In this document: one piece after another, positions 1 through 64,000 of the stretch
Numbering within the stretch: the first letter of the stretch is position 1
Layout: the number at the start of each line of letters is the position of its first letter
Sequence record: NZ_CP109675.1
Reading direction: 5' to 3' (one strand)
DNA: 64,000 nucleotides
Source: a plasmid
Notes under the pieces: model-generated
Told to the model about the DNA's origin: nothing
What the model saw: only the letters and a program-made list of their open reading frames with translations
The model's database searches: none
Program-made: the position numbers and the translations under genes

Positions 1-483
1 TTGTGTGTTATCCCCTGTGCACTGGCTGTAATCCCCCCGAACTTTCTCCCGCTGAGACCGTTGAAGATGAAATCTTTCCGATATGTACATGTATTGCATC
101 AGATCAGCAGTGTTGCTTTCAGCAGCCTGATAACTGCGCCAGCCACCGGTTTTTTTATTCTGTTCATGTTATTTGGATTCAACCACTCGCTCGCCGACAC
201 CTTCCTTGAACAGGCCCGATCACTTACCGGTGATGCACCACCAGGCATGGTAAGAGAATGTAAACAATCAAACGATAGCGGCCCGCCATCTCCTCTTGTA
301 ATGCCTCAGGTATGCAAAACGGTATTAATTGATGAGGATGACTGGAAAGAGCGTGTTGACGATACCATCAGGCAGTTTTATCTCACTTTCTCTGTATTCG
401 GACTTTTATTCTGGATGACCGCAAATAATCAACCATCTGAATTAATTAGCTGGATACGCAGGAAAAGTAAACATCAAAATTAA
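1..483 (+). CDS. 3' fragment of a transfer gene upstream of traH (gene starts before the window; track start is TTG at nt 1)
   Basis: Open frame runs off the 5' edge. Position matches traG in R64 order. No recognisable motif. Confidence 0.3.
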   Translation: MCVIPCALAVIPPNFLPLRPLKMKSFRYVHVLHQISSVAFSSLITAPATGFFILFMLFGFNHSLADTFLEQARSLTGDAPPGMVRECKQSNDSGPPSPLVMPQVCKTVLIDEDDWKERVDDTIRQFYLTFSVFGLLFWMTANNQPSELISWIRRKSKHQN

Positions 484-553
484 CGGCATCATAAGCCTCG
501 CCCACTGAATCTTCTGGCTTTAATCTCCGTCGCCCCCCGGCAAGGTAACTACC

Positions 554-1027
554 ATGAATTGTTTAATGCTTCCCGGCGTGTTGGCCATCTCCCTGCTCGC
601 CGGCTGCCAGTCCTGGACTACGCCATCAACGTCTCCAGTTTCTCCTTCCCCCGACCGTTACGGCGCGGCCTCATCCGTTTCCGTTACCCGTCACACACAG
701 TATCAGATGTGGAATAACGGTGTCTGGTCCGGTTCGAAAACCGCGCCATCATCCATGGAGATCGTTCGCTCCAACAGCGCTGACGTCTCTTTCGACTGGG
801 AAGGTGATGCTGTGGAGCTACTGGATGAACTGGCGCGGGCACGTGGCCTGCAGTTCAACTACAGCGGCGTTCGCCTGCCCTTGCCCGTAACATTGCACGT
901 TCGTGGCATGACGTTCAGCAATGTGTTGCGCGTTATCGAAGCGCAGACCGCATGGCGCGCAACCCTGAATCAGTACCCTGGGCTGCTCCAGCTCAACTTC
1001 ATGCAACCGGAGACCAGAAAGAAATGA
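554..1027 (+). CDS. traH: TraH-like lipoprotein (DotD-like)
   Basis: ATG start with signal peptide and LAGC lipobox (MNCLMLPGVLAISLLAGC). Position and size (157 aa) match IncI traH. Confidence 0.5.
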   Translation: MNCLMLPGVLAISLLAGCQSWTTPSTSPVSPSPDRYGAASSVSVTRHTQYQMWNNGVWSGSKTAPSSMEIVRSNSADVSFDWEGDAVELLDELARARGLQFNYSGVRLPLPVTLHVRGMTFSNVLRVIEAQTAWRATLNQYPGLLQLNFMQPETRKK

Positions 1028-1830
1028 AATGCTTTCTCTTGTTACTATTCCCTGCTCTGCTCCTGACTGGGTGTGCAGGAGAGCGGCCGGCTTCACCGAC
1101 AGATACAGGGGCACCACCTCCGGATATGCAGGCCTGGCTCAACCCGGAGCGACAAAGACCAGAAGGTCTGTCCGAAACGCGCTGGCAAATGCTTACTGAT
1201 GCTGGCAGAACACTGGGATTCCGGGGAGGAAAATCCCAGCGGGCATGGGAGTTAACCCAGGCACTCAACGCCCGCGAATCCACCCTCAATGCCCTTTACG
1301 ATTTCCGTCCACTTATCAGCCCTGAAGGCTGGCTTCCTCCGGTTATTGATGAAGCGCAGGACGTAGCACACATCACTCCTGATCAAATTCGCACAGCCTC
1401 AAAAGTCTGGACCATCATCCGACCGGAGCGATTCGTCAGTAACCCGCCCAGCTGGCGCAGCTGGTTACTACGCGGTCTGGCCACCACGGCAACCCCTGGC
1501 ACAGAAGGTCTGGTTGTGCCGGAAGACAGCGCCCAGAGAAAGGTCTGGGAAGACGCACTGAAAAAAGGCTGGCAGGAAGGTCGCGAAAATGCCGATCTGA
1601 CCTTTGAGGCCAGCATGAATCAACTCACCCGGGACTATCGCGGCATGATGCTTTATTCCCTGCTCTGGCGACGGGGCATGATTTCCCGGCCGGAAGTCAC
1701 CGAGCAGCAGCAGACTGTTACTGGCAGTGGTCAGAAGCTCGTTACCGGCGATCGTGTTCGCCGACTCAAATCACATGCATCGTTTGAGCTACAGAAATCA
1801 CGCTGGCGCCCGTCCGTTACCATCCAGTAA
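1024..1830 (+). CDS. traI: TraI-like lipoprotein (DotC-like), start re-called to ATG 1024 overlapping traH stop (ATGA)
   Basis: MKCFLLLLFPALLLTGC lipobox. 268 aa versus R64 TraI ~272 aa. Translational coupling. GGAGA upstream. Confidence 0.55.
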   Translation: MKCFLLLLFPALLLTGCAGERPASPTDTGAPPPDMQAWLNPERQRPEGLSETRWQMLTDAGRTLGFRGGKSQRAWELTQALNARESTLNALYDFRPLISPEGWLPPVIDEAQDVAHITPDQIRTASKVWTIIRPERFVSNPPSWRSWLLRGLATTATPGTEGLVVPEDSAQRKVWEDALKKGWQEGRENADLTFEASMNQLTRDYRGMMLYSLLWRRGMISRPEVTEQQQTVTGSGQKLVTGDRVRRLKSHASFELQKSRWRPSVTIQ

Positions 1831-1842
1831 GGAGTTTTCCTC

Positions 1843-3003
1843 GTGAACATATCAGCTATCCCTGACTCGTTCGGGCTTTTCCCGTTCAGCGGTGCCTATA
1901 CCGCCGACGAGTTCAGGACATTTTTTGCCTGGTGTTCGGCACATGGAGTCAGTGATGTGGATCTGGTTGGCGGCTCACCAGTTTCAGTGAGTCGTTATGG
2001 CCGACGTGAGAGAGTCTCAGACACCATACTGCCGAATATCATGCTGGGAAATATGCTTGACGACCTGCTGGGGCCAGAAGTGCGCCCCCGAGTGCAGGGT
2101 GGAAGACCGCTGGACAGAGCCATTCAAATCGACGGCGACATGCATGGGCGATATGGCCTGGAAAGGGGGGAACGCGTGCGGCTACGCGCGCACATCATCC
2201 AGGGGACATCTGCCCGGGAAGAAAAGGCTCTCTCCGTCACTCTGCGTGTGATCCCCCACATCATTCCCGATTTTCTGAAGCTGGGTATCGAGCCCGATCT
2301 GGCGGCGGCAATGCTGCCAAAAACCGGGCTGGGTCTTATTTGCGGTGAAACGGGTTCGGGTAAATCAACGTTGCAGGCGTCGTTGTATCGCCACTGCCAG
2401 GACACACAGCCCGATCGCAAAATTGTGACCTACGAAGATCCAGTAGAGTACATTCTCGGCCGCCCCGACGACCTTCTGCCGCCGCATCAGGCTCAGGTAA
2501 GACGTGACGTCGCAAGTTTTGCAGATGGGCTTCGCTCCGCAATGCGCCGAAACCCGGAGGTCATCGGTATCGGGGAAATTCGTGACACGGAAACAGCAGA
2601 GGCTTCTGTCCAGGCTGGTGAAAGCGGACATTTAACCATCGGTACACTGCACTCTAAATCACCAGGTGAAACCCTGAACCGACTGCTTGGTCTGTTTCCG
2701 CCTCAGATTCGTGATGCACGCGCCTGGGAGATGCTTGGGATGTTACGGTTTATCGTAGTCCAGGTACTTGTCAGAACGACAGACGGCAAACGCCGGGCTC
2801 TCCGGGAATACATCGTCTTCGACGATGAGCTACGCGATGCACTACAGAATCTCCCGTCAGAGAAGTGGCCGGCCCACATCGATAACATCCTGAGACTGGA
2901 GAAAAGGCGCATTATCGATCAAGTGCGTGAAGGTTACGTAACGGGTGATATAGACAGACACGAAGCGGCACTCTACCTACCGACACAGGAGCTTAGACAT
3001 TGA
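1843..3003 (+). CDS. traJ: TraJ secretion ATPase (DotB/PilT/VirB11 superfamily)
   Basis: Walker A GETGSGKST. 386 aa (R64 TraJ 382). GTG start 9 nt after AGGAG. Confidence 0.8.
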   Translation: MNISAIPDSFGLFPFSGAYTADEFRTFFAWCSAHGVSDVDLVGGSPVSVSRYGRRERVSDTILPNIMLGNMLDDLLGPEVRPRVQGGRPLDRAIQIDGDMHGRYGLERGERVRLRAHIIQGTSAREEKALSVTLRVIPHIIPDFLKLGIEPDLAAAMLPKTGLGLICGETGSGKSTLQASLYRHCQDTQPDRKIVTYEDPVEYILGRPDDLLPPHQAQVRRDVASFADGLRSAMRRNPEVIGIGEIRDTETAEASVQAGESGHLTIGTLHSKSPGETLNRLLGLFPPQIRDARAWEMLGMLRFIVVQVLVRTTDGKRRALREYIVFDDELRDALQNLPSEKWPAHIDNILRLEKRRIIDQVREGYVTGDIDRHEAALYLPTQELRH

Positions 3004-3287
3004 AACGAGAAGGATTCTGGCGCTATGCCACACCGCCTGTCACCTTTTTTGGTATCCCGCTGCCGTTCCTTTTGCTGTATCTGGTCTGGTTTCGCTGGCC
3101 GTCCATGAAGACGCTGTATATCTGTTCCGCCATTCTGGGATTCTTTGTTGCCCTGAATTTCTTTGGCTGGAGTGTACGGGCTATCTGCCTGCGCGTAATA
3201 AGTACCTTCAGGGGAAAGATTGCCTCCGGTCGCCCCTGGTGGTACCGGCATTTTGTTGAAAAACCACGAGACTGGACTGGTCTCTGA
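3000..3287 (+). CDS. traK: TraK-like small two-TM inner-membrane protein (IcmT-like)
   Basis: 95 aa with two hydrophobic segments. TTG start overlapping traJ stop. Position between traJ and sog as in R64. Confidence 0.4.
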   Translation: MKREGFWRYATPPVTFFGIPLPFLLLYLVWFRWPSMKTLYICSAILGFFVALNFFGWSVRAICLRVISTFRGKIASGRPWWYRHFVEKPRDWTGL

Positions 3288-3358
3288 ACCCGATGTAACC
3301 CGTTCGTTCCCCATAGCGCTCCCGCGCTACTCCCTCAATATCTTCCAGGAATGTGACC

Positions 3359-6300
3359 ATGCAAAAAAGTCACCGCGTATGGCTTGCCGTACCTCACGAA
3401 GAGAAGGACGACGCCATCAACGCCCACCCGCGTCTCAGCGATGGGCAGAAAGCCCTTAAATGGGACGATGAGCACCGCCTCTGGTATGCCCGACCAGGAG
3501 CCGACCTGACCAGGTTCGAGCGATGGATGCCCCGCCCCCATGAACTGTCGATGAATGCGGACGATCCGGTAACAGAGTTTGCTCAAAAACTTGAAGAAGC
3601 AGGGCTGCTAGTTAAGGGGCTCCCCGTGATGGATGGAAGCCTTCAGCGCGTACCGACGAAACAGGACAAGAAAGGTTCGAAAAGCGGAGCTTACAAGGCT
3701 TACCTGGACGGGCGCCCTGCCGGATGGTACCGCGATTATCGCAGCGCCGACGCTAAACCGACGCAGTGGGTGTTTTCAGGTGGTGGCGAGATGGATCCGC
3801 TTGCGCGTCTTCATCTCCGTGCACACGCCCAGCAAACGCGTGAAGACAATGCCCGTGCTCTGGAGCAACAGTACAACCGGCAGGCGGAGTACGCCGCCCG
3901 ATATGTTGACCGCTACCCGCAGGCTACAACGAACGCCTATCTGACCCGTAAGGGTGTGGAGGCTGCGCCGGGTATAAGAATCAACGATAAGCAAGAACTT
4001 GTGATCCCCTTCAGCAATGCGCATGGCGACATACGCTCTTACCAGCGTATTCCGCTCACCGGCGGAAAAGACGCCCGCATCCTTAAAGACAGTGAAAAAA
4101 CAGGTAACTGGTTTGCACTGGGGACGCCACAGAATGGCCTGCCTTTGCTGTTTGCTGAAGGATATGCCACAGCAGCCTCTCTGCATGAGGCATCAGGTCT
4201 GCCGGTACTGATGACGGTTGATGCGGGAAACATGATTGCCGTTGGCCAGAATGCTCGTGCCGTTTGGCCTGACAGTCCTTTTATTTTCTGTGCAGACAAT
4301 GATCATCAGCTGAAGAATGCGCAGACAGGACAACCTGAAAATAAGGGCATCCTGAGCGCTGAGAAAGCGGCAGAACTCACGGGCGGCAGAGTCATCGCCC
4401 CTGATTTCACCGAAGAAGAAAAAGCACGCTTGCTGACGGACTTCAACGATCTCGATATCAGCAGGGGCAGAGAAGCCTTCCGTGAGCACATCAGCGACCG
4501 CCTCAGGTCTGCCGGCATCGATATCCGGACAGACTACGCACCCAACGATGCACAATTTCTCTCACAACAGGACCCAAAAATGGAAAATCTGGAAAGTCAG
4601 GAATCCGGCCAGTCTTCGATTGCCCCGGATGAACCTGTCGTTATTCCGTCTGAAAGCCACAGGCAGGATGAGTCAGTAAACCCAGCGCCTCCCGCCCCGC
4701 CTGAACCTGAAATAATCTCTCCGGCAGCGGTGATGCCGCCCGATGAAGCCAGTATCAGTGCGGCACCGGTTGAGAATAAGGCTGAACACGATGAACCCGC
4801 CCCCACGTCCCTGCGAGACGCTGATGTTTTAATTCCTGATACGCAGAGCACCACGGACGTGACGATCGCGACATCTTCTGCGGATGCCGGTCAGCGTAGT
4901 CATAGTGCCATCGAATCAGGATCGAATATACCGGTCCCTGGCCTCGATGATTATGCAGACATACGCGCGCAGATGGACGACCCACAATTTGCTGAATGGG
5001 TGAACAGTCAGTCTGATGACATTCCCCATATGCCTGCTCAGGAACGACAGACAGACCATGAACTGTCAGAAACGGGCAAACAAACCCTGAAGCCTGAGGC
5101 TGCGTCACATGAAACAGACGCTGAGTCTCCGGAGCCGATCGTTCCTGAATTACCAATCCCTCCACAGTCCCCCGGAGCAACATCAACCGGGCAAAAACAG
5201 GAGCAGACGCAAACTGCCGATGTGGATCCAAACACGTCAGAGCCCTCCCCGGGCAGGAAGGAAACGGCAGAGAGTGAGATGCATGAAGCGGATGGGCTTG
5301 TCTACGGACCGCGAAGGCCGGAACCGCTTCAGCGAGAAGATCTCGATGAAATCATTAAAGCCCTGTCAACGGAAGAACAGCGTGACAATAAGGTGCTTTA
5401 CCGTCTCGACGGGGAAGATGCGTTTCACGATCTCGGCAACCGTCTCGAAATGTGTAACGGTGCGAGTGAGGACAAGCGCAAGGTGCTCGCCGCGCTGGCC
5501 GTGGCATCACGCTATTACGGCGGTGTGGTGGAGCTCACCGGCAGTACGCAGTTTAAAGAGCAGGCCATGCGGCTCATTATTGAATATGACCTCGATATCC
5601 GAATGAAGCTGCCTGCGCAGCGCGCGCAGCTTGAGACTATGCGGCAACAGTTTGGGGCAACCAGGGATTCAGTCACAACACATATTCCTACGCCGGATCT
5701 GAACCGACAGACTCCATCACCTGATGCCGCATCGCCAGTGTCACCGGCAACAGCCGCCCCCGAAGCTGTTACCCCTGACGCTCCGGGCATACCCGTGCCC
5801 CCCGTATCACCCACGCCGTCAGCACAGGCAACTGCCGCAAAGCAGCCTGCCGTTTCACCCTCAACAGAGCCTGTAGCGCCTAAGCAGGCCGACAGCATCC
5901 GGGTCCCTGATATGCCCGCTGAGCCCGCCCCCTCTGCACTGAAACCAGGCCAGAGCGTCACGGCGGTCCTCAAGAACTTTGGTGAAGCGATGTACGAAAA
6001 TAAAGAGCAAAAGGGCAAGAGCTTCTTTATCGAGCTACAGAACCGCGGTGGAAGTCATACCTACTGGGGGCAGGATTTACGGGAGTTGATCGCGCACCAC
6101 AAAACCGGCGATGTGGTCACGCTGACGCTCAATTCCCGTGACAGCTGGCAGGTACCTGGTGAGGAAAAAGAGCGCGTAAAAAATAACTGGTCATTGACGT
6201 CCGCCTCAACAGGTCTTGCCGTGGCACATGATCGACCGGAGCAGGGACAGCCTCTTCAGGCTTTCCCGGTCGATACGTTTGGCCGCCTCACACAGCAAAT

Positions 6301-6901
6301 CCGACAGGCTTGGCCTGAGTACACCACAGACCTGAAGCTGCCACCTCGCCTGGAAGAGCGTCAGTTTTATCTGGGCGAAGACAGGCATCCTGTAAAGTCA
6401 CCGGTAGCCGCGGCCAGCATTTCGCCACCGTCCACGGAAGCACCAGACAGGCTGGTACCCGTCATGGCCTCTATGGACACACAGTCAAACCAGTTAGATC
6501 TGCTGCTTGTCCAGTCTGCGGGGGAACACCTGCAGGGGATGGTTCGTCTGGATGGCACGCTGTATCCGGCACTGGCCACGCCAACCACAGACAACAGTCA
6601 GCTGGTTATTAATGCCATCACCGATGACGGTCCCCGCTTTGTAGGCTACGGACAGGCGGTGAATTTCGAACCCGACGGCACCACCCGTGCCGCACCTCAG
6701 CTGATGACGTTCCACCTGAAAGGTCGGGAAGAGGATACACCGCTTCCCGCCCGGCTCTACACACCGGAAAAACAGGCAGATACCTTGTTCCAGCGCCTCG
6801 GTTTTGAACAGACCTGGAAACAATGGGATGACGCCCGAAAGCCGGAGGGCAGACAGGAAAAAGCGCTTCATCAGGAACACTCCCACAGCCCCGGCCGCTA
6901 A
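3359..6901 (+). CDS. sog: Sog-like DNA primase (N-terminal primase-associated domain + Toprim; long P/E/S/T-rich linkers)
   Basis: Toprim motifs FAEGYATAASL...VDAGNM...FCADND. N-terminal WLAVPHEEKD...WDDEHRLWYA plasmid-primase motif. ATG 3359 with AGGAA RBS (track start is GTG 3353). 1180 aa versus R64 SogL 1255 aa. Located between traK and traL. Confidence 0.8.
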   Translation: MQKSHRVWLAVPHEEKDDAINAHPRLSDGQKALKWDDEHRLWYARPGADLTRFERWMPRPHELSMNADDPVTEFAQKLEEAGLLVKGLPVMDGSLQRVPTKQDKKGSKSGAYKAYLDGRPAGWYRDYRSADAKPTQWVFSGGGEMDPLARLHLRAHAQQTREDNARALEQQYNRQAEYAARYVDRYPQATTNAYLTRKGVEAAPGIRINDKQELVIPFSNAHGDIRSYQRIPLTGGKDARILKDSEKTGNWFALGTPQNGLPLLFAEGYATAASLHEASGLPVLMTVDAGNMIAVGQNARAVWPDSPFIFCADNDHQLKNAQTGQPENKGILSAEKAAELTGGRVIAPDFTEEEKARLLTDFNDLDISRGREAFREHISDRLRSAGIDIRTDYAPNDAQFLSQQDPKMENLESQESGQSSIAPDEPVVIPSESHRQDESVNPAPPAPPEPEIISPAAVMPPDEASISAAPVENKAEHDEPAPTSLRDADVLIPDTQSTTDVTIATSSADAGQRSHSAIESGSNIPVPGLDDYADIRAQMDDPQFAEWVNSQSDDIPHMPAQERQTDHELSETGKQTLKPEAASHETDAESPEPIVPELPIPPQSPGATSTGQKQEQTQTADVDPNTSEPSPGRKETAESEMHEADGLVYGPRRPEPLQREDLDEIIKALSTEEQRDNKVLYRLDGEDAFHDLGNRLEMCNGASEDKRKVLAALAVASRYYGGVVELTGSTQFKEQAMRLIIEYDLDIRMKLPAQRAQLETMRQQFGATRDSVTTHIPTPDLNRQTPSPDAASPVSPATAAPEAVTPDAPGIPVPPVSPTPSAQATAAKQPAVSPSTEPVAPKQADSIRVPDMPAEPAPSALKPGQSVTAVLKNFGEAMYENKEQKGKSFFIELQNRGGSHTYWGQDLRELIAHHKTGDVVTLTLNSRDSWQVPGEEKERVKNNWSLTSASTGLAVAHDRPEQGQPLQAFPVDTFGRLTQQIRQAWPEYTTDLKLPPRLEERQFYLGEDRHPVKSPVAAASISPPSTEAPDRLVPVMASMDTQSNQLDLLLVQSAGEHLQGMVRLDGTLYPALATPTTDNSQLVINAITDDGPRFVGYGQAVNFEPDGTTRAAPQLMTFHLKGREEDTPLPARLYTPEKQADTLFQRLGFEQTWKQWDDARKPEGRQEKALHQEHSHSPGR

Positions 6902-6918
6902 GCCGATAAGGAGAGAGA

Positions 6919-7269
6919 ATGCGATATCACATGCTTAAAGCCGGACTTTTGTCCGGCTTCATGCTTTTTTCTGCCGCCGCTGCGGCGGCAACCTGCCGAG
7001 CAGGAAGTGCTGCTGAAGCGGGTAGCCAGGCTGGTTATGAGCGAGCCAGGGCGGCCGCAACAGCCTGGGAACAGCGCGAAAGCAATGTCTCATCCTCCCT
7101 GCAGTCCTGTCTGTCCCGTATCAAGAACGTCAAGGTGACCCTGCCGCAATTCCCCGGGCTCGATGAAATCATTTCGCAACTGGAAAATAAGGTCTGCGAA
7201 GCGGCCCTGGATAAAGTCAACGAACAGATCCCAGACAACATCGATCCCTGGAAAAACTTCAACTCCTGA
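6919..7269 (+). CDS. traL: TraL-like secreted protein
   Basis: AGGAG RBS. Signal peptide MRYHMLKAGLLSGFMLFSAAAAAA. 116 aa. Confidence 0.45.
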   Translation: MRYHMLKAGLLSGFMLFSAAAAAATCRAGSAAEAGSQAGYERARAAATAWEQRESNVSSSLQSCLSRIKNVKVTLPQFPGLDEIISQLENKVCEAALDKVNEQIPDNIDPWKNFNS

Positions 7270-7274
7270 AACCT

Positions 7275-7976
7275 ATGACAAAACAGACACAATCAGCCCC
7301 CCCTGCAAAGGGGCGGGCCCCCTCCCCTGCGGAGGATCCGCTGAAAAACGCCGTGAACATGATGAAAACGGCAGAAAAACGCCAGAAAATGGCACCAGAG
7401 CTGATGAAGAGTAACCTCCTGCTGGGGAGTGGCCTGCTTATCAGCATCATCCTCAATGCTGGCCTGACCTGGGCTCTGATACAACAGCCACGGGATTACT
7501 TTGCCACCGACAGTGGGCGCCTGGTTCGCCTGGCTCCCACTTCCGAACCAGCATGGAGCCAGGACGATGCCATCGCCTTTGGCAGCAAGGCTCTGATGCG
7601 GGCCTTTAACCTGGACTTCGTTCATTATCGTGAACAGGTATCCTCTACAGCATCGCTGTTCTCTGAAGCAGGACACGCCAGTTACATCCAGGCGCTAACC
7701 AACTCCAATATCTACGATGCCCTGAAACGCGAGCGTATGAATCTTACCGGTTCCGTAGGGGCTGGTGTCGTCATCCGGCGTGGGCGTCTGTCTGACGGAA
7801 CCTGGTTCTGGACAATGCAGTATCCGGTACGTTTGCGCCTGGTTGGGCAGACGACCAGCAAGCCTGAACAACCGTTTGTTTTCGAAATTACCATCCAGCG
7901 CGTAGATCCACGACAGAAACCCGTCGGGATGGAAATCCGCCAGATGATCTCACGCAACGCTCCCCGCAATCTCTGA
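7275..7976 (+). CDS. traM: TraM-like bitopic membrane protein (DotI/IcmL-like)
   Basis: Single TM (LLLGSGLLISIILNAGLTWALI). 233 aa versus R64 TraM ~230. Gene order. Confidence 0.5.
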   Translation: MTKQTQSAPPAKGRAPSPAEDPLKNAVNMMKTAEKRQKMAPELMKSNLLLGSGLLISIILNAGLTWALIQQPRDYFATDSGRLVRLAPTSEPAWSQDDAIAFGSKALMRAFNLDFVHYREQVSSTASLFSEAGHASYIQALTNSNIYDALKRERMNLTGSVGAGVVIRRGRLSDGTWFWTMQYPVRLRLVGQTTSKPEQPFVFEITIQRVDPRQKPVGMEIRQMISRNAPRNL

Positions 7977-7986
7977 GGCTCCCGCC

Positions 7987-8967
7987 ATGAAACTTCGTTA
8001 TCTCATGACCACACTACTGCTGTGTGGTCCGGCCCTCGTAGCCGCCGCTGACAATACTGGCTGGCAGGATGCCAGGACGCCTGGTGCAACAACTGCCGCC
8101 GCTCCTCAGGGGGCAGAAGCGCAAACAACAGGTGTACCGGCAACCCGGATTAGTGGAGAGCTCCCGCCCCCGGAACAAAGCTCGCCGCTGGTAGATGAGG
8201 CAGCAGGTTTAGACTCGCCTCTGTCAGCGGATGAGATACGCGAATTGAGGCTTCGACTGACCGACAACGAGCGTTCTGTAAATGCCCCAATGATAAGCGT
8301 GGTTCCGCGTATCAGTTCATTAACCCTCAATCTTTCTCCAGGCGCCAGTATCCCGCTGGTACGCACGGCCATGAATAACCAGAGCGTCGTCACCCTGACG
8401 GACATCAATGGCGCACCGTGGCCACAGTCAGATCCGCCAATTAATGCCAGCCCGAAGAGTTTTGATGTGAAGTTCAATGCTGGAACCAACATGCTGGCCA
8501 TAACACCACTGCGCCCGTGGGCTGCGGGGAATATTTCCGTATATCTGAAAGGGCTTGATGTTCCAATCATGATCAATGTGACAAGTGGTGAGACAGACAC
8601 CCGTACTGCCAGTCAGGAGATCGACAGTCGGCTGGATTTACGCGTCCCGCGTCTGGGTCCTGGCTCAGCAGCCCCGGGCGTACCCGTCGATAAAATCGCA
8701 CTCCACAGCGCCACGTTGCAGGCTTTTCTGGATGGCACACCACCAGAAGATGCCCGTCGCCTTAAATTCCAGGGCAACGTCCCTGACACTGCGATCTGGC
8801 AAAGCGGTGATGATCTGATGGTCCGTTCCCGCGCAATGCTGCGCGACGAGTTTGAACAGACACTCTCTTCAGCGGATGGTACGCATCTCTGGAAACTCCC
8901 CGTCACCCCGTTACTGACCTTCTCAGTAAACGGGAAATCCGTTCACGTCACGCCGGAGCTTCAGTAA
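7987..8967 (+). CDS. traN: TraN-like secreted protein (DotH/IcmK-like)
   Basis: Signal peptide MKLRYLMTTLLLCGPALVAAA. 326 aa versus R64 TraN 327. Confidence 0.55.
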   Translation: MKLRYLMTTLLLCGPALVAAADNTGWQDARTPGATTAAAPQGAEAQTTGVPATRISGELPPPEQSSPLVDEAAGLDSPLSADEIRELRLRLTDNERSVNAPMISVVPRISSLTLNLSPGASIPLVRTAMNNQSVVTLTDINGAPWPQSDPPINASPKSFDVKFNAGTNMLAITPLRPWAAGNISVYLKGLDVPIMINVTSGETDTRTASQEIDSRLDLRVPRLGPGSAAPGVPVDKIALHSATLQAFLDGTPPEDARRLKFQGNVPDTAIWQSGDDLMVRSRAMLRDEFEQTLSSADGTHLWKLPVTPLLTFSVNGKSVHVTPELQ

Positions 8968-10274
8968 TGAGCGCAGAACAGGATGCCGGTAAGAACGGCA
9001 AAAAACTTTTTTCAATAATTGGATTTAGTGCCCTGGTTTTAGTGACCGCGGGTTATCTGGCCATGTCGTGGCTGACACATGACCCTTCAGGAACAGATTC
9101 TGCCGTCAACCTTAACGGTACGGCCTCAAGTGCCGTAACCACCACGACGGAGAGCCCGCGTTACCGTGAACTGCTTAAAGCCTCAAACGATTTAGGCGCG
9201 CAGGAAGCCGCACGGACCGATTCATCCTTCATCGCCAGTCTCCCGGTCGGCCTTGAAGTCACGGAACCCCCTCCGGATAAGGTGCCAGAAACAAAACCGG
9301 TGGACCTGCCACCTCCGCCGCCAGCAGCATCACGCCATGCGGAAAACCCGGCCGGAGAAGAGCAGGCAAACGAAAAGCGCCAGGCTCAACTGCAAAAACT
9401 GCTTAAGCGGATCAGTGACGCACAGACTGGCGGCGATGCACCGGTGCTGGCAACTGCCCTGGCAAGTGTTACGCAGACATCGCCAGCGACTGGCACAAGA
9501 AACCTGGCAGAGACAAAAACTGAAACAGAGAGTGCACAGGTCTTCATCCACGCACTTACGCGTGCGGCCGGTTATATGGAGACTGCCGTGGATTCAGATA
9601 ACCCCAACTCAGAGGTTGTTGCGGTTATTCCTGCCGGGCCGCTGGCTGGCGCAAGACTTCACAGTTCGTCAGCAAAACTTGCCGGCAATGGACTGGATAT
9701 CAGATTTACCAGTATGAGTTGGAACGGCATGGAGCTGAACGTCAATGCAAGCGCACAGAGTGAGAAAAACCTGATGTCTTCTGTGGCCTCCGATGTTAAC
9801 CATCGATGGGGAACACACATCGTTCTGCCCGCTGTACTGGGAGGTCTTGGTGATCTTGGCGGTCTGTACAAGGATGCTAACACTCAGGTTATGCAGTCCA
9901 GTGTCGGTACCGTCACCGGACGAGTGGGTAAACCTGATGGCAGCACAGTGGCTGGTGTAATGGTTGGCGGCACAGCCCAGACCGGGGCGGAAGTCATCAA
10001 ACAGGAGATGGCCCGTGAGCCGTTCCGCCAGGTCACCGTGAAGCAGAAAGAAGTTATCTCCATTCTCTTCGTTGACTCGGTTACTTCTGACGACATTGTC
10101 AGCAGTAATAAAGCGGCTCGTCCCGCAATCAATAGCACCTTATCAGCACCCGCTGCCGCAGAGCAGCAAACCGAAACCCGCCTGCAGGAAGCCATCGCGC
10201 GCCGCCAGGCTGAAATCCGTCGTCAGTATGGCGATACCGTACCCGTGAGGAACAATGATGAACCAGAAAATTGA
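8967..10274 (+). CDS. traO: TraO-like (DotG/IcmE-like) channel protein
   Basis: TAATG overlap with traN. N-terminal TM then long domain. 435 aa versus R64 TraO 429. Confidence 0.55.
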   Translation: MSAEQDAGKNGKKLFSIIGFSALVLVTAGYLAMSWLTHDPSGTDSAVNLNGTASSAVTTTTESPRYRELLKASNDLGAQEAARTDSSFIASLPVGLEVTEPPPDKVPETKPVDLPPPPPAASRHAENPAGEEQANEKRQAQLQKLLKRISDAQTGGDAPVLATALASVTQTSPATGTRNLAETKTETESAQVFIHALTRAAGYMETAVDSDNPNSEVVAVIPAGPLAGARLHSSSAKLAGNGLDIRFTSMSWNGMELNVNASAQSEKNLMSSVASDVNHRWGTHIVLPAVLGGLGDLGGLYKDANTQVMQSSVGTVTGRVGKPDGSTVAGVMVGGTAQTGAEVIKQEMAREPFRQVTVKQKEVISILFVDSVTSDDIVSSNKAARPAINSTLSAPAAAEQQTETRLQEAIARRQAEIRRQYGDTVPVRNNDEPEN

Positions 10275-11028
10275 TATGCCTGAAGAAGAAACACTGGAAA
10301 GCGAGGATGATTTTGGCGCGCCAGATCCTCGCGAGAAACCGCCCTTCTGGAAGCGAGACCTGCTGTTTGGCTATTCTCTGCCGTGGCTTCTCGGGATAAC
10401 GCTTCTGGCAGTGGCCAGCCTCTGGTACCTGTTCGGTCCATCACTGTCATTGACGAATAATACGCCGTCTGAAACCAGCTTCAGTGAAGTTGAAAATACA
10501 CTCGACGGTGCACAGCATAGTACGGTTGAGTCTGTTCCGCAGCAGGCTGTCTCGCCAGCCGCGGCGCAACCGGCGGCACATACGTCCCTGCCAATGGCTC
10601 AGGACGACAGGGCGAGCATGATGACGGATATCCGTGACGAGCTGAACGATCGTGACCGCAAGATAAATGACTCTCTGACGTCGCTTAAAGACAGCGTTAC
10701 GCGCCTGTCTGATGCTATCAAAAGGGATGAGGCTTACGCAGTAGAAACGCGTGCACAGCTTAATGAGCTGACACAGAAGCTGGCTGTTCTGGAAACCCGC
10801 GTAAGCACCTCTGATGCCTCAAAAACAGCTTCCCGGCCCCAAAAACGGCAGACAACCAGTGCTGTTGCAGGCATGAAAATCATGTCGCTGGAAGCAGGAA
10901 TGGCGTGGATCAAATGGCAGGGCAGTACCTGGTCAGTCCGGGAGGGGGATACGCTGGGTAAAGTCACTATTCGTCAGATTGATCCTGCCACGCGCTCTGT
11001 GGTGACAACCGGAGGAACCCTGCGCTAA
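10255..11028 (+). CDS. traP: TraP-like bitopic membrane protein (DotF/IcmG-like) with coiled coil
   Basis: GAGGAA RBS. TM (LPWLLGITLLAVASLWYLF). Overlaps traO. Confidence 0.45.
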   Translation: MMNQKIDMPEEETLESEDDFGAPDPREKPPFWKRDLLFGYSLPWLLGITLLAVASLWYLFGPSLSLTNNTPSETSFSEVENTLDGAQHSTVESVPQQAVSPAAAQPAAHTSLPMAQDDRASMMTDIRDELNDRDRKINDSLTSLKDSVTRLSDAIKRDEAYAVETRAQLNELTQKLAVLETRVSTSDASKTASRPQKRQTTSAVAGMKIMSLEAGMAWIKWQGSTWSVREGDTLGKVTIRQIDPATRSVVTTGGTLR

Positions 11029-11552
11029 TGGCACTGGATGCCGTCACGCTAATAGAGAATCTTGCTTCGGGCATCTTCACCGCTGGGCTGGATTTATTAT
11101 TCAGCTGGTCCGAGATGATTGGTTTTTTTGGCCTCATCGCACTTCTGACCCGGCAACGTTCCAGTCGAAGTCCATTGTCCCCGGGCAAGTTTGCTATTGG
11201 CCTTTTTTCCTGCGCCGCGCTGGTATCTCTCCCCTCCATCATTAATGCCAGTGGTGCGCAGCTTGGCTTTGGCGCCACATCTTTTGATGCAATCGCGTAT
11301 GTGCAACCCGCCACCTACGGCGTTGCTGCCGGGGCTGCTAACGCCGTACTTTCTCTGGTCCGGCTAGCAGGAGTGGGGTTTGTCTATGCGGCACTCGATA
11401 TGTTTCGACGATCAGAGCTTGAGGGGCACACCGCACTCAGTTCAAGTGAAAGCATTCGCGCTGCGACAGTAAAACTGTTTGCAGGGACCGGTATGGTCTT
11501 TTCACCTCAGCTCATCGATGCCGCACTTGCCACTCTCGGCCTCTCTTTTTAA
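11028..11552 (+). CDS. traQ: TraQ-like polytopic membrane protein (DotE/IcmC-like)
   Basis: TAATG coupling to traP. Multiple hydrophobic helices. 174 aa. Confidence 0.45.
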   Translation: MALDAVTLIENLASGIFTAGLDLLFSWSEMIGFFGLIALLTRQRSSRSPLSPGKFAIGLFSCAALVSLPSIINASGAQLGFGATSFDAIAYVQPATYGVAAGAANAVLSLVRLAGVGFVYAALDMFRRSELEGHTALSSSESIRAATVKLFAGTGMVFSPQLIDAALATLGLSF

Positions 11553-11586
11553 CACACTTCGTTTTTTTATAACCCAAGGAGACACT

Positions 11587-11991
11587 ATGTCACTTTTCCG
11601 TGCTATTTCCGCGCGTCTTTATGCCGTCGTTATTTTCTGCCAGCTGACCATGATGCAGTGCCGCGAGCGCATGATTCAGGGGCTGTGTGCTCTGGTCACG
11701 TTCCTGTTACCCGGCATGGCCTTCGCTGATGGCGATCTCGCCGATATGTTTGGTAGCGCCGCCTCTGGTGCCAAAAGCGGTAAAACTTCCGGCCTGGAAA
11801 TTGCCCAGGCGATCGGTGTGTTCATCTTCATCGGTTCCCTGCTGTCCTTCAAAAAAGTGGGCACCAATCCGCAGATCACTGTGGGCCGCTGCTGTGCAGG
11901 TCTGGCCATCGGCGCACTACTGGCCGTAGTCCCTGAAATTATGGGACGAACCCAGAAACAGCTCGGTACCAGCTCTGTCAATATCAGCTAA
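11587..11991 (+). CDS. traR: TraR-like small membrane protein (DotP/IcmD-like)
   Basis: ATG 11587 preceded by AAGGAGA. Hydrophobic 134 aa. The track ORF's N-terminal extension was rejected. Confidence 0.4.
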   Translation: MSLFRAISARLYAVVIFCQLTMMQCRERMIQGLCALVTFLLPGMAFADGDLADMFGSAASGAKSGKTSGLEIAQAIGVFIFIGSLLSFKKVGTNPQITVGRCCAGLAIGALLAVVPEIMGRTQKQLGTSSVNIS

Positions 11992-12036
11992 CCACAGGAA
12001 AGGGTCGGTGTTTACCGACCCTTTCAGGAGAAAACG

Positions 12037-12900
12037 ATGAGCAAAAAGAAAAAGACACCTGACTGTCCATGGCTACATCCGCTTCCGGTTCCTGATGTTG
12101 TCCATTCCACAGCCCCTTTACTTCCTCCCCCCGAGAGCGTTTCTGGAGGGCGGTGTTATTGCTGTAGTGCTGACATGAAACATCTGTTTGTGTTACCGGA
12201 ATCCCTGCCATTATCCCGACTTGCGGAAGACGCGCAGGATGCCAGGACCCGACTTGTCAGAGCGAAAGACACGCTGGCTCAGCTGGAGTCACGTCCCACC
12301 CCGCAGGTACCGGTTGAATATGAGAAACACGCCCGGGCTCTGAAAGCTGCCCGGACCGGGATGCAGCACGCATCACTTGCCGCCCGCCGGATTGCTTTGC
12401 GACACATCCCCAAAACACTGCTGACCGACACCAGTCTGCTGTCTGACATCGAACATGCTGAATTAGAACGGCTCACGACACCGTTTCACCTCTGTTACCT
12501 CTGCCATGCCTGGCATGCCCTCAACGGATTTGCTGCTGCTCAGGGGGTCATGGTCTGGCTACCGGACCTGCACCCACGTAATGTTGTTGCCCTGAACCGA
12601 AAAGCCCTGCAGGCCGTCTTCAGCACCAGACCAGGCGAGGTTCGGGAAGGCCGTCGGGTACTGTCGGAACTGACCCGCCATCGTCTTCCTCTGGAAGAAC
12701 GTTTCGGGGGATGGCGACCAGCTGACTATGCAGATGCGCTTAAACGTTTCCCGCCAGTCATGCGCGATGAAATGCGACAAAAAATGAACGGAGTGGCGTT
12801 GATCCTGACACCTGATTCAGTGACGGACAGTGACGTTCTGTCAGGAGCCTCGCAGACAACAATATTATCCTCACAGTCATCTGGTACCACTGTCACGTAA
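12037..12900 (+). CDS. traT: TraT-like transfer protein (no separate traS seen)
   Basis: AGGAGA RBS. 287 aa. Sits between traR and traU. Confidence 0.35.
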   Translation: MSKKKKTPDCPWLHPLPVPDVVHSTAPLLPPPESVSGGRCYCCSADMKHLFVLPESLPLSRLAEDAQDARTRLVRAKDTLAQLESRPTPQVPVEYEKHARALKAARTGMQHASLAARRIALRHIPKTLLTDTSLLSDIEHAELERLTTPFHLCYLCHAWHALNGFAAAQGVMVWLPDLHPRNVVALNRKALQAVFSTRPGEVREGRRVLSELTRHRLPLEERFGGWRPADYADALKRFPPVMRDEMRQKMNGVALILTPDSVTDSDVLSGASQTTILSSQSSGTTVT

Positions 12901-12986
12901 ACCTAACGCAAGCCTTATCCCGCAGATGCGCCCACAGAAGCGCCTCGCCCATCAATACACGCCATTCCGGTGGAGTCTTCGCAGCT

Positions 12987-15900
12987 ATGAATATCAACCG
13001 CCTTGTCTTCACTATTGAAGACGTTATGAATACCTGTTCCCGTTTCGCCGTCTCTGCTGACTTTGTCGACTACTGCGACATTCGTACGGTGATCGGACTG
13101 GACAAACAAGATCTGGAGCTCAGACCCTGGCTGGAAGCCCCTTATATAGGTGTCACCCATCATGGCTATTTCCTTTCTGTATTCGAAATATCCGGGGCAT
13201 TGCGTGAAATGTCGGAAACAGCCTCAGACGATCATCCGGATGCGTTTGAAGGAATGATCGCGCACCTCGCGTCCACGCTCAGCACCACCTGGAAAAATAT
13301 CGGCCATAAACTGGCCTTCATTTTCGAACGTGACCCGGAAAAAGGGCGTGACGAAGTCAGCGCCATGATCGCCCCGCAAATGCGTTCAATTCAGCACATC
13401 GGCGTCCAGCTGGATGACCTGCTTAATGAGAAGATCAATGTCATTTCTCCGTGGCTTGTTCGTGAGCGCTGCTGGCTTGCCGTCTGGAGCTCTCCGACAC
13501 TGGTGAGTCATCAGGAACGAACCGATTTTAACGCCACCGTTCGGGCCATTCAGGATAAAGCACCTGTCGCGCGCTTTGGTCAGGAGCCCTGGCGCTGGCA
13601 AATGTCTGGTCTGAAGATCCGGCACGACAGCTTTATCACCACTCTTGAAAAAGCACTCGTACGCGGTGGAGACGGCTTGCTTGTCCGCCTGCTTGATGTG
13701 CCTGAGTTCTGTAATGAAATCAGACGTGAAACAGCACGCAACAGCACATCGGCCGCATGGCGCCCGGCATTACCGGGGAAGGCTGCGCCAGCGGGTGCGC
13801 TTCAGGAGGGCGACGCTACAGCACTGCTAGCTCCCTTCCTGAATCTTCAGGTATTTGGTTGTACGCCAGAAACAGAAGGTAATCTGGTGCATGCAGGGGG
13901 GCTGTGGCACGGCATGGTGGCCATAACACTTCCGCCTCAGCATCCCCGCCCCTTCAATGAGCTTGTGAAATTGGTTCCACGTTCCGTTCCCTGGCGCATA
14001 CGAATCGACATCATGCCTGGCGGGATGAAAGCGCTGGGCTGGAAAAAGACTATTTCATCATTTGGACAATTTATTCCCTCTATTCGCCCACTTTACGACG
14101 CTTTCACACAGCTGGCTGCAACGGATGAACGCGATCCGGTCTGCGTGATGACCATTGTGGCGTCCACCTGGGGGCATACCCGGGAAATATGCTCCCGTAA
14201 TCAGATGCTGCTTGAATCAGCGTTGCAGGGTTGGGGAGTCTGTAACACGACCACCACATTCGGTGATCCTCGCAGGGGATGGGTCAACAGTATGCTGGCC
14301 GCGTCAGCGGGCTCCGGCCCTGTTCCGCTTTACCCGCCACTCTCCCATGCGCTATCGATGTTGCCCTTCAACCGACCAGGTACCGTCTGGCGAGGGGAAG
14401 GCAACCTGATGCTGCACACGGAAGACGGATGCGCCTGGGAAGTCGGGCTGGGGTCTTCTCGACAGAACAAGCATACCGAACTTGCCCCTGGCGATTCGGG
14501 TCTGGGTAAATCGGTACTGATTAATACCCTGACGGAAATACAGGTATCTTCCGCCCAGGTTTCGCTTCCTTATGTGGCTCACATTGATAAAGGATTCAGC
14601 GCGATGGGGTTAATCCAGCTGATACGTGACAGTCTGCCAGAAGAGAGAAAGGACGAAGCAGTCGGCATCATACTCAGCAACGACCCGTCTAAGTCACGCA
14701 ATGTCTTCGACATCCTGTACGGCGCTCGTAAGCCAGTGACACCAGAGAAGCAATTTATCGCGTCCATGTTGACGGCCTTCTGTATCGAACCGGATAAAGG
14801 GACCCCGCCTAACCCTACAGATACCCGGCAAATAGTGAATCGCCTGATTGATCTGGCGTATGACATGCGTAGTGGTATTGAGCCAAACATGTTCCGTTCA
14901 AACGTAGAGCCAGAAGTGGATGCGGCACTGGAGTCATCCGGTTTGTGGGGTGAGCACGATCCGGAGTGGTGGACCGCGACACCATGGTACGAAGTACGTG
15001 ACCTCCTGCATGAACGTGGACAGTTATCTGCAGCTCAGCGGGCACACTACCAGGCGGTACCAGAACTTGCTGATATGCCCGCGCTACTACGCAGTGAGGT
15101 TATTCAGGAGACTTTTGGCCGAATACAGCGTAACGGCTCACAGGAGCCCCTGGTGGAGTACATTGAGCGCTGCATGATTCAGGCCCGACAGGACTACCCG
15201 ATGATGGCCAGTCGGACTCGTTTTGCGCTGAACCCGAACACACGCATTATTGCCGTAGACTTAAACAACGTAGCCGGCGATAAGACCCCGGCAGGCAGAC
15301 TGAAAACCGGCATCATGTTCCTCTTTGCTGGCCACATCACTGCGGGTGATTTTTTGCTGCCGCAGTATCAGGATGAGGTAATGCAAATACTGCCGGAAGC
15401 CTACCTCCCGGGCATTATGCGACGCATCAACCAGCTCGATAGTGAAATGAAAACCAAAATCTATGACGAACTGCACAACGTCAAAGGCATTGATTTCATC
15501 TTCGAAGCACTGGATACGCAGGATCGTGAACAACGTAAGTTTGGTATCCGCACGGTGCTGAGTACCCAGTTCCTTACCGACTATCCGAAAAGCCTGCTCG
15601 ACTCTGCCAACACCCTCTGGCTGCTGCGCTTCCGCCAGGAAGATATTCCACTTTTACGGGACAGTTTTAAGATCCCCGAACACAATCTTCATGCATTCCT
15701 GCGTATGCCAGCTGGTCCGGCTGCAGACGGTAGTGGCGTACCGATGCTATGTATGATGCGCACAACCCAGGGGACGCTGGCACGGATTGTCCGGTTTACG
15801 CTCGGACCGCTGGAGCTGTGGTCGCTTAACTCAGACAAAAAAGACGGCGCGCTACGCAGAAATCTCTCGGATACGATCGGTACTGCCCGTGCCCGTCAGT

Positions 15901-16040
15901 TACTGGCGGAGAAGTTCCCTCGCGGATCCGCAAAAAAACTCATTGAGTACAGGGAGCGTAACAGTGGCGCCCGTGGTGATAAGGGCGTCATCGAATTGAT
16001 GGCAGACGAAATGATAAATGAGCTGGGGTATGACCTTTGA
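12987..16040 (+). CDS. traU: TraU conjugative ATPase (VirB4/DotO/IcmB class)
   Basis: 1017 aa (R64 TraU 1014). P-loop-like PGDSGLGKSVLINTL. Size and position characteristic. Confidence 0.85.
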   Translation: MNINRLVFTIEDVMNTCSRFAVSADFVDYCDIRTVIGLDKQDLELRPWLEAPYIGVTHHGYFLSVFEISGALREMSETASDDHPDAFEGMIAHLASTLSTTWKNIGHKLAFIFERDPEKGRDEVSAMIAPQMRSIQHIGVQLDDLLNEKINVISPWLVRERCWLAVWSSPTLVSHQERTDFNATVRAIQDKAPVARFGQEPWRWQMSGLKIRHDSFITTLEKALVRGGDGLLVRLLDVPEFCNEIRRETARNSTSAAWRPALPGKAAPAGALQEGDATALLAPFLNLQVFGCTPETEGNLVHAGGLWHGMVAITLPPQHPRPFNELVKLVPRSVPWRIRIDIMPGGMKALGWKKTISSFGQFIPSIRPLYDAFTQLAATDERDPVCVMTIVASTWGHTREICSRNQMLLESALQGWGVCNTTTTFGDPRRGWVNSMLAASAGSGPVPLYPPLSHALSMLPFNRPGTVWRGEGNLMLHTEDGCAWEVGLGSSRQNKHTELAPGDSGLGKSVLINTLTEIQVSSAQVSLPYVAHIDKGFSAMGLIQLIRDSLPEERKDEAVGIILSNDPSKSRNVFDILYGARKPVTPEKQFIASMLTAFCIEPDKGTPPNPTDTRQIVNRLIDLAYDMRSGIEPNMFRSNVEPEVDAALESSGLWGEHDPEWWTATPWYEVRDLLHERGQLSAAQRAHYQAVPELADMPALLRSEVIQETFGRIQRNGSQEPLVEYIERCMIQARQDYPMMASRTRFALNPNTRIIAVDLNNVAGDKTPAGRLKTGIMFLFAGHITAGDFLLPQYQDEVMQILPEAYLPGIMRRINQLDSEMKTKIYDELHNVKGIDFIFEALDTQDREQRKFGIRTVLSTQFLTDYPKSLLDSANTLWLLRFRQEDIPLLRDSFKIPEHNLHAFLRMPAGPAADGSGVPMLCMMRTTQGTLARIVRFTLGPLELWSLNSDKKDGALRRNLSDTIGTARARQLLAEKFPRGSAKKLIEYRERNSGARGDKGVIELMADEMINELGYDL

Positions 16041-16609
16041 TGTGTTCCATCCACCTGACGCCACGCTGTCGCCGCCCGGTAAAGGGCCAGGTCAGTCTTT
16101 CCCGCCTGGTGATCGATGCCGACGGCGTGGAGTTCGTCCTGCCGTCCCGGCACTTCCGTACAGACAGTGCAGTGAACTCCCGGGCGGTATACGCGACCGA
16201 TCGCCGGGCAACGCAAGAGGCCTGTGGCGTGCTTCTTTCACTCAAAGCGCGACCACGCCAGCTGGTCACAACAGCCATCTGGCAGGTCAATGAGCCAGGC
16301 GAACCGGTGCGGGAATCGCGTCATGTGGTCCAGTGGTTGCTACCTGAAAATACAGGGGCGGTGTTAACTGATGATACCTGGTTATGGCCGGAGGGGGCAG
16401 ATACCCCACAACTCAGCTCGGGAGACTGGCCGGTACTGGATATCACCCCTCCAGCTCATGCAAGAATCACGCGTCGTGGGCTGACAATCATAGACACCCG
16501 CAGCCGGGAAGGACGTATCAGCAGACGCTTTCAGACCTTCCCTCTGGTCGCCCTCGCCCCCGGCACACAGTCAACCCGCCTTCCCGGCGTGTTTACCCCG
16601 CTCAAATAA
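16040..16609 (+). CDS. traV: TraV-like protein
   Basis: ATG overlapping traU stop (TGATG). 189 aa. Confidence 0.4.
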   Translation: MCSIHLTPRCRRPVKGQVSLSRLVIDADGVEFVLPSRHFRTDSAVNSRAVYATDRRATQEACGVLLSLKARPRQLVTTAIWQVNEPGEPVRESRHVVQWLLPENTGAVLTDDTWLWPEGADTPQLSSGDWPVLDITPPAHARITRRGLTIIDTRSREGRISRRFQTFPLVALAPGTQSTRLPGVFTPLK

Positions 16610-16621
16610 ACGGAGAATCTC

Positions 16622-17824
16622 ATGCTACAACGTCATCTCCCCGCGCTGGCGCTGGCCATCGCGTCCAGCCTTCCCACTGTTGCCAGTGCTTTAACGGTCA
16701 ACGTGAACTCCAGCGTTCCGATCACGACTCAGGTTCTGCCTGAGATGGCCACCATCCAGGCAACTCTGGTCGAAATACTACAGATGCAACAGGCAACCGG
16801 CACAGCCATCACACAGAACGCCGACAAGCTCGGCGCCCTGATTAATCAGGATGGGCAGGCTACTCGTCAGCAAATGATTTTCAATAATGAAACCCAACGT
16901 CTGGAGGAGGCACGGCAGAGTTTTTCGGTACCGGATTCGATCTGTAGTGATTCCGCATCCGGTGTGGCAGCACAAAGTAAAAGTGCATCAGGCAGCGCCG
17001 CGTCAAAACTCTCATCAGGCAAAGGTGTTTCCAGTTCAGCGGTGCGGAAGAGGATTTCTACAGCATCGGAAGAACAGGCCCGCGACGCTTATGACGGTGC
17101 GAACGTACATGCCGCGTACTGTACGGCAGCAGAATATGAACGCTTTGGCGGAACCGGTATCTGCCCTGCCGTCAGTAATTTGCCCGGAGGTGACAGTCAG
17201 GTACGCTCCATCTATGGCGGCGCGGGACCTGAAGGGCAGGCACCGGCACTTTCCTGGTCACAGGAACAGATTGATGCCGCTATGGCCTACATGAAAAACA
17301 CGGCTCGACCTTCAGCAGGCCGCACGCCAGGCAAAGGTGAAGTCAACACTGTTACCGGTCGTACGTATGTAGGGTTGCTCAACGAGTACAACGGTATCAT
17401 CGATGCCGCGTCTGAACCTCAGCTCTCGCTGATTGCCGACAGTAAGACCAGTGAAACCACCCGTGATGCCCTGAAAGAAGCACTGCAGTCACCTTCCGCA
17501 GCGCAGTATTTTGACAATGTGGCTTCGCCGGAGGCGAAGGCGAAGGGCTACATGAGCCAGCGAGAATTTGAATCGTTTGAGGCCGGACGTCGATATGCCA
17601 ACACAGCCTATCTCTCCGACCTGCAGCAAATGGACGGAGATAACCTTATGCGCGAACTCATCCGAACTACGGCACAGATGAACTGGCAACTTAACGACAT
17701 TAAAGAGTTGCTGCGCAAAGGGAACGTGATCGACGGCCAGCTACTCGCCGCCTTTGCCCGCCAGTCCTACGCCCCACGTCTGAAACAACTCGAATCAGCC
17801 ATGAACCAGGGAGCTGCCAAATGA
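16622..17824 (+). CDS. traW: TraW-like secreted/periplasmic protein
   Basis: GGAGAA RBS. Signal peptide MLQRHLPALALAIASSLPTVASA. 400 aa. Confidence 0.5.
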   Translation: MLQRHLPALALAIASSLPTVASALTVNVNSSVPITTQVLPEMATIQATLVEILQMQQATGTAITQNADKLGALINQDGQATRQQMIFNNETQRLEEARQSFSVPDSICSDSASGVAAQSKSASGSAASKLSSGKGVSSSAVRKRISTASEEQARDAYDGANVHAAYCTAAEYERFGGTGICPAVSNLPGGDSQVRSIYGGAGPEGQAPALSWSQEQIDAAMAYMKNTARPSAGRTPGKGEVNTVTGRTYVGLLNEYNGIIDAASEPQLSLIADSKTSETTRDALKEALQSPSAAQYFDNVASPEAKAKGYMSQREFESFEAGRRYANTAYLSDLQQMDGDNLMRELIRTTAQMNWQLNDIKELLRKGNVIDGQLLAAFARQSYAPRLKQLESAMNQGAAK

Positions 17825-18363
17825 CACTGGAAAAAACAGTCGCACGGAAAAAAGGACTACCTGGACGTATTACCCGGGGACTGCTGAGCATATTTCTGCC
17901 ATTGCAGGAAACGAAGTGGTATTTGCGGGCTGCCCGGCACATGACATCACGAAATATTGAGCGAATGCGTGATGCTTTTCCGGAGCTCATTACTGACGAC
18001 AAACCGCCGGCTTCTCCTGACTGGGAAAAAGCCGTTGCGGAATCAGGTTGTACCCCCGCACAGTTGGATGAGGGGTATGTGAGCCAGCGCAGGCGCTGGC
18101 GAGTGCTGTTCTGGCTTATGGCCATACCGGTTCCGCTTGCAGCACTGACACCATTCATTATTGGTGGGAGTATCTCCGCGCACCAGATCAGCACCTGTGT
18201 GGTGCTGTTTTCCGGTGCTGGCGTGGCATGGTCAAAAGCGCTAATCGTAACCTACCGACTGTGGCAGTTACGCAACCGTCGCGTAAGTCTTGCTGAAAGA
18301 GGCACCTTTCAGCATTTCATGGCGGAAACCCATGCCGTACGAGATGCCATTCTCGGGAAATAG
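17821..18363 (+). CDS. traX: TraX-like membrane protein
   Basis: ATGA overlap with traW. Two TMs near the C-terminus. 180 aa. Confidence 0.4.
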   Translation: MTLEKTVARKKGLPGRITRGLLSIFLPLQETKWYLRAARHMTSRNIERMRDAFPELITDDKPPASPDWEKAVAESGCTPAQLDEGYVSQRRRWRVLFWLMAIPVPLAALTPFIIGGSISAHQISTCVVLFSGAGVAWSKALIVTYRLWQLRNRRVSLAERGTFQHFMAETHAVRDAILGK

Positions 18364-18420
18364 CTGCCCTTCTCTGCCTCCTGCCGACATCCCGGCATTC
18401 ATGCATTATCCGGAGTTACC

Positions 18421-20580
18421 GTGAAAAATCTCATTCGTGCGCTTTGTGCAGGGCTGCTTATCTCTGTTACCCCGGCACGCGCAGGTGTCACTTACGATGA
18501 CATAGTCTCTGCTGCAACCAATGCACAGGACCTCTCCCGACAGGCACTGGTCACTATCTTCGGCGATGTGGTGCTGGACCCTCTCGCCGCCGGCAATACC
18601 ACGATGATCGGGAATCTGTTTGCTCTGTTTAACGGAATTATCGCCGTCCTTGCCGTCGTCTGGTTTGTATTTATTGGTCTGAAGCACATTAATAAAACGG
18701 GGCATCAGGGCAAGGTATTCAGCGGGGATCGCGATATCACCAGCACACTGAGCACAGTGTCAGGATTTTTGATGATTATCCCGACCGCCAATGGCTGGAG
18801 CATGTCCCAGCTCATAATTCTCTGGGGCGCGTCGATTATGGGCGTAGGTTCTGCCAACCTGATGGTGTCCAAAGCAGCCAGTGATATTGCCAGCGGCTAC
18901 TCCCTGACTGTCCAGCCCACACAGGCTTCGACCCGAACTTCTGCACGCGGTATTTTTGAGATGCAGCTTTGTAAATATGCCATCAATACTGCGCTGGACG
19001 ATTACAACAGCACGGCAAATTCGACCACAGCCAGAATGGCAGGGGTATCCGGTTCTTCTGGAGGGAATTATACCTACCGGGTCACCAACGGCAGCGGTGT
19101 GTGCGGCACGGCGACGATACCGGAACAACAGAAATCGGACTCCTCGTCTGGTTCCGGAAGCTTCTTTAACCCCTTCAGTAACCGCGATACAAGTGAAGTG
19201 GTGGATGCGCAAAACAAAGCTATGGAAGCAATGATCCAGGATATGGACAGCGCGGCCAGCGAGTTTATGGCAGGGTTTATGAATAAACGAACAACCGGCA
19301 ACGGCACACTCCCGGATATTGAAACCCGCATTCAGAGAGCAGCCAGTACGTACGAACAAACTGTTCAGCACGCACTACCGGCGCAGAGTGAACAAAATGG
19401 CATACAGGATGCTGTCAGGAATTACCTCGACACTTATGGTTGGGCGGCTCTCGGTGCCTGGTACCAGACTTTTGCAACGGCCAATCAACGCCTGACAGAA
19501 GTTGCCAGTCGCGCGCCGGCAACCAGTGGGATGTCATCCCTTGGGGAAATTGGCAGCGGAGACCTGTTCAGTGCGGTAATGAGCGCCTACCGTACCCAGT
19601 TACAAAACTCTAATTATGCACCTCCAGCAGGTACAGCAACATCACAAAACGAGTTAAGTGCTTCTGAAGGTAATGACCCAAATAGCATATTAATGAACTC
19701 GTTCGCTCCATTTTTCGTCAGTTTAACCAGCAACATCGCAACAAATTATAGTGGGACAGGAACCTCAACAGGGCAGGTAAACCCATTAGTTAAAATGAAA
19801 AATGTTGGAGATTACACGCTGGTTGCAGCGGAGGGAACTTTAACAGCATACACGGTCATACGGGCTGCTGTTGCGGGTGGAGAGTCATCCCTTCTCGGGA
19901 AGGTTGTCAATATGACAGGAGCAATTAGCGCTGTAGATAAAGGGCTTGATGCCATTTCGCCAGCAGTATATTTCTTGTTACTACTTATGTTTAGCGCTGG
20001 ATTTACACTTTCAATCTATTTGCCATTTATTCCGTTTATCTTCTGGATGACTGGTATTGGTAACTGGATTGTCAGTGTTCTAGTAGGTTGCGCTGCGGGA
20101 CCTCTATGGGGGGCAACTCACCTAGGTACGTCTCAGGATCGAGGCAGTCGTGCGGCTTATGGTTACATTTACTTTATAGATACCATGATTCGTCCCGCAC
20201 TTATGGTTTTTGGATTTTTCTTTGCATCTGTTGCGATTGTTGCTACTGGCACTATCCTTCATGCACTTTTTGGTGTCGCACTGGTCAATGTTCAAGCCAA
20301 CTCGTTAACAGGTTTATTCAGCATGGCTGGTTTTTTAATGATCTATGCTCGAATTTGCACGACACTGGTATCTAGCATATTTGCCTTACAGGCATATTTA
20401 CCTGACTACGTCATTTCGTTCCTTGGCGGTAGAGATGCAGCAAATACTCTTGGAAGCATGGCTGGTTCTGTCAAAGATATGTTCGTAGCCGGTGGGAGGA
20501 ATATACGGCATACCCCTGGCGTTAATACGAAGGGTATGAATGGTCCAGGGGAAACAAATAATGATGGAATAAAAAGTTGA
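18421..20580 (+). CDS. traY: TraY-like polytopic membrane protein (DotA-like)
   Basis: GTG start after GGAG. Signal/TM then large periplasmic region then multiple C-terminal TMs. 719 aa versus R64 TraY 745. Confidence 0.6.
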   Translation: MKNLIRALCAGLLISVTPARAGVTYDDIVSAATNAQDLSRQALVTIFGDVVLDPLAAGNTTMIGNLFALFNGIIAVLAVVWFVFIGLKHINKTGHQGKVFSGDRDITSTLSTVSGFLMIIPTANGWSMSQLIILWGASIMGVGSANLMVSKAASDIASGYSLTVQPTQASTRTSARGIFEMQLCKYAINTALDDYNSTANSTTARMAGVSGSSGGNYTYRVTNGSGVCGTATIPEQQKSDSSSGSGSFFNPFSNRDTSEVVDAQNKAMEAMIQDMDSAASEFMAGFMNKRTTGNGTLPDIETRIQRAASTYEQTVQHALPAQSEQNGIQDAVRNYLDTYGWAALGAWYQTFATANQRLTEVASRAPATSGMSSLGEIGSGDLFSAVMSAYRTQLQNSNYAPPAGTATSQNELSASEGNDPNSILMNSFAPFFVSLTSNIATNYSGTGTSTGQVNPLVKMKNVGDYTLVAAEGTLTAYTVIRAAVAGGESSLLGKVVNMTGAISAVDKGLDAISPAVYFLLLLMFSAGFTLSIYLPFIPFIFWMTGIGNWIVSVLVGCAAGPLWGATHLGTSQDRGSRAAYGYIYFIDTMIRPALMVFGFFFASVAIVATGTILHALFGVALVNVQANSLTGLFSMAGFLMIYARICTTLVSSIFALQAYLPDYVISFLGGRDAANTLGSMAGSVKDMFVAGGRNIRHTPGVNTKGMNGPGETNNDGIKS

Positions 20581-20641
20581 GATGTGGACATCTATCCAGT
20601 AGTGCTATAACATTGAGTGAAATACCTAAGGAGGGTTTACT

Positions 20642-21274
20642 GTGAAAGATAGATTCCCTAAGTGGTGGGTTTTATACTCTGTTGCAAAGTCTTTATTTTT
20701 AAAGTTCGGTATAATCTCTTTCTTGCTGATTTTTTTTCTATGCTCCATTTCAATCATCATGGATGAGTACGTACGCCCGGAGGCATATCTATACGCCATA
20801 ACAAGTTGCTTACTGTTATTCGGTCCATTTGCCATCAATTATGTTATAGCCAAGAAACGCAAAAAAAAGATCCTTGCTGTTGTTGAGAAAATCAAGGAGA
20901 CGGGTCATTTCAAACCGGAAAGCGGTTCTGAGGGCTGGCTCTTCTGGAAAAGTACCTACCTGGGTTTCGACTTTCAGCAAGGAACCTTTTTGTACGTCCG
21001 AATCTACCCGGGCAATGTCATGGATGTCATTGGCTTCGATGCTTACAGCCTGACACGTACAGAGGTTGAAGATTCAAAGTTGCGTCTCTTCACAAGGTTC
21101 ACATCATTGCCGATGATTCCTATCGATACCGGTGCTGCATCCAGTATTGCTAACCATCTGCATGCAATGAACAACAAAGGATACACCTATAACTTCAACT
21201 TTAACGATGTCGTGAATAAAAAACGTGCCGAGATCGAATCTCTGACAGGGCTACCTGTTCCCGTTCTTGCCTGA
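20642..21274 (+). CDS. excA: Entry-exclusion-like inner-membrane protein (ExcA position)
   Basis: AAGGAGG + GTG start. AT-rich relative to flanks. Two N-terminal TMs. Position between traY and trbA as R64 excA. Confidence 0.4.
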   Translation: MKDRFPKWWVLYSVAKSLFLKFGIISFLLIFFLCSISIIMDEYVRPEAYLYAITSCLLLFGPFAINYVIAKKRKKKILAVVEKIKETGHFKPESGSEGWLFWKSTYLGFDFQQGTFLYVRIYPGNVMDVIGFDAYSLTRTEVEDSKLRLFTRFTSLPMIPIDTGAASSIANHLHAMNNKGYTYNFNFNDVVNKKRAEIESLTGLPVPVLA

Positions 21275-21594
21275 AACACATCCAATACCCTCCAATAAAT
21301 AGCCGGTTTAATTGCCGGCTATTTTCATTGATTTCATTAACGCAGATCATCGCTCTGAAAATTCACTTTAAAACAGATGATGATAATAAAAACCACAACC
21401 CATCTTATTAATGACCCTCACTAAAACAAAGGAGATCCGTATCAGATCCTCAACAATCTAATATTTGACCAATCAATATAATTTCACCTGCCGTTATCAC
21501 CAGTAAATACGCTTGCTAACTTTTCGTAAGCTCGGGCTCTGCTGCCCTCTTTTATTCAGTTAGTCTTCATCGTTTTTATTTAGGGAGCTTTTCC

Positions 21595-22803
21595 ATGACA
21601 TCCGCTCGCGCGGGAACGACTGATCCGCTTGAATTTCTTGGAGCCCTCGCCATCCTGGGCATTATGCTTCTGCTTGTTGCATGGCTGTTCTTGCCTGAGT
21701 TTGTGTACTGGTCATGTTTCATTTTGCATACCCTGTGGGGCATGGCTGATTTTGGCCCCTTCCACACCTGGGCCGCACCGCGTTATAACCTGCTGGCCGT
21801 CACCGCCAACAATGCCGAAAACATCACTTACGATCAGTGGATCAACGTGATGAAGCAAACGACGGTGATCCTGATGATATTCCTCATTCCCCTGTCTACC
21901 GCTTCGCTGTGGAGCTGGTTATGCCATCCTGCACGAAACTGGCAAACGCGACGGGTACTCAATATCAGCACGCTGCCCTTCGCTATGGAAACCATTTCTC
22001 CTGCAATTGCCCCCATTCTTAATGAGGGGAATTCCAGTCGCCTGTTGCTTGATAAACGTCGTCAAGAAAGACGTCCGGCACAAAGCCCTGAGGGTTTCGC
22101 TGAAGAGCATGAACTCATCAGTAATATGCAGCTCGATGTTGCCCGCTGCAGGGCTGTTTTTATGGCCCAACTGGGGCGTCCACTTAATGGATGGAAAAGT
22201 CTCGCCCCTCATGAAAAGGCATTATTCGCAATATTCGGCCTTCAGTTTTTCCTGGACGACCGACCGGCCGCACGTCAATTAATGGATGCCCTGAACCGCT
22301 CCTGTCGGATAAAAAGCCGCCGTGATAAGGGGAAATTCTCAGTTCCGGTCTATGCGCTGGCGAGAACCGCTTTTAAGCGCGTCATCCAGAGCGAAGGCGC
22401 GAAACAGTGGTTGCGTGAGCACCGTTACGTCAGAAGTGGTCTGGTCTGGCTGTACGCACATGATTTACGGCTGACACCACCTAACTGGCTATGGCTAAAG
22501 GGGGTAGACCGCCCACTCTTCTATGCCCTGCACCGGGCAAACACCACCAAAGGATTTATTGAAGGTGCAGGTATCGTCGCCGTCGCCCGCACCGAGAGTG
22601 AGGCTATCCGACTTGGCCTCCCCTGCCCGCAAGCCTGCGTCGATGAAGCCATTGAGGGATTGCGCATCGATATGCTGTCCCTGGGGCTAATCTGGAACGA
22701 ACCTCAGCCAGACCGCGACCGCAAGCGTCGCATCCGGACCAACTGGTCACTCACGGAAGACGTCATCACTCGCCCGGGTGACGATGACGATCTCATCTTC
22801 TGA
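21595..22803 (+). CDS. trbA: TrbA-like membrane protein (DotM/IcmP-like)
   Basis: GGGAG RBS. N-terminal TMs. 402 aa. Confidence 0.5.
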   Translation: MTSARAGTTDPLEFLGALAILGIMLLLVAWLFLPEFVYWSCFILHTLWGMADFGPFHTWAAPRYNLLAVTANNAENITYDQWINVMKQTTVILMIFLIPLSTASLWSWLCHPARNWQTRRVLNISTLPFAMETISPAIAPILNEGNSSRLLLDKRRQERRPAQSPEGFAEEHELISNMQLDVARCRAVFMAQLGRPLNGWKSLAPHEKALFAIFGLQFFLDDRPAARQLMDALNRSCRIKSRRDKGKFSVPVYALARTAFKRVIQSEGAKQWLREHRYVRSGLVWLYAHDLRLTPPNWLWLKGVDRPLFYALHRANTTKGFIEGAGIVAVARTESEAIRLGLPCPQACVDEAIEGLRIDMLSLGLIWNEPQPDRDRKRRIRTNWSLTEDVITRPGDDDDLIF

Positions 22804-22855
22804 AATTTCGCTCATTTCTGACGCTAATTATCTTACTGTCTACTGGAGTCTCATT

Positions 22856-24040
22856 ATGTCGCTGGAAAGCACCTACACCACCTTTCGTTGTAACGACACC
22901 ATTGTGGTTTTACATCAACACGGACATGGTGTTCCTCAGGCTCTGTTCACCTTTCGTGAGCCTCAGCGTATGGCCATCCACGATAAAAAGCTCATCGCTT
23001 TTTATCCATATTCAGCAGAAGCCGTGACACTTCTTGATGACCCGATGCACGATGCAGCGGAAGTCTTCAACACCATAGCGCGACACCTCAAAACCCAGAG
23101 TAAGGCAATAATGAAACGCCGTATGAAGTCCCTTGCCCTGTTTGTGAGCGGCGCGCTGATAGCATCTTCGTTATGGCTCCTGGGTACGGACAACCATTTC
23201 TCACTCAATGTGGGAAACCAGACACTGACTATCCCGGCAGAACCAGGCGCAATCGCACCGGCCCGGCCGCGGCAGACTGCCGCTGTTCAGGAGCCAGCCA
23301 ACCCGGCGGCAGGCAATACAGTCATTCAGGCTGCCCAGGCTGAATCCGACAACATGCAGAATATTATGAAGGAAAGTCATAAATCCTTACCGGCTTCGCC
23401 TTCTGAAGCCCTGAAAACAGCACCGGCAGCGGTAACGTCAACCACATCAGTAAAAAAAGAAGCGACGGAACAGTCAGCGCGACAGAAGATGGTGGAAATA
23501 CTGAAGCGCAGTACCGATCGAGGTCTGTTCACCATCCAGCTCTCAACCGGGCATGAGCGTACGCTGTATGCATTCCTCGATCCAACCTGTGCGGTCTGCA
23601 GAAGTATGGAGCCGGCAATCGAACAGCTGGCGCAGCGTTACAACGTTGTTGTATTCCCTGTATCAGTCGTGAATGACGGCGGCGATGCTGTAGAGAAGAT
23701 CATTCCGGTTTTATGCGAGAAGGACCAGACAGCTCGTGCTGTTGCATGGAGTGTTCTTTTCCGACCGGACGCAGGTATGCTGGTTCCGGGACAGACAACA
23801 CCTCCACAGGTGAGCTCAGACTGTTCCGCGTCGGCTCAGGCCGTAGTAGCCGTAAACGATACTGGCTTCCGCACCTTTGGTTTTTCAGGTACGCCGACAG
23901 TGCTGACTGACACGGGCATTCGCCTGGCAACGGGCATGCTGACCGCGCCGGATAAAATTGATCACTTCCTGAAAATTACAGATCCAATGTCACCAGAACA
24001 GGTCGACCGCTTTGTGAGTTCCCTCAGTATCCAGGAGTAA
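22856..24040 (+). CDS. trbB: TrbB-like thiol:disulfide interchange protein (DsbC/thioredoxin fold, CxxC)
   Basis: FLDPTCAVCRSMEP motif. Alternative start ATG 23111 (MKRRMKSLALFVSGALIASSLWLLG) would give a classic signal peptide. Start is uncertain between 22784, 22856 and 23111. Confidence 0.6.
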   Translation: MSLESTYTTFRCNDTIVVLHQHGHGVPQALFTFREPQRMAIHDKKLIAFYPYSAEAVTLLDDPMHDAAEVFNTIARHLKTQSKAIMKRRMKSLALFVSGALIASSLWLLGTDNHFSLNVGNQTLTIPAEPGAIAPARPRQTAAVQEPANPAAGNTVIQAAQAESDNMQNIMKESHKSLPASPSEALKTAPAAVTSTTSVKKEATEQSARQKMVEILKRSTDRGLFTIQLSTGHERTLYAFLDPTCAVCRSMEPAIEQLAQRYNVVVFPVSVVNDGGDAVEKIIPVLCEKDQTARAVAWSVLFRPDAGMLVPGQTTPPQVSSDCSASAQAVVAVNDTGFRTFGFSGTPTVLTDTGIRLATGMLTAPDKIDHFLKITDPMSPEQVDRFVSSLSIQE

Positions 24041-24043
24041 ACC

Positions 24044-26344
24044 ATGAATTATACGCCCGTTAACCAGGCGCTCATGAAGCGCAATGCCTGGAACTCCCCT
24101 GTTCTTGAGCTTTTGCGCGACCACCTGCTGTATGCCGGAATTATGGCAGGAAGTGTGGTGGCGGGGTTTATCTGGCCACTCGCCATACCGCTTTTGCTTT
24201 TGCTGGCCATCGTGGCCAGCATCAGCTTTGGAACACACCGCTGGCGTATGCCCATGCGAATGCCTGTCCACCTGAATAAAGTAGACCCCTCTGAAGACCG
24301 GAAGGTACGACGCAGCCTGTTCAGAAGGTTTCCCTCACTGTTTCAGTATGAAACAACGCAGGAAAGTAAAGGTAAGGGAATATTCTATCTCGGCTACAGG
24401 CGAATGAATGATATCGGTCGCGAACTCTGGCTCACCATTGATGACCTGACCCGTCATGTGATGTTCTTTGCCTCGACCGGTGGAGGGAAAACCGAAACCA
24501 TCTATGCGTGGATGCTCAATTCATTTTGCTGGGGTCGGGGCTTCACCTTTGTTGACGGTAAGGCGCAGAACGACACGGCGCGCACCTGCTACTACCTGGC
24601 CCGCCGCTTTGGGCGTGAGGATGATGTGGAATACATCAACTTCATGAATAGCGGCATGTCCCGCAGTGAGATGATCCACAACGGTGATAAAAGTCGGCCA
24701 CAGTCTCACCAGTGGAACCCCTTCTGCTATAGCACTGAGGCCTTTGTTGCTGAGACGATGCAATCAATGCTGCCGACCAACGTACAGGGGGGAGAATGGC
24801 AGTCCAGAGCAATTGCAATGAACAAGGCGCTGGTTTTTGGCACAAAGTTCTATTGCGTCCGTGAAAACAAAACCATGTCGTTGCAGCTGCTGCGCGAGTT
24901 TATGCCACTGGAGAAACTGGCAGAGCTTTACTGCCGTGCCATAGACGATCAATGGCCAGAGGAAGCTGTCTCTCCGCTCTATAATTATCTGGTAGACGTA
25001 CCGGGTTTCGATATGGCCACCGTTCGCCAGCCTTCAGCCTGGACAGAAGAGCCGCGCAAGCAGCACAGCTACCTGACTGGGCAGTTTCTGGAAACCTTCA
25101 ACACATTTACGGAAACGTTCGGTAATATCTTCGCTGAGGATGCCGGTGACATTGATATTCGCGACAGCATTCACAGCGACCGGATACTCCTGGTCCTTAT
25201 CCCGGCAATGAACACCTCTCAGCACACAACCTCTGCACTGGGGAGAATGTTTGTTACCCAGCAGAGCATGATACTGGCCCGGGACCTGGGACATCGTCTG
25301 GAAGGGCTAGATTCCGAAGCTCTCGAAATCACCAAATACAAAGGCCCCTTCCCCTACATGAACTATCTCGACGAGGTGGGAGCCTATTATACCGAGCGTA
25401 TTGCCGTTCAGGCCACACAGGTACGTTCCCTGGACTTTTCTATCGTCATGATGAGCCAGGACCAGGAGCGCATTGAAAGCCAGACCTCAGCCACAAACGT
25501 TGCCACCCTGATGCAAAACGCCGGCACTAAGGTTGCGGGTAAAATCGTAAGTGATGATAAAACGGCAAAGACAATCACTAATGCCGCAGGACAGGAAGCC
25601 CGGGCGAACATGGTCAGCCTGCAACGGCGTGACGGTATCATTGGTACCTCCTGGATCGATGGCGACCACATCAATATTCAGATGGAGAACAAAATCAATG
25701 TGCAGGATCTGATTAAATTGCAGCCAGGTGAGAACTACACGGTGTTTCAGGGCGATCCGGTTCCGGGAGCATCCTTCTACATCGAGCCGCAGGACAAAAC
25801 GTGCAATGCACCCGTCATTATCAACCGATACATCACGATTAACCCACCGAACCTTAAGCAACTACGTAAACTTGTTCCACGAACAGCGCAGCGACGTCTT
25901 CCTGCTCCGGAGAACGTCAGCAAAATCATTGGTGTTCTGACAGAAAAGCCCTCGCGTCGGCGTAAAGCGGCAAAAGCTGAACCCTGGAAGATAATCGATA
26001 CCTTTCAGCAGCGTCTGGCCAATCGCCAGGAAGCGCATAATCTGATGACTGAATATGATACGGACCACCGTGGACGGGAAGAAAACCTCTGGGAAGAAGC
26101 GCTGGAGGTAATCAGAACAACCACTATGGCAGAACGTACAATACGGTACATCACGCTTAATAAGCCTGAATCGGAACCGACGCAAGTAAGCGCTGAAGAA
26201 ATTCAGCTCGCACCAGATGCGATACTGAGAACGCTGACACTCCCGCAGCCGGCTTATATTCCTCCTTCCAGATATCGAAACGAGCCATTTATCTCCCCGA
26301 AACTGCCTGATTCACCACATCCGGATATGGAGTGGCCAGAGTGA
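24044..26344 (+). CDS. trbC: TrbC type IV coupling protein (VirD4/DotL family)
   Basis: AGGAG RBS. N-terminal TMs. Walker A FFASTGGGKTE. 766 aa versus R64 TrbC 763. Confidence 0.85.
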   Translation: MNYTPVNQALMKRNAWNSPVLELLRDHLLYAGIMAGSVVAGFIWPLAIPLLLLLAIVASISFGTHRWRMPMRMPVHLNKVDPSEDRKVRRSLFRRFPSLFQYETTQESKGKGIFYLGYRRMNDIGRELWLTIDDLTRHVMFFASTGGGKTETIYAWMLNSFCWGRGFTFVDGKAQNDTARTCYYLARRFGREDDVEYINFMNSGMSRSEMIHNGDKSRPQSHQWNPFCYSTEAFVAETMQSMLPTNVQGGEWQSRAIAMNKALVFGTKFYCVRENKTMSLQLLREFMPLEKLAELYCRAIDDQWPEEAVSPLYNYLVDVPGFDMATVRQPSAWTEEPRKQHSYLTGQFLETFNTFTETFGNIFAEDAGDIDIRDSIHSDRILLVLIPAMNTSQHTTSALGRMFVTQQSMILARDLGHRLEGLDSEALEITKYKGPFPYMNYLDEVGAYYTERIAVQATQVRSLDFSIVMMSQDQERIESQTSATNVATLMQNAGTKVAGKIVSDDKTAKTITNAAGQEARANMVSLQRRDGIIGTSWIDGDHINIQMENKINVQDLIKLQPGENYTVFQGDPVPGASFYIEPQDKTCNAPVIINRYITINPPNLKQLRKLVPRTAQRRLPAPENVSKIIGVLTEKPSRRRKAAKAEPWKIIDTFQQRLANRQEAHNLMTEYDTDHRGREENLWEEALEVIRTTTMAERTIRYITLNKPESEPTQVSAEEIQLAPDAILRTLTLPQPAYIPPSRYRNEPFISPKLPDSPHPDMEWPE

Positions 26345-26417
26345 TAGTTCAAAAAAATTGTCTTGTTTCAGGAACAGCTGCCGATAAACAAAATGATATA
26401 GAAATGAAGGAAATGAA

Positions 26418-26687
26418 ATGAAGAAACTACTATTTGCCGCCCTCTTTGGTTTTTCATGCGTTGCCGCTGCAGCGCCCCAGCCCGTTATCGACACCGATGC
26501 CGTGGCGCAGCTGACTGAAATCCGTAACATCCTCCTCACGAACCAGCAGAAGGTGTACGCCTGCTCCGATGGCGAGAAGCTTTATACTGTTGGGTTGCAG
26601 ATAAAACACGATGGTTCTGAATACAAATGTGTTTTAAAGAAAGACCATGCTGAATGGGAATTAGTCCCACGCATCGCATTCAACTAA
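26418..26687 (+). CDS. small secreted protein (signal peptide), unknown function
   Basis: MKKLLFAALFGFSCVAAAAPQ signal peptide. Followed by strong terminator. Confidence 0.4.
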   Translation: MKKLLFAALFGFSCVAAAAPQPVIDTDAVAQLTEIRNILLTNQQKVYACSDGEKLYTVGLQIKHDGSEYKCVLKKDHAEWELVPRIAFN

Positions 26688-26692
26688 ATAAG

Positions 26693-26716
26693 GCCGCGAA
26701 AGCGGCCTTTTTTTTG
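26693..26716 (+). terminator. rho-independent terminator
   Basis: GGCCGCGAAAGCGGCC hairpin followed by T9. Confidence 0.75.
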
Positions 26717-26820
26717 ACCTGATTATGCTACCCTCCGGATTGGGCACAGATTCACACTATCCCGTTCTGCTGGCAGTACGAGAAATTGATAAGTATGATT
26801 GATAAAACAGGGGGCAGAGA

Positions 26821-27024
26821 ATGAACATTCCTAAACAGACACTGGTTTTATCTATTGCAGGTTGCTCACTTCAGTTATTCTTTATTTTCGCTTCTTTCAT
26901 AGGTGCTGATGATAGTTTTGCTGTCTTCTGGACATCATGCGGCTTTGCCTATGTATTGCTTGCGTTCCATGTAGTCACGGGCGTTGTCGCTTGTTATGAC
27001 ATAAAACATCCTCTAAAAGTTTAA
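26821..27024 (+). CDS. small two-TM membrane protein, unknown
   Basis: 67 aa, hydrophobic. Terminator immediately downstream. Confidence 0.3.
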   Translation: MNIPKQTLVLSIAGCSLQLFFIFASFIGADDSFAVFWTSCGFAYVLLAFHVVTGVVACYDIKHPLKV

Positions 27025-27026
27025 AA

Positions 27027-27050
27027 GGCCGCATTTGCGGCCTTTTTTAT
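27027..27050. terminator. bidirectional rho-independent terminator (A-run/GGCCGCATTTGCGGCC/T-run) shared by the small gene and nikB
   Basis: Perfect 6-bp stem with 4-nt loop, flanked by AAAA and TTTTTT. Confidence 0.7.
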
Positions 27051-27090
27051 TTCTTATCTGCGGGCTAAATTCCATCTGGTCCCCGAATGC

Positions 27091-29790
27091 TTATAACGGT
27101 GAAGGTGGTTTCCAGTTTGGTCCTGACTCATTGCGCACAGCTTCTGTATTACTCCCCTGATTCGTCATTTCAGCAAAGCGCATCTCGCTTTCAACACGCA
27201 CCTGGTCGACCTCCGGTCGCGAGATCTGGTATTCACCTTCATCACGGTGGTTCACATTGTGCCATGCCACCATTTTGGCAAAAGCTGTATTGAACTGTTC
27301 ATTATTCCCTTCCGGAGCCATCGCGACGCTCGGAGAACGGCTGAAGAGAACCGGCGCGACTTTGACCATATCCCGCTTAAGCGCATCGTAATCGCCACTG
27401 TTCCGGAAAATAACCCTGTCGCCATAGTCGGTACAAATATGGCGGCCTGTCTCCGGATCGCGGAACTGGACGCGACCGTTCTTCTTCAGTGAAGCCCGCA
27501 GGCCAGGAACACCGGAATACATCGGCGTTCCGCCTGGCTCACAGATAACGACACATCGGTTGTCTGTTGTAGATTTCACCGCATTACCACGACGATCCCT
27601 GTAATCCCATCCTCTCAGCTGCGATATCGCAGCCTTGTCACCTTTCACCGCTTCAGCTTCAACCCACTGCCGGTAAGACGGCGGATACCATTTCCCCTGC
27701 CCGATAAGCTCAGCTCGTTCAGCCTTCATGGTTTCTTTCAGCGCAATCAGTGCCTGCATGCGCTGAAGCTCTGCAATATGATAATGCAGCTTCCTCACCA
27801 GAGGGTCACGATGTTCGATACGGATGCGCGCTTTACGTATCCTGCATTCGTCATGAATCGCCTGGTAACGTTCACGGCCATGCAAATCAGGGCGCTGCCA
27901 GTTAGCCCGCCAGGCTGCATAACGGGCTTTCAGATCTTCTCGCGCAGCTGCGCGCGCTTCGCGACGCTGGCGACGCAATTCAGGATCACGCTTCATACCC
28001 GGAATATCGCGGTCGCTCACGGCCAGTTCCGGATTGTAACGGCTGGCCGGCTTAACACGTTCAAAGATGTCTGCCGGCACCGAAACAAACGAACCAGCAT
28101 GGGGTTCCGCACGCGCAAGCGTCAGATCAGGATGAACGTGGCTGGCCTTTACAGGGGTCTGTTCGTGATTGTAAGCGTCCATCACAACCAGGCCCTGCTG
28201 CTCGCGCATCAGCAACAGCCCCTGACGCGCCAGTAGCTCATGACAGCGTTCCCAGGTAAATTCACCACTACCGATAAGCGACTCAATGTCCTGACGGCAG
28301 TGTGAAACCGCATAGCCCCAGAGGCTTTCCTTATCAGAGAAAATCTCACGTTTCAGCGCCCCCTGCGGGCCCGAACCTGTTCGCAGTTTTCGCCATTCCC
28401 GGTCGGATACTGGGGTGGCTTCCAGACTGCCGCCGGTGAACTGTTCCGCAGGGGGAACCTGCTGGAAAATGTCTTTCGGTACCGGCTGCCAGCCTCCTTT
28501 ATACGAGTCCAGAATAGCCTTCGTTAGCGCAGGCCACACACGTTCCGCCCTGACAGGTGTACGCGTTGAGTCATACCCGTCACAGATAACCAGACGGTCA
28601 TGCTGTTCTTTCAGATACAGTCCAGACTGTGCCAGAAGCGTATGCACTGACTGTATGGTTCGCTGCGTTGGATCCTGATCAAGTGCAATCAGCGGCGCCC
28701 GTAAACGTGCGATCGCATAGTCCGATAAGGATTCTTTCTCTGTCATCCGTTCAGGGCGAGACGGCATAATAATCTTGTCTGGTTCATAGCGGCCGACAGC
28801 CGGAACTTGCGAGAAAATGTCCTGTACAGGAGGAACAAACTCACCCAGTTTACGAATAAGTTTATCGGTATCAAAGGCGTGTCCAAACGCAGAAAGCGTA
28901 ACGCCAGGACGTTCACTGTCCCAGCCATCCTTCACTTTTAGCTCGCCGCTCTCCTTTGTCAGGAACAGGCCTTCTTTCGCAAAACGCTGATGGAGAGAAG
29001 ACCAGTCGGTCACCGGTGACTCCCGTAAACCAGCTATTGCCGTGTCAGCGATATATTCTCTCAGGCTCTGATTACGGCCACGTTTCCAGGCACTTTGACG
29101 ATCGCGTTCAACAGAGGTACGACGAACAATACGATTATCAGGGGCAATCACATAGCAGCCATTGTCAGGTGAAAACCCATGTTTGAGCTCCAGTTCACGA
29201 CAGGCCTTACTCAGTTTTTCCTGGCTGTAAGCAAGACGGTTAAGATAACCAGTCTCCGGATGTACGCGATTTACAGCGATGTGAACGTGGAGGTTATCCG
29301 TGTCAGTGTGAACGGCAGCAACGAACTGATGGCCCGCTAAACCGAGACGGGAAAGTGTATGGCTGACCGAATCGTAAATCTGTTCAGGGCGCGGACTTTC
29401 GTGCGACTGCCAGCTCAGAATATAGTGGAATACAGGGTCGCTTTTGTTATGGGCAAACTTCGTTTTACGTGCGGAGAACTCCATTTCTTCAGCTGCACTT
29501 TCAATTGATGTGCAATTGTGGAAACAGGTCACACCGTAAAAATTCACCCATTCCCCGCCGTCAGGCATCACGTCAACCAGCGAGATAAACGACTCATCAC
29601 GCAGTTTAGTAGCGTAGTCAACCAGACGGGAAAAGCGGCTGCTGTGCGGCATTTCTGGCTTTGTTCCGGAAGCTCTAACGGCTTCCATTAAATCATCATC
29701 GCGCGGCTCATCACGAACAGAAACGTACGAAACCAGGTCCCCAAAGGAGGACTTGCCGTCTTGTCGTTTCGGTGGAATAACCGGGATCAT
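27091..29790 (-). CDS. nikB: NikB-like MOBP relaxase
   Basis: HTDTDNLHVHIAVNRVHPETG (motif III 3H). Exactly 899 aa as R64 NikB. Followed by RHH accessory gene and oriT. Confidence 0.9.
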   Translation of the reverse strand: MIPVIPPKRQDGKSSFGDLVSYVSVRDEPRDDDLMEAVRASGTKPEMPHSSRFSRLVDYATKLRDESFISLVDVMPDGGEWVNFYGVTCFHNCTSIESAAEEMEFSARKTKFAHNKSDPVFHYILSWQSHESPRPEQIYDSVSHTLSRLGLAGHQFVAAVHTDTDNLHVHIAVNRVHPETGYLNRLAYSQEKLSKACRELELKHGFSPDNGCYVIAPDNRIVRRTSVERDRQSAWKRGRNQSLREYIADTAIAGLRESPVTDWSSLHQRFAKEGLFLTKESGELKVKDGWDSERPGVTLSAFGHAFDTDKLIRKLGEFVPPVQDIFSQVPAVGRYEPDKIIMPSRPERMTEKESLSDYAIARLRAPLIALDQDPTQRTIQSVHTLLAQSGLYLKEQHDRLVICDGYDSTRTPVRAERVWPALTKAILDSYKGGWQPVPKDIFQQVPPAEQFTGGSLEATPVSDREWRKLRTGSGPQGALKREIFSDKESLWGYAVSHCRQDIESLIGSGEFTWERCHELLARQGLLLMREQQGLVVMDAYNHEQTPVKASHVHPDLTLARAEPHAGSFVSVPADIFERVKPASRYNPELAVSDRDIPGMKRDPELRRQRREARAAAREDLKARYAAWRANWQRPDLHGRERYQAIHDECRIRKARIRIEHRDPLVRKLHYHIAELQRMQALIALKETMKAERAELIGQGKWYPPSYRQWVEAEAVKGDKAAISQLRGWDYRDRRGNAVKSTTDNRCVVICEPGGTPMYSGVPGLRASLKKNGRVQFRDPETGRHICTDYGDRVIFRNSGDYDALKRDMVKVAPVLFSRSPSVAMAPEGNNEQFNTAFAKMVAWHNVNHRDEGEYQISRPEVDQVRVESEMRFAEMTNQGSNTEAVRNESGPNWKPPSPL

Positions 29791-29811
29791 GATGTTGTTC
29801 TTCTCTCCGTG

Positions 29812-30147
29812 CTAACCGTTGTTCATGAGTTTATTTCTGAGCGTGGTCGACAGTTCTGTTATTGCGACAAGGACCGTGGAGTATTCCTTATCACCCACTC
29901 GTTTCCCTTCAACAAAGAGATGCTTTTGCAGTCTCCCCAGCCTTAAAAGCTCGGTCATAAAGCTGTCGTCGATGAGTGAAATCATCTTTCTGTTCATCGC
30001 TGCGTTACGGATATAAGCCGATACGCTTTGCCCCACTGCTTCCGCTTTCTGTTCAATCTCTTCGATTTCATCCGGCGTGAATCTCAGGGTCTTGATTACG
30101 GTTTTCTGCCGTTTATCACTTCCCCTTCGGGATGCTTTGTCGCTCAT
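29812..30147 (-). CDS. nikA: NikA-like relaxosome accessory protein (MobC/RHH)
   Basis: 111 aa. TLRFTPDEIEEIEQKAEAVGQSVSAYIRNAA RHH-like. Immediately 5' of relaxase. Confidence 0.8.
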   Translation of the reverse strand: MSDKASRRGSDKRQKTVIKTLRFTPDEIEEIEQKAEAVGQSVSAYIRNAAMNRKMISLIDDSFMTELLRLGRLQKHLFVEGKRVGDKEYSTVLVAITELSTTLRNKLMNNG

Positions 30148-30377
30148 GTGTGCTCCTTACTCGGGTGTCGGGGCGGAGCCCTGACCAGGTGGCATTTGTG
30201 ATATCGTGCGTGCGCGGTATTACAAATGCACATCCTGTCCCGTCTTTCGAGTCATTATACGCTTCGCTGGCTGTTTCGCCTAGTGGCGATTTGACGGCAT
30301 AGGCAGTGCGGAGCACTGCCACTTTTGAGTGGTCAATGTTATGATTTGGATGACAATATTCTGAAAGGGGTAAGAAG
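30148..30377. promoter_or_regulatory. oriT: oriT region: inverted repeat 30193-30202/30219-30228 (CATTTGTGAT/ATTACAAATG) adjacent to ATCCTG|T nick motif (30232-30238); divergent promoters for nikAB and leading region
   Basis: MOBP relaxases nick at YATCCTG|Y next to an IR. Location between nikA and the first leading gene. Confidence 0.65.
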
Positions 30378-30686
30378 ATGAGTAAGAAGGCGTTTTATTC
30401 AGATGAAGATATCGAGCTAGCAAAGGTTACTCTGGCTGGTTTACCGGATCTGACACCTCAGCGCAAATCACAAAAGGAATTTCTGGATGCAATCCGTGAT
30501 GACCTGTTAGCACTGGTAAAAACCAAAGGTTACACGGTCTCAGACATTAAAGAGACACTAAAAACCACGGGGTATGAAATCAGTGAGAGAGCACTTCGTG
30601 AAATCGTTCGTGATGCTGATAAAAACAAACCAGCCCGTAAAAATCGCAGGTCGACGGCAGAAAATTCGTCATCACCAACGAAATAA
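30378..30686 (+). CDS. first leading-region ORF, hypothetical 102 aa
   Basis: RBS GGGGTAAGAAG. Lysine-rich C-terminus. Confidence 0.4.
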   Translation: MSKKAFYSDEDIELAKVTLAGLPDLTPQRKSQKEFLDAIRDDLLALVKTKGYTVSDIKETLKTTGYEISERALREIVRDADKNKPARKNRRSTAENSSSPTK

Positions 30687-30720
30687 TTCCTGCATCCTGA
30701 AGATGTGATGTACTGAAATT

Positions 30721-30759
30721 TTTCTTACCAGGATGAAATATTTTTTCAGCCTGGTAAGA
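30721..30759. terminator. stem-loop (TTCTTACCAGG...CCTGGTAAGAA) between convergent genes
   Basis: 11-bp perfect inverted repeat with 17-nt loop, U-rich flanks. Confidence 0.35.
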
Positions 30760-30777
30760 AGGGAGATGATATAGAAA

Positions 30778-31344
30778 TTACCATTCAAAGGTCGGAACGT
30801 CTGCCAGCATTTCTCCCCATGAAGTAAAATGAACCATGCTGATGTCAGCCTTTATCATGGCAGTGTAAATCACTATTCTCGCCGCTTTTGAAATACCATG
30901 ATGTTTCAGAATGAGAAGCGGATAACTGACGGCATCAACACGAATGATGTAACCCAGATCGGATTCATGGATCCATTCGCTTTCATACTCGGCGTGACAT
31001 AGTTCGCTCAGAATCTCGCTATCCCTCCGCGTAATATGGCTCAGACTACATTCCAGAACAGAACGCAAAACTTTGTGATTAAGTTCAGTACGCTGTCCCC
31101 ATCCGAGCGATGCAGTAACATCCTCCCATGTCCATTTAGGGTTATCAGGAACCTGAGCAGTAAGCTGTTTAAATGGCAAGCTAAGTGCCGTCGACAGGTT
31201 CAACCCTGATGCAATAATACGCGGATAAAGTTCACTGGCTGTACATGAGGAAATCAGTTCTCCATTCACAAAGAGAGCTTCATCACCGTTATCAAGACGG
31301 ATACAGGTGACGCCATGAGGCGCACGGGATATGTAGTGTGGCAT
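30778..31344 (-). CDS. hypothetical protein (188 aa; start re-called to ATG with GGAAGGAA RBS)
   Basis: ORF. No motif recognised. Confidence 0.4.
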   Translation of the reverse strand: MPHYISRAPHGVTCIRLDNGDEALFVNGELISSCTASELYPRIIASGLNLSTALSLPFKQLTAQVPDNPKWTWEDVTASLGWGQRTELNHKVLRSVLECSLSHITRRDSEILSELCHAEYESEWIHESDLGYIIRVDAVSYPLLILKHHGISKAARIVIYTAMIKADISMVHFTSWGEMLADVPTFEW

Positions 31345-31426
31345 GTTCCATTCCTTCCAAAAATGTGCCGGATAATACTCCGGCACTGTGTTATTAAATT
31401 ACCGCCCCGTTGCAGGGCGGTGGTTA

Positions 31427-31669
31427 TCAGGCGTACGCGCGGGAAAGCTCAAGCGTACTCAGGACGTGATCCCATTCAGCCCCGTTAAGTGCTGGAATAT
31501 GGATCGGTTTATGAATACGCCCGCAACGGACAAGTGATGTCCCCAGTTGTTTCAGATGTGGCGCGATAGCGTCTGGTTTCAACGTTTCGCGGATTTTCCG
31601 TGGATGACGGGTTTTAACCCGCTCCTTTACAAAGTATTCGCGACATGCGACGATGAACTGGTCTTTCAT
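31427..31669 (-). CDS. small protein, paralog of 33571-33834 (shared C-terminal W-x-HVL-x-TLELSRA)
   Basis: 80 aa. Paralogy seen directly. Confidence 0.45.
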   Translation of the reverse strand: MKDQFIVACREYFVKERVKTRHPRKIRETLKPDAIAPHLKQLGTSLVRCGRIHKPIHIPALNGAEWDHVLSTLELSRAYA

Positions 31670-32102
31670 AGTGCCTCCTCAGAGTCATTGTGATAACGAG
31701 CTGTTACAGCAGCCCGTGTAAACAGGCAGGGCACCCGCCCTGCTTTTTTATTGCCAGTCTTCCGGCAATATCCTGCGCGTCTTACGACGCAAATCTTGCA
31801 GGCCATCCGGCCTTTTCTGCCGTCGTCCTTTTCCGTTTTCTTGCAATGAGGGAAATGCCTTCATTACGCTAATGCCCTGACAGGGTGACGATGGAAAGCA
31901 GGGGTGAAGGACAGATTATTTGGAGCCTGCGAGAAAAAATCTGGACGGAAAGCGTCAGCGTCCCTTGCTGAACAGAGGCGCTCTGTCAGAGTGCATAAGT
32001 AATGAAAGGCTTTCACGGCAGAAACGGACAGGAAGGCAGAAGGCGCCGGTTAATCCGGCGTTCCCTTGCGGCCGCCGTGGCGGTCAGTGGGAGCGGCGCT
32101 GC

Positions 32103-32139
32103 CGGAACGGCAGCTGCAAGCGGGATGGGTTCAGGTATC
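32103..32139. repeat. GC-rich repeat GCGGCG..GCCGGAACGGC.GCTGCAAGCG.ATGGG (second copy 40121-40157)
   Basis: About 50 bp near-identical in two upstream regions of minus-strand leading genes. Confidence 0.5.
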
Positions 32140-32324
32140 GCTTGCTATCCGTCAGGACGGAGACGCGTGCGGCTCCGCGTAGCGCGGTGGGCGTACGGCC
32201 ACCACGCGAAGTGCAGGCGACGACCCGGCAGCGACGGGGAGCCGAAGGTACCCAGATGTCAGTCCTGACAACATGCTTTTCGTCGTCATTTAGCATCACA
32301 TTAATCCACAAAAAAAAATCAATA

Positions 32325-32403
32325 AAAGTGCAGAATCTGCACTTTATTCATATATACTTTCCCACAAAAAAAACACTAAAATAAGTGCAGAATCTGCACT
32401 TAT
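32325..32403. promoter_or_regulatory. two perfect palindromic operators AAAGTGCAGAATCTGCACTTT (32325-32345) and ATAAGTGCAGAATCTGCACTTAT (32381-32403) bracketing a TATATACT -10-like box
   Basis: Palindromes read directly. Centres 57 bp apart, immediately 5' of HTH gene. Confidence 0.55.
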
Positions 32404-32417
32404 TTAGGTATCAGAAA

Positions 32418-32681
32418 ATGACGGGTTACGAACTTCGTTTATGGCGAAAAGGTATGAACTGGAGCAGTGACAGGGCGGCCGAAGAGCTTGGAGTCAGCCT
32501 GCGAACATGGAAAGTTTACGAGAAGTCGGAAAAGGTATCGCGGGTAGTAGAGCTGGCAACCGTAACACTTTCTATCGCTGCTGCTGTTCCTTCCTTCGGA
32601 CACCGGAAAAACACCAAAGAAAAGATAATTACCATGATCCAGACTCTAACCGGAGCAGCTGGACTCATCGGGAGGCGCTGA
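32418..32681 (+). CDS. XRE/Cro-like helix-turn-helix transcriptional regulator
   Basis: SSDRAAEELGVSLRTWKVYEKS HTH. ATG 32418 (track GTG start lies inside operator 2). Confidence 0.5.
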   Translation: MTGYELRLWRKGMNWSSDRAAEELGVSLRTWKVYEKSEKVSRVVELATVTLSIAAAVPSFGHRKNTKEKIITMIQTLTGAAGLIGRR

Positions 32682-32699
32682 GCACCTCCCCTGCCCGTA

Positions 32700-33530
32700 T
32701 CAGGCGGCTTTCGATAAATCGCACATAAAGTCCATCATGGCTTTAAGTCTGCGCTGAGTGTTCAGCTTCGCTTCAAAGTCGTTGAGATAGTAAACAGGCG
32801 TATACCGTACACGATTGAACTGCATCGTGAGCGTGTTCCCTGTCACCACCTCCGCCGCAATCCCCAAAAGAGACAACTGGATAAATGCCATATCGGCAGC
32901 AACCGGATCAATATCGATGCAACTGGCGAACAGGTGCGCGGACGGATTGATATCAGCCTCAAGTAGACATTCAGCATAGGCAATAATCATTCCTGCCGAA
33001 CCGCAGGCCGGATCGCTTATCGTCGCGATACCCTCCCGCGTGACCGTCTCTTTGATGCCGGAAACCAGCATTCTGGCCATCATTGACTGGACAGAATAGG
33101 GGGTAAAATATTGCCCCATACCTCCCGACCCCAGCTCAAGCTCCATAAAAATTGAGCCGATGAAGTCATGGAATTTAGCCTCCAGCGCGCAAACCATCAG
33201 ACGGAACAACTCATGAAAATTGCGGATATCGTCCGCATCGTATCGCGCGCAGATCTTCCGGCAGTTTTCCGCGCTCTCTGGCGTTCTCACCCGCGCAATA
33301 TCCAGTTCGCTCGCGGCAAGTCTGACAAAATCGCTGAATACATCCCAGCGGTGAAGGTGGCGGGCAGTCTGGTTAAACAGACTGATAAACTGCTTACGCG
33401 CAGTGTCGATGCTGATAAGACGCGGGGGGACTTGCTCTGACTGGACAGCCGGAGCCGTCTGCACGACAGGGCGGGCGGCTCCGCGCCTTTTTGTCTCATT
33501 GAAGAAATCGGCAAAGCTAATCTGGGTCAT
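32700..33530 (-). CDS. HsdM-like N6-adenine DNA methyltransferase, C-terminally truncated (motif X GQYFTP and motif I DPACGSAGM present; catalytic NPPF/Y absent)
   Basis: Motifs read in translation. AGGAG RBS. Ends about 95 aa after motif I, just after GNTL. Confidence 0.6.
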   Translation of the reverse strand: MTQISFADFFNETKRRGAARPVVQTAPAVQSEQVPPRLISIDTARKQFISLFNQTARHLHRWDVFSDFVRLAASELDIARVRTPESAENCRKICARYDADDIRNFHELFRLMVCALEAKFHDFIGSIFMELELGSGGMGQYFTPYSVQSMMARMLVSGIKETVTREGIATISDPACGSAGMIIAYAECLLEADINPSAHLFASCIDIDPVAADMAFIQLSLLGIAAEVVTGNTLTMQFNRVRYTPVYYLNDFEAKLNTQRRLKAMMDFMCDLSKAA

Positions 33531-33570
33531 GTTTTTTTCTCCTGTCGCCCCGTCAGGGGCGGCGTTGTTG

Positions 33571-33834
33571 TCAGTTACAGGCGCGGCTCAGTTCAAGCGT
33601 GCGCAGCACATGACCCCACTCGCTCCCGCGCATGGCGGGAATACGTACGGATCGCCCCTTTTTCCGGCAGTGCGCAATATGACGCCCCAGTGCCCGCATT
33701 TCCGGACTGAGGGCATTGCAGGCGATTTCACCGCGTTTGATACGCACCTGCTTTTTCACGGGCGCGTTTTGAGCCTCCTGCATCTGGACATAGAGGGCGG
33801 TTGGTGTAACAATCGAAACTTCACTGAATTGCAT
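33571..33834 (-). CDS. small protein, paralog of 31427-31669
   Basis: 87 aa. ...SEWGHVLRTLELSRA versus ...AEWDHVLSTLELSRA. Confidence 0.45.
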   Translation of the reverse strand: MQFSEVSIVTPTALYVQMQEAQNAPVKKQVRIKRGEIACNALSPEMRALGRHIAHCRKKGRSVRIPAMRGSEWGHVLRTLELSRACN

Positions 33835-33921
33835 GGGTTTGTTCCTTTTAGTGAAAGCCGGATTTTTTCGTTGGAATCGCTCAAATCCGGCGTGGATGGA
33901 GCAGGTGTAAGCCTGCTTTTT

Positions 33922-34281
33922 TCATTTCTGGCTCTGGCTCTCAGGGCTGAATGCTGCTTTCACCTTCGCCACGATATCGGCGTGATTCAGGTTGCTGTAA
34001 TCACGTACGCGGAAATAACGCTTTCCAATACGGACAAAAATGTCCGTCACGTTCATACAGATCATCTCTGCCAGCATGAAGGTTTCAGTGTCCTGCGCGG
34101 TGTCACAACGCCAGTTGATCATCGGTGGGTGCATTCCTGCCGCATCGTGGAATTTGTTCACATCGATTTCCACGGGGGCGATCAGTGCGGACTTTTCACG
34201 GCTCAGCCAGTAGGCCATTTCCGATTCGGCGCTGGCGCTGGAATCAAGAGAAGCGAAAGAATCAGTCGTGTGTAAATGCAT
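33922..34281 (-). CDS. hypothetical 119 aa
   Basis: ORF only. Confidence 0.35.
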   Translation of the reverse strand: MHLHTTDSFASLDSSASAESEMAYWLSREKSALIAPVEIDVNKFHDAAGMHPPMINWRCDTAQDTETFMLAEMICMNVTDIFVRIGKRYFRVRDYSNLNHADIVAKVKAAFSPESQSQK

Positions 34282-34326
34282 GGTTTATCTCCTTTTATCA
34301 GTACATGCCGGATATCCGGCGTGGGG

Positions 34327-34599
34327 TTACAGCTGTACGTATTGCAGGTTGCGTTTCAGTTCAAAAAGAAAATCAGGTTGAAACGACCAGGCGCGCCAGT
34401 TAAGCGTTCCGTTGGTGCGGATCTCCACCTGCACATCGCCGTATCGGGACACATCGGACACGGTGACAGTGACGCCCTCTTTCAGCGCAGTGGCCTGAGC
34501 CACCCACTCCTTCGCGACAGAAACAGGGTTTTGTTCTTCCTCCATCTTCCTGGAAGATTCTTGAGCGGCGGTTTTGACGTTGACGTTTCGTGTGTGCAT
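34327..34599 (-). CDS. DUF905 (YkfF/YpjJ-like) protein
   Basis: WRAWSFQPD motif. GGAGAA RBS. Start re-called to ATG 34599. Confidence 0.5.
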   Translation of the reverse strand: MHTRNVNVKTAAQESSRKMEEEQNPVSVAKEWVAQATALKEGVTVTVSDVSRYGDVQVEIRTNGTLNWRAWSFQPDFLFELKRNLQYVQL

Positions 34600-34695
34600 C
34601 CTGGTTTTCTCCTGTGGTGATGGTTGCCCATCTCCCTGGTGAGTTCTCTCGCGGCAAAGGGCAAAGGAGCGACGGCGGGGCGGCAGGAAAAGGGC

Positions 34696-34740
34696 GCAGA
34701 CAAAAGTTTTTGCAGTCCCTTGCAAAAAGTTTTGGCGGCG
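34696..34740. repeat. CAAAAAGTTTTTGC...GCAAAAAGTTTTGG tandem motif (second copy 39871-39910), each 5' of a DUF905 gene
   Basis: Direct sequence identity. Confidence 0.5.
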
Positions 34741-35478
34741 TTCATTTAACCCTTTGGATGACGTCCTGACGGTGCTACGACCAGCCCTCCGCGTGAGGAC
34801 ACACGGGGGATGGACTCACGCGGGTGAACAGGAGTGCACACACCCGACACGTCGGAACGGCGTGTCGCCATTAGAGCGACGGCTTCGCCGGCGCGGTGAA
34901 GGCGTTCCGGACGGTACGGCCGGAGAAGCCGCAGTTGTTGACCTTTGCCATCAGACCCTAGCGATAGCCCGAAACCGCTTGCGGGTTCGGCGGAGACTGG
35001 CTGGTGCGTAAGCAGCTGCCTGGCGGAGTGGGGCTCGACGACTGGACCGCCACGCGGGCCAGGAGCCGAAGGTGGCCATTGCCCTGCCCGTCTTTCTGGC
35101 TCTGCCCATCACGGAACTGCAGCGAAGAGAACTAACCAGCAGGATATCGATCAAAACAGACAGGATGAGGCACTCGGAAAAGTCCTTTCTGAAGCACAGC
35201 TTCAGCAGACTAATCGCAACAGCGTGAATTAACAGCAGCCAGGAATTGATTGATTGAGCGAGGACAAACCAGAGGGAGCAGAGGGGCAGCGCCGGAGGCG
35301 CGCCCCGCTTCCCCCGAACCCCGCAGGGGTACGGTCCGTCCCGGAAGTTCAGGCGTGCGGTCGCGTCGGGATGGAAAAAGGGGCTACCGGCGAACCGGCA
35401 ACCCCTTCATAAAGGCGCTTCAGGCATGTCAAACCAACTCAGCCCTGAAAAGGCGGGGTTTCCCCCGCCTCCAGGTTG

Positions 35479-35640
35479 CTACTTACCGTTGGATTCGTAA
35501 GCCAGAATTGCAGCGACCTCCCGTTGTCCGTCCCTCAGGCGAATTTCGCAAAGCGATTTTCGCGTCAGGTAAGTGAATATCAGCAGTGTGAGACACACTA
35601 TGAGTACGCACCAGATAACGGTACTTCGCGGCAGTTTCAT
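35479..35640 (-). CDS. hok: Hok/FlmA-family type I toxin (53 aa)
   Basis: [53 protein letters not shown], near-identical to Hok. GGAGGAG RBS. Confidence 0.85.
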
Positions 35641-35698
35641 GGTTTACTCCTCCTTGCATTAAGCACGGTAAGAGGCCATACTGTTGTTGATCAGACAT
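35483..35698 (-). CDS. mok: Mok-like overlapping reading frame (translational coupler for hok)
   Basis: Overlaps hok in another frame and starts 58 nt upstream, as in hok/mok/sok. Confidence 0.45.
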
Positions 35699-35760
35699 AC
35701 AGGGGGCCTCGTGGGTTAATGAAAATTAACTACGGGGCTTTCTGCTTTCTGCCACACAAC
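35690..35760 (+). ncRNA. sok: predicted Sok-like antisense RNA (approximate)
   Basis: Inferred from hok/mok architecture. Possible TTGCAT-N17-CATACT promoter at 35653-35681. Boundaries not determined. Confidence 0.25.
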
Positions 35761-35888
35761 ACGGCAACAAACCACCTTCACGTCATGAGGCAAAAAGCCT
35801 CAAGCGCCATCGCCATTATATCCCGACGAGCCGATTCTGCCCAGGAATAACAGTCTGATTACTGGATAAATCCTGACCTTTACCTGAT

Positions 35889-36119
35889 TTACTCAGGATC
35901 ACTTCTGCCTGTGGACCAGTTATGTATCTGTTCGTCGAGCGCTTCAAGATGCTGATCAATGCTTTCTGCGAGTCGCTCACTTTCAGTCTCCAGCCAGCCG
36001 CTTAATCCGTCCCACTCATAGCACATCTCTTTCAGCTTTTCCGACATAGTCCGAAGTTTATTGCGCTGGCTGCGGGCAACCTTCAGCTCCGTTTTCCACG
36101 GATTGTTTCTCACGGCCAT
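35889..36119 (-). CDS. small hypothetical protein between psiA and hok (flmC-like position)
   Basis: 76 aa ORF overlapping psiA stop. Confidence 0.3.
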   Translation of the reverse strand: MAVRNNPWKTELKVARSQRNKLRTMSEKLKEMCYEWDGLSGWLETESERLAESIDQHLEALDEQIHNWSTGRSDPE

Positions 36120-36841
36120 ATAGACCTCAGCGTGATTTTGTTCGGTACCATCCAGCGCTCCAGCTCTTTCTCCGCCGGTGTTGAGGATCCCGCCACATCA
36201 TGTACATCGAGAACAATGTCTTGCGCACGGTCGTAGTAAGCCTTCACCAGATGAGACAACGAGGGGCTGCGTTCCGTCCACGCCCACAACATTCGCTGGA
36301 TGTCATAGTCCCGTATATCCTGCTGGGACCAGAACTCATACCATGCACGCAGTGTCTCCGGTGTCTGAAATGCCAGGTCGATTTCAGCCTGCCCCACGCG
36401 GTTCTGGTACTTCTCTTCCTTTTCACGGTGTCGCCGTGATTCCTGACGGGAATAAAGATTATCCTCGCGCACTTCCCGCTGCGTGTGGCGCTCTCTGATG
36501 CTGAACGCCTGCTCCGGAAACAGGTTCTGCACCATGTTGGTACCGAGCGGAGGGTAACACAGGCGACCGCGGCTACTGATCAGTATGTCAAACGCCTCTT
36601 CATATCGGGCCAGAGAAATTTTATCGCCCTTCAGCCAGTACGCCCCGCGCACCTGGTTGATCGCCTTTCCACTAATTTTACTGCTACCAGTCAGGAACCG
36701 GAAAAATGCTCTGGAATAGGGATACGGCTGCGGGTGTCGGCTTCCGTACCGCCCGCCCCCCTCTTCTACGGCAATAATGGCTCGTAACGCTGCCTCACGC
36801 TCCGGCAGTTGCGTGACAAGAGAAAGGTGACGAGGGATCAT
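36110..36841 (-). CDS. psiA: PsiA (plasmid SOS inhibition protein A)
   Basis: YPYSRAFFRFLTGS resembles PsiA YPYAGAFFRCLNGS. 243 aa. ATGA-coupled downstream of psiB. Confidence 0.75.
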   Translation of the reverse strand: MIPRHLSLVTQLPEREAALRAIIAVEEGGGRYGSRHPQPYPYSRAFFRFLTGSSKISGKAINQVRGAYWLKGDKISLARYEEAFDILISSRGRLCYPPLGTNMVQNLFPEQAFSIRERHTQREVREDNLYSRQESRRHREKEEKYQNRVGQAEIDLAFQTPETLRAWYEFWSQQDIRDYDIQRMLWAWTERSPSLSHLVKAYYDRAQDIVLDVHDVAGSSTPAEKELERWMVPNKITLRSIWP

Positions 36842-37263
36842 CAGGCCACCTCCATGCGCAGCGTTGAGAGAATATCGAATATTGAGTATCCATCACTGTC
36901 CAGCCTGCTGGTCAGGCTCAGCACATGGTTTATCACAGCAGCGTCAGATTGTGGGCATGAGCGGATACAGGATACTTCCTGCCCTTTTCTCCAGACCAAC
37001 AGCATGATCCAGTCCTGACTAAACTCACCAGGACTACACAGAACCACTTCAAATCGGCCATGAGTGGGCGAAAAACGGATCTGCACGGGAAATAAGCCCC
37101 CGAACTCGCTACGATACTCCCCGTTAACATCCCAGTTTTCAGGCGCACTCAGTGCCCCCATAACAGCGTGTGTCATCTCACGGCGGTAGGAGTAACCAGC
37201 GGCGCGGCAGGTTTCGAAATCTTCACCGATCATGGAGGAAAGCTTAAAGTTTGGCATATTCAT
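36841..37263 (-). CDS. psiB: PsiB (RecA-filament inhibitor)
   Basis: EMTHAVMGALSAPENWDVNGEYRSEFGGLFPVQIRFSPTHGRFEVVLCSPGEFSQDW matches PsiB core. AAGGAG RBS. Confidence 0.85.
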   Translation of the reverse strand: MNMPNFKLSSMIGEDFETCRAAGYSYRREMTHAVMGALSAPENWDVNGEYRSEFGGLFPVQIRFSPTHGRFEVVLCSPGEFSQDWIMLLVWRKGQEVSCIRSCPQSDAAVINHVLSLTSRLDSDGYSIFDILSTLRMEVA

Positions 37264-37305
37264 CAGATATCTCCTTATTGCCGCCCCGTAGGGCGGCTAT
37301 CCTTA

Positions 37306-39291
37306 TCAGGCGGCAATTGCCGCGTTGTCAGTGTCGGTATCGGTGCTGTCTTTTGCATCAGGCTGCGGTGACTGTAACCATGCAGGAACCCAACGGTTCT
37401 GCTTCATAAAGAACTCCGCATGCACTGCCGCGTCGCCTTTCTTCATTTTTTCTGCGTCAGCAGCGGCACCAGTCAGACCTGCATCTTTAAGTGAAGTGAC
37501 TATCTGTGAATGTTTCAGGCTACCGAAGTAGTTCTCTTTTGTAGGCTGCCACCAGTCGCGAAGGTGAAAACCTATCGCGGCCTCAACCGTATCGAGAGGG
37601 CTACGTGATGTGTGTCCATTATCACGCGTCTGTACACCATCTACGGAACAAGCCGCACAGAAGGCCAGCAATGACATCAGTACCTCTCCGTTCAGGGCGA
37701 AGAAGGTCGTGAAGTCCTTCTCCCATCCTGCTGGCAGCAGGGTTTTCAGGCGCTCTTTTTCGGTCATCAGGGCTTCAAACGCTGCGCCTTCTTTACCGGA
37801 TGGGGCGTTCTCAGTGAGGCTGCTGTGAGAAACGGTCAGGTTGATACGGAACGGATGCGGCGTGGTCACACATCCAGCAAAAACGCAGGTACACATACGC
37901 CAGACCATAAGCGCCACAGCCTTTTCAGGTTGCTGCATTAGCGCGGCCTGTACCGCCAGAGTGCGCTCGGATGACATTTTGGTGAGCAGCGGGATGCTGA
38001 TCCCTTCTGCTGCATCAGGTCGATGCATATGAGTCACGGCAGGAGACTGCGCGGAATCCTCTCCGTTACTGTCATGGTCAGGTAAATCAGACATGCGGCA
38101 TATACCACGCTGAATACGAAGCGCACCGTGCATGTAGCTCACCACCACGCCTGATTTTGCTTTCAGATCTTCTGTCCACCCACGAAGCTCAGCGGCATGT
38201 TCAATGAGGGATATTTCGCTGCTAATGGCCTCGGCTTCATCACTGTCAGGATCCAGAGCGTTAAATTTGTCGGACAGTTCATCGATACGGCGGCTGTCAT
38301 CTTCGCTGTAGATTGCATCTGGCTCCGGTAGAATGCGGTAGTCCTTTCCGTCAGGTCCGTAAAGGTTAATTGCAGCCAGACGTCCGGTACCCCACATCCA
38401 GCCCTCTTTTTGATGGATTTCCTGAGCGATCAATTCAAGTTTTTCCAGTACCAGACGTTCAACAAGCAGACTGTCTACTGTTCCGTCCCCTTCCTGCTCA
38501 CTGAACAGATCTTCACGGACAATTCCGCCTGCGGCTTCATAAACTTCCCGCCCGATAAATGCGAAACGTGGATGCGAGACAGAAATTTCACTTTCCGTAA
38601 TACGATTTTTAAGTGCGTTTACGGTAGTGCGTCCCCATTCCTCCTTTACGCTTTCGTAAACAGCAACCTGACGCTCAGGATCGCTTTCAAGACACAACAC
38701 CTGACACTGTTCAACATCAAGCTGACCTTCTGCCAGAAGTGCAAGCAGTGACGGGGCAAGACTGGCAAGTTTGAGCATGCGCTGGACGTGGCGGGAACCG
38801 TACCCAAGCACCTCACCAATCTGCGCGGGAGTTTTTCCCTGCGCCGCCAGTGTACCAAACGCTGTGATCTGCTCGGCAGGGTGCATGGTTTCAAGCTCGT
38901 TGTTCTCGGCGTAAGAAGCCTCAACAGCAAGCTCGTCGCTGACACGTTTAACCGGAACCTGATAATCTGGTTTGATACGCCCCATTTCAGACATGAGCGT
39001 CAGCGCAGTCAGACGCCGACCACCTGCTGCCACACCGTATTTTCCCTCGGGCAGGGCATGGACAACCAGATTGTGAAGCAGTCCGAGGCTTTCAATGGAG
39101 TTAGCCAGTCGCTTAACGCTCTCGGTGGTGTAGGGCATCGTGCGTACGTTCAGCGGTGATTTAATGAGATCGGTCAGCGGAACATACTCAATGACTGCCG
39201 CATCGAGGGCTGTTTTCAGCGCCTCGTTTCCGGCAGTTTTATTCTTACTGGTTTTTTTTGGTGCTTTTGATTTAACATCTGCAACTGTCAT
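37306..39291 (-). CDS. ParB/Sulfiredoxin nuclease-domain protein of leading region (661 aa)
   Basis: N-terminal ParB box GGRRLTA, and HTH. GAGAGG RBS. Confidence 0.8.
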   Translation of the reverse strand: MTVADVKSKAPKKTSKNKTAGNEALKTALDAAVIEYVPLTDLIKSPLNVRTMPYTTESVKRLANSIESLGLLHNLVVHALPEGKYGVAAGGRRLTALTLMSEMGRIKPDYQVPVKRVSDELAVEASYAENNELETMHPAEQITAFGTLAAQGKTPAQIGEVLGYGSRHVQRMLKLASLAPSLLALLAEGQLDVEQCQVLCLESDPERQVAVYESVKEEWGRTTVNALKNRITESEISVSHPRFAFIGREVYEAAGGIVREDLFSEQEGDGTVDSLLVERLVLEKLELIAQEIHQKEGWMWGTGRLAAINLYGPDGKDYRILPEPDAIYSEDDSRRIDELSDKFNALDPDSDEAEAISSEISLIEHAAELRGWTEDLKAKSGVVVSYMHGALRIQRGICRMSDLPDHDSNGEDSAQSPAVTHMHRPDAAEGISIPLLTKMSSERTLAVQAALMQQPEKAVALMVWRMCTCVFAGCVTTPHPFRINLTVSHSSLTENAPSGKEGAAFEALMTEKERLKTLLPAGWEKDFTTFFALNGEVLMSLLAFCAACSVDGVQTRDNGHTSRSPLDTVEAAIGFHLRDWWQPTKENYFGSLKHSQIVTSLKDAGLTGAAADAEKMKKGDAAVHAEFFMKQNRWVPAWLQSPQPDAKDSTDTDTDNAAIAA

Positions 39292-39359
39292 GATTTAGTA
39301 CCTCTCAGTATTAATGATTGTCTTGCCCTGCGGAGTGACAGCTCCGACAGGGCCCCTTC

Positions 39360-39689
39360 TTACTGCTGTTTTCTGGCTCTGTAACTGGCAAGAGCGCGGT
39401 TAAGCAATGCCCCCACGTCGTTCTCAAAGTTCCACGCGCACTTCGTCAAAAACCCTTCTTCACCCCGCACAACAAGCTGAAAATAAGTACCCTGATCGTT
39501 CTCAATACTGACGTTGGTGTACTGCGCCACCAGAGCGGTCGCCTCTTCACGGGTAAACGGCCCCTGAGGCAGCACCACGGGTGCAGTGACAGTACTGCCA
39601 TTCAATAGAGCCGCCAGTTCGTTTTCTTCGGCGGTGGGTTCGCGCAGCAGCACTGGCTGATTCAGAAATTCCTGTAATGTTTTTCCCAC
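39360..39689 (-). CDS. DUF905 (YkfF/YpjJ-like) protein
   Basis: LPQGPFTREEATALVAQYTNVSIENDQGTYFQLVVRGEEGFLTKCAWNFENDVG matches YkfF pattern. Confidence 0.55.
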   Translation of the reverse strand: MGKTLQEFLNQPVLLREPTAEENELAALLNGSTVTAPVVLPQGPFTREEATALVAQYTNVSIENDQGTYFQLVVRGEEGFLTKCAWNFENDVGALLNRALASYRARKQQ

Positions 39690-40302
39690 TGAATACTTCC
39701 TTTAAAAAAGTGGCTGGTTTTAAAACCCATCACCCGTTGAGTTACGGGAGCCGCGGTTTTGACGTTTCGCGGGAACCTGCTGAACTTTCCCGGGGGATAA
39801 AACATCACCCGTTTGAGAACCTTCGCCGCAGGTGCGTAAACGACACCGGCCGAGGCAGATGTCCGGGGCGGACGCAAAAAGTTTTTGCCTGCAAAAAGTT
39901 TTGGTGGCCGTGCGTCAGCATTCACCCTGGACAGCCACGAGGACTGTGGCGGTCTCAGCACCCGGAGGAGGGACTCAAAGGGGTGTAAAAGGACCGGATG
40001 GAATGGGCAGGGACACGCCGCAATGACGGGAAGCCGCGCGCGGCGAAACGACATTGCCCCCTACATCACGACGGGGTATTTACGGCGTGATGCAGGGAGC
40101 GCAGGAAACGGCGCGACTGAGCGGCGCAGCCGGAACGGCTGCTGCAAGCGATGGGGGTTGCGTCATGGGATGGACACCCGCTGCCCCGCAGGGGCCGGGC
40201 AGAGACAGCTTTGCTGGCTCTGTGCGAAGCATGACAGCCCGCCCGGACGCCCACTGCAACAAAGGCAATGAGTTTGATTTACAGCATATCTTACTGAAAA
40301 AA

Positions 40303-40557
40303 TTACTTTTTATTTGCCTCGGCCATTTCGGAATATTGTGGATCGCTGGCTTTCGGCAACTGCTGGCTAAGCTGGCGGTAATGGCGCAACCTTTCCAGAA
40401 AATATTCGCGAAGCTCTTCGGGCACCTCTCGTGCCACAATTTCCGGCACCACTGGCTGATTTAGCCGCTCTTTAAATGCCACACCTGACGCGGCCAGGTC
40501 TACGGCGATCCTGTCCTGATCCTCTTTTGAACGTACCGAAAGATTAAATTCGCTCAT
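40303..40557 (-). CDS. hypothetical 84 aa (start re-called, GAGAGGAAA RBS)
   Basis: ORF only. Confidence 0.35.
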   Translation of the reverse strand: MSEFNLSVRSKEDQDRIAVDLAASGVAFKERLNQPVVPEIVAREVPEELREYFLERLRHYRQLSQQLPKASDPQYSEMAEANKK

Positions 40558-40719
40558 GTTTTTCCTCTCTTTCACGCGCCTGCAACGAGATCGTTGCTGA
40601 CTTTTTCTGCCGGGGCGGTTTGTAACTGCGCCGCAGGCGCGGTAACAACCGCCGGCAGGCAAAGCCTGCCAGGGTTTTTCGCGCGGGCTAACAGGCGGAT
40701 GATACCGCCTGCCAGGTTA

Positions 40720-40911
40720 TCAGTTACCTTTTCCACCCTGCAAAATGAAATGACCGCCGATATACACCGCACGCTGGCAGGTCATGTAATAGCATATTTC
40801 GTCGATCACCTGCTCCGTTCTTAATTCCCGTTGACCATTTTCACGTCGACGGGCGTTAATAATATTTTTGTACTGACGCAGGATGTCACGGGTCTGTGGA
40901 TCAAGTTTCAT
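40720..40911 (-). CDS. hypothetical 63 aa, basic
   Basis: AAGGAG RBS. Confidence 0.3.
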   Translation of the reverse strand: MKLDPQTRDILRQYKNIINARRRENGQRELRTEQVIDEICYYMTCQRAVYIGGHFILQGGKGN

Positions 40912-40953
40912 TTTTATTCTCCTTTGTGGCGGGGCCCTGCCCCGCCTCTGACA

Positions 40954-41454
40954 TCAACCGTTGAACACGTAGCCATCCAGAAATACCAGACCATCCAGGA
41001 ACAAATCCCGCGCCCAGGCTCCCATATCGAAATAGCAACGCAGCGATTCCGGAATGTCATTGAGAAGGCCGCACTCTTCTGCCATAGTCCAGGCGTAGTC
41101 CTCTTCGCTCTCAGCTTCTCCGCAATAAGCATCCTCGAAGGCGTCATAATCACACTCTCCGGAGTATTCCACCCAGGCAATAAATGCAGCATCCATACCG
41201 TCTTCTACTGCGCGCTTGTAGGCTTCAATGAAATTCCAGTCAACGGAAGATTCGGATGCAAATGCTGACGGGATCCCTTCCCAGTCCTGGAACATGAGTT
41301 CCGGGTCGGATTCATTGGCGTGCAGCTCGTTGCAGGCTTCCAGAAACTCTGCTTTATCATCAAAGTCGGTGAGGTCAAACCATTTACCGTAGAGGCTACC
41401 GCAGTTGTATTTGTGGTATGTACCTACATAAATCGCCGGGGTGGTAGTGTTCAT
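40954..41454 (-). CDS. ardA: ArdA antirestriction protein (DNA mimic)
   Basis: MNTTTPAIYVGTYHKYNCGSLYGKWFDLTDFDDKAEFLEACNELHANESDPELMFQDWEGIP. Acidic, 166 aa. GGAGG RBS. Track ORF's upstream extension is the repeat element, not coding. Confidence 0.9.
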   Translation of the reverse strand: MNTTTPAIYVGTYHKYNCGSLYGKWFDLTDFDDKAEFLEACNELHANESDPELMFQDWEGIPSAFASESSVDWNFIEAYKRAVEDGMDAAFIAWVEYSGECDYDAFEDAYCGEAESEEDYAWTMAEECGLLNDIPESLRCYFDMGAWARDLFLDGLVFLDGYVFNG

Positions 41455-41494
41455 AAAACTCCTCCAGTGTCTGTGTCGTCTGAGTTCCGGCTTA

Positions 41495-41721
41495 CGCCGT
41501 GCCGACACGACAGCCCGACTTCGAGCGGAAGATGCAGGGGCGACACCGGAGGCCGCAGCGCAGATAAACAGCGATGACGGTCTGGACGGTTCTCCCGCGA
41601 ATATTGAGCGGGAGAACGACGGGAAGAACGGCATCAGGCGTAAAAATCTGCGACCGGGCGAGGATGGCGGCGGAGCGAACCCTTGCATCTGAAGCGATCG
41701 GGCTAAAGTGAAGGCACGGCG
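41495..41721. repeat. ~226-bp GC-rich element with terminal inverted repeats (CGCCGTGCC...GGCACGGCG), copy A, 5' of ardA
   Basis: Near-identical to 42660-42885 and 45272-45497. Diverged copy 44412-44584. Confidence 0.8.
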
Positions 41722-41844
41722 TTAGCCGCAGACCGCACGGACGTTTTCACCTGCGTCCCCGTAACATCGTGGAGGGGGCGCCGGTAAAGCGGAGCGTGCG
41801 ACATCCTTTTCGCAATAAGGCGGGGCGCATTGCCCCGCCCAAAA

Positions 41845-42624
41845 TCAGGCGGCAATCCGGATGCCGGAGAAGGATTTCATCATCGCGTCAATCTCGGTTC
41901 GTGCGCTGCTGACCACATCCCGCAGCCAGTGTCTGTCAAACCAGTCGCGGGATGGGCTGTCAGGGTGACGAAGGGCATAAGGCACGTGGGTCTGCCCGAC
42001 TGTACGGCCATTGCATTCCAGACGGATTTGCAGACGGCGAAAGGTTTCCTTCCCGTCGAGTACCGCTTTAAGACGCGCGTCGAGCGTCTCATTATCCCAC
42101 TGCGCATCATCCTGCACCTGCTCCACTTCCGTTACTGTCAGGAGGAAATTACGGGTTCGGCGGGTAAATACCAGCGGTTCAGCGGCGGGGCGCAAGGCTT
42201 CCATCAGGCGGTATCCGGCGGATGCCACGCAGCTACAGACGTGGTTAATCTCGTCACGCAGGGCTTTCAGCAGACAGAGGATATGTTTCGTGGACATAGC
42301 CTCAGGGCAATTATCATATTCAAGCGAAATGGTTCCGGCATGAGCCTTACGATGCCCCAGCGAATTACGATAAAGGCGGACAATCAGTTCACTTCCTGCC
42401 AGTAATGACAGCAGCACCTTCATTGCCTGATCGGACATCAAACCACGCAGTGCAATCTCAGGTAACAGACGCTGCAACTGTAAAGCATCGAGCTGGCCAT
42501 AGAACGCAACGCCTTCTCCTCTGGAGTAATTCAGGCTTGTATCGATATCCATGTTGGCTGGCCAGCCGCGGGCTACGAGCGTGTTTCGGGTATGACGGTG
42601 CATAAAGCGGTAAGCAATGGTCAT
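41845..42624 (-). CDS. hypothetical leading-region protein (259 aa; start re-called, GAGGAG RBS)
   Basis: ORF. No motif recognised. Confidence 0.45.
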   Translation of the reverse strand: MTIAYRFMHRHTRNTLVARGWPANMDIDTSLNYSRGEGVAFYGQLDALQLQRLLPEIALRGLMSDQAMKVLLSLLAGSELIVRLYRNSLGHRKAHAGTISLEYDNCPEAMSTKHILCLLKALRDEINHVCSCVASAGYRLMEALRPAAEPLVFTRRTRNFLLTVTEVEQVQDDAQWDNETLDARLKAVLDGKETFRRLQIRLECNGRTVGQTHVPYALRHPDSPSRDWFDRHWLRDVVSSARTEIDAMMKSFSGIRIAA

Positions 42625-42659
42625 GATATTCTCCTCTTCTGAATGCGGCGACGTCTTCG

Positions 42660-42885
42660 CCGTGCCGACACGACAGCCCGACATCGAGCGGAAAATGCAG
42701 GGGCGACACCGGAGGCCGCAGCGCAGATAAACAGCGATGACGGTCTGGACGGTTCTCCCGCGAATATTGAGCGGGAGAACGACGGGAAGAACGGCATGAA
42801 GCATTAAATCACTGCGACCGGGCGAGGATGGCGGCGGAGCGAACCCTTGCATTTGCAGCGTTCGGGCTAAAGTGAAGGCACGGCG
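42660..42885. repeat. repeat element copy B, 5' of 41845-42624
   Basis: Sequence identity with copy A. Confidence 0.8.
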
Positions 42886-42986
42886 CTCACATCCGCCGCG
42901 CCAGCGCGGCATAAAAAGCGGAGTTAACGACATCCTCTTTCGCTGTGAATTGTCACCGGTTGCCGGGGACGCTCCCCCGGCCGTTC

Positions 42987-43409
42987 TCAGGCTACCAGCG
43001 CGTCTTTCAGTGCGTAGACGTCATTCCTTGCTTCCTTTACGGAATCGGGTTCAGGCCGCCCGGCCTCCCAGGCCATTCCGGCGCGATGCTCCAGCTCACA
43101 CTCATAGTCGCGCAGGACGCGTGCAAGTAAAGCTGCGGGTACACTCACCTGACGGTTTGCCGCTTCCCGCTGATGGGTCAGGAGATCGCTGACAGTCAGA
43201 TTATTTACCCCCTCCTGGCGGTATTGCGTCATTTTCATTTCACCAAGCGCCTTCATCACCGCCCGGATTTCAGCCTCGTCCGGTTCTGGCTGGGTTTCAC
43301 GGCAGGCCACGCTAATCCCCTCTTCCGTCCAGACCAGCAGGACCAGGGGTTCGTCAGACGTGAACATGGTTTCAAGCTGTACACAAAGTTCTTTGCGGGT
43401 TCCGTACAT
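42987..43409 (-). CDS. hypothetical 140 aa
   Basis: ORF only. Confidence 0.35.
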   Translation of the reverse strand: MYGTRKELCVQLETMFTSDEPLVLLVWTEEGISVACRETQPEPDEAEIRAVMKALGEMKMTQYRQEGVNNLTVSDLLTHQREAANRQVSVPAALLARVLRDYECELEHRAGMAWEAGRPEPDSVKEARNDVYALKDALVA

Positions 43410-43464
43410 TTTTTTATCTCTTTCGTAAGTGGTTACAGGCCGGGCATCAGCCCGGCAGGGTCAG

Positions 43465-43686
43465 TCAGCCCTGAAAGGTTTCGTCCAGCACCAGGGCTTC
43501 GCGGTAGGCTTCCAGAAGCAGGGTGTTGATCCGGCGCAGGGTCTGGGCGGCCATACGTTCAGCCAGCGTTGCCGCGTCGTGCCGGTGCTGAGATTCGAGG
43601 CGGTTCAGCAGCATCCGCACGTCACACATGGCATTGCTGAGCTCGGCCACGTCCGCGCGCAGGGATTCAAGGCCCGGGTAGTTCAT
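43465..43686 (-). CDS. hypothetical 73 aa, overlaps methyltransferase stop by 4 nt
   Basis: Operon context. Confidence 0.3.
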   Translation of the reverse strand: MNYPGLESLRADVAELSNAMCDVRMLLNRLESQHRHDAATLAERMAAQTLRRINTLLLEAYREALVLDETFQG

Positions 43687-44375
43687 GCCGCCTCCGGATA
43701 ATCAGGGTAAAACGTACCGTCATTGGCCGCCGGCATCCTTCTCGCCCGTTCAACCTGTGCCAGACGGCGAACGCCGGCGGCGTGGTACTGCTCAAGCATC
43801 TCGATCCCGATATAGCGGCGGCTGGCTTCGGCGGCGGCCACGCAGGTGGAGCCGCTACCGGCGAACGGGTCAAGGACAATGGCCCCCGGACGCGTGAGCG
43901 ATTCAATCAGTGGCCGCAGGCTCTGCACCGGCTTCTCCGTCGGATGGTGTCTGTTGCCCGTGTATTTCCAGGGGATCACGTCCGGGATGGGGCGGTCCGG
44001 GGTTTGCGGTCGCCCCTTCGCGAGCAGGTAAGCGTTCTCATGGGTGTAGCCCACGAACGTTGATTTGGAGGCATAACTCTTCGCAAAAACGATATGGCCA
44101 ACAACGCGGAACCCGGCCGATTTCCACGCATTGAGAAACAGATCTGCGCGGTTCCATGCGTAAAAGCTCACCATCAGACTGTCGTTTTTGAGTACGCGGT
44201 ACATTTCGTGGCACGCTGGCTGAAGCCATTCCGACGAATTGTCCCCGGCCAGAGTGCGACCGGTACGGTCCTTAAAGCCAACCAGATACGGGGGATCGGT
44301 AAGAATAAAATCAACGGCACGTGCCGGAAAACGGGACATCACCTGCACGCAGTCACCCAGGATATAACGGGACAT
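43683..44375 (-). CDS. orphan DNA methyltransferase, beta-class N6A/N4C (motif IV DPPY before motif I FAGSGST)
   Basis: ILTDPPYL and LDPFAGSGSTCVAA. 230 aa. GAGGAG RBS. No adjacent endonuclease. Confidence 0.8.
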   Translation of the reverse strand: MSRYILGDCVQVMSRFPARAVDFILTDPPYLVGFKDRTGRTLAGDNSSEWLQPACHEMYRVLKNDSLMVSFYAWNRADLFLNAWKSAGFRVVGHIVFAKSYASKSTFVGYTHENAYLLAKGRPQTPDRPIPDVIPWKYTGNRHHPTEKPVQSLRPLIESLTRPGAIVLDPFAGSGSTCVAAAEASRRYIGIEMLEQYHAAGVRRLAQVERARRMPAANDGTFYPDYPEAA

Positions 44376-44411
44376 AGACACACTCCTCTCTGATATGCGG
44401 CACCCTGTTGC

Positions 44412-44584
44412 GCCGTGCCGCCACAAAAACCCGGCTCTGAGCGGAGGGCGCAGGGGCGACGCCGCAAGCCGCAGCGCAAGCCTTTCACGGGCTGAATGCA
44501 CCGTGAAAGGTGCGAACGGGTGAGGACGGAGACAACGTGAACCCTTGCGACCGCAGCGGCCGGGTTAGCGTGAAGGCACGGCGT
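44412..44584. repeat. repeat element copy C (diverged), 5' of methyltransferase operon
   Basis: Shares termini GCCGTGCCG...GAAGGCACGGCG and internal blocks. Confidence 0.6.
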
Positions 44585-44771
44585 TGAACACGCCGCCGGC
44601 TGGCGGCAGAAAGGCGGAGGGCACCGACATCCTTTGGTACTGATTCTGGTAGCTGAAGTAGCCTCCCGTGTATGACAGAATGACCATAAGTGCGTGTCAG
44701 TACACCACTTTGTAGGATCATAAGCCTGGTATGTTTTGGGACGCCTCCGGTCGGTGGCGTCCTTTTTTCCG

Positions 44772-45239
44772 TTAGCCCCCCTTTACGTGGTCGATAGCGA
44801 ACTGCAATGTGTCCCAGTTAAAACCGATGCAGGCATCATGGCTGTGGTAACAGACACGCATGGCTTCAGCAATCTCCCCCTCTGTCAGGCTGTCATTGAG
44901 GGACATAAAGTCATCAGCCAGCCAGAACGTTCCCATACACAGCGCATCCTGCGGATACTGCTGTAGCCGTGCGATGTGATCTGCCACGGTTACTCCCTCG
45001 CGGCAGGCAGATAGCGACGGCAGCACACGATCGGCAATGTCATTCCAGTTCCACTCTTCGTCCTCCGGAACTGCCTCTTGAATAGTGCCGGTTTCCACAC
45101 CCGGCATCAGGGAAAGCTGCTCCAGCACCTCCCCCAGGTAAAGTCGTTCTCCGCAGGCATCCTCACTCCACAGATAATGGTTGTTGATATACACGGCAAA
45201 CTCGCCGTTGTTGAGTTCAATACAGGTCAGTCTGAACAT
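44772..45239 (-). CDS. hypothetical acidic protein 155 aa
   Basis: ORF only. Confidence 0.4.
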   Translation of the reverse strand: MFRLTCIELNNGEFAVYINNHYLWSEDACGERLYLGEVLEQLSLMPGVETGTIQEAVPEDEEWNWNDIADRVLPSLSACREGVTVADHIARLQQYPQDALCMGTFWLADDFMSLNDSLTEGEIAEAMRVCYHSHDACIGFNWDTLQFAIDHVKGG

Positions 45240-45271
45240 GGCTGTGTCCTAAGCATCCGGCACCCAGTTGC

Positions 45272-45497
45272 ACCGTGCCGACACGACAGCCCGACTTCGA
45301 GCGGAAGATGCAGGGGCGACACCGGAGGCCGCAGCGCAGATAAACAGCGATGACGTTCTGGACGGTTCTCCCGCGAATATTGAGCGGGAGAACGACGGGA
45401 AGAATGGCATCAGGCGTAAAAATCTGCGACCGGGCGAGGATGGCGGCGGAGCGAACCCTTGCATCTGAAGCGATCGGGCTAAAGTAAAGGCACGGCG
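45272..45497. repeat. repeat element copy D, 5' of 44772-45239
   Basis: Sequence identity with copy A. Confidence 0.8.
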
Positions 45498-45573
45498 GGG
45501 AACTTCTTTAGGCAACATAGAGTTAAAAAATGGGCAAAGCAAAAACTTGAAAGTACACTCAATAAAGTAATAA

Positions 45574-45593
45574 TACTGTATATAAATACAGTT
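45574..45593. promoter_or_regulatory. LexA (SOS) box TACTGTATATAAATACAGTT
   Basis: CTGT-N8-ACAG consensus, 11 nt upstream of impA RBS. Confidence 0.8.
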
Positions 45594-45604
45594 CGGAGGT
45601 GCCT

Positions 45605-46033
45605 ATGTTTGAATTATTGCGTGTCGATTGCGAGCCGGAAATTATCCCAATCCCTCTTTATAGCGAGGGATGCCCGGCGGGGTTCCCGTCCCCGGCGCAG
45701 GACTATGTCGAAGCCGAACTTGACCTCAACGATTACTGTATATCCCGACCCAGTTCGACATATTTTGTGCGAGCTATTGGTAATTCCATGACTGATATTG
45801 GGCTACATTCTGGCGATCTGATGATTGTTGATAAAGCCGAAAATGCACACCACGGCGATATCGTTATAGCTGAGATTGAAGGTGAATTTACTGTTAAGAG
45901 ATTATTGTTGAAACCGAGACCAGGGTTACAGGCAATGAATCCAGCCTACCCTACTCTATGGCCAGAACCTGAGCAGCTACAAATTTTCGGTGTCGTAACT
46001 GCCTTTGTACATAAAACCCGGGGACATGACTGA
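45605..46033 (+). CDS. impA: ImpA/UmuD-like S24 peptidase subunit of translesion polymerase
   Basis: [35 protein letters not shown] 45605. Confidence 0.85.
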
Positions 46034-47304
46034 TGTTCGCCCTGGCAGATGTGAACAGCTTCTATGCGAGTTGTGAGAAGGTCTTTCGTCCTGACTTACG
46101 TGATAAACCGGTGGTCGTTCTTAGCAATAATGATGGTTGTGTAATAGCCAGATCGAAGGAAGCGAAACAGCTTGGGATCAAAATGGGGATTCCCTGGTTC
46201 CAGCTGAAGACAATGCAGTTCCCGGAGAAAGTGCTTACGTTTTCCAGCAATTATGAGCTTTACGCGAGTCTGAGCAACCGGGTCATGGCACATCTGGAAG
46301 AACTGGCGCCCCGCGTAGAGCAGTACAGCATCGACGAGATGTTCCTGGACATTCGCGGCATCGATGGCTGTACCGACTTTGAAGATTTCGGCCGGCAGCT
46401 GCGCGAGCACGTCCTAAGAGGAACCGGACTGACAATTGGCGTTGGGATGGGGCCAACAAAAACTTTAGCAAAATCAGCGCAATGGGCTTCAAAAGAGTGG
46501 CCGCAATTTGGGGGCGTGCTGGCCCTGACTACTGACAATCTTCGTAGGACGGAGAAACTGCTCTCACTGCAGCCAGTAGAGGAAATCTGGGGGGTTGGTC
46601 GCCGCATAGGCAAAAAGCTGAATACATACGGCGTGACGACTGCGCTACAGCTGGCGCGCATGAATCCTGCCTTTGTACGCAAAAACTTTACCGTAGTGCT
46701 GGAGCGAACCGTACGCGAGCTGAACGGTGAGGCCTGTATATCTCTTGAAGATGTACCGCCCGCGAAGCAGCAGATTGTCTGCAGCCGATCATTCGGGGAG
46801 CGCATCACCACTTACGAAGCGTTGCGGCAGGCTATCTGCCAGTATGCCGAACGCGCGGCTGAAAAACTGCGGGGAGAGCATCAGTTCTGCCGGCACATAT
46901 CGGTCTTTATCAAAACCTCCCCTTTCGCAGTCAACGAAGCGTATTACAGCAACGTGGCCAGTGAAAAACTTCTTGTGCCTACCCGTGACACCCGGGACAT
47001 CATTAACGCCTCAGTAAAGGCCCTGGATCGTATCTGGATCGACGGGCATAGATATGCAAAGGCTGGCGTAATGCTGAATGACTTCACCCCTACGGGAGTA
47101 GCACAGTTAAATCTTTTCGATGACGTTAAGCCGCAGGAACGAAGCGAGGAGCTTATGAAAGCCCTGGATGGCATAAACCATTCAGGGCTCGGGAGGGTAT
47201 GGTTTGCTGGCCGCGGAATTGCACCAGAATGGCAAATGAAAAGAGAGATGCTTTCTCCGGCATACACGACCAGGTGGTCCGATATCCCCAAAGCCTCAAT
47301 TTGA
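46033..47304 (+). CDS. impB: ImpB/UmuC-like Y-family DNA polymerase
   Basis: [41 protein letters not shown]. 423 aa. ATGA coupling. Confidence 0.9.
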
Positions 47305-47307
47305 GTA

Positions 47308-47697
47308 TCAGAAGAGGCCTTTCATTTTGACCCGGGCCTCTTCCAGTCGACGCTGCTCATCATCTTCAGCAATTTCAGGCTTGATTGCAGAATCAAAATT
47401 TCCTGCGCCCAGTTCTGCAAGCACATCACGGATATTGGCCTGGGATGGCTTCCATCCCGTTGTCTGACTGATTAAACCTACCAGGCTATCCGCCGTGAAA
47501 CTCTTATCCAACAACAGCGCAAGTAAGCCAGGAAGCCGCGGGTCGAGGTGGTGAAGTGCTAAGCCGGAAATAAGCGCTCTCCTATATAAATCTCCTCTAT
47601 CGTTCCGTGGGACAGAATCAATAATGTCTAAAGACACATTGTCCGCCACCTGGTCCGGATGAAGATAAACAGTAAACTTCTTCCGTTCCTCGCTCAC
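47308..47697 (-). CDS. stbB: StbB/ParR-like partition adaptor
   Basis: GTG start 4 nt after stbA stop with AAGGGGA RBS. 129 aa. Confidence 0.5.
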   Translation of the reverse strand: MSEERKKFTVYLHPDQVADNVSLDIIDSVPRNDRGDLYRRALISGLALHHLDPRLPGLLALLLDKSFTADSLVGLISQTTGWKPSQANIRDVLAELGAGNFDSAIKPEIAEDDEQRRLEEARVKMKGLF

Positions 47698-47701
47698 AGT
47701 C

Positions 47702-48673
47702 CTATTCCCCTTTAAATGCAGCGATGGCTTCTACGAGTGATGTTTGCGGTGAATCCATCATGACAACCTTCGAGCCCAGATGTTGCCATGCTGCTTTAAC
47801 AGCATCCTCGATCAGTGGCGCACCGCCACCAACAATATAAACGCGGTTAACGTCCCTAAACCCAGCCAAGTCATCGACAACCTGGGCACCCAGTGTAGCG
47901 ATCGCGCTATCGATGGTATCCAACACCAGTGCCGTCTTGCTTTCGTCGTTGATAACCTGCCGGACGAAGTCAGCGTTTGTACGCTGTTTGATAAGTTCAT
48001 CGGCGACCATAGCACTCGTGTTGCTGGAAGCCATTTTTAACGCCGTGAGTGCAGCGTTCGTTACCAGCGATACGCCGATATCAGAATTTCCGTGTATCGC
48101 GCTGACAGAGTCGAACTGGCCAACGATAACGCCAACGTCGAGAGTTGTACCTCCGAGGTCAATCACCAGAGACTTTTCGAACTGCCCTACATTGTCTTTC
48201 ACCAGACGTTCAAATACGGCAGGCAAGGATTCTGGCATGACTTCGACGTGCTCGATGGTAAACACCTCGCCTTTGTTCAACTTGACTGGACGCATCAGGT
48301 TGTCGATTTTCCTCTGAATATTCAGCTCATTCTTCTGACAATCCCTTGTGTAGAACTCACTGATAGGCAAAGTAACAGTCAGTGAGACAGGCTGAGGTTT
48401 CAGCCCGCTGTTCAGAAGTGCATGGTGAACCGCCAGAACGTTTACATCGGTATATTGATACTCAATATGAGTAGTAAGAATGGATTCATTGCTGACTTCG
48501 TCATAGGTGTATTTTTTACCTTCAAGCTCATAGTTGAAGGTCTGACGTACGCCCATACCTTCCACCTTCCAACCCTGACGAAAAGAGTTAGATGACAATG
48601 ACTTATAAAGTTTCTTATTGTGGAGCCATGCAAGTTTTACAGTTGTAGAACCATCATCACAATACACTTTCAT
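47702..48673 (-). CDS. stbA: StbA/ParM actin-like segregation ATPase
   Basis: MKVYCDDGSTTVKLAWL. 323 aa. Start re-called. Confidence 0.75.
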   Translation of the reverse strand: MKVYCDDGSTTVKLAWLHNKKLYKSLSSNSFRQGWKVEGMGVRQTFNYELEGKKYTYDEVSNESILTTHIEYQYTDVNVLAVHHALLNSGLKPQPVSLTVTLPISEFYTRDCQKNELNIQRKIDNLMRPVKLNKGEVFTIEHVEVMPESLPAVFERLVKDNVGQFEKSLVIDLGGTTLDVGVIVGQFDSVSAIHGNSDIGVSLVTNAALTALKMASSNTSAMVADELIKQRTNADFVRQVINDESKTALVLDTIDSAIATLGAQVVDDLAGFRDVNRVYIVGGGAPLIEDAVKAAWQHLGSKVVMMDSPQTSLVEAIAAFKGE

Positions 48674-48686
48674 CCTGAACCCCTTA

Positions 48687-48896
48687 ATACTCAAATTGAG
48701 AAAAATGATTGAACTTAAGTGCCTAAGCACTCAGATTGAGTATTAAATCATAAGTATGAAATATTAAAACACAAGTAATATTTATGATTTATTAAAAAAT
48801 AAATCATATCTCACACTTCATACTTCATATTTTTGATTACAGTTGTTGACTATAACTACGTATGTGACAAAATAAATCATACTTCACACATCATAT
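48687..48896. repeat. centromere/operator repeats: CTCA(A/G)ATTGAG x2 (48687-48743) and AAATCATA...CATATTT iterons (48744-48764, 48799-48830, 48872-48896)
   Basis: Read directly. Lies between divergent stbA and parA. Confidence 0.5.
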
Positions 48897-48909
48897 TTAT
48901 GAGGCAGAA

Positions 48910-49548
48910 ATGATTACTGTCGTAGGTGGAAACAAAGGCGGTTCAGGTAAAACTACAACGGCATCAAACTTAGCAATAGCTCTAGCCCATGAGGGCCAAG
49001 ACGTATGCCTGTTAAATGGAGACTTACAACGGACGGCCGCTAAGCACCATGCTGAGCGTGAAGCATCGGGGATAGAGCCAACTTTCACGCTCATCGAAAA
49101 ATTCGATAATCTGACACAAACCCTTCGAGCATTAGACGAAAAGTATGATCATGTAATCGTGGATGTGGCAGGCAGAAACTCAAGAGAGTTCATTACTAGT
49201 GGAGTAGTCGCACATCAGATCATTGCACCATTACAATGCTCACAGCCCGACCTTGATACATTGACGGAACTTGCTCAGCAGATTGAAGCTATGCGTGATC
49301 TCAACCCTGAACTGAAGGTCTATTGCTTACAAAGCATGGCCACAACAAACCCAGTGCTAAGAGGAAATGAGCGGAAGGAGTTTCTGGAATACCTTGAAGA
49401 GTTTCCAACTATTGAAACGCTGCAAACAGTAATCTGTTTCCGCAAGGTCTATCGAGATTGCATGAGCAATGGAACGGGTGTCGTAGAAACGAATAATGAA
49501 GCGGCTAAAGCAGAAATTATGCAGCTAATGAAAGAGGTATTCGCATAA
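48910..49548 (+). CDS. parA: ParA/ParF-type small Walker ATPase
   Basis: MITVVGGNKGGSGKTTTASNLA deviant Walker A. 212 aa. Confidence 0.8.
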   Translation: MITVVGGNKGGSGKTTTASNLAIALAHEGQDVCLLNGDLQRTAAKHHAEREASGIEPTFTLIEKFDNLTQTLRALDEKYDHVIVDVAGRNSREFITSGVVAHQIIAPLQCSQPDLDTLTELAQQIEAMRDLNPELKVYCLQSMATTNPVLRGNERKEFLEYLEEFPTIETLQTVICFRKVYRDCMSNGTGVVETNNEAAKAEIMQLMKEVFA

Positions 49549-49826
49549 TGGTTAAAAAGCCGAGCCAGCAAGCGACAAGCAGAACAGGTGTCACAGCAGA
49601 ACAAGCTGAAGCCCTCGCGCAGCGCCTTGCCGATAAACCCTACGGAGCACCAGAAAAACCGGAACCTGAAAAACAGTGCCGCACGACAATCTCATTAGGG
49701 GAGTCTATGTTAGTGAAGGTCGAAGATATAGCACTGCGGAACAAGCGTAACGGGAAAGATCCTAAAAACGTCAGTGCAATAGTCAGAGAAGCCCTTGAAC
49801 TTTACTTTCAGAAAACTGGCGAGTAA
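49548..49826 (+). CDS. ParG-like RHH centromere-binding protein
   Basis: TAATG coupling. C-terminal RHH-like NVSAIVREALELYF. 92 aa. Confidence 0.5.
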   Translation: MVKKPSQQATSRTGVTAEQAEALAQRLADKPYGAPEKPEPEKQCRTTISLGESMLVKVEDIALRNKRNGKDPKNVSAIVREALELYFQKTGE

Positions 49827-49838
49827 GAACGATATTAC

Positions 49839-49865
49839 ATCATAAGTATGATGTGTGAAGTATGA
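49839..49865. repeat. inverted copy of iteron (ATCATAAGTATGATGTGTGAAGTATGA) downstream of parG
   Basis: Reverse complement of 48872-48896 motif. Confidence 0.55.
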
Positions 49866-49867
49866 CT

Positions 49868-49890
49868 TAGGCCGCATTAGCGGCCTTTCC
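49868..49890. terminator. hairpin AGGCCGCATTAGCGGCCT between convergent parG and recombinase
   Basis: 7-bp GC stem, weak T tract. Confidence 0.45.
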
Positions 49891-49924
49891 AATATCATGC
49901 AGGTCCTCATAGCTTACAGAGAAG

Positions 49925-50704
49925 TTAAATGGTTCCTTTAAGTAATGACACAGCTTCAGTCTCCGGCATCTGGAACTGCACGCGGTGACGCGCCGCCACA
50001 TCCAGCGCAAACACTTTCGTGTACACCTCCGTCGAGCTGATGCTCTTATGCCCCATTAAACTCTGAAGCACCTTGAGAGGAATACCGGCATACAGCATGT
50101 GCATGGCATAGCTGTGGCGGAATGTGTGCGGTGTCACCGGCACGGAGAACGTCACCCCGTCAGCCGCTGCTGCTTCAACCGCTTCGCTGAGCCAGGTGCG
50201 GACCGTCCGGTCGGTAATTTCCCAGATGCGCGCCTTCTCGGTTCTGCCGCTTCGCTTGTTACGTCGTTCAAGAGGTATTTTCAGCGTGGCCACCATCATT
50301 TCCAGCTGGCTGACATAGCTCGCATCGGAAAGCGGTACCAGCCGGTGAGCCTGACTGCCGGCGGGTGCCCGGCCTGCCGTTCTGGCGGCTTTTTCAGTCC
50401 TTTGTTTGAGTGTGGCCAGCTGCACGAAAGGGTAGGGTGGCACCAGGGAAAAATCACTCCGGGTCAGCGCCAGCGCCTCGTTAATACGGGCGCCGGTGTT
50501 CCAGAGGGTGGCCAGCAGCATCTTGCGGTGCAGATCAGGCACATAGTGGAGCAGGGCGCTCACTTCCGGCGCCAGCAGATATTTCGGCAGTTCGTCCTGA
50601 ACGAGGGCCATCTGGCGCAGGGCCAGTGCGGCAGGGTAGTCGATGGCCACCGGCAGCTGCGCGGCCGAAAATGAGACACCCTGGCCGGGTATTGCCGGCA
50701 TCAT
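49925..50704 (-). CDS. tyrosine site-specific recombinase (ResD/XerD-like multimer resolvase)
   Basis: HTFRHSYAMHML...GHKSISSTEVYT (R-H-R-Y). 259 aa. Confidence 0.8.
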   Translation of the reverse strand: MMPAIPGQGVSFSAAQLPVAIDYPAALALRQMALVQDELPKYLLAPEVSALLHYVPDLHRKMLLATLWNTGARINEALALTRSDFSLVPPYPFVQLATLKQRTEKAARTAGRAPAGSQAHRLVPLSDASYVSQLEMMVATLKIPLERRNKRSGRTEKARIWEITDRTVRTWLSEAVEAAAADGVTFSVPVTPHTFRHSYAMHMLYAGIPLKVLQSLMGHKSISSTEVYTKVFALDVAARHRVQFQMPETEAVSLLKGTI

Positions 50705-51070
50705 TGCTTGTTGTCCCTGCCGGACAGGTATTGCTCTGTAAGTCGTGCCAGTGCTTTCTGCGCGTAATCTTCGCCCGGGAGCAGACTGATTTCACCCCGG
50801 CGTTCCATCCCGGCGCCGATGGCGCTCAGCGTCGTCATCACCGGCAGCAGCCGGCGCAGCTGCTGGGCATGTCCGCACGCTGTACGGATACGATCGGCAA
50901 ACGCATCCTCATCGCGGGAATATGTCCCGGGCGCAGGACGTTCCCTGCCGTCCTTTTCAGACTGCAATTGCTGACACAGTTTCAGCAGGGAAATAATGTC
51001 ATTGGCGGCTTCGTTTGCGCATGGTCCGTTCATATATCTTGGTATCACCCTAATTTCCTTACAAATCATA
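50701..51070 (-). CDS. hypothetical 123 aa
   Basis: ORF with GAGG RBS. Start uncertain. Confidence 0.3.
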
Positions 51071-51724
51071 GTCAGGAACCTCACGAGCTTGTCGTGCTCT
51101 GGACTTTCGTTGTTTTCGCCACTCAGCCCATAAGACGTTCTGTACTGACCAGGGGCTGTTATTATCAAGGTGTGATGAAGGCATGGCATTAAGTCGCCTC
51201 AGTCGCCTGGCCAGTATCATGGCACGCAGACCCAGACGTGAATACTGATAACGGCGTTCTTTAAAGGTCATCTGCCAGTCGGGAGGATTATCATAGTCAC
51301 TGACAATACTGATATAACGGCTGGCTTCTGGGATCAGCACTGACAGTTCACGAATACGGTAAAGAATCCTGCTGGGTAGTACCCGCCAGTCACCGTCAAT
51401 ATCCTCTGTTGAGAATGGCTCAGCGCTAATACCAGTACGTGTGTACCCTTTATCATCTTCAAACCCTTCATCATTAACCACCTCCGCGCATCCCTGGGCA
51501 AATCGTTCGAGGCGAAATACCAGCTGAGTGGAAATAAAATAAAGCTCAGATTCTCGCTTTGTCGCTGCTGCTTCCTTCTCCCGCTGGGTTATCAGCCGCT
51601 GCCCGTACCACACACCACCGAATGCAGCACCTGCAGATGAAACCGCCGTAATGATCTGCGGCCACAGGCTGGCGCTGTCCTTCACCACCTTCACGCCTTC
51701 GGTCGCGATAAACCAGTCAGCCAT
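51059..51724 (-). CDS. hypothetical membrane-anchored protein 221 aa
   Basis: N-terminal TM. Confidence 0.35.
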   Translation of the reverse strand: MADWFIATEGVKVVKDSASLWPQIITAVSSAGAAFGGVWYGQRLITQREKEAAATKRESELYFISTQLVFRLERFAQGCAEVVNDEGFEDDKGYTRTGISAEPFSTEDIDGDWRVLPSRILYRIRELSVLIPEASRYISIVSDYDNPPDWQMTFKERRYQYSRLGLRAMILARRLRRLNAMPSSHLDNNSPWSVQNVLWAEWRKQRKSRARQAREVPDYDL

Positions 51725-51754
51725 ATTTGCTCCCTTACTGAAAAATCCCGCCGG

Positions 51755-52084
51755 TCATACTGACGCAGCGTCTTCACGGAACGGCTCAAAGGCCAGCAGG
51801 GCGTCAGCCCCGGAGGCCAGCTCGGTACAGTCCCCGCGCTGCGGGTCGATCTCTTCATCTATGGCCTCGTTATACCGCATGCGCAGCCGCCATCCCGTCA
51901 CGGGAGGTGCGTTCTGTATGGCCAGCACCATCCCTTCCGGCGACAGCAGTTCGCGGAGGGTGTAGCAGGCGCCGATCCGGGTCGAGTCCCGCAGCCACAT
52001 CACGGGGTACTCGCTGACCAGCTGGTCATACACGCATTCCGGCGTATGGAAGTAATTCCCGTCCGCCCTGCATAAATCACACAT
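51755..52084 (-). CDS. hypothetical 109 aa
   Basis: AAGGAAGG RBS. Confidence 0.4.
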   Translation of the reverse strand: MCDLCRADGNYFHTPECVYDQLVSEYPVMWLRDSTRIGACYTLRELLSPEGMVLAIQNAPPVTGWRLRMRYNEAIDEEIDPQRGDCTELASGADALLAFEPFREDAASV

Positions 52085-52130
52085 AATCCTTCCTTAACTG
52101 AGAATTCCGCCTGCAAGCCTTGTGAAGCCA

Positions 52131-52445
52131 TCACCAGAACAGTAAACCATTCGTTTTAAAAATCTTATCGATGAGGCAGGCTTTCCACGGCGGACAGCTG
52201 TGTTCATACTGCGGCAGATGGTAATCACCGGTGAGCACCCAGAAATCAGGCTGGCCTGATTGTTCTGCCACCATTCTGCCGTTTCGTTTGAGAATTTTTG
52301 GAGATCGCCATTCCTGACGCCGGCGGGCTGTCTCGACTGGGCAGTCCTCATTAAGGCCAGAGTAAAGCCACAGCTCTTGATGGCCATATACATCCTCAAG
52401 CTCCCGGACCACATCGTAAAATGATCTAAATGTTGGTTTCCCCAT
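52131..52445 (-). CDS. hypothetical 104 aa
   Basis: Start re-called to MGKPTFRS. Confidence 0.35.
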   Translation of the reverse strand: MGKPTFRSFYDVVRELEDVYGHQELWLYSGLNEDCPVETARRRQEWRSPKILKRNGRMVAEQSGQPDFWVLTGDYHLPQYEHSCPPWKACLIDKIFKTNGLLFW

Positions 52446-53004
52446 ACCTCGCCTCAAAAATAGTATCTGGTTCAATAGTCACTCAGAGTAATGATGACGC
52501 GAAGGATAATCACCTGTGCAGTCACTCACCTGAATATTCCCCTGCTTATTTTTCCTGTCGTGAATATCACCAGAATAATAATAAGCAGCCATATAACCAC
52601 TCCATTAAATTACCGGATGGCCGTTCCGGTCAGATCCGATTTTCTGGCTATCCGCAACTTACCGGAAGTGTAACACGGTCAGAGAATAAGCGAAGCGCTC
52701 TTTTCGGCCCCTTCTTATCGGGTACAGGTGAGGGGAGATAACACAATATATAGAAGAAAAAGCAGCTGACGGAGTGGCATATCTTGTATTTTCGTGCCGC
52801 TGCGCGCCGGGGCGTTTCCGTAAGATCCGGAACAACCTTTTTTCGGATCTCAGGAGTGGAAGAGAACGATTATTGCAGAATAAGCACAAAAAACAGTGAA
52901 TTGTTGTTATGAGTAGATTATTGCTATAAGTATCGCAATTTGAATTAATTATTAACAACAAAGCAATTTAACAGCGACCCCATCCGGGGTCACCTTAATT
53001 TTGC

Positions 53005-56000
53005 TCAGCGATGTTCAAACCGGGCCACCAGTGGACCAGTGATTTCCATCTCCATTTCCCAGAGCGTTGTCATCACGCCTTCAAGTGGATTGTCACTACT
53101 GCTGTAGAAGGTGTTAAAAAGGGTTCCATCCGGGTACCTGAACAGCCTGAGTTCACCGAAGGATTCCGCGCTGACCATAACCGAAAATTCCTGTTCGGAA
53201 TTGAGGACAAGGTAAATAAGACAGTTATTGATCCTGAAGGGCAGAGTGCGGCTACCTCTGGCTGAAACATCAACCTGTATGCTAAACGCGTCATGCCTTT
53301 CCGGCTGATAAACCAGTTCCCTCAGTTCTTCGCTAAAGCGGGAACCATAGCTCACCAGTATGTAATACTGCTGATCGGCGGACCGTTGCGCGACTTTCAT
53401 TAACAGTGTTTCGAGGTTTTTGACCTTCATCGTTAATTTAGCCTGTGATTGCCACAGTAAATTATGCAGTCTGTGGTAAATATTTGTCCTAACATCTGAT
53501 ACAGACGGAAAATCTCCGTAGAAATTACTATTAAGTTCTCTGGCAACATAATCTTTGGGAACACTCACAGGAATGTATCTCACCAGCCAGTTGCGATCGC
53601 ATTCTGAATTTTGAGAAAAAGTGAAGTAGTTAAGCAGAGTATCTTCAGACAATACCCCAGGAAGTTCTTTTGTCAGACGAGTGTCGGTATTCCTGAGACG
53701 TTCAAGATCTACTTCGGCAGCAACGATATCTGCCACTTTGCTGCGACTGAAGACCTCAATGTATTTATCCAGAACGTCATTAAAGAAAACCACGTTCGTT
53801 GCATAATCCGCGTCTGAAATGATATAGCCTTCATAAGGGACTGAAGGATCACGTTTCAGCCGTTCAAGAACAGAAATTATTCTCACTTTACTGAAATAGG
53901 AAAACAACCCTCCCGCAAGGGCGTCATTAGCACGCTGCGTAACCTGCTCAGCAGGTCTGGCGAGCTTTATAGCCAGCAAGGAAAATGCTCCGTAGAGGCT
54001 CCCTAAATCCTCATGTACTCCTGTATACGTACGCCCCGGAATGTAAGGCCTTTCATTATATGAGTTCATAACCTCAATGGTTTCTGATAGCCCGCTGTAC
54101 CAGTTTGTATTCGCATGAAGATTACAGTGCTCAATTCTCAGTATCATATCAATGATATCGACAGAACGTCTGAACGCAGGTGTCAGCGTATCATGAGTGT
54201 CTCTTTCTTCATATAATTCAGACGTAATGATATGGTTAACAAGATCAGCTAAATCTATCTTTTCTTGGGGTTCAAAATGCGCAATGAGATAACCTGCCAT
54301 TAACAGGCGTAAATCAGACAAGGCATTTGCAAACATAATGGATAAGGCCGCATCTTTTTTATATGGACGCCCCCTGAGTAACATTGCCCACTGCGAGTCT
54401 GTTTCATCCAGAGACAGATAATCCGGAGTCAGGAAGAAACTGTGCCAGTGGTACTCTTCCTCCCAGTGCCGTGGAAACCGGCTCTGGTTAAACCAGAGAC
54501 AGAGAACGTCGTGAGCATATCGTACGGAAGAAGCATTATCTGCAACCACTGACGGAATAAGCAGCCTGGCGGTGTTATGCAGATGATACATCAGGCGCCC
54601 AGTAGAATCTTCGCTCCCTGGTTTGCCAATGATCGAGCTCATACTCCAGCCCTCCCACAGGCCAATAAAATGGCGTACAAGTTCTTGATGAGTTTGCTCC
54701 TGGCTGGCCGAGAGGGTGACACCCTGTCCTGCTTTCCACTCGTTTAACACATGCCATACTCTGAAAAGCGAGAGTAAAAATTGTCTGAAATCGGTAAAAT
54801 GAGTGCTCTGTGTTTTTCTGTACACATGCAATGGAATGGCCATCGATTCACGGAAATATTCGCCTGAATATTCCGTTGATTTTACGGATTCACGAAAAAA
54901 CTTTCTCAATTCATAATGGAATGAATCGCTGAAAGTATGGCTAAAACCTGATTCTTTTACTTCATCCAGATAATTTTTATCAACCCCGTAGTTATAACTT
55001 CTTTTGATAGAGGTATAGGTATCTGTTAATCGTTCAATCCCTGTTCTGAAGACGCTAATATTTTTATCGTTAAGCGCATCGTAAGCCTCACCAAAGAAAT
55101 CAAAAGTAATATCATCCAGATCCCTTTTGTTCTTAGGGCGCCCTGTTACAATACAACGGCTAAATAACCACCGCCACAATCCTGAAACAGGCTTGACATT
55201 TCTCGATGACAATAAAGTTAGTTCACCAGAACGAACACCAAAGGAGGGCAAAATGATAATTTCCGCATCCTGCCCATCTACCGCCTCTAGCCTTCTTAGC
55301 AGAAATAAAAGTGGCCTTATATAAATATCTATAACAACATCACCTTTACTGATATTAGATTTGACATGAAGCATGTCGTCTTTCTCTGAGATTGAGTAAG
55401 GCAGTATTTTAATATTACCGAGGTAATCCTCACCTATATTTACCCCCGGATATCGGAGCCAAGCAAGAATATATGCTTTTTGAATATAGTCATCCACTAT
55501 CTGAGACAAAAAAAACTTATTCATTAGTCGATCGCGCTTGCTCTCATCCAGGACATTCAGACTCGAGACGAAGAACCAGATAGACAGAGTAATATTGAAA
55601 AGCATCCACACAAAAGCTGTTACGGCGAAAGAAGTATTAAGATATCCGTCACCTATAGATAACGTCATACCGCCCAACACGATAAATGCAGCCAGTAAAA
55701 GACCACTCAGGCCCGCAAACATATATCCGGAATGAAGTTGATACGCGGACTGAATATGGATCCTTGCTGATTTCTTTTGAAACAAAACACTTATAAGCCC
55801 CACAACCAGCGGAAAAACAATACCGATTATAGTCAACTGGCTACCCAGTAAATTAGACATCCAGTCTGAAAGCTTGGTAATGCCCTTAAAATGCTGCACA
55901 GCGAAAGGTTGCAATACAGGGCGAAAATATTCGACCACGCCAACAGCCCCGAAGGCTGCGGACCATAGAATTAGCATAGCCCGGACGTAATGGGTGGAGC

Positions 56001-56124
56001 AGGAAACAAGTATTCTCTCCACCGGGTTCCAGCGTAGTTTTTTGTAATCCCGGTTCGACTTCAGGCTCCGTCGGAGTTCAGCTCTCACCTGCCATGAGAG
56101 ACTTTTTAGAAGTTTTCCAAACAT
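53005..56124 (-). CDS. large orphan protein: N-terminal ~220-aa polytopic membrane domain (at least 4 TMs) + ~820-aa soluble domain; no recognised catalytic motifs; AT-rich
   Basis: Uninterrupted 1039-codon ORF. Strongly hydrophobic segments at aa 50-70, 95-115, 130-155 and 165-190. Confidence 0.6.
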   Translation of the reverse strand: MFGKLLKSLSWQVRAELRRSLKSNRDYKKLRWNPVERILVSCSTHYVRAMLILWSAAFGAVGVVEYFRPVLQPFAVQHFKGITKLSDWMSNLLGSQLTIIGIVFPLVVGLISVLFQKKSARIHIQSAYQLHSGYMFAGLSGLLLAAFIVLGGMTLSIGDGYLNTSFAVTAFVWMLFNITLSIWFFVSSLNVLDESKRDRLMNKFFLSQIVDDYIQKAYILAWLRYPGVNIGEDYLGNIKILPYSISEKDDMLHVKSNISKGDVVIDIYIRPLLFLLRRLEAVDGQDAEIIILPSFGVRSGELTLLSSRNVKPVSGLWRWLFSRCIVTGRPKNKRDLDDITFDFFGEAYDALNDKNISVFRTGIERLTDTYTSIKRSYNYGVDKNYLDEVKESGFSHTFSDSFHYELRKFFRESVKSTEYSGEYFRESMAIPLHVYRKTQSTHFTDFRQFLLSLFRVWHVLNEWKAGQGVTLSASQEQTHQELVRHFIGLWEGWSMSSIIGKPGSEDSTGRLMYHLHNTARLLIPSVVADNASSVRYAHDVLCLWFNQSRFPRHWEEEYHWHSFFLTPDYLSLDETDSQWAMLLRGRPYKKDAALSIMFANALSDLRLLMAGYLIAHFEPQEKIDLADLVNHIITSELYEERDTHDTLTPAFRRSVDIIDMILRIEHCNLHANTNWYSGLSETIEVMNSYNERPYIPGRTYTGVHEDLGSLYGAFSLLAIKLARPAEQVTQRANDALAGGLFSYFSKVRIISVLERLKRDPSVPYEGYIISDADYATNVVFFNDVLDKYIEVFSRSKVADIVAAEVDLERLRNTDTRLTKELPGVLSEDTLLNYFTFSQNSECDRNWLVRYIPVSVPKDYVARELNSNFYGDFPSVSDVRTNIYHRLHNLLWQSQAKLTMKVKNLETLLMKVAQRSADQQYYILVSYGSRFSEELRELVYQPERHDAFSIQVDVSARGSRTLPFRINNCLIYLVLNSEQEFSVMVSAESFGELRLFRYPDGTLFNTFYSSSDNPLEGVMTTLWEMEMEITGPLVARFEHR

Positions 56125-56280
56125 AGATATTCTGCGTGTTCCATAAGAAATTTTATGAATAATAAGCGGTAGTGACCTTTTTTTCTCTGGAAAATGTCAC
56201 CCGATGCCCTTCGTGCAAAGTTCGTCTCCCTGTTATCCGATTTAGCCAGAAACCGGATCTGCGCGGCGGGAAACACGCAA

Positions 56281-56403
56281 AGGATATGATAATTGAATCA
56301 CTCACATAAAATCATACTAAGTGTGATATTTATCATTATTCATGAAATCACTTCTGATATGATATTAACTTAATATCAAATGAATCATACGTGATATGAT
56401 TTT
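56281..56403. repeat. iteron-like AT-rich repeats (AAATCATACTAAGTGTGATATTT 56308-56330; GAATCATACGTGATATGATTTT 56382-56403; GATATGAT x3)
   Basis: Shares the AAATCATACT half-site with the parA iterons. Confidence 0.45.
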
Positions 56404-56439
56404 ATCGCAATCTGTTACTCATTATTCCAGGAGCGCAGC

Positions 56440-56724
56440 ATGTCCAGTACCGGGCCGACACTGAATCTCACCTATGACGAATTGCTTGACGAAATCAAAA
56501 GCATCCTTCGCGTGCTCAGCCGGCACAGCAGTTCTTCCCGGGATGACTCTTCCACCACGGCTGCCTTTGACAGGGGGAGTTGCAGCGGCGCCATTGCGCT
56601 CTGGTATTCACTGGCATTATCAATGAGGGCGCCGGGGCGCGACTGTGAGGAGGATCGCAGACAGCTTCGGCTTCTGGCCGGACTGATCCTCGAAAACCAG
56701 GAGCCGCCTGCCGATGGCCGCTGA
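56440..56724 (+). CDS. hypothetical 94 aa, first gene of GC-rich 3-gene operon
   Basis: ATG. Overlaps next gene by 11 nt. Confidence 0.45.
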   Translation: MSSTGPTLNLTYDELLDEIKSILRVLSRHSSSSRDDSSTTAAFDRGSCSGAIALWYSLALSMRAPGRDCEEDRRQLRLLAGLILENQEPPADGR

Positions 56725-57934
56725 GAAACACCGCCGCCCATCGCCGCTACAGCGGCGGGTGCTGATTGTGCTGGCCGCCCTCGGTGCGAAACGTCCGGGA
56801 CCGGTGGCCACGCGGGATATTGAGCGGGTGCTGGAGCAGGGCGGGGACGCCCCGGTGTACGGGCCGAATCTCCGCGCCTCCTGCCGGCGCATGGAAGCTG
56901 CGGGCTGGCTGCGCACCCTGCGAGCCCCGAACCTGCAGCTGGCCGTCGAGCTGACGGACGCCGGCCGTGCGCTGGCCGCCCCGCTTCTCGCTGACGAACA
57001 GGCGCGCGTCCTGGCGGAGCAGCGCGCGACAACGGTCCGGGTTCTGCCCCTGATCCCGCCCGGCCAGGCAGACGAGGCTCACGACCGGCCGGTGGAGCTG
57101 GACGGCATCTGGCACCTGGCGTGCCGGGGCGACTACGTCATCCGCCTCGACGGGACCACCTGTCTCCAGCTGTGGAACACGGCCGGGCAGGTGACGCGTA
57201 TGACGGGCGATCCCCTTCAGGTGGCGCAGTGGCTCCAGGCCTGCCACGGGGCGGGTATTGCGGTCCGGATGCAGATCAATGAGAGCACCACGCCGGAGGC
57301 GGGCACGCTGATCGGTACCGAGCCGGAAGACCTGACCGGCACCTGGTACCGCCAGCTGGACGTCGCGCTTCAGGCACAGGGGATCACCGGTCTGACTGAG
57401 GATATTCGCCTTGCCGTGGTGAGCCCTGAGGAAGCCCTCCGGTCGCTGCCGGCACCGGCGCGGCTGCTGCACGTTCTGCGCGAAAGCCCGGAGGCGTTCC
57501 CGCTCACGGCTGCCGGGTATGAAGAAGATTCCGGCGCCGCTCTGGACACCCTGCTGGCCGGGGCCGGATTCACGTCGGGACAGGCACAGGAGCTGCGGCT
57601 GCACCGCATCCGCTGGGCTCAGATGAGTCAGGAAGACGCTGACCGGCGCGAACTGAACAGCCTGCTGGATGAGCTGGAACGGCGACAGCTGTACTGCAAC
57701 CGCGAACAACTGACGGAGATTGTGTTTTCGCCGGTCCGTAAACCCGGCGAGCGCTGGACTGACCGTCTGCAGTGGCTCCTGATGACGGACGGATTCGGGT
57801 TCCGGAGTCCGCTCTCCCGTGACGCAGGCTCCAGGGCGCTGACGATCCTGGCCGGTTACACGGGGCAGGAGGTGGCGGACCATCTGGCCACGGTTATCGT
57901 CTGGAACGATGACAGCGCGGGGATGCCGTCATGA
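56714..57934 (+). CDS. hypothetical 406 aa with N-terminal winged-helix-like segment (RRVLIVLAALGAKRPGPVATRDIERVL)
   Basis: Very GC-rich. Coupled to flanking genes. Confidence 0.5.
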   Translation: MAAEKHRRPSPLQRRVLIVLAALGAKRPGPVATRDIERVLEQGGDAPVYGPNLRASCRRMEAAGWLRTLRAPNLQLAVELTDAGRALAAPLLADEQARVLAEQRATTVRVLPLIPPGQADEAHDRPVELDGIWHLACRGDYVIRLDGTTCLQLWNTAGQVTRMTGDPLQVAQWLQACHGAGIAVRMQINESTTPEAGTLIGTEPEDLTGTWYRQLDVALQAQGITGLTEDIRLAVVSPEEALRSLPAPARLLHVLRESPEAFPLTAAGYEEDSGAALDTLLAGAGFTSGQAQELRLHRIRWAQMSQEDADRRELNSLLDELERRQLYCNREQLTEIVFSPVRKPGERWTDRLQWLLMTDGFGFRSPLSRDAGSRALTILAGYTGQEVADHLATVIVWNDDSAGMPS

Positions 57935-58584
57935 GCACAGGCAACGTCAATCTCATCGTCACCTGCACGCGCCGCAAAACCATAACAGCCGGTCAAACCG
58001 TCTTTCCATATGAACACGACGCCGGAAATGCTTATGAAGTCTGGCTGGAAAGGCTGGCCAGGGCGCGGAACGACGGCGCTGCCATAACAGCAGGTGAACT
58101 GTATACGGGCCAGCACTGGAGCAGGGCTGCTGCGGCTGCAAAACGTACCGGCGCAGAGCTGTGGGTGATTTCAGCGGGTCTGGGGCTGCTGCACGTATCA
58201 GACCCGGTGGTCCCTTATGAGGCAACGTTCTCCTCGATGCCGTTTAGTCACAGCAGACTATGGGAAAGCCTGACAGCTTGCCCGCCTGCTGAACGACGGT
58301 ATGCTTCCCTGAGGACGCTGATGCAGTCGAGGCCTGACGATCGGTTTGTGGTGGCCGCCTCTCCGGTGTACCTGCGTGCCGTCGATTCAGATCTGTATGC
58401 AGGAAGGGAGGCGCTCTGTACCCCGGAACAGCTTGTTGTGGTGACGTCAAAAGGTTACCAGGGAATCCTGAAGGGCAGCGTCATTTATACCAGTGCAGAC
58501 ATGATAAATGCGCTCAACACGAATATGACTGGCCTCAATATCAGCTATGCCACTCAGTTACTTGTTAACGACGTATGTAAATAA
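57931..58584 (+). CDS. hypothetical 217 aa
   Basis: ATGA overlap with preceding gene. Confidence 0.5.
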   Translation: MSTGNVNLIVTCTRRKTITAGQTVFPYEHDAGNAYEVWLERLARARNDGAAITAGELYTGQHWSRAAAAAKRTGAELWVISAGLGLLHVSDPVVPYEATFSSMPFSHSRLWESLTACPPAERRYASLRTLMQSRPDDRFVVAASPVYLRAVDSDLYAGREALCTPEQLVVVTSKGYQGILKGSVIYTSADMINALNTNMTGLNISYATQLLVNDVCK

Positions 58585-58749
58585 GCATCCAGGCAAGACG
58601 TAAGACAAACACTCACGACTTATTTTTGGTATACGTAGCTGAGAAACGATATCATAAGATATCAGGGAAATATTGCGTGCTCTGCTTCCCGATAGACTGA
58701 CCACAATCTTAATAACCATAAATATGTAAATGTAAGGTGCCATTATAAA

Positions 58750-60771
58750 ATGGATTTAGTTTTAGATAATCATACTAAAAGCTATGCAGTACAAAATTAC
58801 CGGCAAGACATAGACGGTCTCCGCGCTGCCGCTGTCCTGCTTGTTATATTATTCCATGCAGGATTATCGTACTTCCCTTCGGGCTTTATTGGTGTTGATA
58901 TATTTTTCACCATATCAGGATTCCTGATTACCGGAAAAGTCATCAGTGAAATTGAAAGAGGAACATTCTCACTAACTAATTTTATAAAAGGCAGATTATG
59001 GCGATTGCAGCCTGCACTGCTGGTGACAATTCTCGGCGCCATCATTGTAGCGACATACTGCTACATTCCTGACGATTACACCGCATTCGCAAAAAGTGCC
59101 AAATACACCACTCTTTTCTTATCAAACCAGTATTTTGATAAGCTTAGTGCAGCATACGCATCTCCTGACTCTGATTACTTCCTGCTTTTGCATACATGGT
59201 CTTTAGCAATTGAATGGCAGTGGTATTTTTTCTTTGCGCTTTTCGCGACCATTTTGACACTGCTTGTCAGTAAATTTAAAAGAAAATTTGCGTATAAACC
59301 GTTCCTTTATGGCTGGTTGTTACTTACCTTAACTGCAACAATAATTGTTATTCTTATCAGCCTGTACTCGTCCAGTCAGCATTACTACTCATTAAATATG
59401 CGCGCTTTTGAGTTTCTGATTGGTGGAAGCGTAGCTTTATTAAAGGACAGAATTCAGATAACCAACAGATGGATAACTAATCCTCTGGCAGTAGTAGCTA
59501 TCGCTGTACTTATCTGTACTTCAGGTTTAAGCATACCAGTTGAGGCATATCCAAATAGCTGGACACTGCTTGTTTGCCTTGCCTCAGCAATATTACTGAT
59601 AAACCAGAACACATTCGTAAATCGAACTTTACAATTAGCACCGATAAACTACACAGGTAAAATTTCTTATTCTCTGTACCTCTGGCACTGGCCCATATTT
59701 GCAGCGTTCAATTATCTTGAGATCACTCTGTCCGGCAAGACACTGTGCATTGCGCTGGTGATAACTGCAGGACTGGCAGTGCTTACCTATCACGGTATTG
59801 AAGAGCGCTTCCGCCGGGTTAAGCTGTCATTTGCAAAGAGTATGATCCTGCTTGTATTGCTCCCCCTTACGGTCTGCACGGGCCTTTACACATTAACCGT
59901 GAAAACGAATGGTTTGCCACAGCGCTTCAGCGATGAATACAATCACTCGTTACAGCTGTTGAATTCCGCTTCCGAGAATGCCGCATCGAGGGATGGCTGC
60001 CTTAGTGGAAGCCAGGACCTTACGGACTGTCAGTTCGGCGACCATGAAGGTTCGAAGAAAGCCTTTCTGATTGGCGATTCAAATGCTAACCATTTCTGGG
60101 GTTTTTATGATGTCTTGGCTAAGAATGCTGGCATAAAAATGTACTCCCTCACCACGTCTTCGTGCCTGGCATTACCGGGAATTTATCAGTATGACTGGTG
60201 GAAATATAAAGGCGTCAAATATGAAGAATGTCATGATAACGCTGAGAAATATTATGATAATATAAAATCAAATCACTATGACTATGTTATTTTAGGGCAT
60301 GTGTGGTCAAATTATTTTTCTGCCCAGTTAATCACTAAAGATGAGGATGAGCGAAGTGAGGCACTCTCAGCCAGTCGATACGAAATGGCGTTACGTACAG
60401 CCATACGTACTATCATAGATTCTGGTTCAAAGCCAATAATCATGTTCACCATTGCGAACATGCCACGCAACTATCAAAACTGTATAAATCAGCATGTTAT
60501 TCATCGACGCCCATTTGACATCAATGAATGTGATATGCAAAACCCGGCAAATACCAACGGGGAAAAAGTCACGCAACTGATGAGTAAAATGAAGGCTGAG
60601 TTCCCAACGCTGACCTTTATTGATCCTAAATCAATACAGTGCATTAGTGGTAAATGCATTACAAATATTGATGGCGTAACTGTCTATCGTGACGTGGGAC
60701 ATCTTACCGACTATGCTTCCTATAAATTCGGTCAGCTGTACCTAAATGAATTTGGTAATCCATTAAAGTGA
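58750..60771 (+). CDS. OafA/YrhL-type membrane acyltransferase (acyltransferase-3 N-domain, multiple TMs, C-terminal SGNH-like domain)
   Basis: DGLRAAAVLLVILFHAGLSYFPSGFIGVDIFFTISGFLIT. About 10 TMs. 673 aa. AT-rich. Confidence 0.7.
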   Translation: MDLVLDNHTKSYAVQNYRQDIDGLRAAAVLLVILFHAGLSYFPSGFIGVDIFFTISGFLITGKVISEIERGTFSLTNFIKGRLWRLQPALLVTILGAIIVATYCYIPDDYTAFAKSAKYTTLFLSNQYFDKLSAAYASPDSDYFLLLHTWSLAIEWQWYFFFALFATILTLLVSKFKRKFAYKPFLYGWLLLTLTATIIVILISLYSSSQHYYSLNMRAFEFLIGGSVALLKDRIQITNRWITNPLAVVAIAVLICTSGLSIPVEAYPNSWTLLVCLASAILLINQNTFVNRTLQLAPINYTGKISYSLYLWHWPIFAAFNYLEITLSGKTLCIALVITAGLAVLTYHGIEERFRRVKLSFAKSMILLVLLPLTVCTGLYTLTVKTNGLPQRFSDEYNHSLQLLNSASENAASRDGCLSGSQDLTDCQFGDHEGSKKAFLIGDSNANHFWGFYDVLAKNAGIKMYSLTTSSCLALPGIYQYDWWKYKGVKYEECHDNAEKYYDNIKSNHYDYVILGHVWSNYFSAQLITKDEDERSEALSASRYEMALRTAIRTIIDSGSKPIIMFTIANMPRNYQNCINQHVIHRRPFDINECDMQNPANTNGEKVTQLMSKMKAEFPTLTFIDPKSIQCISGKCITNIDGVTVYRDVGHLTDYASYKFGQLYLNEFGNPLK

Positions 60772-60805
60772 ATATGGTGTACTTATAATATCTGATGGTA
60801 ACTTA

Positions 60806-60828
60806 AAGGGCACATTGTGCCCTTTTTA
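60806..60828 (+). terminator. rho-independent terminator
   Basis: AAGGGCACATTGTGCCCTT followed by TTTT. Confidence 0.7.
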
Positions 60829-60936
60829 ACGCACCAGTCCTTCTCTATAAGACACATCCACTATTCACGTCATCGAGATATACTTTGCCGTCTCAAAATG
60901 AGACACTCAATATATAAAAAAACCAGAGATATAGAC

Positions 60937-61434
60937 ATGTTTCGGACACTGTACATAATTAGTTTGCTCATCGTGACTTATCCGGTAAGTGCGGATATTA
61001 ACGGCAGGATTGTTCGTGTGCTCGACGGGGATACCGTTGAGATTCTTGGTGAGGGGAACCAGCTGAAGCGTGTTCGTCTTGCCGGTATCGATGCGCCTGA
61101 AAAGAACCAACCCTTTGGCCAGCGTTCCAGACAGGAACTCTCATCGATGGTGACACAGCGCATCGTTACCGTCACTGGCGAGGATGAGGATCGTTACGGC
61201 CGGCTGCTTGGCACGGTGTGGCTTGGCGCGAAGGATGTGAATGCCGAACAGATCCGTAAGGGACTGGCCTGGGCATATCGGTATCACGGAAAACCTGTCC
61301 GGAGCGACTACGCAACACTGGAAGACGAAGCCCGTCGTCAGGCTACAGGTCTCTGGTCAGTCCCTGGACAGACAGAACCCTGGCGCTGGCGAAGCAAGCA
61401 TCACGAGAGAGGTTCAATTAGCGACGCCCCCTGA
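60937..61434 (+). CDS. nuc: secreted thermonuclease (SNase/Nuc family)
   Basis: Signal peptide. VRVLDGDTVEI...RVRLAGIDAPE...RYGRLLG. Start re-called to ATG 60937. Confidence 0.8.
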   Translation: MFRTLYIISLLIVTYPVSADINGRIVRVLDGDTVEILGEGNQLKRVRLAGIDAPEKNQPFGQRSRQELSSMVTQRIVTVTGEDEDRYGRLLGTVWLGAKDVNAEQIRKGLAWAYRYHGKPVRSDYATLEDEARRQATGLWSVPGQTEPWRWRSKHHERGSISDAP

Positions 61435-62072
61435 TTCCGCACGTTGCCGACCGCAGGGGAAACTGGATGCCAGGTGAATGCCTCAGCAGGCACCGCCCCC
61501 TGTTTGGCCGTCCTGCCCGCCTCGTCACCACTGAGACTTTCGCGTAGCCATTCGCGCGCGGCATCCGGCGTCAGCACCAGAGGACGACGATCGTGGATAT
61601 CGATAAGCCCCTTGTCCGCTGCTGCCGTGACAATAACAAAGCCTTCCCCGTCATCCCTCAGACCAAACGGTCGTGCGCCAATGGCAGCCATGAATACGGG
61701 CTGACCGTCCCTGCGGTAAATGAAATACGGCTGTTTTTTGTTCCTCTGACGTACCCATTCATACCACCCGTCAGCAAACACAACGGCGCGGCAGCGTTCC
61801 CACAGCGGACGAAACATACGTCCCTCAGCTGCGGTTTCAACACGGGCATTAATCAGGGGCGCTTTGTGCCACCACTCTGGGGAATACCCCCACAGAACAG
61901 GTTCGAGCTGCAGCTGATCATTGCTTTCACTGAGCAACAGTACCCGGGTCCCCGGCGCCACGTTGTAGCGTCCGATAGGCTCCGGTACTGCAGAAAACCC
62001 GGCATCAACCTCACCGGCCAGATAAGCCAGGTATTCAGCGCGGGTCTGTGACTGAGAAAAACGTCCACACAT
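61401..62072 (-). CDS. SOS-response-associated peptidase (SRAP/YedK, abasic-site DNA-protein crosslink)
   Basis: N-terminal MCGRFSQ catalytic Cys2. 223 aa. 3' end overlaps nuc by 34 nt. Confidence 0.85.
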   Translation of the reverse strand: MCGRFSQSQTRAEYLAYLAGEVDAGFSAVPEPIGRYNVAPGTRVLLLSESNDQLQLEPVLWGYSPEWWHKAPLINARVETAAEGRMFRPLWERCRAVVFADGWYEWVRQRNKKQPYFIYRRDGQPVFMAAIGARPFGLRDDGEGFVIVTAAADKGLIDIHDRRPLVLTPDAAREWLRESLSGDEAGRTAKQGAVPAEAFTWHPVSPAVGNVRNQGASLIEPLS

Positions 62073-62228
62073 AAGCGTTTCCTGCCGTTAAAGGGTAAGT
62101 ATAGGAAAAATGGGAAGCATGGATTGTTTAACGGCAACGGCACAACGATCCGGACAGGGAAGGCAAAAGCAGGAAGGAACGGGACGTCTAAATAGTGTAT
62201 TCTTTTTATCAGGTTAAAGGAGACGTGA

Positions 62229-62558
62229 ATGACAGAGAACAACCAGGAACTTATCGCGGCAGGATTTACCAGTAAGGAAATAGCGAGAATCAAACGTCAC
62301 CAGGCGACGGGGGACTCGCTGGAAAAGGTGCTGAAGGATCTGGCCGGCTATTTCCTGTCGGTAGCCTGGATCTCCGGCGGGATGGTCATCATCACCCTGC
62401 TCACCGCGATTTTTGGCAGCGCCAGCCATGTTATCTCCTGCGTGGTTGCCGTCGTCTTTCTGCTGATTGTGTTGCTTCTGGTGATGCCGGTCAGACTTGG
62501 CTATAAATCATGGAAGCTGATGAGATCACATATCAGCGACTCCGGTCATCACGGGTAA
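62229..62558 (+). CDS. small membrane protein 109 aa
   Basis: AAGGAG RBS. Two TMs. Confidence 0.4.
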   Translation: MTENNQELIAAGFTSKEIARIKRHQATGDSLEKVLKDLAGYFLSVAWISGGMVIITLLTAIFGSASHVISCVVAVVFLLIVLLLVMPVRLGYKSWKLMRSHISDSGHHG

Positions 62559-63336
62559 GGAGTTCCAGTACCACCTTTGCACTGACCCCCCATCCCAGAA
62601 CCTTCATCGTCAGTTTGCCCGGAGACATGGTTTCCACCTTGCGGTAATAGTCTCCGGGAAGATAACGGAAAAGACGCCAGGCCTCAGCTTTCCCGGTCAG
62701 ACCAAACACACCATAAACGCTGGCTGCAAGCGTGGTTGCATTAAAAATCCCCAGCCCGACATCGCGGCTGAAACCCATAAACTCCGCTACGGACATGGCG
62801 CCGTCCGCCAGGATCCCCTCTGAAGCAGGTTCATTCAGGAGCTGACGGGCTGCTTCCCGTGATACCGTATTAAGGGCATCACCGACCAGAACGGCACCGG
62901 CAAGCATTCCAGCTGGTGTCATGGTGGCGATCATAACACCGCCAAACACAGCCTGTACGCCGGCCAGAACGACCTTAATGCCGGATATGAAGTATCCGAC
63001 AATTTTATTCTGCTCTGTTACGTACTGTATTTCAGCGTAGATCCGGGCATAACCGGTTTTCAGCATACGCGACTGTTCAAGTAGAAACTCATTTTCAGCC
63101 CTGAGGTTCTTCAGGCAGGAAATGCACTCTTCATCATTTCTTGCTCTCCTTGCCGCGTCAAACTGTTGCATGACAACCTGTCTGATTTCATCCACAAATT
63201 TCAGACGGGTCAGTGAATCACTGAGGTGCATGGCCGCGACGGTATTTGCGGTATTAACAAGCTTTCGGGCTTCCAGATTGATCATTGTATCAGCCCACTG
63301 GCGCCGGCTCTGACCGGGAAAAAGCGCGATATCCAT
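62533..63336 (-). CDS. hypothetical 267 aa with central hydrophobic segments
   Basis: AAGGAA RBS. 11 nt downstream of preceding gene. Confidence 0.4.
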   Translation of the reverse strand: MDIALFPGQSRRQWADTMINLEARKLVNTANTVAAMHLSDSLTRLKFVDEIRQVVMQQFDAARRARNDEECISCLKNLRAENEFLLEQSRMLKTGYARIYAEIQYVTEQNKIVGYFISGIKVVLAGVQAVFGGVMIATMTPAGMLAGAVLVGDALNTVSREAARQLLNEPASEGILADGAMSVAEFMGFSRDVGLGIFNATTLAASVYGVFGLTGKAEAWRLFRYLPGDYYRKVETMSPGKLTMKVLGWGVSAKVVLELLTRDDRSR

Positions 63337-63346
63337 TACATATTCC

Positions 63347-64000
63347 TTATCTGTCGTCAGGACGAGAAGTCATTAGCCTGCCTGCCTCAAATATTGCAGC
63401 TGCACGCCAGGACTTCACGTCTTCAGTTTTCTTACCGTCAACATACCAGTAGAGCCCGTCGGTACTTATTCGCTCAAAAAGAAAAGACATATCCCACACG
63501 TGTTCAGGGATTAACGTTCCTTCACCCGCCAGAATACCGGCCGTGATGGAGTGATTACCTCCCCGAACAAAACCAATGCGCCAGGGCAGCCAGAGTTCAA
63601 CATAATGGTTAGTACGATCCTGCTGCCATACTCTTCCTTTTGCCGTACCAATCCGGGACACATTATCGATATAACGGGAAAGACTCCACGGCCAGGGAAG
63701 AACCATATCGGAGGCCAGAGAAAGCGGGTAATCTTCTGGATTAACTTCTCCCGCCTTCATACTGCTATAGTCCTGAACCTCTGTGATGGCATTAAAGAAA
63801 AATTCCCCGGGTGTCAAATCCGGACGGGCATCGGTTCCTTCTTCTGCCACCGCGAGCAGGAAATCACTCTGCAAAGGGCGGACCATAGCGCGAATTAAAT
63901 CCGGCAAAGCCTGGACCGGCAGAGAAGACGCAACCGACAGCAGATGTTCAAAATTATTCTTAGCCGTGGTGAGCCTGCTGTACTTTCTGTTCCCTTTCCA
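63347..64000 (-). CDS. 3' part of a larger gene whose start lies beyond the window (track M at 63907 is an internal TTG)
   Basis: Frame stays open to the window edge. Confidence 0.4.
   Translation of the reverse strand, partial: WKGNRKYSRLTTAKNNFEHLLSVASSLPVQALPDLIRAMVRPLQSDFLLAVAEEGTDARPDLTPGEFFFNAITEVQDYSSMKAGEVNPEDYPLSLASDMVLPWPWSLSRYIDNVSRIGTAKGRVWQQDRTNHYVELWLPWRIGFVRGGNHSITAGILAGEGTLIPEHVWDMSFLFERISTDGLYWYVDGKKTEDVKSWRAAAIFEAGRLMTSRPDDR

Follow-up and report, generated by a model that had tools for sequence, protein, structure and literature searches.

Leading region and repeats

The sequence analysed here (the window, 64,000 nucleotides of plasmid record NZ_CP109675.1) belongs to an IncI-like Enterobacter plasmid and constitutes its leading region. 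Its oriT region is 83% identical to the oriT of the IncI1 plasmid pESBL, and the oriT core has a nikA-like gene on one side and the leading region on the other. The relaxase genes lie to the left of oriT, and the leading genes are all on the - strand. By sequence, the + strand carries the oriT nick consensus, at approximately 30238; thus it is the transferred strand and the template for the leading genes. Four copies of a repeat (A to D), each 5' of a - strand gene, are found in this region, as the preliminary description had reported. The features are listed below, where ssp2 and ssp3 stand for class 2 and class 3 single-stranded DNA (ssDNA) promoters.

30190 to 30245, + strand: oriT core, GCATTTGTGATA...TATTACAAATGC inverted repeat, then ACATCCTG|T
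40954 to 41454, - strand: ardA, first gene past copy A (Pfam ArdA, E 2.6e-33)
41495 to 41721, + strand: copy A, long form, ssp2 type, 227 nt (repeat family and alignment)
41589 to 41617, + strand: apical hairpin of the long form, GTTCTCCCGCGAATATTGAGCGGGAGAAC, in copy A (inverted repeats), inside an approximately 55-nt block absent from copy C
41845 to 42624, - strand: orf259, first gene past copy B (phrog_8919, function unknown, E 2.9e-20)
42658 to 42885, + strand: copy B, long form, ssp2 type, 228 nt (alignment and ssp2 profile)
42987 to 44375, - strand: methylase operon past copy C (Pfam)
42987 to 43409, - strand: DUF1380 gene of the methylase operon (Pfam DUF1380, 3.9e-14)
43465 to 43686, - strand: orf73, in the methylase operon
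43683 to 44375, - strand: N6/N4 DNA methylase (Pfam N6_N4_Mtase, 9.5e-38)
44411 to 44583, + strand: copy C, short diverged form, ssp3-like, 173 nt (fold and profile)
44772 to 45239, - strand: orf155, first gene past copy D (weak phrog_10258 match)
45271 to 45497, + strand: copy D, long form, ssp2 type, 227 nt (alignment and ssp2 profile)

Copy D is the final element ahead of umuDC. The start codons of ardA (41454), orf259 (42624), the methylase (44375) and orf155 (45239) are each preceded by a Shine-Dalgarno sequence and lie 40, 33, 35 and 31 nt, respectively, from the base of the adjacent hairpin. Neither orf259 nor orf155 had a match in Pfam. The 166-aa protein that begins at 41454 has its Pfam ArdA domain at residues 8-163, and the long open reading frames that open with MQGFAPPPSSPGRRFLRL are mechanical read-throughs of the repeat; the apparent N-terminal extensions of ardA and its neighbours had been correctly read as translations of the element. 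In the methylase operon, the gene order (methylase, small ORF, DUF1380) is the same as in pESBL and F.

Identity and folding of the four copies

Copies A, B and D are nearly identical (global identity of 98.2% for A and D, 94.7% for A and B, and 93.0% for B and D), whereas copy C is only 53-55% identical to them and differs chiefly by the absence of the apical block of approximately 55 nt. A 23-base signature in the 3' arm occurs four times in the window and not once in 100 shuffles of it. The terminal inverted repeats that had been described, CGCCGTGCC / GGCACGGCG, are present; a 5' start common to all copies is not, as copy D opens with CACCGTGCC rather than CGCCGTGCC.

When folded with DNA parameters, every copy forms a single long imperfect hairpin. 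For copy A, the folding energy is -71.8 kcal/mol on the + strand (z -8.2) and -63.0 kcal/mol on the - strand (z -6.2); for copy C, the corresponding values are -57.3 (z -3.8) and -55.4 kcal/mol (z -4.4). The apical hairpin of copy A recurs in the other long copies, at 42752-42780 in B and 45365-45393 in D. This apical hairpin is helix 11 of the consensus structure, in which 7 of the 9 pairs show compensatory changes. A search of positions 36000-50000 against Rfam matched no family at E up to 1.

Conservation among homologues

We collected 47 long-form and 35 short-form sequences from many Enterobacterales. Among the long forms, 95.2% of the cells were paired, with compensatory changes in 29 of the 54 pairs and a covariation score of 0.33, compared with 0.134 for shuffled and 0.05-0.08 for slid alignments. 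The short forms gave 96.6% paired, compensatory changes in 17 of 39 pairs, and a score of 0.25 (0.107 shuffled, 0.01-0.06 slid). The transferred strand was more stable than its complement in 47 of 47 long forms (mean -58.3 versus -49.7 kcal/mol) and 35 of 35 short forms (-53.2 versus -46.8 kcal/mol), although these sequences are related by descent, so that such counts overstate the number of independent events. Both fold and covariation show the ssp2-type copies as a long imperfect stem-loop on the transferred strand.

The position of the element relative to genes is also conserved. In 126 of 133 elements, an ORF with a Shine-Dalgarno sequence ahead of it starts at a distance of 20-45 nt from the hairpin base, versus 5 of 136 on the opposite side. 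The genes that come first after the element group into only 8 clusters, chiefly those of KlcA/ArdB, M.EcoGIX-like methylase and ArdA; 27 short forms elsewhere precede the M.EcoGIX-type methylase family. The element is present in thousands of plasmid records, and in the three plasmids inspected closely (pESBL, F and that of the window) its copies are confined to the leading region.

Promoter-like boxes

Each copy carries a pair of -35/-10-like boxes that reads toward the adjacent gene, located on the gene-distal (3') arm.

41683 to 41709, + strand: boxes of copy A, TTGCAT (41683-41688), 15-nt spacer, TAAAGT (41704-41709)
42847 to 42873, + strand: boxes of copy B, TTGCAT, 15-nt spacer, TAAAGT
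44545 to 44571, + strand: boxes of copy C, TTGCGA, 15-nt spacer, TAGCGT
45459 to 45485, + strand: boxes of copy D, TTGCAT, 15-nt spacer, TAAAGT

The match to consensus is weak (3/6 and 4/6 in A, B and D; 4/6 and 3/6 in C), and the non-template arm has a short spacer of 15 nt, as against 19 nt for the template arm. Folding each copy as ssDNA had been suggested earlier as a check, and it yielded stable hairpins with this weak box pair; in A, B and D, the boxes are rebuilt in the stem and face the gene. The minimum-energy fold of copy A leaves AAA in the -10-like hexamer unpaired.

The consensus of the homologues likewise bears TTGnnn-N15-TAnnnT on the gene-distal arm, directed at the gene. The invariance of TA...T and CTTG in our alignments A4 and A5 is partly circular, since the retrieval pattern required them. 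Among intact copies retrieved by the 5' arm only, which do not match the search pattern and so give pattern-independent counts, TAnnnT was retained in 22 of 23 and TTG in 19 of 23. Positions -11 to -9 form a mismatch bubble: they were unable to pair in 40 of the 47 long forms, and each of these positions was paired in only 1-4 of the 35 short forms. A simple scan of 40900-45650 found no sigma-70-like promoter on the sense strand.

Relation to known ssDNA promoters

Class 1 of these promoters comprises Frpo, ssi1-3 and ssp1 (Masai & Arai 1997; Bates et al. 1999; Couturier et al. 2023). The copies share with this class a leading-region hairpin on the transferred strand, rebuilt promoter boxes and the presumed principle of zygotic induction, but lack its A/T-rich apex, AAAAnTTTT. 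In blastn searches with five known Frpo/ssi sequences, none of the four copies was matched; the known sequences instead matched a separate element at 39726-40063 and its flanks. We rejected the copies as Frpo/ssi elements proper because they have no sequence similarity to F ssiD/Frpo or ColIb ssi1-3.

The class 2 promoters (ssp2) of pESBL lie upstream of ardA and klcA and were characterised by RNA-seq induction and 5' RACE starts (Wen et al. NAR 2025, PMC12672017); in F, the gene under the control of ssp2 is yfgB/ardB (Fraikin et al. bioRxiv 2026, 10.64898/2026.01.09.698686). We found that A, B and D are, by sequence comparison, homologues of ssp2. They matched pESBL ssp2 at E 3e-10 and F ssp2 at 1.5e-8 by blastn, and a profile built from six ssp2 sequences of the pESBL type, with no window sequence among them, matched them end to end (A, 2.7e-15; B, 4.7e-16; D, 4.7e-14). 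In the other direction, a long-form profile that includes copies A, B and D and excludes pESBL-type sequences gave E values of 7e-27 for pESBL ssp2 and 3e-26 for F ssp2. The three copies share with ssp2 the covarying hairpin, the apical module, the leading-region site, one cargo gene (ardA), and the sequence blocks GCCGTGCC...GCAGGGGCG...AAGCCGCAGC and GACCGGGTGA...CCCTTGCAT...CCGGCTAAnnT...GGCACGGC; the transferred strand is the template of the neighbouring gene in each. They differ in several respects: they are globally no more than 56-60% identical to the validated pESBL elements, the window has three ssp2-type copies where pESBL has two and F has one, and two of the three precede the uncharacterised genes orf259 and orf155.

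Copy C matched ssp2 weakly, in the two arms only. Its relation is to ssp3, the class 3 ssDNA promoter found upstream of the M.EcoGIX methylase operon in pESBL (PMC12672017) and in F. A short-form profile, which includes copy C and excludes pESBL sequences, gave E values of 6e-17 for pESBL ssp3 and 4e-16 for F ssp3, while a single-sequence search with pESBL ssp3 reached copy C at only E 1.3e-3. At the level of profiles, then, copy C appears homologous to ssp3. The closest published sequence is the candidate 'Frpo* 1' (Samuel et al. 2024), with 75% identity over 179 nt (E 2e-27). Copy C resembles ssp3 in its small size, in having the common basal promoter stem without the ssp2 apical module, and in preceding a homologous set of genes, the N6_N4 methylase followed by the small ORF and DUF1380. 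However, pairwise identity to pESBL ssp3 is 59%; the apical hairpin of copy C, CGGGCTGAATGCACCG, is missing from pESBL ssp3, most short forms resembling copy C in having such a hairpin (CGGGCTGAATGCNCCG); and the pESBL element precedes DUF1281, whereas copy C directly precedes the methylase.

Because of this homology to validated elements and the strand geometry, we consider it very probable that the four repeats are promoters working on ssDNA, with A, B and D of the ssp2 type and C a short ssp3-like form. The earlier suggestion of an ssDNA promoter module used four times thus stands, except for its assignment to the Frpo/ssi type. The type of element was already known, and the copies in the window join a recently described family of ssDNA promoters. 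The new point is a small one, that ssp2 and ssp3 appear to form one family.

Alternative explanations

The hairpins might mainly serve complementary-strand synthesis, either as an ssi-like source of RNA primers or as an F ssp2-like stall for the replisome, with gene expression secondary. Priming of DNA synthesis by Frpo transcripts provides a precedent, as does the F ssp2 stem, which acts, besides its promoter activity, as a roadblock to complementary-strand synthesis that is resolved by UvrD (bioRxiv 10.64898/2026.01.09.698686), and the stems of the ssp2 homologues A, B and D are GC-rich and very stable. In F, however, the roadblock is reported to add to promoter activity and not to replace it, and ssp3 has no roadblock activity (same study). 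The tight start-codon spacing (126/133) and the conserved boxes indicate selection for driving the adjacent gene, and we regard a primary role in strand synthesis as unlikely.

A second alternative places the function in RNA: the repeats would be intercistronic hairpins (stabilisers, processing sites or leaky terminators) in a long polycistronic mRNA made from double-stranded DNA. The sense strand of copy A does fold well (z -6.2), and a simple scan placed terminator-like - strand sites at the bases of copies A and B. Yet with DNA parameters the sense strand folds less stably than its complement in all long and short forms (47/47 and 35/35), and with RNA parameters it does so in 45 of 47 long and 30 of 35 short forms; the G-T wobble positions are on the + strand; the conserved TAnnnT in the bubble has no obvious role in RNA; and the scan of 40900-45650 found no upstream sense-strand promoter for such a transcript. 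We judge this explanation quite improbable.

Small non-autonomous mobile elements (MITE- or REP-like), inserted upstream of genes by chance, would account for the terminal inverted repeats CGCCGTGCC / GGCACGGCG, the multiple near-identical copies and the thousands of plasmid records. Chance insertion is very hard to reconcile with the fixed orientation and start-codon distance, the 8 downstream gene clusters, the restriction to the leading region in pESBL, F and the window, and covariation that runs along the whole stem and not the ends alone; flanking direct repeats of the kind left by target-site duplication are absent at all four copies.

We give almost no credence to conventional double-stranded promoter/operator modules under a plasmid repressor, modelled on the IncN CUP repeats of pKM101 and R46, which we take to carry a conventional repressor-controlled promoter: the analogy is that the CUP repeats, too, recur ahead of ardA, ardB and other genes of a leading region, but the window repeats have no homology to those of R46 (nhmmer with the long- and short-form profiles found nothing in R46 at E up to 10), the sense-strand scan found no sigma-70-like promoter, an annotated relative lacks ardK and ardR genes, and the strand asymmetry of the fold is unexpected for a duplex operator.

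Proposed mechanism and implications

If the repeats are ssDNA promoters, as we favour, the + strand would pass into the recipient with its 5' end first, starting at the oriT nick near 30238, and each repeat on it would fold into a long imperfect hairpin. The gene-distal arm would act as the non-template strand of a sigma-70-type promoter (TTGnnn-15 nt-TAnnnT) and the gene-near arm as the template, with the -35 part within the paired helix and positions -11 to -9 within the conserved 3x3 mismatch bubble. RNA polymerase would initiate within the basal stem, a few bases in, opposite A41716 in copy A (by sigma-70 geometry, with T41500 as the template base) and opposite A42880, A44578 and A45492 in B, C and D. 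The transcript would then leave the hairpin through a 5' UTR of approximately 37-46 nt into ardA, orf259, the methylase operon or orf155. Synthesis of the complementary strand would remove the hairpin and leave the boxes pointing away from the genes, so that expression would be expected to stop. For this plasmid we infer the start sites, the use of sigma-70 and the dependence on ssDNA. By analogy with F ssp2, the ssp2-type copies may also act as replication roadblocks.

A tentative extension, which we hold to be possible but doubtful, is that ssp2 and ssp3 are a single modular family, in which a shared basal promoter stem carries an exchangeable apex of approximately 55 nt (41563-41650 in copy A) that decides whether the hairpin also stalls synthesis of the complementary strand. 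If this were true, copy C would represent a third, candidate type of apex. A stretch of 4 kb at the distal end of the leading region would contain a row of three ssp2-type roadblocks, and the whole oriT-proximal 11 kb would remain single-stranded for longer, giving a longer burst of anti-defence expression.

Four repeated hairpins on the transferred strand

The preliminary description had noted four copies of a hairpin-capable element, each next to a minus-strand gene of the leading region. We found all four at 41495-45497 as direct repeats on the + strand; the relaxase region lies further left:

27091-30147 (-): nikB-like and nikA-like genes, relaxase region
41495-41721 (+): copy A, direct repeat, in front of ardA
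42658-42885 (+): copy B, direct repeat, in front of orf259
44411-44583 (+): copy C, direct repeat, 173 nt, in front of the DNA methylase operon
45271-45497 (+): copy D, direct repeat, in front of orf155

Copies A, B and D are 93-98% identical to one another, while copy C is 53-55% identical to them and, for lack of an apical block of about 55 nt, is 173 nt long against their 227-228 nt. A signature of 23 bases from the 3' arm has four matches in the window and none in 100 shuffled versions. Folding with DNA parameters confirmed that every copy forms a single long imperfect hairpin, at -71.8 kcal/mol on the + strand (z -8.2) and -63.0 on the - strand (z -6.2) for copy A, and at -57.3 and -55.4 kcal/mol, respectively, for copy C. 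The terminal inverted repeats reported earlier are present (CGCCGTGCC and GGCACGGCG); the common start sequence is not shared by copy D, which opens with CACCGTGCC. Scanning 36-50 kb against Rfam gave no match with an E value of up to 1.

The window is 99.9% identical across 25 kb to the Enterobacter hormaechei plasmid pEh7_3 (NZ_CP126853.1), an IncI-like plasmid with a MOBP relaxase. To the right of the nikA-like gene, an intergenic region with 83% identity to the oriT region of the IncI1 plasmid pESBL holds an inverted repeat, after which comes ACATCCTG|T on the + strand. We take ATCCTG|T in this region to be the MOBP nick motif of R64 and RP4, and the putative nick position rests on this conserved motif and the pESBL identity. 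From oriT to umuDC (45.6 kb), the annotated genes are on the - strand except two. Because the oriT motif is on the + strand and the genes are on the - strand, the + strand is predicted to be the one transferred; it would enter 5' to 3' from about 30.2 kb and be the template of these genes. Within the leading region the four copies stand at the distal end, at 11-15 kb from oriT. All genes adjoining them are on the - strand, with start codons 31-40 nt from the hairpin bases (ardA 40 nt, orf259 33, the N6/N4 DNA methylase 35, orf155 31).

Relation to described ssDNA promoters

The repeats had been proposed to be Frpo/ssi-type modules, active solely on the incoming single strand. The kind of promoter is supported, but homology to the classic sequences was not found: the Frpo/ssi sequences (class 1) in supplementary file 4 of Samuel et al. 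2024 (PMC11541004) match a separate element at 39726-40063 and none of the four copies. The same paper lists 'Frpo*' candidates, and the copies match two of these, 'Frpo* 1' and 'Frpo* 3'. Using RNA-seq, Wen et al. 2025 (PMC12672017) identified six early-induced operons of pESBL, with a 5' RACE start site for each, and distinguished three classes: class 1 is ssi/Frpo, class 2 lies upstream of ardA and klcA, and class 3, which they called unlike the others, lies upstream of the M.EcoGIX operon. Later papers named these ssp1, ssp2 and ssp3.

Copies A, B and D align with the ssp2 elements of pESBL (blastn E 3e-10) and F (1.5e-8). A profile built from six pESBL-type ssp2 sequences alone matches the three copies end to end (E 5e-16 to 5e-14), and a profile of the remaining long forms, with copies A, B and D and without the pESBL-type sequences, finds pESBL ssp2 at 7e-27 and F ssp2 at 3e-26. 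The short-form profile, with copy C included and pESBL left out, matches pESBL ssp3 (6e-17), F ssp3 (4e-16) and the ssp2 elements (about 1e-18). At profile level, then, classes 2 and 3 are homologous; ssp2 and ssp3 have a common basal stem and differ at the apex. Copy C is tied to ssp3 less directly than A, B and D are to ssp2: the identity to ssp3 is 59%, a single-sequence search gives E 1e-3, and the apical hairpin of copy C is missing from pESBL ssp3.

Mosaic elements in two loci from other records (L105, about 2744-2777 and 5853-5886; L051, about 1938-1972) carry ssp2/ssp3 central blocks (GCAGGGGCG...GCCGCAGCGCA...GCGAACGGGCGAGGA...CCCTTGC) in a different basal stem, one resembling the Frpo* 5/7 type. 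These mosaics suggest module exchange between promoter classes.

Promoter-like boxes in the stem

RNA polymerase would transcribe the folded + strand toward lower coordinates; given this direction, the 5' arm, nearer the gene, is the template, and the 3' arm, followed from loop to base, supplies the non-template strand. On the 3' arm, TTGCAT and TAAAGT stand 15 nt apart in A, B and D, as do TTGCGA and TAGCGT in copy C. Promoter-like boxes are thus present in the stem as a TTG/TAnnnT pair on the gene-distal arm, pointing toward the gene; the spacer is 19 nt on the 5' arm. The TTG block is part of a nine-pair helix (ATGCAGGGG with CCCTTGCAT), and T-12 and T-7 sit in invariant A-T pairs whose neighboring pairs covary. 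Because our retrieval pattern itself demanded CTTG and TA...T, we repeated the test on copies retrieved by the 5' arm only that fail the pattern. TAnnnT survives in 22 of the 23 intact copies and TTG in 19 of them; the three middle bases vary freely. Positions -11 to -9 are unable to pair in 40 of 47 long forms and are each paired in only 1-4 of 35 short forms; they are a conserved bubble of variable sequence. Transcription would start opposite A41716, A42880, A44578 and A45492, as placed by sigma-70 geometry only, giving 5' UTRs of about 37-46 nt.

On duplex DNA the boxes face away from the genes. Conventional sense-strand promoters were considered and rejected, there being no sigma-70-like site on the sense strand in 40900-45650. 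The profile-level homology to ssp2/ssp3, the fold, the boxes and the gene spacing support reading the repeats as probable ssDNA promoters.

In F, ssp2 is reported also to stall complementary-strand synthesis until it is opened by UvrD, an effect that ssp3 does not have (bioRxiv 10.64898/2026.01.09.698686). Stalling may well be an additional role of A, B and D, as in F. If the hairpins served only to prime or stall complementary-strand synthesis, the gene spacing and the boxes would be left unexplained.

Spread and structural covariation

A search of PLSDB with copy A hit 3681 plasmid records, mostly Klebsiella. An exact-pattern scan of one genome per species yielded 101 stretches, nearly all from Enterobacterales (Erwinia, Pantoea, Enterobacter, Klebsiella, Yersinia pestis, Salmonella, Kosakonia, Rahnella and others), in two length classes of about 170 nt and about 220-231 nt. 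Exact matches also occur on short contigs of Streptomyces, Leucobacter, Ferruginibacter and Oscillibacter assemblies (L041, L052, L055, L071), and those in L041 and L071 are pESBL-like ssp2 sequences. Contaminating enterobacterial plasmid DNA seems the likeliest source.

Table. Pairing and covariation in the two forms; the sequences share ancestry, so that independent events are fewer than the counts suggest.
Long form, 47 non-identical sequences: cells paired 95.2%; compensatory pairs 29/54; covariation 0.33; column shuffles 0.134; partners slid 0.05-0.08
Short form, 35 sequences: cells paired 96.6%; compensatory pairs 17/39; covariation 0.25; column shuffles 0.107; partners slid 0.01-0.06

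With DNA parameters, all 47 long and all 35 short forms fold more stably in the transferred-strand orientation than in the complementary one (means of -58.3 versus -49.7 kcal/mol for the long form and -53.2 versus -46.8 for the short). With RNA parameters this is so in 45 of 47 long and 30 of 35 short forms. The asymmetry argues that selection on the fold acts at the transferred DNA strand rather than the mRNA, and it makes a structure acting at the RNA level a disfavoured explanation. Wobble pairs number 92 G-T and 27 A-C, a strand test that we judged weak because two G-T-dominated pairs account for most of the surplus and because the + strand had served for the structure prediction; the two-strand energies were used instead.

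Downstream genes and annotation

In 126 of 133 elements, the hairpin base lies 20-45 nt from the start of an ORF of at least 45 codons with a Shine-Dalgarno sequence in front; on the opposite side, 5 of 136 have such an ORF at this distance. The first downstream proteins, 127 of them distinct, form eight clusters:

KlcA/ArdB antirestriction: 38
M.EcoGIX-like methylase: 34
ArdA: 31
orf155 family: 13
orf259 family: 5
DUF1281: 4
Singletons: two

Behind long forms stands mostly ArdA; behind short forms, mostly the methylase, KlcA and orf155. In the window, orf259 and orf155 each stand alone behind an ssp2-type element, and in other species members of their families again come first after such elements. 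Both are candidates for early-acting or anti-defence proteins. The orf259 product (41845-42624, -) belongs to phrog_8919 and equals in length, the one property compared, a 258-aa hypothetical protein upstream of klcA in pESBL and F. The orf155 product (44772-45239, -) has no Pfam family.

A MITE is disfavoured, as the copies have no target duplications beside them and their context is fixed, and IncN CUP-type duplex promoters find no support, the CUP repeats of R46 having no homology to the window repeats.

The N-terminal extensions annotated on ardA and its neighbors are translated element, as had been argued: the long MQGFAPPPSS... ORFs read through the repeat, and a start at 41454 gives a 166-aa protein that the ArdA domain fills. 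On a near-identical plasmid, the reverse strand of copy A (41492-41731, -; CP043768.1 99756-99995) bears the older PGAP label 'DUF1472 domain-containing protein'. Neither the annotated frame (Pfam, NCBIfam) nor two read-through ORFs (Pfam) match a current model; the label dates from older annotation, and what it covers is very likely a translated hairpin.

Other features of the window

The element at 39726-40063 (+) is a classic Frpo/ssiD homologue (class 1, ssp1; 70% identity to F ssiD, 357 nt). About 37 nt separate its base from the GTG start at 39689, which opens onto DUF905, ParB-like, psiB and psiA genes; F and pESBL have an ssb gene behind ssp1, whereas this element has none. At 34600-34976 (+), a stretch with 78% identity to the Salmonella candidate 'Frpo* 5' of Samuel et al. 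2024 directly adjoins the start of a gene at 34327-34599 (-) and folds, per 240 nt, at -65 kcal/mol on the + strand versus -49 on the - strand.

A conserved box on the transferred strand, AAAGCGGAG-N5-7-CGACATCCTT (+), occurs at 41791-41806, 42920-42935 and 44616-44632, 40-170 nt past the 3' ends of copies A, B and C, with the terminator of the upstream operon on one side and the hairpin on the other. Copy D has no such box behind it; in other species, 59 of 142 elements do. A related box, GGAGCGC...GCGCGAC, ends the ColIb ssi sequences and has a window copy at 40096-40116.

The GC-rich stretch at about 32040-32280 also folds very stably on the + strand (-66.7 versus -57.9 kcal/mol); it matches none of the known ssp/Frpo sequences, and the nearest - strand start codon (31669) is about 370 nt off. 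Two copies of a 19-nt near-palindrome, AAGTGCAGAATCTGCACTT, at 32326-32344 and 32383-32401, in an A/T-rich stretch just upstream of a + strand gene starting near 32418, look like operator sites. Just past the orf155 stop codon, 44741-44770 (+) holds a hairpin, GGGACGCC...GGCGTCC, followed by TTTTTT. As an intrinsic terminator it would act solely on rightward (+ strand) transcripts, the direction in which the copy C boxes point on duplex DNA.

Significance

The preliminary finding was correct and its interpretation is supported, for a type of element already described in 2024-2026. What is new here is modest: the profile-level evidence for ssp2 and ssp3 as one family, together with the covariation and strand-asymmetry support, the conserved bubble at -11 to -9, the small number of downstream gene families and the breadth across Enterobacterales. 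The signature and the two profiles find the family throughout that order, and the relatedness of ssp2 and ssp3 suggests a swap experiment on what makes ssp2 a replication roadblock. Recognizing the element mends gene calls, both the long N-terminal extensions and the old 'DUF1472 protein', and makes orf259 and orf155 candidates for early or anti-defence genes. The elements are predicted to set when an incoming resistance plasmid first expresses its genes, and would switch on anti-restriction proteins, a protective methylase and uncharacterised genes before the DNA is double-stranded.
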